From assembly GCA_040381235.1 (NCBI GenBank), contig JBEIHS010000013.1, forward strand, positions 1 through 28,202: a stretch of 28,202 nt of DNA, read 5' to 3'. Of this stretch, positions 1-28,202 are shown piece by piece; within the stretch, counting starts at the first letter, position 1, and each line of letters begins with the position of its first letter. The stretch comes from Planctomycetaceae bacterium. Lineage in GTDB: Bacteria; Planctomycetota; Planctomycetia; Pirellulales; Pirellulaceae. The position numbers were made by a program, and so were the translations under genes. The notes under the pieces are model-generated. The model was not told where the DNA came from and did not search any database. It saw only the letters and a program-made list of their open reading frames with translations.

Positions 1-162
1 CGACGCCCGACAAGGCGGCGACGCCCGACAAGCCAGCGACGCCCGACAAGCCGGCGACGCCCGACAAGCCGGCGACGCCCGACAAGCCGGCGACGCCCGA
101 CAAGCCGGCGACGCCCGACAAGCCCGCGACGCCGGACAAACCGGCGACGCCCGACAAGCCAG
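1..162 (+). repeat. 18-bp tandem repeat x9 inside the CDS, encoding (TPDKPA)n
   Basis: cgacgcccgacaagccgg and close variants repeat at 1, 19, 37, 55, 73, 91, 109, 127 and 145. Confidence 0.95.
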
Positions 163-2156
163 CGGCCACGGACACGCCGGCGGCCAGTCCGGCGGGGGCG
201 AGCGACCCGGTTCGCGAATTGGCGGCGCGGGCGACGGCGAGCACCGTGGGGCTGTACTGCAAGAAGGACGGTTACGCGTCGTTCTTCGGAACCGGCACGG
301 TGGTCGCGGAGGACGGCCACATCCTGACATCGACGACCGTGGTTCCGCCGGGGGCCGAGGAGATCATGGTGGTGTTCGCGAACTTCACGCGTCGCCAGGG
401 CAGCATTGTCGAATCGAACGAGCAGCTGGAGACCACGCTGCTGAAGGTCGAGGGACTGGGGCTGACCTACTTGCCGCTGGCCAGCGAGTTCCCGATGGTG
501 GGAACGCGAGCCTTCACCACCAGCAACGCGAACAACGTCGTGCTCATAAGCGGCATGGCCTCGTTCAGCATGGGGCATGTCAGCGGCCTGTACGAGGTGA
601 AGAATCTCGGCGGCGAAAGTTTGTACGCCGGGATGGCGATCGAGACGACGGCGGCCGTGAACCCCGGTTCGGACGGCGGGCCGATCATCAACGACCGCGG
701 CCAGCTGTGCGGCGTGATCAGTCTCAATGTCTCGACAGCGCGTTGGCAAGGTGTGGGCGTGCCGACCAAGGTGATTCTCGAGCGGCTGGAGAGCTTCAAG
801 TCCGAGCGGGTGAAGCCGCGTCGCGATCCGCTGTTCGAGCAAGCCATTGTGGACCCGCCGACCAAGGAACTGGCGCGGCATGCGGAAGAATGGTCGAAAT
901 ACCTGGTCGGACTGCGAGTCGAACGGAAGTACGCGCCGGAAGTGTTGCCGCGGATGCCATGGGACGTGTTCCTCAAGGAGATCAAGGACTGGGGTTCGCT
1001 CAGCGCGGAAAAGCGTCAGCAGGTGTTGAATGACTACTTCGAGTGCGCTCGGTTGATCGAAGTCAACCAGATGCTGCGGCAACCGGGCGAGCCAGTCACG
1101 GGGGTCATGGTTTCTCCGGATGGCTTGGTGTTGACGAGTTTGTTCAATGTCGCCGACGAGGATGTGGCGTTGAACAAGGTGACGAAAGAGCCGCATCGGG
1201 TGAAGTTCACAGGCAAGGCGGCGGACTTGGTGAAGGCGCCGCCGGAGGGCACGGAGCGGTCCAACAACCCGGTGGTGAAGGTGACCGCGTTGCTGAGCGA
1301 CGGGAGCACTCGGGAGGCGCAGATCGTCGCCCGGCATGTGCCGCTTGGCATCGCCTTGCTGAAGATCGCGGACGTGCAGTTGCCGGCCGCGAATCTACCG
1401 GAAAGCGTGGCGGCGCCCGAACTGGGCGAGTCGGTCGGTTTGGTTGGCTTCGCCGGTGGAACGGGCACTCGCTTCACGATGAACGCGGGCATCGTCAGTG
1501 CGCCGTCGCGGACCCGCGGGTTCCACTTCCAGACCGACGCGATGTTGAATTACGGTAACTCGGGCGGGCCCGTGTTGTCGACCAGCGGTAAGCTGCTCGG
1601 CATCGCCACGGCGCCGATCATTCCCGGCACGGTGCAGGGGCGGGTCCTGCAAGACCAGGAACTGAGCCGCTGGGAAATCGCTCCGAATTCGGGCGTGGGC
1701 CTGATCGCCTGGTCCCCGAAGATTCGCGATGTCCTGGAAGGAATGAAATCCGGCACGTCGACCTTGAAGCTGGCCGGGGCCTATATGGGCGTTTCGCCCG
1801 ATCCGAGCAGCGTGTTTGGTCAAGCCGCGATTCTGGGAGCGGTTGGACCGGGCACTCCTGCCGGCAACGCGGGGCTGCGTCGAGGCGACCGAGTGCTGGA
1901 GATCAACGGCGAGGAAGTCGAGGACTGGAAAGACTTCATGGCGCACTTGGCCGAGCACAAACCGGGCGACCGCATCCGGCTGAAGATTCAACGCGCCGGC
2001 ATCCAAAAGGCGCTCGTCGTCAAGGGCAAACGCGTCACGAACGAAGTGGAACTCCAAGAACTGCTCAAGTCGATCGAAGCAAGCGGCAAGTTCGAGGGGC
2101 AATTCGAAGTCATCGACACGAAGGAAATCGAACTCGTCTTGGGAGAGCGGCCATGA
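3..2156 (+). CDS. Trypsin-like (HtrA/S1C-type) tandem-domain protein with C-terminal PDZ, 5'-partial; both protease-like modules lack a complete catalytic triad (probable pseudoprotease)
   Basis: The frame of ORF 219..2156 stays open to the window start. Nt 1-162 encode (TPDKPA)x9 in that frame, so the TTG at 219 is probably not the true start. Module 1: DGHILTSTTVV ... LETTLLKV ... NPGSDGGPII. Module 2: DGLVLTSLFNV ... LGIALLKI ... NYGNSGGPVL. PDZ: GLRRGDRVLEINGEEVEDW. The stop overlaps the next ATG (ATGA at 2153-2156). Confidence 0.75.
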   Translation, partial: TPDKAATPDKPATPDKPATPDKPATPDKPATPDKPATPDKPATPDKPATPDKPAATDTPAASPAGASDPVRELAARATASTVGLYCKKDGYASFFGTGTVVAEDGHILTSTTVVPPGAEEIMVVFANFTRRQGSIVESNEQLETTLLKVEGLGLTYLPLASEFPMVGTRAFTTSNANNVVLISGMASFSMGHVSGLYEVKNLGGESLYAGMAIETTAAVNPGSDGGPIINDRGQLCGVISLNVSTARWQGVGVPTKVILERLESFKSERVKPRRDPLFEQAIVDPPTKELARHAEEWSKYLVGLRVERKYAPEVLPRMPWDVFLKEIKDWGSLSAEKRQQVLNDYFECARLIEVNQMLRQPGEPVTGVMVSPDGLVLTSLFNVADEDVALNKVTKEPHRVKFTGKAADLVKAPPEGTERSNNPVVKVTALLSDGSTREAQIVARHVPLGIALLKIADVQLPAANLPESVAAPELGESVGLVGFAGGTGTRFTMNAGIVSAPSRTRGFHFQTDAMLNYGNSGGPVLSTSGKLLGIATAPIIPGTVQGRVLQDQELSRWEIAPNSGVGLIAWSPKIRDVLEGMKSGTSTLKLAGAYMGVSPDPSSVFGQAAILGAVGPGTPAGNAGLRRGDRVLEINGEEVEDWKDFMAHLAEHKPGDRIRLKIQRAGIQKALVVKGKRVTNEVELQELLKSIEASGKFEGQFEVIDTKEIELVLGERP

Positions 2157-3547
2157 CCTTGTTGCAATCATTCCGGCGAGCGTGGACAACGGAAATGGGC
2201 AGTGTGAAGCAGCGGTTGGTTCGCTCTTGCGCCCAGGCCTTGGGCCGAGCGACGATCGCGGGCTGGTTGGCGGTATGCGGCACAGCGGCGACCTACGGTC
2301 AGGAAGGGGCGTCCACGGCGGCGCCGGCCGCTTCGGCGACGCCAATCGCCGCCTCGCCCACGCTGACGGAGGCGAAGATCGAGGCGCTGTGCGCGAAAGT
2401 GAAGCCGGCGTTCGTGTTCATCGCGGGCGGCAGCGGCGTGGTGATCACGCCGGACGGATTGATGCTCACGAACACCCACGTCATCGAAACGGGGGCCGCC
2501 TTCGATGTCCGGCTGGGCAACGGCCGACACTACAAGGCTAAGGTGCTCGGTCGCGACGTGTGGGGCGATTTGGCCCTGCTGCAACTGGAATCGAAGGAGA
2601 ATCAGCCGTTTCCCTATCTGGAATTGGGCGACTCGGATGCCCTGCGGGTCGGCGAGCCGGCGATGGCGATCGGCAATCCGTTCGGTCTCGGGATTGTTGA
2701 TCAGCATCCGACATTCACCGTCGGGATTATCTCGGCGGTGCGTCAGTCCCAGGGACGATACACCGAATGCATCACGACGGATGCCGAGGTCAACCCGGGC
2801 AACTCGGGCGGGCCGCTGGTCAACATGGCCGGCCAAGTCGTTGGTATCAATGGTCAAATCAGCACGCGTTGGGGCCTGCGTTCCAACACAGGACTCGGCT
2901 ACGCCATCAGCGCTCGGCAAGTCCGCATGTGGCTTGAACCGCTCAAAACGGCCAAAGGCGGGAACGTGGAACATGGCGCCCCGTTCGGTCTGCGCGTGCG
3001 GGCGACGCGGCCTGACGCGCCCGGCGTCGACGACGGACTGGTCGTGGAAGAGGTGTCGGACAAGACGGTCGCGGCGGAAGCTGGCTTCCAAGCCAAAGAC
3101 GTGATCGTGAAATGGGATGGTCTGCAGGTTCCCAATACGATGCGGTGGATGAGCGTCATCGGCATGTACCCGGCCGGCGCCAAAGTCCCCGTCGATGTGC
3201 GGCGTGGCGACAAGACGGTCACATTGCAGGTCACGCTCGCCGAACTGCCGCGATCCAAGGAAATCGATCGGGCTGCGCGGAACCGCCGCCCGCAACGCAA
3301 GCCGGACGGAGCGAAGCCGGATGAAAAGCCGGGTAGCAAGCCGGAAACGAAGCCGGATAGCAAGCCGGATGCGAAGCCAGAGAACAAGCCCGAAAACAAT
3401 GCGGAAGCCAAGCCGGACGGGGCGAAGCCGGAAAACAAACCCGACGCTCCCAAGCCGGAGAGCACGAAACCTGAGGGTGCCAAGCCGGAGGCGAGCAAGC
3501 CAGAGGCGAGCAAGCCAGACGCGAAACCGGCTGACTCGAAGCCCTAG
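2153..3547 (+). CDS. HtrA/DegP-family serine endoprotease with PDZ domain and a Lys/Pro-rich C-terminal tail
   Basis: N-terminal hydrophobic signal/anchor (ATIAGWLAVCGTAATYG). Intact triad context: DGLMLTNTHVI (His), WGDLALLQL (Asp), NPGNSGGPLV (Ser). PDZ: GLVVEEVSDKTVAAEAGFQAKDVIVKWDG. The tail is about 85 aa of KPD/KPE repeats. An alternative start is ATG 2195. Confidence 0.9.
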   Translation: MTLLQSFRRAWTTEMGSVKQRLVRSCAQALGRATIAGWLAVCGTAATYGQEGASTAAPAASATPIAASPTLTEAKIEALCAKVKPAFVFIAGGSGVVITPDGLMLTNTHVIETGAAFDVRLGNGRHYKAKVLGRDVWGDLALLQLESKENQPFPYLELGDSDALRVGEPAMAIGNPFGLGIVDQHPTFTVGIISAVRQSQGRYTECITTDAEVNPGNSGGPLVNMAGQVVGINGQISTRWGLRSNTGLGYAISARQVRMWLEPLKTAKGGNVEHGAPFGLRVRATRPDAPGVDDGLVVEEVSDKTVAAEAGFQAKDVIVKWDGLQVPNTMRWMSVIGMYPAGAKVPVDVRRGDKTVTLQVTLAELPRSKEIDRAARNRRPQRKPDGAKPDEKPGSKPETKPDSKPDAKPENKPENNAEAKPDGAKPENKPDAPKPESTKPEGAKPEASKPEASKPDAKPADSKP

Positions 3548-3605
3548 GGCAGTACCCAATCCCGAGCAGATCGACTACTCGCGCGTCCGTGGCCGCATCC
3601 ATAAA

Positions 3606-3630
3606 CTGCGGCCACACACGCAGCTTTTTC
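3606..3630 (+). terminator. Weak candidate intrinsic terminator downstream of the protease gene
   Basis: ctgcg-gccacaca-cgcag (5-bp stem) followed by cttttt, 59 nt after stop 3547. A second GC-rich hairpin, ccgcggcagac-tgct-gtctggcgcgg, lies at 3632-3657. The stem is short, so support is low. Confidence 0.3.
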
Positions 3631-3789
3631 TCCGCGGCAGACTGCTGTCTGGCGCGGTAACGCGTGTGCAAGACCAACCCACCGATGGAGGTGCGCTAAG
3701 TTGCGACAACGCTTTTCGGCGTTTTGTGCAACGTATCTTCGGGTCTACTTTCCGCGAGATGTCACGGACAAGCAGTCCGCCGGACGCGC

Positions 3790-4224
3790 TCACATCTTGG
3801 TGGATTCGATTTCCGGCTGTACCACCTTGGGTGGGGCGAGCAATTGGGAAATCTTGATCGCTTCCAATTGGTGTCGCGCGGAGGTGGTGATGCTGCGTAA
3901 CGCATCGTGGACATCGCGGTTGGCTTCGCGCGGAATCCCCTCGATCTGATCGGCACCGGAATCCATCGGACCTTCGATCGCTTCGATCACGTCCAACAGG
4001 GAGACTTCGTCCGGGCTGCGGCTCAGCGAGTAACCGCCTTCAACCCCTCGTGTTGACCGCAAGATCCCGTGAGTAACCAAGTTACGCAGGATTTGGAGCA
4101 GAAAGCGTTCTGGCATGTCGCCAGAGGCGGCCAGTTGGCTACAGGGAACCGGATGCGAGCGTTCGCTTTTGGCCAGTTCCATCGTAGCCCGGACCGCATA
4201 AGAAACGGTTCGCGACAAACGCAT
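3790..4224 (-). CDS. Rrf2-family transcriptional regulator (no Fe-S ligand cysteines visible)
   Basis: MRLSRTVSYAVRATMELA ... PERFLLQILRNLVTHGILRSTRGVEGGYSL is the typical Rrf2 winged-HTH. The C-terminal half has no Cys cluster, so it resembles the cluster-less type. Confidence 0.9.
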   Translation of the reverse strand: MRLSRTVSYAVRATMELAKSERSHPVPCSQLAASGDMPERFLLQILRNLVTHGILRSTRGVEGGYSLSRSPDEVSLLDVIEAIEGPMDSGADQIEGIPREANRDVHDALRSITTSARHQLEAIKISQLLAPPKVVQPEIESTKM

Positions 4225-4427
4225 GCGTCACCTTACCGGGGAGGGTGGGTGGGCTACCAGCTCGGAATCCCCTCCGACTGGGTAGCGGGCAGTTACAACC
4301 CCTACAACGCCCATAACCGATTAACGAGCGGTAATGTTAACGAATGCGACCAAAGTGTCAATTAAGAAACCGGCTGTTCTCTAAGAAAAACATTTTCCGT
4401 AGCGTTTAGGCATCGCCCACCTTGCAG

Positions 4428-5105
4428 CTAATCACCATCCGCCGACTCGCCAACCTCGGATGGTGGGGTCACCAATGCATGCCAAGCCAACAGGACTGAC
4501 CCACCCACCAGCAGACAGTCGGCAATGTTAAAGTTGGGCCACGTCCACCCCCGAAACCTGAATAAAATCCAGTCTCGGACGGCGTAAATCAATTCTCCAG
4601 AAGCGTTTACGTCGCCCCACCAGCCCAGCCGGTCATACAGATTTCCGCCAATCCCGCCCAACACGCCACTTAACGCGACGACCAATCGCCATTCGCTCAA
4701 CGCACCGCCACGAACCAACCAGACGACAATTCCTAGACCCGCCAGCACAGAGATGCCAGCGAACACCGACGAGTAACCCTGGCCCATGCCCCACAGCGCG
4801 CCGTGATTCCAGGCGTGCTGCACGCCGCAAAAATCTTCAATCCACCACCACTCGCCTTGCCTGCCTGGCCCAGGTGGTAACTGGAAAATCCAGTACTTGG
4901 TCAGCCAGTCGGCGGCGAAACCGCAGGTCGCGATGGTGACAAAGACAACGAGCCGTCGTCGGCGGCTTGCCATGCCTCCGCTTTCGTAAGTCGGTTGATT
5001 CCCGACTCCTCCGGCACTTGTGGGGGACAAGAGGTCCGCCGCTGCGTTCGGCGTTTCCACGACCCGTTCCGCTCGCTTGCCATCCATGTCGCGTCCTGCG
5101 TTCAC
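4428..5105 (-). CDS. lspA: Lipoprotein signal peptidase (signal peptidase II)
   Basis: SPase II motifs are all present: ADWLTKYW, WNHGALWGMG, GGIGGNLYDRL, VRDWILF, FNIADCLLVGG. The first 44 codons of the ORF are non-homologous, so the real start may be ATG 4973 (MASRRRRLVVF...). Confidence 0.85.
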   Translation of the reverse strand: MNAGRDMDGKRAERVVETPNAAADLLSPTSAGGVGNQPTYESGGMASRRRRLVVFVTIATCGFAADWLTKYWIFQLPPGPGRQGEWWWIEDFCGVQHAWNHGALWGMGQGYSSVFAGISVLAGLGIVVWLVRGGALSEWRLVVALSGVLGGIGGNLYDRLGWWGDVNASGELIYAVRDWILFRFRGWTWPNFNIADCLLVGGSVLLAWHALVTPPSEVGESADGD

Positions 5106-5168
5106 AACTATCGTCGCGGGGGTTTCCTAGTCTTTAACTGGGCAACGGAAACAAGGGGTGCGTCGAGC

Positions 5169-5546
5169 TTATCGACCTTGGCTTTGGACGCGTGTGGCGC
5201 ACTTGACGCAGTGCGGCGTGTAGGGCAGGGCTTGCAGCCGAGCCTTGGGGATCTTGCCCTGGCATTCGACACAGATGCCGAACGTCGAATCTTCGATTCG
5301 TTCGAGAGCCGCCTCGATCTGTCCGAGGGTTTCCTCGTCGTTTTCCATCAGGCTGAGGGTGAATTCCTGTTCGAAGTTGTCACTGCCGACATCGGCCATG
5401 TGGATCGGCATGCTCGACAGGTCGCCACTCGCCTCGCTGCGCGTTTTATTCAGAGCCGCGTCCGCCATGGCGTTGACGTCGCCCCGCAACCGGCCTCGCA
5501 AGGCCAGCAGCAGCTGCCGGTAAACCTTCGACTCGCTCTTGTTCAT
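5169..5546 (-). CDS. DksA/TraR-family C4-type zinc-finger protein
   Basis: C-terminal CVECQGKIPKARLQALPYTPHCVKC (CxxC-x17-CxxC) preceded by a coiled-coil-like region. I chose ATG 5546 (MNKSESK...) because GAGG lies 5 nt upstream. The track ORF extends to 5663. Confidence 0.85.
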   Translation of the reverse strand: MNKSESKVYRQLLLALRGRLRGDVNAMADAALNKTRSEASGDLSSMPIHMADVGSDNFEQEFTLSLMENDEETLGQIEAALERIEDSTFGICVECQGKIPKARLQALPYTPHCVKCATRVQSQGR

Positions 5547-5766
5547 CGTGACCTCGTCACAGTAGCTGTTACCGCCGCCGTCCACGTTGGGTGAACCCCA
5601 ACGCCTCACTGTACGCAGGTTCCCCGGAAGTGTCAAACTAGCGAATTTCCGTGGTTCAACCACGCAGCGGCCTTGGTCGTGGGTGTAAGCGGGACTCGAA
5701 AGCCGCTATCATTCCGCCAGAACTGCAGCGTTTCTGTCCGCCGTCCCATTCGGAGTCGAAACGATC

Positions 5767-8700
5767 ATGCTTGCTTCCATCCACCGTCCCGCCTTGGCGT
5801 TTGCCGCGGCTCTTGCTGTGGCTCTTGCCGTCCTGGCAGCCTCACTGCCGGACACGCTCCTCCGCTCGACGCTTGCGCAACAGACCGACACCGATTCGGT
5901 GGAACGTGATTACGCGGGCGAACTGCCCCGCATCGCTCCCCGCGAGCCGTCTGACGCCTTGAAAACGTTCCACGTCGCGAGCGGCTTTGAAATGCAGATT
6001 GTCGCCGCCGAACCGCTGGTCACCGATCCGATCGCCATGGCGTTCGACGAGGACAGCCGCCTGTATGTGGTCGAAATGCGGGACTATTCCGAGGACGACA
6101 AGGCGTTCCTTGGGCGGATTCGCCGCTTGGAAGACACGGACGGCGATGGGCGGATGGACAAAAGTGTCGTGTTCGCCGAAGGGCTTTCGTGGCCGACCGC
6201 GGTGACCTGCTACGACGGTGGAGTGCTTGTCGGGGCGCCGCCTGAGATCTACTACCTGAAGGATACGGACGGCGACGGTCGGGCGGACCTCAAGCAGCAT
6301 CTATTCACCGGCTTTGCCCGGAGCAACGTGCAAGGCCTGCTGAATTCGTTCCAGTGGGGGCTTGATAACCGGATCCATGGCGCGACCAGCAGCAGCGGTG
6401 CGGCGGTGCTTCCCGGCCCGGACCACCCGCTGGCCAAAGCCGCTAAAGACGGCTCGCCCGCTCCGATCGCCCTGCGTGGCCGCGATTTCACGATCGATCC
6501 CCGCGGCTGGCGGCTCGAACCGGCTAGCGGCGGCGCCCAGCACGGCATGTCGCTGGATGATTGGGGCGGCGGCTACGTTTGCTCGAACAGCGACCATCTG
6601 CAACAAGTGATGTTCGAGGACCGATATGTCGCGCGCAATCCGTATCTCGCGGCCCCGTCGGCCCGTCTGAGCATTGCGGTTGATGGACCGCAGGCGGACG
6701 TGTTCCGCACCAGCCCGATTGAGCCGTGGCGGATTGTGCGGACGCGTCTGCGGAGTAAAGGCGTGATTCCGGGCGTGGTGGAAGGCGGCGGCCGCGCCTC
6801 CGGCTATTTCACCAGCGCCACAGGGGTCACGATCTACCGCGGCGATGCTTGGCCCGAATCGCTGCGCGGAATCGCCGTTGTGGGCGATGTCGGCGGCAAT
6901 TTAATCCACCGCAAGCGGATCGAGCCGAACGGCATTCCCAATGTCGGGAAGCGGATCGATGAGAAGAGCGAATTCGTCTCGTCCGAGGACATCTGGTTCC
7001 GGCCGGTGCAGTTCGCCAACGCGCCCGACGGCACGCTGTACATCGCCGACATGTATCGGGAGGTGATCGAGCACCCGGCGAGCTTGCACCCGGTGATCAA
7101 GAAGCACCTCGATCTGACCAGCGGCCGCGATCGCGGTCGGATCTACCGCTTGGCGCCGACCGGCTTCCGCTCGGCTGCTCCCGCGAAGTTGGGAACAGCA
7201 TCGACCCTTGAACTGGTCGGTTTGCTCGAGCACGCCAATGGCTGGACACGCGACACGGCGTCGCGCTTGTTGTATCAACGCCAGGATCGCGCCGCCGCCA
7301 TTCCGCTGGAGAAGCTGGCTCGCGAATCGAAACGCCCGCTCGGCCGCTTGCATGCCCTCTACGCACTGGAGGGACTCGGCTTGCTATCGGCCGACACGGT
7401 GCGAGTCGCCGTGCGGGACGCCGATCCGGCCGTGCGGCGCCATGCGGCCCGGCTGAGCGAATCGCGTTTCAGCGACTCGGCGGAATTGCGCGAGTCGGTC
7501 TTCGCCCTGGCGGACGACGCCGATCTGCGCGTGCGGTATCAAGTGGCGTTCACGGCCGGCGAGTCCTCGGGCCCGCGCCGCGCGGAAGTGCTCGCCAAGT
7601 TGGCCAAGGCCGAGCCAGCGAACAGCTGGCTACGGCTCGCGATTCGCAGTTCGCTGGCGGAAGGCTCGGGCCGAGTGCTTGCCGCGCTGGCGTCCGACGC
7701 GGCGTTCCGCCAGTCGCCCGCCGGCCGCGACTGGTTGAAGGCGCTGGCCGAACAGATCGGCAAGCAGCAGCGGTCGGATGATGTCGCCGAGCTGATCGGC
7801 ACGCTGCGGGGCATTCCGGCCACCGAGTCGGCGACGCTGCAGGCCGTGCTTCAAGGCTTGGCCGCCAAGCCCGGTTCGCCGCTGGCGGACAAAGTCGCGG
7901 CGGCGACCGGGGGTCGTGCCGAGGAGCTGACGAAACAACTGGTGGCCGGCGCGCTCAAGACGGCGGTCGATGGGAAGGCGGGCTCGGGCGACCGATTGGC
8001 CGCTATCCAGCAGCTGCGGCTTGGTGATTTCGCCACATTGGAACCGGCGCTGGCCCAATTGCTCGAGCCGACCCAGCCCGCCGAAGTGCAGGCCGCCGCG
8101 CTCGACGCGTTGGCTTCGTTCCGCGATCCGCGAGTGGCCGAACTGCTCGTCCGTGCCTGGCAGACGCTCAGCCCGCGGGTTCGATCGCAAGCGGCCGACG
8201 TGCTGTTCTCGCGGCCCGAATGGATCCTCGCGTTGCTCAAGGCGGTGGCGGCGAACACGGTGGCGGTTGGCGACGTCGATCCGGGACGGTGGCGTCTGCT
8301 GGCGGACCATAGCGATCCGGCCGTTCGCCAACAGGCGGCGGCGGTGCTCGCGCAGCTGAAGGTCGGCCGGCGCGGCGAAGTGGTCGAAGCGTATAAGGAA
8401 TCGCTCAAGCTGGCCGGCGACGCGGCCCGCGGCAAAGAGCACTTCAAGAAGGTCTGCGCGGCGTGCCATCAATTGCAGGGCGTCGGCTACGCCACGGGGC
8501 CCAACCTGGCGGCGATGAAAGCCCGCGGTCCGGAAGCGATTGTCTTGAATGTGTTCGATCCGAACCGCGAAGTGAATCCGCAGTACTTGAATTACAACGT
8601 GGTCACTGGCGACGGACGCACGCTCAGCGGAATGATCGCCGCCGAGACGGCGACGAGCGTCACGCTGCGGCGGGCGGAGAACGCGGCGGACACCGTGTTG

Positions 8701-8820
8701 CGGATCGATATCGAAGTGCTCAAAAGCACCGGCATGTCGTTGATGCCCGAGGGCTTGGAAAAGCAGATCGACAAACAGGCGATGGCCGACTTGCTGGCCT
8801 ATTTGCGGGAAGTGGAGTAG
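5767..8820 (+). CDS. PVC-type heme-binding CxxCH protein (membrane-bound dehydrogenase-like N-terminal domain, HEAT-like repeats, C-terminal cytochrome c domain)
   Basis: Signal peptide MLASIHRPALAFAAALAVALAVLAA. N-terminal domain: FHVASGFEMQIVAAEPLVTDPIAMAFDEDSRLYVVEMRDY. Central region has repeated RV/HAARxL HEAT-like units. C-terminus: GKEHFKKVCAACHQLQGVGYATGPNL ... SLMPEGL ... LLAYL. This matches the Pirellula/Verrucomicrobium-type heme-binding domain family. Confidence 0.9.
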   Translation: MLASIHRPALAFAAALAVALAVLAASLPDTLLRSTLAQQTDTDSVERDYAGELPRIAPREPSDALKTFHVASGFEMQIVAAEPLVTDPIAMAFDEDSRLYVVEMRDYSEDDKAFLGRIRRLEDTDGDGRMDKSVVFAEGLSWPTAVTCYDGGVLVGAPPEIYYLKDTDGDGRADLKQHLFTGFARSNVQGLLNSFQWGLDNRIHGATSSSGAAVLPGPDHPLAKAAKDGSPAPIALRGRDFTIDPRGWRLEPASGGAQHGMSLDDWGGGYVCSNSDHLQQVMFEDRYVARNPYLAAPSARLSIAVDGPQADVFRTSPIEPWRIVRTRLRSKGVIPGVVEGGGRASGYFTSATGVTIYRGDAWPESLRGIAVVGDVGGNLIHRKRIEPNGIPNVGKRIDEKSEFVSSEDIWFRPVQFANAPDGTLYIADMYREVIEHPASLHPVIKKHLDLTSGRDRGRIYRLAPTGFRSAAPAKLGTASTLELVGLLEHANGWTRDTASRLLYQRQDRAAAIPLEKLARESKRPLGRLHALYALEGLGLLSADTVRVAVRDADPAVRRHAARLSESRFSDSAELRESVFALADDADLRVRYQVAFTAGESSGPRRAEVLAKLAKAEPANSWLRLAIRSSLAEGSGRVLAALASDAAFRQSPAGRDWLKALAEQIGKQQRSDDVAELIGTLRGIPATESATLQAVLQGLAAKPGSPLADKVAAATGGRAEELTKQLVAGALKTAVDGKAGSGDRLAAIQQLRLGDFATLEPALAQLLEPTQPAEVQAAALDALASFRDPRVAELLVRAWQTLSPRVRSQAADVLFSRPEWILALLKAVAANTVAVGDVDPGRWRLLADHSDPAVRQQAAAVLAQLKVGRRGEVVEAYKESLKLAGDAARGKEHFKKVCAACHQLQGVGYATGPNLAAMKARGPEAIVLNVFDPNREVNPQYLNYNVVTGDGRTLSGMIAAETATSVTLRRAENAADTVLRIDIEVLKSTGMSLMPEGLEKQIDKQAMADLLAYLREVE

Positions 8821-8823
8821 CGG

Positions 8824-10137
8824 ATGAGAATCGCGATCATCGGCACCGGTTACGTGGGACTCGTGACCGGCACGTGTTTGGCCGACAATGGAAACGATGT
8901 CGTTTGCGTCGATACGAATCAGGCGAAGATCGAAATGCTGCTGCAAGGCCGCGTGCCGATCTACGAGCCCGGATTGGCGGAACTCGTAGCCAGGAACGCG
9001 GCCGCCGGCCGGTTGCGGTTCACCACCACCTTGGCGGACGCCGTGGCCGAGGCGCAGCTGGTTTTCATCGCGGTTGGCACGCCTCCCGCCGCCGACGGCA
9101 GCGCGGACTTGTCGTTCGTTTGGCAAGTGATTGACAGCCTGGCGCCGCACCTGGCGGCCGACGCGATCGTGGTGCTGAAGAGCACGGTGCCGGTCGGCAC
9201 GAACGCGACGGCCAATGCGCGGCTCAAGGAACTGACGGGCCGCGATTGCGACGTCGCCAGCAATCCCGAGTTCCTCAAGGAAGGCGCGGCGATCAACGAC
9301 TTCATGTATCCGGACCGCGTGGTCGTGGGGGTGCGGCGCCCGGCGGTCGGCGAGACGCTCCGAACGCTTTACTCGCCGCTGCTGCGGACCGGCCGGCCGT
9401 TTCTAGTCATGGCTCCGGAGAGCGCTGAACTGACGAAATATGTGGCCAATGCGATGTTGGCCACGAAAATCAGTTTCATCAACGAGATGGCGAACATCTG
9501 CGAGCGAGTGGGGGCCGATATCAACGAAGTCCGCCATGGCATCGGGCACGACCACCGCATCGGGTTCGCGTTCCTGTTCCCCGGGGTCGGGTACGGCGGC
9601 AGTTGTTTTCCGAAAGACGTGCGGGCGCTTGCTCAGAAGGCGCTCCAGGTGGGCGTCGCGCCGCGTATTTTGGACGCGGTCGAAGAGGTGAACGATCGGC
9701 AAAAGCACGTGCTGCTCGAAAAGATTCGCAGCCAGTACCCCGACGGAATCAGCGGGCTGACGTTCGCGGTCTGGGGGTTGGCATTCAAGCCGCGGACGGA
9801 CGACATCCGCGAGGCGCCGGCGCTGACGCTGATCACGGAGCTTTTGGCCGGCGGGGCCCGCCTGCAAGTCCACGATCCGGAAGCGGCCGAGCGGGTTCGG
9901 GAGCAATTCGGCTCGGCCTTGGTTTACGCCGCCACGCCGCTCGAAGCGCTCGAAGGGGCCGACGCGTTGGCGATCAACACGGAATGGAGCGAATTCCGCA
10001 GTGTGGACCTGCATGAGATGCGGCGGCGGATGAAGTCGGCGGTGATTTTCGACGGCCGAAACCTCTACGAGCCGACGCTCGCCCGCGACGCCGGCTTCGT
10101 CTACCACTCGATCGGCCGCGGCATCGCGCGTCCTTAA
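8824..10137 (+). CDS. ugd: UDP-glucose 6-dehydrogenase (UDP-glucose/GDP-mannose dehydrogenase family)
   Basis: [30 protein letters not shown] (NAD Rossmann fold), catalytic GGSCFPKD, and C-terminal UDP-binding region [13 protein letters not shown]. It starts 3 nt after the previous stop. Confidence 0.92.
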
Positions 10138-10277
10138 GGCGATCATCCCGGCGTCGCTTATCGCCGCGGAGCGGCGATCGGATGTCGCCCCCGGCTTCAG
10201 ACTGGAAACCCCGGTCTACCTCGACCGAACAACGCGGCCGTGGAACGGCCCTAGGCCCGTGGATCGGTCGAGGGACT

Positions 10278-10343
10278 CGCGCCGCCGCGCCGGACTGGAA
10301 GTCCGGCGTACGCGCCGCCGCGCCGGACTGCAAGTCCGGCGTA
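10278..10343. repeat. Two tandem 33-bp units, each forming a 9-bp-stem hairpin; candidate bidirectional terminator or REP-like element
   Basis: The unit cgcgccgccgcgccggactg(g/c)aagtccggcgta occurs twice (10278-10310 and 10311-10343) with one mismatch. Each holds cgccggact-NNN-agtccggcg (10288-10308 and 10321-10341). The units lie between the convergent ugd and methyltransferase genes. There is no U-tract. Confidence 0.85.
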
Positions 10344-10402
10344 CGCAGTGAAGCGAGCGACGATAACACGCCCGCTCGGAGGTACGCGTCTCGATGTCGG
10401 TG

Positions 10403-11170
10403 TCAATTGCCGTGGACGCTGGCACTGCGGAGATGGCGGACCCAGGCGGGCGGGAAATTGGCCAAGACCGTGGCCCGGGCCGAATGGTGCGCGGCGATCA
10501 ATTGGCCCATCGTTTGATCGACGGCGCGGATGCGGGCCGAATCCCGGCCCAGCGTCGCCAACCGCCGCAACGGACGGATGTACGCGTACTCGAAGTAGCT
10601 CAACGTGCCGCCCGGCTTGAGCAATCGCCGGTAGCTGGCGACGACATCGCGGGCCGCCTCGGGCGGGAAGTTCACATGCGGCAGGCCAGAGATGATGAAA
10701 TCGTAGCCGCCACCCGCATGCTCCTCGGCGAAACGCTCGAGCGGCGTTTCATGGATCGCCAACGCGGCGGGCGCGTCCCGCCACGCTGGCTCGACGGCCG
10801 CTCGCCGCCGCAGCTCCGCGGCAAAGAGTGGATTGAGCTCGACGACATCCAGACGATCGCCCGCTCGCAGCAGCCGGAGAATCCGTCCCGTGAAGGCCCC
10901 AGTGCCGGCGCCGCATTCCAGAACCCGAAGCGAACCGCGGCCGTCGCCGCCCGCGGCCGCGTTGCCGCCCGCGGCCGCGTCGCCGCCCGCGGCCGAGTCG
11001 CCGCCGGTTCGCTCCTGTGCCAAACGCCGAGTGATTTCCAGCGCCAGGAACGGGCTGCTCGGCGCGATCGAACCTGTGTCACGGAACCGCGCGCGAAACT
11101 GCCGCGCAAAGAGAGCCGCTCGACGCACGCCGTCCCACATCGTTGCTTCTCCCCAATTCTTCCCCGGCAA
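10403..11170 (-). CDS. Class I SAM-dependent methyltransferase, phospholipid N-methyltransferase-like (COG3963-type N-terminus)
   Basis: N-terminal FRDTGSIAPSSPFLALEIT resembles the (x)GAxxPSSxxLa signature of COG3963 enzymes. SAM motif I is VLECGAGTGAFTGRIL; later motifs are DFIISGLP and LKPGGTLSYFEY. A low-complexity insert, GGDSAAGGDAAAGGNAAAGGDG, is encoded by an 18-bp repeat at 10943-11005. Confidence 0.75.
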   Translation of the reverse strand: MPGKNWGEATMWDGVRRAALFARQFRARFRDTGSIAPSSPFLALEITRRLAQERTGGDSAAGGDAAAGGNAAAGGDGRGSLRVLECGAGTGAFTGRILRLLRAGDRLDVVELNPLFAAELRRRAAVEPAWRDAPAALAIHETPLERFAEEHAGGGYDFIISGLPHVNFPPEAARDVVASYRRLLKPGGTLSYFEYAYIRPLRRLATLGRDSARIRAVDQTMGQLIAAHHSARATVLANFPPAWVRHLRSASVHGN

Positions 11171-11205
11171 CCGTCAGCTCGTCGGACGCGGCCTTCCTGT
11201 CGAAC

Positions 11206-12174
11206 TTAAGCGACCCCTCTCGCCATGCCGGCGACCGACTCGTCTTCGACCGACTCGTCTTCGATCGACTCGTCTTCGACCGACTCGACGGATTCTCCGT
11301 TCATCGCCATTTGCGCGTCCGTGTCGGCAGGCCGAAGGCCCGCGGCGCCGCTGGCGGCGTGACGGTGGGCCGACGCTGGCCAACCGACGGTCTGCGGAGC
11401 GCGTTGTGGAAAGAACGACTCCAGGACCATTTCGCCCGATAAGTGCTCGACCAGCGCCGTGCAGTTCTCGACCCAGTCGCCGATGTTGACGTACACCGAC
11501 GAGTCGCCCAGGCCGGTGACTCCTGGCGCATGGATGTGGCCGCAGATCACTCCGTGGCAATGGCGATCCCGAACGTATTGTTCCAGCCGCCGTTCGAAGT
11601 GGCTGAAGAACCGCGCGATCGACTTGACGCGGTTTTTGATATAGGCGCACCAGGCGTAAGGACTGGTCGCCGCCCCGGCCATCCGGTTGAACAGCCAATT
11701 GGCGTAGAGCAGCGGTTCGTACAAATAAGTCAAACCGACCGAGAGCCATTGATGGCGCTGTTCGACACAGTCGAACTTGTCGCCATGCAACGCCAGGAAC
11801 CGGCGGCCATCCAGCATTTCAATCACGAATTCATCGCGGATCGTCACATCCAGTCCGCTCTTTTCGATGAACCCGAGCACTGCCGGGTTGCGGAGGAAAT
11901 AGTCGTGGTTGCCGGGAGCGTAATAGATCTCGGTGCCGCGTTCGGCCAGCGAGAACAGCCGCTGCATGATCCCGGAGTAGGTCGCGTTCCAACGCCAGCC
12001 GGCGCGGAGCTTCCATCCGTCGAGAAAGTCGCCCAGGATAAACAATTGCTCGGGACGCACTCCGCGCAAATAGGCGAGAAAATTCTCGGCTTGCGCGTAG
12101 CGGCATCCCAAATGCACATCGCTGACAATCAGCGTGCGGACGCTACGTTCCTGAGCTTTCGGGTCGATGTCCAT
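11206..12174 (-). CDS. Calcineurin-like metallophosphoesterase of the LpxH/PlcP type (possible lipid-remodelling phospholipase C) with an acidic repeat tail
   Basis: Motifs: LIVSDVHLG, ILGDFLDGWKLRAGWRW, APGNHD, LHGDKFD, ICGHIHAP. The GDxxDxW...WxW pattern looks more like PlcP than LpxH (GDLFExWIGDD). The C-terminal (EDESV/I)n tail is encoded by 15-bp repeats at 11233-11292. The start overlaps the upstream GT gene by 32 nt. Confidence 0.8.
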   Translation of the reverse strand: MDIDPKAQERSVRTLIVSDVHLGCRYAQAENFLAYLRGVRPEQLFILGDFLDGWKLRAGWRWNATYSGIMQRLFSLAERGTEIYYAPGNHDYFLRNPAVLGFIEKSGLDVTIRDEFVIEMLDGRRFLALHGDKFDCVEQRHQWLSVGLTYLYEPLLYANWLFNRMAGAATSPYAWCAYIKNRVKSIARFFSHFERRLEQYVRDRHCHGVICGHIHAPGVTGLGDSSVYVNIGDWVENCTALVEHLSGEMVLESFFPQRAPQTVGWPASAHRHAASGAAGLRPADTDAQMAMNGESVESVEDESIEDESVEDESVAGMARGVA

Positions 12175-13492
12175 GAAGCCCTCGATGGCTGGAAAGTAAC
12201 TGCTCGCCCGGACGCGCTGGCGACGCCGCCGGCGCTTCCTTGCCGCGGACGCGCGGGCGAGTAACGAAAGACGTTGCGCGGAAACCGCTCACCAGCGCGC
12301 CGACAACGCCGGACGCCAGACGGTTTCGCCGGCGGGAGGCGGGGCCTTCCGCGTGAAACCGCGCGATGGTTTGTTCGTAGTGTTCGCGAACCCGTTCGAC
12401 CGAGCGGTCCCAGCCCCACGGCTCGACCGCCGCGCGGGCGCCCGCCGCCAGGCTGGCTCGATAGGTTTCGTCGGCCAGGAGCGGGGCGAGCACGCGGGCG
12501 GCGTCGGCCGCGTCGCGGGGCGTGTAGAGGAGCCCGTCGACACCGTCCCGGACAAGGCTCGGGATGCCGCCAGCTCGCGGCGCGACGACCGCCAGTCCGG
12601 CCGCCATCGCCTCCAGGATCACGTTTCCCATCGTTTCCGTTTCCGACGCGTAGACAAAGCCGTCCGCCGAGGCGTAAGCCGCGGCCAATTCGGCCCCGCG
12701 GAGATACCCCAGAAACTTCGTTCGGGTGCCCGCGAACAGCCGCTCGAGCTCCGACCGCTGCGGTCCATCGCCGACGATCGCCAATCGCACGCCATCGTGG
12801 CCCGCCGCCGGCAACCGCCGCATCAATTCGGCCAGGAATCCGACATTCTTCTCCGGCGCTAGCCGCGACACGGTGATCAGAACCCGGTCCTCGGGATGGC
12901 CATCCGTCAGTCGCGCCCGCATCGCCGCATCCCGCCGGCCGGGCGAAAACAGTTCGCAATCGACAGCCGGCGGCCACAATTCCACACGCTCGAAACCGGC
13001 CTTGGCCAGATCGTCCCGCATGATCGTCGAAACGGTCAGATTGCGGTCGGCTTGGTTATGATAGGAACGGGTCAGCCACCATAGCAGCCGCGACATCAAT
13101 GCCATGCCCGGATACTGCTTTACAAATTCGCCGTATAGCGTATGGAACGAAAACAGCTGCGGCAGCCGCTGCCGATACCGCGATAGCCAGTCATGGCATT
13201 GGAAGCCAAAGGCGAAAGGGTTCAGAAAGTGGACAATATCGGGTTGGAACGCGTCAACCGTTTCATAAAGCGAGCGATCGGGGACGCCAATGCGGTATTC
13301 GGGATACGAAGGGCAGGGAAATGACGGAAAGGCGGTCATCGGCACGGGCGAGTCGACGCGGCCGTCGGACCGCGGGCACACGACCATCACCTCATCGCCG
13401 CGGTTCCGCAGATGCCGGATCAGATGCATGGTGCGATGCACCACGCCATCCACCTTCGGCAGATAGACCTCGGCGATGATCAATATGCGCAT
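12143..13492 (-). CDS. GT4-family glycosyltransferase, SqdX/SQD2/Agt-like (diacylglycerol glycosyl- or glucuronosyl-transferase candidate)
   Basis: MRILIIAEVYLPKVDGVVHRTMHLIRHLRNRGDEVMVVCP closely mirrors the SqdX-type N-terminus (E.FLPKVDG.V.R). The E-x7-E region is ASETETMGNVILEAMAAGLAVVAPRAGGIPSLV. I chose ATG 13492; the track ORF starts at 13531. Confidence 0.88.
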   Translation of the reverse strand: MRILIIAEVYLPKVDGVVHRTMHLIRHLRNRGDEVMVVCPRSDGRVDSPVPMTAFPSFPCPSYPEYRIGVPDRSLYETVDAFQPDIVHFLNPFAFGFQCHDWLSRYRQRLPQLFSFHTLYGEFVKQYPGMALMSRLLWWLTRSYHNQADRNLTVSTIMRDDLAKAGFERVELWPPAVDCELFSPGRRDAAMRARLTDGHPEDRVLITVSRLAPEKNVGFLAELMRRLPAAGHDGVRLAIVGDGPQRSELERLFAGTRTKFLGYLRGAELAAAYASADGFVYASETETMGNVILEAMAAGLAVVAPRAGGIPSLVRDGVDGLLYTPRDAADAARVLAPLLADETYRASLAAGARAAVEPWGWDRSVERVREHYEQTIARFHAEGPASRRRNRLASGVVGALVSGFRATSFVTRPRVRGKEAPAASPARPGEQLLSSHRGLHGHRPESSGT

Positions 13493-13537
13493 CGAAAGCC
13501 ATCCTGTCCTGTAAAGGTTCCGTCCGTCCATTCAATT

Positions 13538-13607
13538 GTGGCGGAGTCTGGGTGGCGGAGTCTGGGTGGGGGAGACTGAGTGGCGGAGTCTGGGTGGCGG
13601 GGCTCAG
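13538..13607. repeat. 14-bp tandem repeat x5 in the gap between the methyltransferase and GT4 genes
   Basis: gtggcggagtctgg occurs at 13538, 13552 and 13580. Degenerate copies are gtgggggagactga (13566) and gtggcggggctcag (13594). The last copy covers the methyltransferase stop (13604-13606). The array ends 46 nt upstream of GT start 13492. Confidence 0.9.
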
Positions 13608-14473
13608 TCGCCGTCGCCGCGTTCGGGCGAGCCGTCTTCGTAGGGGGACTCGCCCGGCGACGGCTTTCGGCCCAGGGCCACCACGATCCGATGGGAATCG
13701 GAGATCGGGAAAACCCACAAATTGAAGAACGTTCGCAGCGCTTTTCCCGCTTGATGCAAACGCAGCTGTTCGATGAACGGTGTCAACCAGGCTCCGCGCC
13801 ACGCGAATGCCATGAAGGCGTCGAAGTCGGCGAAATCGAGTCGCGGCGCGAACGTTTCGGCCGATTGGACCCGGAACGAATGTTCCCGCATCACCGATTC
13901 GACGGCCGATTGGTCGAACGGCGTCTTTAAGTTGCCAAGGTCGAGTTCGCGGCCGCCATGCAGCCGGCGGATCAGCGGCGACCGGGCCACTCGACGCAGT
14001 TCCGGAAATCCTTGGCTGGTTCCGCCCACAAACGACCAATAGCCGCCTGGCTTGAGCCGCCGATGGACTTCCGGGGCGAGCACGCTGATCGGCACGAAGC
14101 CAGTGATGAAATGCGTGCATATCAAATCGAATTGGCAATCCGGAAAGTGCCGTCCCAAGTTGGCGGCGTCGTCGCGAGCGACCCGTAAATCGGGAATCCG
14201 CGTCTTGGCCACCTCCAGCATCCGCTCGGAGATATCAAGTCCATGAGGCCGGATCGGCAGTCGCGAGGCGGATCGGAGGCGTTCGCAAAAGACGCCTGTG
14301 CCAATACCCACATCGAACACATCGAGCGGACCGGAGGAGGTCCGTTCGAGTTCCGCGGCGGCGAGATGTCCTAGCGCCATTCCGAGCGCGTTTGTGGTGA
14401 CTTGCAAAGGATCGAGATCGTAATGCGGTGCGATGATCTCGTCGTACTGGCGTTGGATATCCGTGTTCATCAT
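13604..14473 (-). CDS. Class I SAM-dependent methyltransferase
   Basis: Motif I: LDVFDVGIGTGVFCERL. Post-I: GLDISERMLEVA. Motif III-like: RLKPGGYWSFVG. Homology begins near MMNTDIQRQYDEIIAPHYD, so I chose ATG 14473. The track ORF runs to 14659. Confidence 0.8.
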   Translation of the reverse strand: MMNTDIQRQYDEIIAPHYDLDPLQVTTNALGMALGHLAAAELERTSSGPLDVFDVGIGTGVFCERLRSASRLPIRPHGLDISERMLEVAKTRIPDLRVARDDAANLGRHFPDCQFDLICTHFITGFVPISVLAPEVHRRLKPGGYWSFVGGTSQGFPELRRVARSPLIRRLHGGRELDLGNLKTPFDQSAVESVMREHSFRVQSAETFAPRLDFADFDAFMAFAWRGAWLTPFIEQLRLHQAGKALRTFFNLWVFPISDSHRIVVALGRKPSPGESPYEDGSPERGDGD

Positions 14474-14711
14474 GGTCGGATCGGGGCCGCGGGAACGCGA
14501 AATGGCGAAGGACACCGGCCGAAGCTTCGTGCTCGGCTGGCGAGAATGTCGTCGCCGTCCTCTATGACTTTGATGAAAGAAAGTTGAAATCTCGCTACAT
14601 GATTTGGCGGAAACTCCGCATCTTCGCCTCTCCAAAAATTCATCGTGCCCGCTGACCATTCACGCCGCTGGGTCCAACGGATGCCCGGCAGTTCACGGCT
14701 GGGAGCGGCGA
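14474..14711. promoter_or_regulatory. Divergent intergenic/promoter region between the two lipid-gene operons
   Basis: A 238-bp gap separates the inferred starts 14473 (-) and 14712 (+). It has a locally AT-richer core at about 14562-14607 (ctatgactttgatgaaagaaagttgaaatctcgctacatgatttgg). GGGAG lies 6 nt before ATG 14712. I could not call a specific operator. Confidence 0.5.
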
Positions 14712-16241
14712 ATGGTCAATGCGGAATACGACTTCGACGTGATCGTCATTGGCGGCGGCGCGGGCGGCGCGGCGTTCGCCTCGGCGTGTGCCGCCGCTGG
14801 CAAGAGTGTGTTGATCGTCGAACGCGGGCCGAGGACGGCGGGCGAGCCGCAGCCGCGGGGCGAGCGGCAGACGCTGGTCGAAAAACTGCCCTACGACGAC
14901 CGGGCCATTGAAGTCAATGAAGCGCCGCTGCGGTTATTCATGGGCGGAATTCTCGGCGGTGGAACGGCCGTGTATGGCGCGGCCATGCTGCGGCCCAGCC
15001 GCGACGATTTCACTCCGGGACGACACTACGGCACGCTGCTGGAACGACCGCTGTGGGACTGGGTCGTCTCGTACGAGCAACTCGAACCGTTCTACGACGA
15101 GGCCGAGGAACTGTTTCAGTTGGCCAGCAGCCATGAGGACGATTTTGGACCGCTCGAACGGCCGAAAAGCCGCCAAAACGCTTCACTGTTGCCGCTCGCT
15201 CCCATCAATCAGCGGCTGATCGCCCGCAACCGCGAGCATGGTTTGCGTCCCTTCCGTCTACCGCTCGCGATCGACACGCAGCGGTGCGAGCGGTGTTCGG
15301 CCTGCGCTGGCTTTCTCTGCCCGAACGGCGCCAGGCGATCGGCGGCCGCCGTGATTCAGGAACTCGCCGAGCGCCACCGCGTGCACGTCATGGTCAATGC
15401 CGAAGTCGAGCAGTTGCTGCTCGCCCCGGGCGGCCCTCGCGCGGCGCGGAACGAAGGCGGCGTGCGGGGCGTGGTGATCCGGGATCGCCGCACGCAATCG
15501 ACGGCTACGTATCGTGCTCGTTGCTACGCCCTGGCGGCCGGCGCGATCGCCTCGCCGGCGATCGCGCTCAAGTCGGGCTTCGACGGGCCGCATGTCGGCC
15601 GCAATTACATGATGCATTACTCGCCGTTGGCCGCCGGCGTGTTCGCGAAGCCGACGGGCGGCGACGAGTCTTTCATCAAGCAGGTCGGGTTCGCGGATTT
15701 TTACTTCGGCACGCCGGAATTCCAGCGAAAGATGGGCATCGTCCAGTCGCTGCCCGTGCCCGGTCCGCTGATGCTGCGCAAGACGGGAATGCGCCGCTGG
15801 CCGGCGGGACTGGTCGGCTCGCTGCGTCGCCGCCTGCTGCCGCTCGTGGGGATTGTCGAGGATCTTCCCGATCCGCGGAATCGCGTGTTTCTCAAAGAGT
15901 CGGGCACGATCGCCCTGGCGCATCAGTTCAGCCGTTTCGATCGGCTGCGCGGCAAGTTTCTCGCCAAGGCGATGCGGCGGGTGTTGCGACGGGCCGGCGC
16001 CGTGATCCGGCTGACGAAGCAGTTCCCGTCGCAAGAGCACGTCGCGCACCAGTGCGGCACCCTGCGGATGGGCGCCGATCCGCGGACGGCTGCGGTCGAT
16101 GCCGACTGCCGGATGTTCGGCGCGCCGAATCTGTACGTCGTCGATGGCAGCGTCCTGCCGACATCGCTGGGCGTTGGCCCCTCGTTGACGATTGTCGCCA
16201 ACGCCTTGCGGGTCGCGCGGATCGCATGCCGCGACGCGTAA
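14712..16241 (+). CDS. GMC-family FAD-dependent oxidoreductase (gluconate-2-dehydrogenase / glucoside-3-dehydrogenase-like branch)
   Basis: N-terminal FAD fold: YDFDVIVIGGGAGGAAFASACAAAGKSVLIVERG. C-terminus: HQCGTLRMGADPRTAAVDADCRMFGAPNLYVVDGSVLPTSLGVGPSLTIVANALRVA. I chose ATG 14712 (MVNAEYDF...); the track ORF starts at 14604. Confidence 0.88.
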   Translation: MVNAEYDFDVIVIGGGAGGAAFASACAAAGKSVLIVERGPRTAGEPQPRGERQTLVEKLPYDDRAIEVNEAPLRLFMGGILGGGTAVYGAAMLRPSRDDFTPGRHYGTLLERPLWDWVVSYEQLEPFYDEAEELFQLASSHEDDFGPLERPKSRQNASLLPLAPINQRLIARNREHGLRPFRLPLAIDTQRCERCSACAGFLCPNGARRSAAAVIQELAERHRVHVMVNAEVEQLLLAPGGPRAARNEGGVRGVVIRDRRTQSTATYRARCYALAAGAIASPAIALKSGFDGPHVGRNYMMHYSPLAAGVFAKPTGGDESFIKQVGFADFYFGTPEFQRKMGIVQSLPVPGPLMLRKTGMRRWPAGLVGSLRRRLLPLVGIVEDLPDPRNRVFLKESGTIALAHQFSRFDRLRGKFLAKAMRRVLRRAGAVIRLTKQFPSQEHVAHQCGTLRMGADPRTAAVDADCRMFGAPNLYVVDGSVLPTSLGVGPSLTIVANALRVARIACRDA

Positions 16242-16264
16242 CCCTTCGACCATTTCCACGAACC

Positions 16265-17206
16265 ATGAAACCGGCCCGAGATTGCCTCGAACGAGACCCT
16301 ACCGGAACCATGCATAGCACAGATACAGACGCCCGTCGGGAAGAGTGGCGGCAAGCCCGGCAGATTCATGGAGGCACTTGGGGACTGTGCCTCGCGTCTT
16401 TGGGAGTGCGGCTGTCGCGATTGCCGATTCCCTCCCGCGGCCTGCGGGAACGCGTCTTTCGAACCGTTTATGGCCGCAAGTACCGCGCGCTCGACGAAAC
16501 GGAACTTGACCGGCCGCTCGCCGACTTCCGCTCGTTCAACGAACTGTTCACGCGCGGCGTCCGGCCGGAATGCCGTCCCATCGACCGCGAAAGCCCGGGG
16601 CTGGTCGCCCCGTGCGACGCTGAAGTCCAGGATGTCGGCACGCTCCGCGGCGATACGTTGCTCACGGTGAAAGATATCGCCTACCCGCTCGATGCGCTCC
16701 TGCCCGGCATGGACAACACGGCGCTCGTCGGCGGTCAATTCGCCATCCTGTTCCTCTCGCCAGCCGACTGTCATCGCGTGTTCGCGCCGGCCGCCGGCGA
16801 GGTGCGGTCGATCGCGCATGTTCCCGGACGGCGCCTGCTGGTTCATCCGCCGTATCAACGTCCCGAGTTCCCCGTATTCACCCTGAATGAGCGTTTGGTG
16901 ATTCGCGTCGCGACCGCGCAGGGCGAGTACGCGCTCGTGATGGTCGCCGGTTGGGGCGTCGGCCATATCACGCATCCGCCGGGCGTGTTGTCGGCGTGGA
17001 GCGATCGCCGACTTTCCCGCCATCATGTGACGCGGCTCGACCAACCCCCCAATGCCCGCATCGAACGCGGCCAGTGGATCGCGACCTTCGAACTCGGTTC
17101 GACCGTCGTCTTGATCACCGCGCGGGCGTTGCAGGCGACGCCGCGAGTCGCCGCCGGCCAACGTGTCATTTACGGCCGGCCGCTGTTCGGCATGGAGCCG
17201 GCCTGA
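16265..17206 (+). CDS. psd: Phosphatidylserine decarboxylase-family proenzyme (pyruvoyl-dependent decarboxylase)
   Basis: This is the C-terminal third of track ORF 15284..17206. Motifs: FNELFTRGVRPECRPI, LVAPCDAEV, FLSPADCHRVFAP, TLNERLV, VMVAGWGVGHI. The self-cleavage motif is FELGSTVV, with Gly-Ser codons at 17096-17101. Start is ATG 16265 (24 nt after the GMC stop) or ATG 16310. Confidence 0.85.
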   Translation: MKPARDCLERDPTGTMHSTDTDARREEWRQARQIHGGTWGLCLASLGVRLSRLPIPSRGLRERVFRTVYGRKYRALDETELDRPLADFRSFNELFTRGVRPECRPIDRESPGLVAPCDAEVQDVGTLRGDTLLTVKDIAYPLDALLPGMDNTALVGGQFAILFLSPADCHRVFAPAAGEVRSIAHVPGRRLLVHPPYQRPEFPVFTLNERLVIRVATAQGEYALVMVAGWGVGHITHPPGVLSAWSDRRLSRHHVTRLDQPPNARIERGQWIATFELGSTVVLITARALQATPRVAAGQRVIYGRPLFGMEPA

Positions 17207-19030
17207 TGACCGCCCCGCTTATCGCCATCGCGGCGACTCCGGAACGCCAAGCGCTGCTGGACAGCGCCCTCGCCACTTGGTGCCAGACGCTCGGCGGGGG
17301 ATCGACCGGGCGACGCGTTGTCGTGGCTTGGCTGCCCGACGAGCCATCGCAGCTGCGGCAGCTAATGCAGCGCATGCGGGCGAGCGCCCCGCAGCACGTG
17401 CCGCTGCACGCGCCGTCCGGCGACGACGATTTCGCAGCGCGTCTGCAAGCTGGATTGCGAGCCGGATTGCCAGCCGGATCGGAGAGAGACTCGCGCCGTG
17501 ACGTGCGCCATGACTTGCCAAAAGACGCGCGAACAGACGTGCCAGTTGATGTGCCGACTGATGTGCCGACTGATGTGCCGACTGATGTGCCAACGGAGCG
17601 GCCGCGGGTTGTGCTGATCGGCTCGGCGCGTGCGTACGAGCACTCGGCGCGGGACCGTCTGGAAATGTCGCTTGTGGAAAGTCTCCGTGACGGTGCGGCG
17701 GCGGTGCGGTTGTTGCGTGTGGGCGAAGTGTTATCGGCCAAGTTTGGCTTGCCGCGGAGGTTCGCGCGGCGCGTGGCTTGGCGGTCGTTCGCTGTTTCGC
17801 AGCGCCAGGATTGCTTTCCGACGGCGGCCGAACTGATTGCGGCGGTGTCCAAGTTGCTTGCCGGCGAGGGTCCCTGGTTTCGCGAACAGGCGTTGCTGGG
17901 ACGACGTCGCACAGCCGGCGAAGCGCTGGAAGAGTACGTGCGCGAAGCGGCCGCTGGCGGCACATCCGTTCCCGAACGTCCGTTGTCCCGAGGCTTGGGG
18001 CGGCTATCGCGATGGTTTCGCGCGGGGCCGAAGGCGGCCGGCGCCACGACCGCGCATGCACCGCTTCAGCCTGCCGACACGCGACGGCTCCTTGCGCTTT
18101 GCGGCACGTTCAATCGACCCCACGTGGCGCTCGCGGGATTCAACACCGGCGTGAATCATTTCGGCTGGCGATATCCGGGCAAGACGGTCGTCCAGACCCT
18201 GCAAACCGGAAAACGCATCCGCGTCCGCGGCGCCATCCTGGAGGCTGACGCCGGCGTGCTGATCAAAGACGCCGTCGCCGCTTTGCGACAAGCGGGGTGT
18301 GAATTCCTCGTGCTGCCGAACTATTCCTACGTCAGCTTGGGAACCGTGTTCATGGTGCCGGTCCATGGCTCGGGCTGCGAAGTCTCGACGCTTGGGGAAA
18401 CGATCGTCAAGGCGTTGGTCTACGATCCGGCGACCGATCGGATTGTTCGCGTCCGTCGCGGCGACAGCCAGTTCGACCGCTGGATGTACAACCCGGAGAG
18501 CGGCGTGGTGGTGCTGCGGTTGTGGTTCCGCGTGCGGCCCCGCTTTCGCTATTTTCGGCAACAACGCACGCTCGCCGCGCCATCCGCCGCCGAGCTGTGG
18601 AATGCGTTTCGCGACCCCGATGCCAGCCATATCGAAGCTCGCAAGCAACGCGCGGCCGACCGGCACGTGAGCCTCTACCGCTATCGGCTTGACGCCGACG
18701 GACTCGGCGGACCGGCCGAGGAGCTGCCGCGGGACACAATCGGCCGGGTGTGGGACCGGATCGAGCGGAACCGAGTCGCCGCCACGCTGTTCCACGCCTT
18801 TGTCCGCAATTTTGGATTCCATGTCGAACTGTTTCTGAACGAGGCGGAATTCGCCCGGTTTTGGGAACATCATCGCGGTCTGCCGCTCGCGAAAATGCAG
18901 TTCCGGCTGGCGCGGCGCGATGGACTGCCCCACTCCCCCTGCGGCGATTGCGACCGCATGTCGATCGATCTGTTCATGAGTCGCCGGCGCAGCGCCCGGT
19001 TCCTCGCTTTCGTCAAGGAACATCTGCCCC

Positions 19031-21765
<2,735 letters not shown>

Positions 21766-21778
<13 letters not shown>

Positions 21779-21799
21779 GGAGTAGGGAGTAGGGAGTGG
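21766..21799 (+). repeat. Heptamer repeat (GAGTAGG) x4.7 covering the aminotransferase stop codon; (G3N4)3G3 pattern on the + strand
   Basis: gagtagg is repeated from 21766. GGG tracts sit at 21771-73, 21778-80, 21785-87 and 21792-94, separated by AGTA. Stop TAG at 21776-21778 lies inside the repeat. Confidence 0.9.
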
Positions 21800-22076
21800 A
21801 ACGCTGGCCGAAAGTTGTTGGTATGGACAATGTGTGACGAGATGTTGTTGTCGAAATGAAATCATGAATTGCAATAGCGATGCCATAAGTCGAAATCATT
21901 TAGTCAATCAGCATGAAGGACTTGCGGTCGGTCGTCAGTCGCACTCGCTACAGAGCGATGACCGCAGATAGCGGCAGGCTTCAGCCTGGGATGCTACTAG
22001 GCCATGATGACAGGCTATAAATGCCTAGTACAAACCGACCCCATGCGATTCGGGAATCACGACCATTCGCGAACAC

Positions 22077-22224
22077 CGACAACCGACAACGGACAACGGA
22101 TAACTGATTACCCACAACCCGCAACCCGCAACCCGCAACCCGCAACCCGCAACCCACAACCCGTAACCCGCAACCCGCAACCGACAACTGCCAACTGCCA
22201 ACTGCCAACTGCCAACTGACAACC
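22077..22224. repeat. About 21 contiguous heptamer units (CGACAAC > CGCAACC > GCCAACT variants) ending 17 nt upstream of the next ATG; G3N4 periodicity on the minus strand
   Basis: cgacaac cgacaac ggacaac ggataac tgattac, then (c[ag]caacc) x10 at 22113-22182, then gacaact (gccaact)x4 gacaacc up to 22224. C3 tracts recur every 7 nt from 22111 to about 22178, giving (GGGTTGC)n on the minus strand. Confidence 0.92.
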
Positions 22225-22241
22225 ACCTCTGGCTTCTCTCC

Positions 22242-22733
22242 ATGCCCTCATTTCAAATCAATTTCACTGAACTGTACCGGCGCCATTTGTGCCGTCACTC
22301 CGAGTGGGGCATTAACGTCTGGCATCTTATGGCCGTGGCGGGGATTTATCTGGCATTGCTGGCGCTAGTCAGGTTGGCTCCCGGCGCCATATGGATCGTC
22401 GGGGCCGGTTCGGCGGCGTATCTGGGGTTGTTGGCGGTCACAGTGCCGTTGCGGGTTTGGCTCGCGTGCGCGGCGGTGGTGGCGGCGTTGGCAGCGGCGG
22501 CGTTCTACTTGCCGGAAGCGCCGTGGTGGTTGCCGCCGATCGTGTTTCTGGCGTTGCACCGCTTCCAAGTTTGGCAACATCGCGTCTACAGCCGCTCGTA
22601 CGACATGACGGAGTTTGCCGGAAAGTATCGAAAAGGGCCGAAGCTGGCGTTGCTGCTGGCGGTGTACGAGCTGCCGATTTTGCTCAACTATCTAGTGTTC
22701 GCCGACGCGCAAGAGCGCGTGCCGCAGGCCTGA
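22242..22733 (+). CDS. Hypothetical small integral membrane protein (3-4 predicted TM segments)
   Basis: 163-aa ORF with hydrophobic stretches (LMAVAGIYLALLALV; IWIVGAGSAAYLGLLAVTV; LACAAVVAALAAAAFYL; LALLLAVYELPILLNYLVF) and His-rich polar segments (YRRHLCRHSEWGINVWH; LHRFQVWQHRVY). I recognised no family with confidence. Confidence 0.6.
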   Translation: MPSFQINFTELYRRHLCRHSEWGINVWHLMAVAGIYLALLALVRLAPGAIWIVGAGSAAYLGLLAVTVPLRVWLACAAVVAALAAAAFYLPEAPWWLPPIVFLALHRFQVWQHRVYSRSYDMTEFAGKYRKGPKLALLLAVYELPILLNYLVFADAQERVPQA

Positions 22734-22740
22734 GGAGCGG

Positions 22741-22844
22741 CATGGGACGTCGGCATGGGACGTCGGCATGGGACGTCGGCATGGGACGTCGGCATGGGAC
22801 GTCGGCATGGGACGTCGGCTCGGGACGTCGGCTCTGGATGTCGG
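22741..22844. repeat. 13-bp tandem repeat x8 (6 perfect, 2 degenerate) in a convergent intergenic gap
   Basis: catgggacgtcgg occurs at 22741, 22754, 22767, 22780, 22793 and 22806, followed by ctcgggacgtcgg (22819) and ctctggatgtcgg (22832). Each unit carries the palindrome GACGTC. The array lies between stop 22733 (+) and stop 22853 (-). Confidence 0.92.
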
Positions 22845-22852
22845 CCAAGAGA

Positions 22853-23188
22853 TCAGCCGCGGTCGCCGGTCGCGATATCGATGGCGCCGAGCGTGCGGAG
22901 GACGGGCAGGACGAAGATCTTGCCGTCACCCATGCGGCCGGTGCGGGCGACTTCGACCACTTTGCGGATGACTTCCTCCAGGCGGGCGTCATCGACCCAA
23001 AGGGTGATTTCGACCTTGGGGAGGAAGGCGAGCGAATACTCGGAGGGGCCGTACTCGCTGAGATAGCTTTTTTGCCGCCCGTAGCCTTTCACCTCGCCGA
23101 CGCTGAGTGCTTCGATGGGGGCCCGTTTGAGGCTTTCGAGCACCTTTTCGGCCAGGTACGGCTTGACGATCGCGACGACCTGCTTCAC
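22853..23188 (-). CDS. P-II family nitrogen regulatory protein (GlnB/GlnK-like)
   Basis: 111 aa. MKQVVAIVKPYLAEKVLESL ... VGEVKGYGRQKSYLSEYGPSEY (T-loop with Tyr at the GlnB Tyr51-equivalent spacing) ... ARTGRMGDGKIFVLPV (B-loop). Confidence 0.9.
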   Translation of the reverse strand: MKQVVAIVKPYLAEKVLESLKRAPIEALSVGEVKGYGRQKSYLSEYGPSEYSLAFLPKVEITLWVDDARLEEVIRKVVEVARTGRMGDGKIFVLPVLRTLGAIDIATGDRG

Positions 23189-23228
23189 GGGTGCACCCCC
23201 GAAGGACGCGTCCTTGACGGGGGCGTGG

Positions 23229-23621
23229 TTAGCTGAAGAAGTTCACGCCGAACAGGTTGAACTCGGGCGAGCTTTCGACTTCGATGTCGCCATTGACCTG
23301 GGTCATGCAGGCCAGCCGCATTTCCTTTTCGTGGCCGATGTACATCAGGCACACGGGGACCGGTTCGGGCACCGGCACGTAGAATTTGAATTTTTCGCGG
23401 AGCGTCAACGGGTTGGTGTTTTCCATCCCCTTCTTGATCAGCACCCGGCAGGTGCCGCACGTGCCCATGCTCTGGCAATTGACGAACTTGTTGATCGAGG
23501 CTCCGACCCCGTTCACGCCACAGTTGAGGTTGATGCCCGCCTTGACCGCCTCTTCGCGGAGCCACGCTCCCTGGGGCACTTCGATTTCCTTTTTTTCCTT
23601 CAGGAATTTGATGATCGGCAT
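23229..23621 (-). CDS. (2Fe-2S) ferredoxin-like protein
   Basis: 130 aa from ATG 23621, with AGGTGA 5-6 nt upstream. The Cys pattern CQSMGTCGTCRV ... RLACMTQV resembles plant-type C-x4/5-C-x2-C...C ligands on a beta-grasp-like sequence (IEVPQGAWLREEAVKAGINL). The rest of track ORF 23229..24098 is non-coding-looking. Confidence 0.72.
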   Translation of the reverse strand: MPIIKFLKEKKEIEVPQGAWLREEAVKAGINLNCGVNGVGASINKFVNCQSMGTCGTCRVLIKKGMENTNPLTLREKFKFYVPVPEPVPVCLMYIGHEKEMRLACMTQVNGDIEVESSPEFNLFGVNFFS

Positions 23622-23787
23622 GGGAATCACCTGGTTTGCTTCGTCGACCGAACGTCCGGCATATCGTAGTCGGGTGCCAAGTGGTCTGTCCAGTCGCCCA
23701 AGCTGATGACCGATCGAGTACAATTCTTCGTCCTCATCCGGCCGTGGGCCGCCGCCTGTGCGGGCCCAGCCGCAGTTGGCCGATGCG

Positions 23788-23823
23788 GCGGCAGGTGTGG
23801 CGGCAGGTGTGGCGGCAGGTGTG
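23788..23823. repeat. 12-bp tandem repeat x3 in the ferredoxin/metG divergent region
   Basis: gcggcaggtgtg occurs at 23788, 23800 and 23812, followed by gctgggagggcggg. The array ends 26 nt before the metG ATG at 23850. Confidence 0.9.
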
Positions 23824-23849
23824 GCTGGGAGGGCGGGAAGCGATAGGAA

Positions 23850-25982
23850 ATGTCGATGAGTAGCGTGGAACGGCGGATTCTCGTCACGGCGGCGTTGCCA
23901 TACGCCAACGGTCCGATCCATATCGGGCACTTGGTCGAGTACATCCAGACGGACATCTGGGTGCGATTCCAAAAGCTGCGCGGGCGGCGGTGCGTGTTCA
24001 TCTGCGCCGACGACACCCATGGCACGGCGATCATGATCCGCGCGCGGCAGGAGGGCCGGTCCGAGGAGGCGTTGATCGCCGAAATGAGCGCCGCCCACCA
24101 GCGCGATTTCGCCGGCTTCGACATCGCCTTCGACAATTACGGAAGCACGAACAGCGTTGAAAATCGGCGGTTATGCGGCCAGTTTTGGCAGGCCTTGCGG
24201 CAGGCCGGCTTGGTCGTCGAACGCGAAGTTTCGCAGCTCTACGATCCGCAGGCGGGCACGTTTCTGGCGGATCGTTTCGTCAAAGGCACTTGCCCGAAAT
24301 GCGGGGCCACGAACCAATATGGCGACAGCTGCGACAAGTGCGGCGCGACTTACAGTCCCAGCGACTTGATCGATCCGACCAGTGTGCTCTCCGGGGCTCG
24401 CCCCGAACTGCGGGCGGCCAAGCACCTTTTCGTGGAACTCGAACAGCTGCATGCGTTCCTGGAAAGCTGGACGCAAAGCGGCGAGCATTTGCAGCCGGAA
24501 GTGGCCAATTACCTGAAGGGGCATTTCCTCAACGAACCGCTCCGCGACTGGGATGTGTCGCGGCCCGCTCCATACTTTGGCTTCGAGATTCCCGACAGTC
24601 CGGGGCACTATTGGTATGTCTGGTTCGACGCGCCGATCGGTTATATGGCGTCGACCGCCGAATGGTGCCAGCGGCACGGCGAACAATTCGACAATTGGTG
24701 GAAAAACGATGACACGGAGATCCACCATTTCATCGGCAAGGACATCACCTATTTCCACACGCTGTTCTGGCCCGGCATGCTGCGGGCGGCCGGGTACAGC
24801 TTGCCGACGAAAGTCCACATTCACGGGTTTCTCACCGTGGGTGGCGAGAAGATGTCCAAGTCGAAGGGCACCTTTATCAAGGCGGAAACCTACCTGAAGC
24901 GGCTCGAACCGGCCTACCTGCGCTATTACTACGCCTCCAAGCTCGGCCCGCGCCTGGACGATCTCGATTTGAACATCGACGAGTTCGTCAACAAGGTGAA
25001 CGCCGACTTGGTGAACAAGGTGGCGAATCTGGCGAGCCGATCGGCCAAGCTGATCCAGGATCTCGGCCTGTCGGATGTCTACCCGGACGATGGCGGTCTG
25101 TTCGCGCACGCGGCCGCCGCCGGCCACGAGATCGCGGCCGCGTTTGAAGGCGGCGATTACAGCCGGGCGACACGTTCGATCATGGAACTGGCGGACCGCG
25201 CGAACGCCTATTTCGATAGCCAAGCCCCGTGGAAGCTTAAAGCGGACGCGTCCCAGACCCAGCGGCTCCGCGATGTTTGCACGATCGGCCTGAACCTGTT
25301 CCGGCAACTGGTGGTCTATCTGGCCCCGATCCTGCCCCGGCTAGCCCAACAGGCCGGCGAACTGCTCAACGCTCCCATCCAGCACTGGGACGATTCCCAG
25401 ACGCCGCTCGCCGGCAAGCCGCTGGCCCCTTTCCAACACCTCATGAAACGACTTGAAAAGAAGGATGTCGACGCCATGATCGAAGAGAGCAAGGAAGGCG
25501 TGTTGCCTGCCGCCCCGAGTGCCGCAAGCACCCCGAGTGCCGCGAGCGCGCCGAGTGCCGCGAGCGCGCCGAGTGCCGCGAGCGCGCCGAGTGTTTCGGC
25601 GCCTGCGGCCACCGTGGACAGCGACGCGTCGCTGTTGGCCGAACCGCTGGCGTCTCAGATCACCATCGACGAGTTCGCCAAGGTCGATTTGCGGGTGGCG
25701 CGCGTGCTGGCGGCCGAGGATGTGCCCGAGGCGAAGAAGCTGCTCAAGTTGACGGTGAGTCTCGGCGGCGAGCACAAGCGGACGGTGTTCGCGGGCATCA
25801 AGGCGGCGTATCGTCCCGAGCAGTTGGTGGGGCGCCTGGTGTTGATTGTGGCGAATCTGGCCCCGCGGCAAATGAAGTTCGGCCTGAGCGAAGGGATGAT
25901 CGTCGCGGTTGGGCCTGGCGAAAAGGAAGTCTTCCTGCTCGGCGTGGACACCGGGGCGAAGCCGGGCCAGCGAGCGCACTGA
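23850..25982 (+). CDS. metG: Methionine--tRNA ligase with C-terminal Trbp111/EMAPII-like tRNA-binding domain
   Basis: HIGH region [15 protein letters not shown]; zinc knuckles [18 protein letters not shown]; KMSKS ([12 protein letters not shown]). C-terminal tRNA-binding domain: [31 protein letters not shown]...[13 protein letters not shown]. The linker (PSAASA)n is encoded by 18-bp repeats at 25515-25594. Confidence 0.95.
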
Positions 25983-25996
25983 CAAGGCGGCGGGCG

Positions 25997-26596
25997 ATGT
26001 TGGACCGCGCGGCCCGGCGGCTGGTCGACCCATGGCTCGAACTGCCGGCCGCGTGGCTGGTCCGCGGGGGCGTGTCGGCGTCGACGGTGACGATCGCCGG
26101 TTTCGCGCTGGGACTGGCGGCTTGCGGGGCGCTGGCTTGCCGCGAGTATGGCTGGGCGCTGGGACTGATTGTCGCGAACCGCGTCGCGGACGGACTGGAT
26201 GGGGCGGTGGCGCGTCGCACGGCCGCCACCGACTGGGGCGGTTTTCTTGATTCCGTGTGCGACACGGTGTTTTACGCCTCGGTGCCGCTTGGATTCGCTA
26301 TCGGTGTTCCCGAACAGTGGCTGCCCGCATTCTGCTTGACTCACAGTTTCTCGGGCACAGGCGGTTCGTTTTTAACGTTGGCCATCCTGTTGGCGAAACG
26401 CGGCACGAACAGTGTGAAGGCGTTTCCCTACCATCGGGGACTGATGGAGGGGACGGAGACGATCGCGTTCTTTGTCGCTTTTTGTCTCGCGCCGACGTGG
26501 TTCGCGCCGCTCGCTTGGACCTTCACGGCGCTCTGCTGGCTGACCACCGCTATCCGGATCGCGATGGCCAGCCAAGCGCTGCGCGTCACGTGTTAA
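25997..26596 (+). CDS. CDP-alcohol phosphatidyltransferase family protein
   Basis: ADGLDGAVARRTAATDWGGFLDSVCDTVFY fits D-G-x2-A-R-x8-G-x3-D-x3-D. There are several TM segments. It starts 14 nt after the metG stop. Substrate specificity cannot be read from the sequence. Confidence 0.85.
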   Translation: MLDRAARRLVDPWLELPAAWLVRGGVSASTVTIAGFALGLAACGALACREYGWALGLIVANRVADGLDGAVARRTAATDWGGFLDSVCDTVFYASVPLGFAIGVPEQWLPAFCLTHSFSGTGGSFLTLAILLAKRGTNSVKAFPYHRGLMEGTETIAFFVAFCLAPTWFAPLAWTFTALCWLTTAIRIAMASQALRVTC

Positions 26597-28202
26597 GCCG
26601 CAGCAGTTCCGTGACTCGCCGACGTGTCAACCGCCAGGCTGGCATGGCGGTGCCGATCACGCAGGTCAACACCGCGATGGCCAACGCGAGCGCGTGGATC
26701 CACCAGTACTCGATCGAGTAGATCTGTCCTTCGACGAGTTCCTCTATCGGCATCACACGCGAAGCGAGGCGGCGCAGCAGCGGCTCTCCAATGGCGACGG
26801 CGGCGGTGGCCGCCGCGAAGGCGATGAGGCCGATGGTCACACCTTGTTTGGCGAAGATGGCGGTGATGGTTTGACGTGAGAGTCCCAACGCCTGCAGAAT
26901 GCCCATCTCATGAGCCCGTGATTGAGCGCTCATCGACGACGACAGGATCACGGTCGTCATCGCGAGCATCAAGCAACCGGCCGAAATCGTGCCGACCACA
27001 ACGCTGATGGCTTGGGCCATCGCTTCGAGGCTTTCCTGGGCGGCCAGTTGGTTCTCGGTGCGGTAGCCGTGGGCTTCAAGCCAATCGACCAGCCGCCGGA
27101 CTTCAGCGGGCCCGCGCGCATAGATATTGCAGCGCGAGTACCCCTGCCGGGAATGGAGTTCGGTCAGCGAAAGGAACCCGCCGTCCGCCGGATCAAACGC
27201 CGTCCAGCCATTCGCCCACCGCGCCAGGTCGGCGTGGACCGAGCCGGAGAGACTGAATTCCGCCGGGGAATGTTCGATCCGCGCGACGTACCCGGTGAAC
27301 GTCCGCGTCTCGCCGCGCGACGATGTCAGAATGAACGGGAACGGATCGCCGATGGTCAACTGGTGGCACTCGGCCGCTTCGGGCGACACGACGAGGTTCC
27401 AGCCGGCCAGCGGCGCCGCATGAGCAACTCGCGGGATACGGCCGTGTCCGGAAGTGGCGGCGGACACGGTCGCGGAAGCGGCGGCCACCGGCGACGGAAT
27501 GCGCACCGCGCCGTTCCTTTCCGCCGCGGCGTGCCGCGCTGCATAGCGGGCCGTCGAGTGTTCGCGCGCGGCGTGCAGTTCGATCCGGAAACCATTCGGT
27601 AAACTTGCGACGACCGGCCCGGGGAAATCCAGCGTTTGTCGGTCCAACGCCTCCGCTTCGTTCCCCACGGGAACGTGGCCCACATGAACGCCGAAGGTCG
27701 CGATCCGGTGAAGGCACCAACGATCGATACGCTCTACGACATCCAGCGGCACAAACACCGTATCGATGGCCCGCTCCTCGTCGAGAATCCCGGCGATCCG
27801 CAGCGTCACGGTCATCTGCTCGGGGCGCCCGCCCCGGGTCCGGTTGGCCCCGAGCGTTACCTGCGTGATCGTGGGCCCGAAATCGCCGAGCTCGCCGCCA
27901 AGTCGGCGCAGAAGCGAACGCGAGATCACCGCCGATAGCTCCCGGGTGCTAGCGGGGCCGATGCCCCAGGCCAGCCTGTCGGAGCGGATTCCCGGATCGG
28001 CAGGCACGGTTGCTTCCATCGTCGCCAGCCAAGGTGTCGGCGTCGCGAGCCGGCCCGGCCAAAGTTTGACGTTCTGAGCGATCTTGGGAAACGCGAGCGC
28101 AACCTCCGACCGCTGGTTCCACGCGGCGATCGCCCGCCGATCGAACCAGCCAGTGGTCGGCCCGTTATTCGGGCTGGCCGTCGGGCTCGCGTTCGGACTG
28201 CC
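26586..28202 (-). CDS. ABC transporter permease, FtsX/MacB-type (5'-partial; continues beyond the window end)
   Basis: C-terminal FtsX domain: RAHEMGILQALGLSRQTITAIFAKQGVTIGLIAF plus three TM segments and the tail AWRLTRRRVTELLR. I translated the minus-strand frame upstream of ATG 28019 and it stays open to nt 28202 (...GWFDRRAIAAWNQRSEVALAFPKIAQNVKLWPGRLATPTPWLATMEA...). The gene therefore probably starts outside the window. Confidence 0.85.
   Translation of the reverse strand, partial: GSPNASPTASPNNGPTTGWFDRRAIAAWNQRSEVALAFPKIAQNVKLWPGRLATPTPWLATMEATVPADPGIRSDRLAWGIGPASTRELSAVISRSLLRRLGGELGDFGPTITQVTLGANRTRGGRPEQMTVTLRIAGILDEERAIDTVFVPLDVVERIDRWCLHRIATFGVHVGHVPVGNEAEALDRQTLDFPGPVVASLPNGFRIELHAAREHSTARYAARHAAAERNGAVRIPSPVAAASATVSAATSGHGRIPRVAHAAPLAGWNLVVSPEAAECHQLTIGDPFPFILTSSRGETRTFTGYVARIEHSPAEFSLSGSVHADLARWANGWTAFDPADGGFLSLTELHSRQGYSRCNIYARGPAEVRRLVDWLEAHGYRTENQLAAQESLEAMAQAISVVVGTISAGCLMLAMTTVILSSSMSAQSRAHEMGILQALGLSRQTITAIFAKQGVTIGLIAFAAATAAVAIGEPLLRRLASRVMPIEELVEGQIYSIEYWWIHALALAIAVLTCVIGTAMPAWRLTRRRVTELLRLNT

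Follow-up and report, generated by a model that had tools for sequence, protein, structure and literature searches.

The window, by which we mean the whole 28,202-nt stretch of planctomycete DNA that was analysed, carries a colinear core of five genes, encoding a GMC flavoprotein dehydrogenase (GMC), a pyruvoyl decarboxylase homologous to phosphatidylserine decarboxylase (PSD), a two-domain flavoenzyme-like protein (ORF3), a tandem class-III aminotransferase (AT) and a histidine-rich integral membrane protein (SMP). This core is separated by a divergent intergenic region from genes on the opposite strand (Table 1). An earlier note on this DNA had described a unit of four same-strand genes. All four, together with their three junctions, were found in the open reading frame listing and in the sequence at the positions given there, but the real unit consists of five colinear genes plus a class-I SAM methyltransferase (MT), the fifth conserved gene, encoding SMP, lying beyond the end of the stretch that had been described. 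The 238-bp length of the shared divergent region was correct, and Pfam searches confirmed that the opposite strand encodes two methyltransferases, a GT4 glycosyltransferase and a PlcP-like esterase.

Table 1. Genes and intervals of the cluster in the window.
Feature	Position	Strand	Length	Basis or remark
UDP-glucose 6-dehydrogenase	8824-10137	+		Pfam/NCBIfam NDP-sugar dehydrogenase, 460 bits
Second class-I SAM methyltransferase, last in divergent operon	10403-11170	-	255 aa	Pfam Methyltransf_25
LpxH/PlcP-like metallophosphoesterase	11206-12174	-	322 aa, acidic repeat tail	Pfam Metallophos
GT4 glycosyltransferase	12143-13531	-	462 aa	Pfam Glyco_transf_4 + Glycos_transf_1
Class-I SAM methyltransferase (MT)	13604-14473	-	~290 aa from ATG 14473	Pfam Methyltransf_25/11
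Divergent intergenic region	14474-14711		238 bp	Between MT and GMC
GMC flavoprotein dehydrogenase	14712-16241	+	509 aa	Pfam GMC_oxred_N/C; TAA 16239-16241
PSD-family pyruvoyl decarboxylase (predicted)	16265-17206	+	313 aa	PF02666, TIGR00163
ORF3, predicted degenerate SDR + VAO-fold flavoenzyme	17206-19065	+	619 aa	Foldseek, weak FAD_binding_4
Tandem class-III aminotransferase (AT)	19031-21778	+	915 aa	Pfam Aminotran_3
Spacer AT to SMP	21779-22241		463 bp	7-, 14- and 21-nt tandem arrays throughout
SMP, His-rich integral membrane protein (predicted)	22242-22733	+	163 aa	Remote Mpo1/DUF962-like

The junctions of the core are tight. As had been noted, 23 nt separate the end of the GMC stop codon at 16241 from the PSD start codon at 16265, and the sequence TGATG at 17204-17208 holds the stop codon of PSD and the start codon of ORF3. 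Because these two codons share one base, ORF3 begins at 17206 and encodes 619 aa, which corrects the 620 aa originally given. At the third junction (19063-19069), the TGA at 19063-19065 and the two in-frame ATG codons at 19031 and 19067 are all present, and 19031 is the right start, since the resulting 35-nt ORF3/AT overlap is also called in four related loci (L002, L004, L005 and L006) and the public gene call for AT is the 915-aa product. Translational coupling through the one-base and 35-nt overlaps, the latter recurring in relatives, supports the view that these genes form a module. The gap between AT and SMP measures 15-290 nt in relatives, as compared with 463 bp in the window, and three in-frame tandem-repeat arrays lengthen AT. 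A PSD-ORF3 fusion protein (P0015) was encountered in a single case, in which an assembly frameshift across the overlapping stop and start codons is possible.

The cluster is real and tightly conserved in about 80 planctomycete species. In the species-representative Planctomycetota genomes of GTDB, about 85 matched stretches reduced to 79 distinct loci, where GMC and PSD preceded ORF3 in this order in 62 of 62 loci and AT and SMP followed it in order in 63 of 64. MT was the most constant partner, being found alongside the core in 36 of the 38 wide loci. GT4 was present in 25 of these 38, every time beside MT, and was not adjacent to the core in the other 13 or in Isosphaeraceae; since it is missing beside the core in many loci, the core may act on something other than the sugar. 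A PlcP-like metallophosphoesterase was adjacent at ≥35% identity in 15 of the 38 wide loci, and homologues of the second methyltransferase occupied the same position in five related loci. In some Gemmataceae MT and GT4 share the transcriptional direction of the core, and in one Gemmataceae MAG the genes for GMC, PSD, ORF3, AT, SMP, MT and GT4 are all co-directional. The association proposed in the earlier note was thus borne out, with the genes staying adjacent in Pirellulales, Planctomycetaceae, Gemmataceae, Isosphaeraceae and Tepidisphaerales, and no profile search placed the gene set in any characterised pathway. Adjacency of the UDP-glucose 6-dehydrogenase gene did not hold (absent from 86 of 86 related loci), and this enzyme, a possible local supplier of UDP-glucuronate, does not belong to the conserved cluster. 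Cultured carriers include Singulisphaera acidiphila DSM 18658 (NC_019892.1, 5.13-5.15 Mb), Paludisphaera soli and Aquisphaera insulae. No description of the GMC-PSD-ORF3-AT-SMP gene set was found in the literature searched.

GMC matched the Pfam families GMC_oxred_N and GMC_oxred_C at 66.9 and 75.2 bits (cut-offs, 23 and 24.6). In agreement with its earlier assignment to the sugar-acting branch of the family, its nearest solved relatives are FAD-dependent glucose and fructose dehydrogenases, the closest being the FAD-glucose dehydrogenase of B. cepacia (E = 1e-24). An Fe-S-type motif, CxxCxxCxxxxCP, at residues 192-204 corresponds in the alignment to the Cys-rich stretch of FAD-glucose dehydrogenase, its four cysteines being retained in 68-69 of 70 orthologues, and the C-terminal catalytic His446 is conserved in 75 of 75. 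Judged by these features, GMC belongs to the Fe-S sugar-dehydrogenase branch, and an Fe-S cluster is predicted.

ORF3 had been considered an orphan, but it belongs to a family for which 245 representatives were counted in a set of 1.84 billion proteins. It comprises an N-terminal alpha/beta domain of the degenerate extended-SDR type, a PTDV repeat insert and a C-terminal VAO-fold domain (residues 287-619). Foldseek comparison of its AlphaFold model (pLDDT 78.6, pTM 0.80) returned alditol oxidase (E = 1.6e-13), DprE1 and L-galactonolactone dehydrogenase as best matches, with E values of about 1e-13 and target TM scores of 0.5-0.6, corresponding to a two-domain VAO fold. The FAD_binding_4 match of ORF3 itself was weak (23.8 bits, below the Pfam cut-off of 26.4), whereas distant members of the family scored 31-50 bits, above the cut-off, and also exceeded the cut-off for PF01370 (Epimerase), retaining an intact SDR domain of the nucleotide-sugar type. 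The motif GxNxGVxHFG is invariant among orthologues. On sequence and model, ORF3 is a fusion of a degenerate SDR domain of the sugar type and a flavin domain resembling alditol oxidase and DprE1, with predicted use of FAD. A similar combination is found in the decaprenylphosphoryl-ribose 2'-epimerase of Mycobacterium, in which the VAO-fold flavoenzyme DprE1 carries out the oxidation of a hydroxyl on a sugar anchored to a lipid and works with an SDR partner, DprE2. In ORF3 both folds lie in one chain, and DprE1 ranks with its closest structural counterparts, but sequence identity is about 15%, planctomycete members of the family have a degenerate SDR half, and the keto product would here be aminated rather than reduced. 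The kinship of ORF3 to alditol oxidase and DprE1, like that of GMC to FAD-glucose and fructose dehydrogenases, supports chemistry on a sugar.

AT had been described as a double aminotransferase, and the two class-III domains are indeed real, but the first lacks the catalytic lysine. This N-terminal domain (approximately residues 50-480) is a degenerate class-III domain: all 22 PDB matches of its profile were class-III aminotransferases (best, PigE, E = 2e-4), and the lysine position is aligned to Glu, with Glu or Asp in all orthologues. An hhalign comparison of the N-terminal with the C-terminal half was not significant. The N-terminal domain is a pseudo-enzyme domain. The C-terminal domain (residues 521-891) is complete, matches Aminotran_3 at E = 2e-41 (142.6 bits), and has its Schiff-base lysine (residue 729, or 717 if numbered from the ATG at 19067) conserved in 75 of 76 orthologues; it is predicted to be an active class-III aminotransferase. 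As proposed earlier, it is of the PLP-dependent class III, specifically of the omega type, with PigE, YgjG and AcOAT as the nearest enzymes, and the omega-transaminases nearest to it interconvert aldehydes or ketones and amines. The AT model had a pTM of 0.81.

The PSD homologue matched PF02666 (PS_Dcarbxylase) at E = 2e-42 (145 bits) and scored 125.5 bits against TIGR00163, for which the cut-off is 111.75. Its placement in the pyruvoyl LGST family therefore stood: LGST occupies residues 277-280 and LGS(T/S) is found in 76 of 76 orthologues, D118, D168 and H170 are conserved in 72-76 of the 76, and S279 is also conserved, so that the equivalents of Asp90, Asp142, His144 and Ser254 of E. coli PSD (PDB 6L06/7CNW) are all kept. 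The phospholipid substrate implied by that family is improbable. In E. coli PSD, the phosphate of the substrate is held by hydrogen bonds from Tyr137 and Ser166, and family members have either Tyr or Arg at the first of these positions (PMC7952604). By contrast, these positions are occupied here by Phe163 (75 of 76 orthologues) and Leu192 (68 of 76), and the same loop has gained an invariant Arg and an invariant His. Because both phosphate-binding side chains have been replaced, the protein is a PSD-family enzyme but probably not a phosphatidylserine decarboxylase, and the combination of an intact catalytic set with their loss supports decarboxylation of a substrate other than a phospholipid.

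These replacements bear directly on the possibility that the cluster serves a phospholipid pathway, either by making phosphatidylethanolamine and phosphatidylcholine in an alternative way or by salvaging head groups. For example, the glycerol head group of phosphatidylglycerol could be oxidised and transaminated to serine and then processed by PSD and a PmtA-like methyltransferase. Membership of the PSD family, the top NCBIfam match of MT (the phospholipid N-methyltransferase PmtA, weak at 33.9 bits) and the reported presence of phosphatidylcholine among planctomycete lipids would fit, but we consider this explanation highly improbable. Besides the Phe and Leu substitutions, both flavoenzymes resemble enzymes acting on sugars or polyols, the neighbours described below are phospholipid-degrading enzymes and Pho-type genes, contrary to the making of more phospholipid, and the small number of loci found in GTDB species genomes argues against a housekeeping pathway.

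SMP is a predicted integral membrane protein, 46-52% identical to the product of the gene that follows AT in loci L001, L002 and L004, with four invariant histidines (H15, H19, H28 and H113). Fifteen of 28 members matched PF06127 (best E = 0.0018, none reaching 24 bits). The yeast 2-hydroxy-fatty-acid dioxygenase Mpo1 (DUF962) resembles SMP in its small size, multiple membrane passes and N-terminal histidines of the Y..H...H...N..H type, but every PF06127 match of SMP fell under the Pfam cut-off. The membrane character of SMP and a hydrophobic linker found in most ORF3 relatives together support a membrane location for the pathway.

A simple form of amino-glycolipid tailoring, along the lines of the earlier note, in which a flavoenzyme and AT would convert C-OH to C-NH2 on an intact ring and MT would methylate the amine, appears unlikely. 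PSD, the second flavoenzyme and SMP would then do unrelated jobs, such as the formation of ordinary phosphatidylethanolamine by PSD, which leaves unexplained why PSD, ORF3 and SMP are locked in order with GMC and AT, why stop and start codons overlap, and why neither phosphate-binding side chain survives in the PSD homologue. The attraction of such a scheme is its precedent: aminoglycoside 6'-amination is an established case of a GMC oxidase paired with a class-III aminotransferase, the PDB matches of GMC include 6'''-hydroxyparomomycin oxidase, and a protein ≥90% identical to GMC carries the NCBI automatic name '6-hydroxyparomomycin oxidase'. The score of the PSD homologue above the PSD equivalog cut-off is also consistent with it.

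On the opposite strand, the best NCBIfam matches of GT4 were lipid-acceptor GT4 enzymes, all under the cut-off, making it a candidate diacylglycerol glycosyltransferase, and the metallophosphoesterase matched the NCBIfam model for LpxH at 58 bits, below the cut-off. A plcP gene beside an agt-type glycosyltransferase gene is an established phosphate-stress arrangement (PMC4796936), and in the PlcP-Agt operons of Sinorhizobium, Agrobacterium, SAR11 and Phaeobacter, as in the window, the metallophosphoesterase adjoins GT4. Relatives of the window resemble these operons further in having Pho-regulon neighbours and Pho-box-like operators. PAP2 was found in 18 related loci, a lipase-like hydrolase in 16, PhoX in four and pstSCA in L004, and four 11-bp-phased TT(C/A)AC(A) units were detected in about 20 of 39 orthologous intergenic regions (z > 5), with 16 paired sites of 11-bp phasing observed against 1.1 expected. 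In the window, by contrast with the PlcP-Agt operons, no Pho-box-like array was seen in the 238-bp intergenic region, which also lacks a sigma-70-like match, and neither PhoX nor PAP2 was found in the window. The PAP2, lipase, PhoX and pstSCA genes and the Pho-box-like arrays of the relatives support a link to phosphate stress.

An alternative is that the enzymes modify an envelope glycan, lipopolysaccharide or a soluble sugar-derived metabolite and that the lipid-remodelling neighbours are merely co-regulated. GT4, SDR, GMC, VAO and class-III aminotransferase proteins are all frequent in glycan and natural-product pathways, LpxH-like esterases work in lipid A synthesis, and a third of the loci lack GT4. 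However, genes for sugar-nucleotide synthesis, flippases or polymerases did not recur across the 79 loci, the recurring neighbours instead being PAP2, lipase and PlcP-like genes, and SMP and the ORF3 linker point to the membrane. Considering also that the characterised bacterial PSD-family enzymes all act on lipids at the membrane (PMC7952604), we regard a non-lipid role as very unlikely.

From gene context and family resemblance, we judge the chances to be even that the cluster is a phosphate-stress module by which a diacylglycerol glycolipid is aminated, decarboxylated and N-methylated to give a membrane lipid free of phosphorus; the substrates and the order of the steps proposed here follow from the same considerations. 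The PlcP-like metallophosphoesterase would free diacylglycerol from phospholipid, with PAP2 and lipase joining in other lineages, and GT4 would glycosylate it in the manner of Agt. Two flavoenzymes presumed to work at the membrane, GMC with its Fe-S motif and ORF3 with its similarity to DprE1 and alditol oxidase, may then oxidise sugar hydroxyls to carbonyls, and AT may convert a carbonyl to an amine, its dead N-terminal domain perhaps substituting for a second subunit. The His-rich, Mpo1-like SMP would probably use oxygen to break a C-C bond or remove a carboxyl group adjacent to a hydroxyl, the PSD homologue would decarboxylate a phosphate-free alpha-amino-acid intermediate, and MT would methylate the amine. 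No such lipid is reported in the polar-lipid surveys of cultured planctomycetes that were consulted, which used ordinary media that were not phosphate-limited.

A more specific product, the betaine lipid DGCC (diacylglyceryl-O-CH(COO-)-O-CH2CH2N+(CH3)3) or a close carboxy-acetal relative, could arise by oxidative trimming of a diacylglycerol glucuronide, in a pathway common to Planctomycetota and haptophyte algae through the ORF3 family; we hold this to be quite unlikely. GT4 would form glucuronosyl-diacylglycerol, a flavoenzyme would oxidise C4 to give a beta-keto acid from which C6 departs as CO2, by chemistry of the ArnA/UXS kind, and AT would give a 4-amino-pentoside, as ArnB does. The other flavoenzyme would then generate a 3-ketone, and the Mpo1-like dioxygenase would split C2(OH)-C3(=O) into two carboxylates, yielding a 'phosphatidylserine' with a carboxy-acetal in place of the phosphate, which the PSD homologue would decarboxylate and MT would supply with three methyl groups. 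Such a route would use all seven conserved proteins, each once and with none missing, and would account for the lost phosphate contacts of the PSD homologue. The head group of DGCC is acetal-linked to glycerol, like a glycosyltransferase product, whereas the other two betaine lipids are ether-linked (PMC8379373). DGCC is considered a haptophyte marker (PMC7074452), and the tiny ORF3 family still includes proteins of the haptophyte Prymnesium parvum, in which DGCC-like lipids were reported (PMC13431280), the alga Pinguiococcus and a diplonemid. The C4-type nucleotide-sugar SDR domain retained by distant members of the family would also fit, and DGCC was reported from dark subsurface fluids in which eukaryotes are very scarce (PMC10667739). 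However, the route is chemistry on paper only, the ORF3 relatives in eukaryotes show just 20-27% identity and could serve a different pathway, the UDP-glucose dehydrogenase gene is not a conserved neighbour of the cluster, the Isosphaeraceae neighbourhood has no GT4, and no report of DGCC from any bacterium was found in the literature searched. According to a 2023 paper, nothing is known of DGCC synthesis (PMC10685587); if DGCC were the product, this open question would be addressed, and an algal biomarker lipid could be bacterial.

The phosphate-stress module proposed here shares its logic, from phospholipid via diacylglycerol to a phosphorus-free lipid, with the PlcP-Agt operons, but those end at MGDG/GADG or are paired with btaAB, and none has the GMC-PSD-ORF3-AT-SMP core. 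With BtaA/BtaB, which make DGTS, it would share an N-methylated, phosphorus-free diacylglycerol lipid formed under phosphate stress and a class-I SAM methyltransferase. Pfam and NCBIfam profile searches found no BtaA homologue in the window, and the nitrogen would come by transamination rather than from the aminocarboxypropyl group of S-adenosylmethionine. The sequence of oxidation, decarboxylation where relevant and transamination is also that of ArnA/ArnB, which convert UDP-glucuronate to UDP-4-amino-arabinose, and of NeoQ/NeoB-type pairs. Those systems use NAD- or oxygen-dependent enzymes on nucleotide sugars or aminoglycosides, whereas the oxidants here are an Fe-S GMC protein and a VAO-fold enzyme, probably acting on a lipid-anchored sugar. 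ArnB is a DegT-type aminotransferase, as opposed to the class-III enzyme of the cluster.

The replacement of phospholipids by phosphorus-free lipids is a major microbial means of coping with phosphate scarcity, for which the known bacterial routes lead to glycolipids (Agt/Pgt), DGTS (BtaAB) and ornithine-type lipids. The cluster constitutes a module of seven to eight proteins that has no characterised counterpart and is conserved in at least five planctomycete lineages. Its enzymological novelties are a PSD-family enzyme whose specificity has probably shifted away from phosphate, a tandem pseudo-enzyme/enzyme aminotransferase and a family of fused SDR-VAO flavoenzymes.

The window, with a G+C content of 58–70%, is planctomycetal, since it encodes a PVC-type haem protein and the relatives that we found all belong to Planctomycetota. 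An earlier note, made from sequence alone, had described in it an operon of four genes, encoding a GMC flavoprotein, a PSD homologue, an orphan 620-aa protein (ORF3) and a double aminotransferase. All four genes lie where that note had placed them, with the 23-nt gap and the TGATG overlap that it had read, but the overlap sets the ORF3 start at 17206 and hence its length at 619 aa. Both in-frame ATGs proposed for the aminotransferase are present; we take 19031 to be the true start, because gene calls in four relatives show an identical overlap of 35 nt and the public call for the contig is a 915-aa product. The divergent region proposed to face glycosyltransferase and methyltransferase genes was likewise confirmed, and two methyltransferases (the one next to GMC is termed MT), a GT4 glycosyltransferase and a PlcP-like esterase are encoded across it. 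Internal promoters and terminators were searched for, and none rose above chance level.

Features of the window and their coordinates
Feature	Position (nt)	Strand	Remark
PVC-type haem protein	5767–8820		family match; planctomycetal marker
UDP-glucose 6-dehydrogenase	8824–10137		adjoins the cluster in this genome only
33-nt unit ×2.1 (97% match)	10278–10346		between UDP-glucose dehydrogenase and second methyltransferase
Second methyltransferase	10403–11170	−
In-frame repeats	11232–11287, 17547–17591, 19064–19197, 19431–19516, 20136–20217		units of 9, 12, 15 and 36 nt
GT4 and LpxH/PlcP-like metallophosphoesterase			opposite strand to core
14-nt array	13538–13600		between GT4 and MT
MT	13604–14473	−
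MT–GMC gap			238 bp, divergent
GMC	14712–16241	+	first core gene
PSD homologue	16265–17206	+	23-nt gap after GMC
TGATG overlap	17204–17208		PSD stop/ORF3 start
Aminotransferase in-frame ATGs	19031 and 19067	+
ORF3 stop	19063–19065	+
GAGTAGG ×4.6 array	21766–21797		spans aminotransferase stop
Aminotransferase–SMP spacer			463 bp, packed with tandem arrays
ACCCGCA heptamer/14-mer arrays	22075–22224		in the spacer before SMP
SMP (163-aa membrane protein)	22242–22733		46–52% identity to counterparts in relatives
13-nt array	22738–22845		after SMP
P-II family protein	22853–23188	−	convergent to cluster
Small 2Fe-2S ferredoxin-like protein	23229–23801	−	convergent to cluster
CDP-alcohol phosphatidyltransferase (199 aa)	25997–26596		3 kb downstream of cluster, past methionyl-tRNA synthetase

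Tandem repeats occur both in and between the genes. Those in frame, within ORF3, the aminotransferase and the esterase, encode PTDV, DxPLDT, T/A-rich, SQAA and ESVED runs and map to low-confidence loops of the models; such repeats add about 200 aa to the aminotransferase, whose relatives measure ~700 aa. The spacers between the aminotransferase and SMP genes are much shorter in relatives than in the window. The 33-nt unit is G+C-rich and partly self-complementary.

A word-indexed search returned 36 relatives of ORF3, which is not an orphan: its family, in which SDR and VAO-fold domains are combined, has 245 cluster representatives in a set of 1.84 billion proteins. Scanning one genome per GTDB species with a profile yielded 79 distinct loci (80 kept), labelled Planctomycetota throughout save for a few MAGs, probably mis-binned, that are tagged Chitinophaga or Kuenenia. 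The full cluster, at 35–60% identity to the window, is found in L027 and L059, whose Chitinophaga sp. labels look like binning errors, and in L025 and L032, tagged Candidatus Kuenenia. Cultured carriers are Singulisphaera acidiphila DSM 18658, Singulisphaera sp. GP187, Paludisphaera soli and Aquisphaera insulae. When the loci were searched by tblastn with the window's proteins, a check proposed in the earlier note, GMC and PSD lay 5′ of ORF3 in conserved order in 62/62 loci, and the aminotransferase and a ~165-aa membrane protein, whose copy in the window is SMP, followed it in 63/64. The methyltransferase was present in 36 of the 38 loci with wide flanks, GT4 in 25/38 (adjoining the methyltransferase in 25/25) and a PlcP-like esterase of at least 35% identity in 15/38. 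Thus, the conserved unit exceeds the four genes first proposed and is strongly conserved. All seven genes, from GMC to SMP together with the methyltransferase and GT4, are co-directional in one Gemmataceae MAG. In Isosphaeraceae, GT4 is not adjacent and the methyltransferase is followed by a different metallophosphoesterase.

Several other genes adjoin the cluster. UDP-glucose dehydrogenase was rejected as a member, as it occurs in none of the other related loci; it could be a source of UDP-glucuronate for the window's GT4. The P-II family and ferredoxin-like proteins were not found in related loci, and the CDP-alcohol phosphatidyltransferase is a lipid head-group enzyme. An 888-aa protein from a Logan assembly (P0015) carries the PSD homologue and ORF3 in one chain, either as a true fusion or through a frameshift; we did not weigh it strongly, since such a fusion would also result from a one-base error at the overlapping stop/start.

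Clustering of the remaining ORFs in the loci revealed recurrent neighbours that point to phosphate stress. A PAP2 phosphatase (18 loci) and a lipase-like hydrolase (16 loci) are positioned between the esterase and GT4, PhoX lies immediately 3′ of the core in four loci, and pstSCA adjoins the cluster in L004. In about 20 of 39 loci, the MT–GMC intergenic region holds four TT(C/A)AC(A) units in 11-bp phase, an arrangement that we take to be PhoB/PhoP box architecture. Half-sites numbered 54 against 11 expected and phased pairs 16 against 1.1, and the arrays stood at z = 5–9 relative to shuffles; we regard the array as a candidate planctomycete Pho box. One example reads TTCGCGaatcaTTAACAaacacTTAACCggaagTTCTCA, and carriers include L055, L039, L025, L033, L053 and L058. 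Pho boxes adjoining plcP have been reported (PMC4796936). The MT–GMC region of the window has no such array, its best four-unit score being 7.0 versus 22–38 in relatives, and its closest relatives likewise lack one, so that the link to phosphate regulation holds for this genome by homology only.

Among solved structures, GMC is closest to the catalytic subunits of two enzymes, Burkholderia FAD-glucose dehydrogenase (E = 1e-24) and Gluconobacter fructose dehydrogenase, consistent with the sugar-acting branch named in the earlier note. Its CxxCxxCxxxxCP motif, kept in 68–69 of 70 orthologues, aligns with the Cys-rich Fe-S segment of these enzymes, and no signal peptide was found in GMC; its sequence suggests a dehydrogenase that belongs to the Fe-S, sugar-acting branch. 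A protein at least 90% identical to it (P0310, MEY4179226.1) is auto-named "6-hydroxyparomomycin oxidase" by NCBI and "choline dehydrogenase-like flavoprotein" by JGI, neither of which fits these relatives. The PSD homologue scores above the PSD equivalog cut-off, carries LGS(T/S) in 76/76 orthologues and retains the residues that correspond to E. coli Asp90, Asp142 and His144. The E. coli enzyme binds the phosphate of its substrate through Tyr137, Ser166 and the Val167 backbone, and a Y137F/S166A double mutant is badly impaired; across the family, 85% of members have Tyr at the Tyr137 position and 15% have Arg (PMC7952604). By contrast, the window's protein has Phe and Leu in place of the two side chains (conserved in 75/76 and 68/76 orthologues, respectively), and an Arg and a His are newly invariant in the phosphate-contact loop. 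Considering that the catalytic set is kept while both phosphate-contact side chains are replaced, our reading is that the protein is active as a pyruvoyl decarboxylase, on an amino-acid substrate that would not be phosphate-linked. A phospholipid (PE/PC) route is highly improbable, given the lost phosphate contacts and neighbours that degrade phospholipid.

The AlphaFold model of ORF3 (pLDDT 78.6, pTM 0.80), run as the earlier note had advised, predicts an alpha/beta domain at the N terminus and a VAO fold at the C terminus. In structural comparison it came closest to alditol oxidase, DprE1 and L-galactonolactone dehydrogenase (E ~1e-13), a tie barely visible in sequence-only searches. Distant family members exceed the Pfam cut-offs for the NAD-dependent epimerase/dehydratase family (extended SDR) and FAD_binding_4 and show the motifs TGxxGGIG and YxxxK; members of the planctomycete branch have a degenerate SDR half. 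An intact SDR half is kept by the bacterial relatives P0230, P0233 and P0239. This architecture recalls Mycobacterium DprE2 and DprE1, the decaprenylphosphoryl-ribose 2′-epimerase pair, joined in a single chain. Three distant representatives of this otherwise planctomycete family are eukaryotic, from the haptophyte Prymnesium parvum (P0303, KAL1529624.1), Pinguiococcus pyrenoidosus (P0304) and the diplonemid Namystynia (P0296), and share the layout of SDR, hydrophobic linker and VAO domain with intact SDR motifs. Their contigs are short and without neighbour genes, and an alignment search for eukaryotic relatives of the other core proteins gave, among the matches listed, Prymnesium-type ORF3 sequences.

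The double aminotransferase of the earlier note indeed has two class-III domains. The C-terminal half is a complete enzyme with its lysine, structurally nearest PigE, putrescine aminotransferase and acetylornithine/ornithine aminotransferases. In a profile search against the PDB, the N-terminal half matched class-III aminotransferases and nothing else; it has Glu or Asp at the lysine position, indicating a pseudo-enzyme domain, which probably takes the place of the second chain in the usual dimer. An internal duplication was not upheld, the two halves giving no significant hhalign match; homology of the N-terminal domain is shown solely by the PDB profile search. SMP is a four-helix membrane protein with invariant histidines and repeated, always sub-threshold, matches to Mpo1/DUF962, a family of iron-dependent 2-hydroxy-acid dioxygenases. 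Because the flavoenzymes are sugar/polyol-like and the aminotransferase omega-transaminase-like, ORF3 as a 2-hydroxy-acid dehydrogenase and a fatty-amine pathway (2-hydroxy acid to 2-oxo acid, 2-amino acid and amine) were both demoted to minor possibilities. MT was judged unlikely to be OlsG; in Singulisphaera, the cluster is situated at 5.13 Mb, presumably far from Sinac_1600, whose position we estimated.

No description of this gene set was found in the literature searched, and no solved or curated family ties the core proteins together. The supply part would be shared with PlcP-Agt operons, in which a PlcP-type esterase feeds diacylglycerol to GT4 (PMC4796936). In the cluster, the esterase, or PAP2 and the lipase, would supply diacylglycerol to GT4, the two flavoprotein dehydrogenases would oxidise hydroxyls on the lipid-anchored sugar and the aminotransferase would aminate one carbonyl. 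An alpha-amino acid would then arise and be decarboxylated by the PSD-type enzyme, SMP being a probable membrane dioxygenase, and the amine would be methylated. We infer every substrate, and give this sequence on a lipid anchor an even chance. A non-lipid glycan or metabolite pathway is very unlikely in our estimation.

Pyruvoyl decarboxylases require a free alpha-amino acid, which on a glycoside arises only by ring opening. Simple amino-glycolipid tailoring with the ring intact is an unlikely alternative, leaving unexplained both why PSD, ORF3 and SMP keep so fixed a synteny and why the PSD pocket is altered. Quite unlikely too, and paper chemistry, is a scheme using each conserved protein exactly once, in which oxidative trimming of glucuronosyl-diacylglycerol would yield the betaine lipid DGCC. 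C4 would be oxidised and C6 lost as CO2, transamination would give a 4-amine, C3 would be oxidised and a dioxygenase would split C2–C3, giving diacylglyceryl-O-CH(COO-)-O-CH2-CH(NH3+)-COO-; decarboxylation of this ring-opened product by the PSD homologue and three methylations would complete DGCC. The scheme fits the acetal-linked head group, which DGCC alone among betaine lipids possesses (PMC8379373), the ORF3 relative in a haptophyte, haptophytes being the classic DGCC producers (PMC8379373, PMC7074452, PMC13431280), and the DGCC reported from dark subsurface fluids with few eukaryotes (PMC10667739); its synthesis has been stated as not known (PMC10685587). The earlier note's idea of an undescribed head-group system, with an aminated and possibly N-methylated glycolipid or aminolipid as its putative product, came through the comparative tests that the note had proposed, with several details corrected. 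The cluster, whose enzymatic core is without a characterised counterpart, is probably a variant of phosphate-stress lipid-remodelling clusters.
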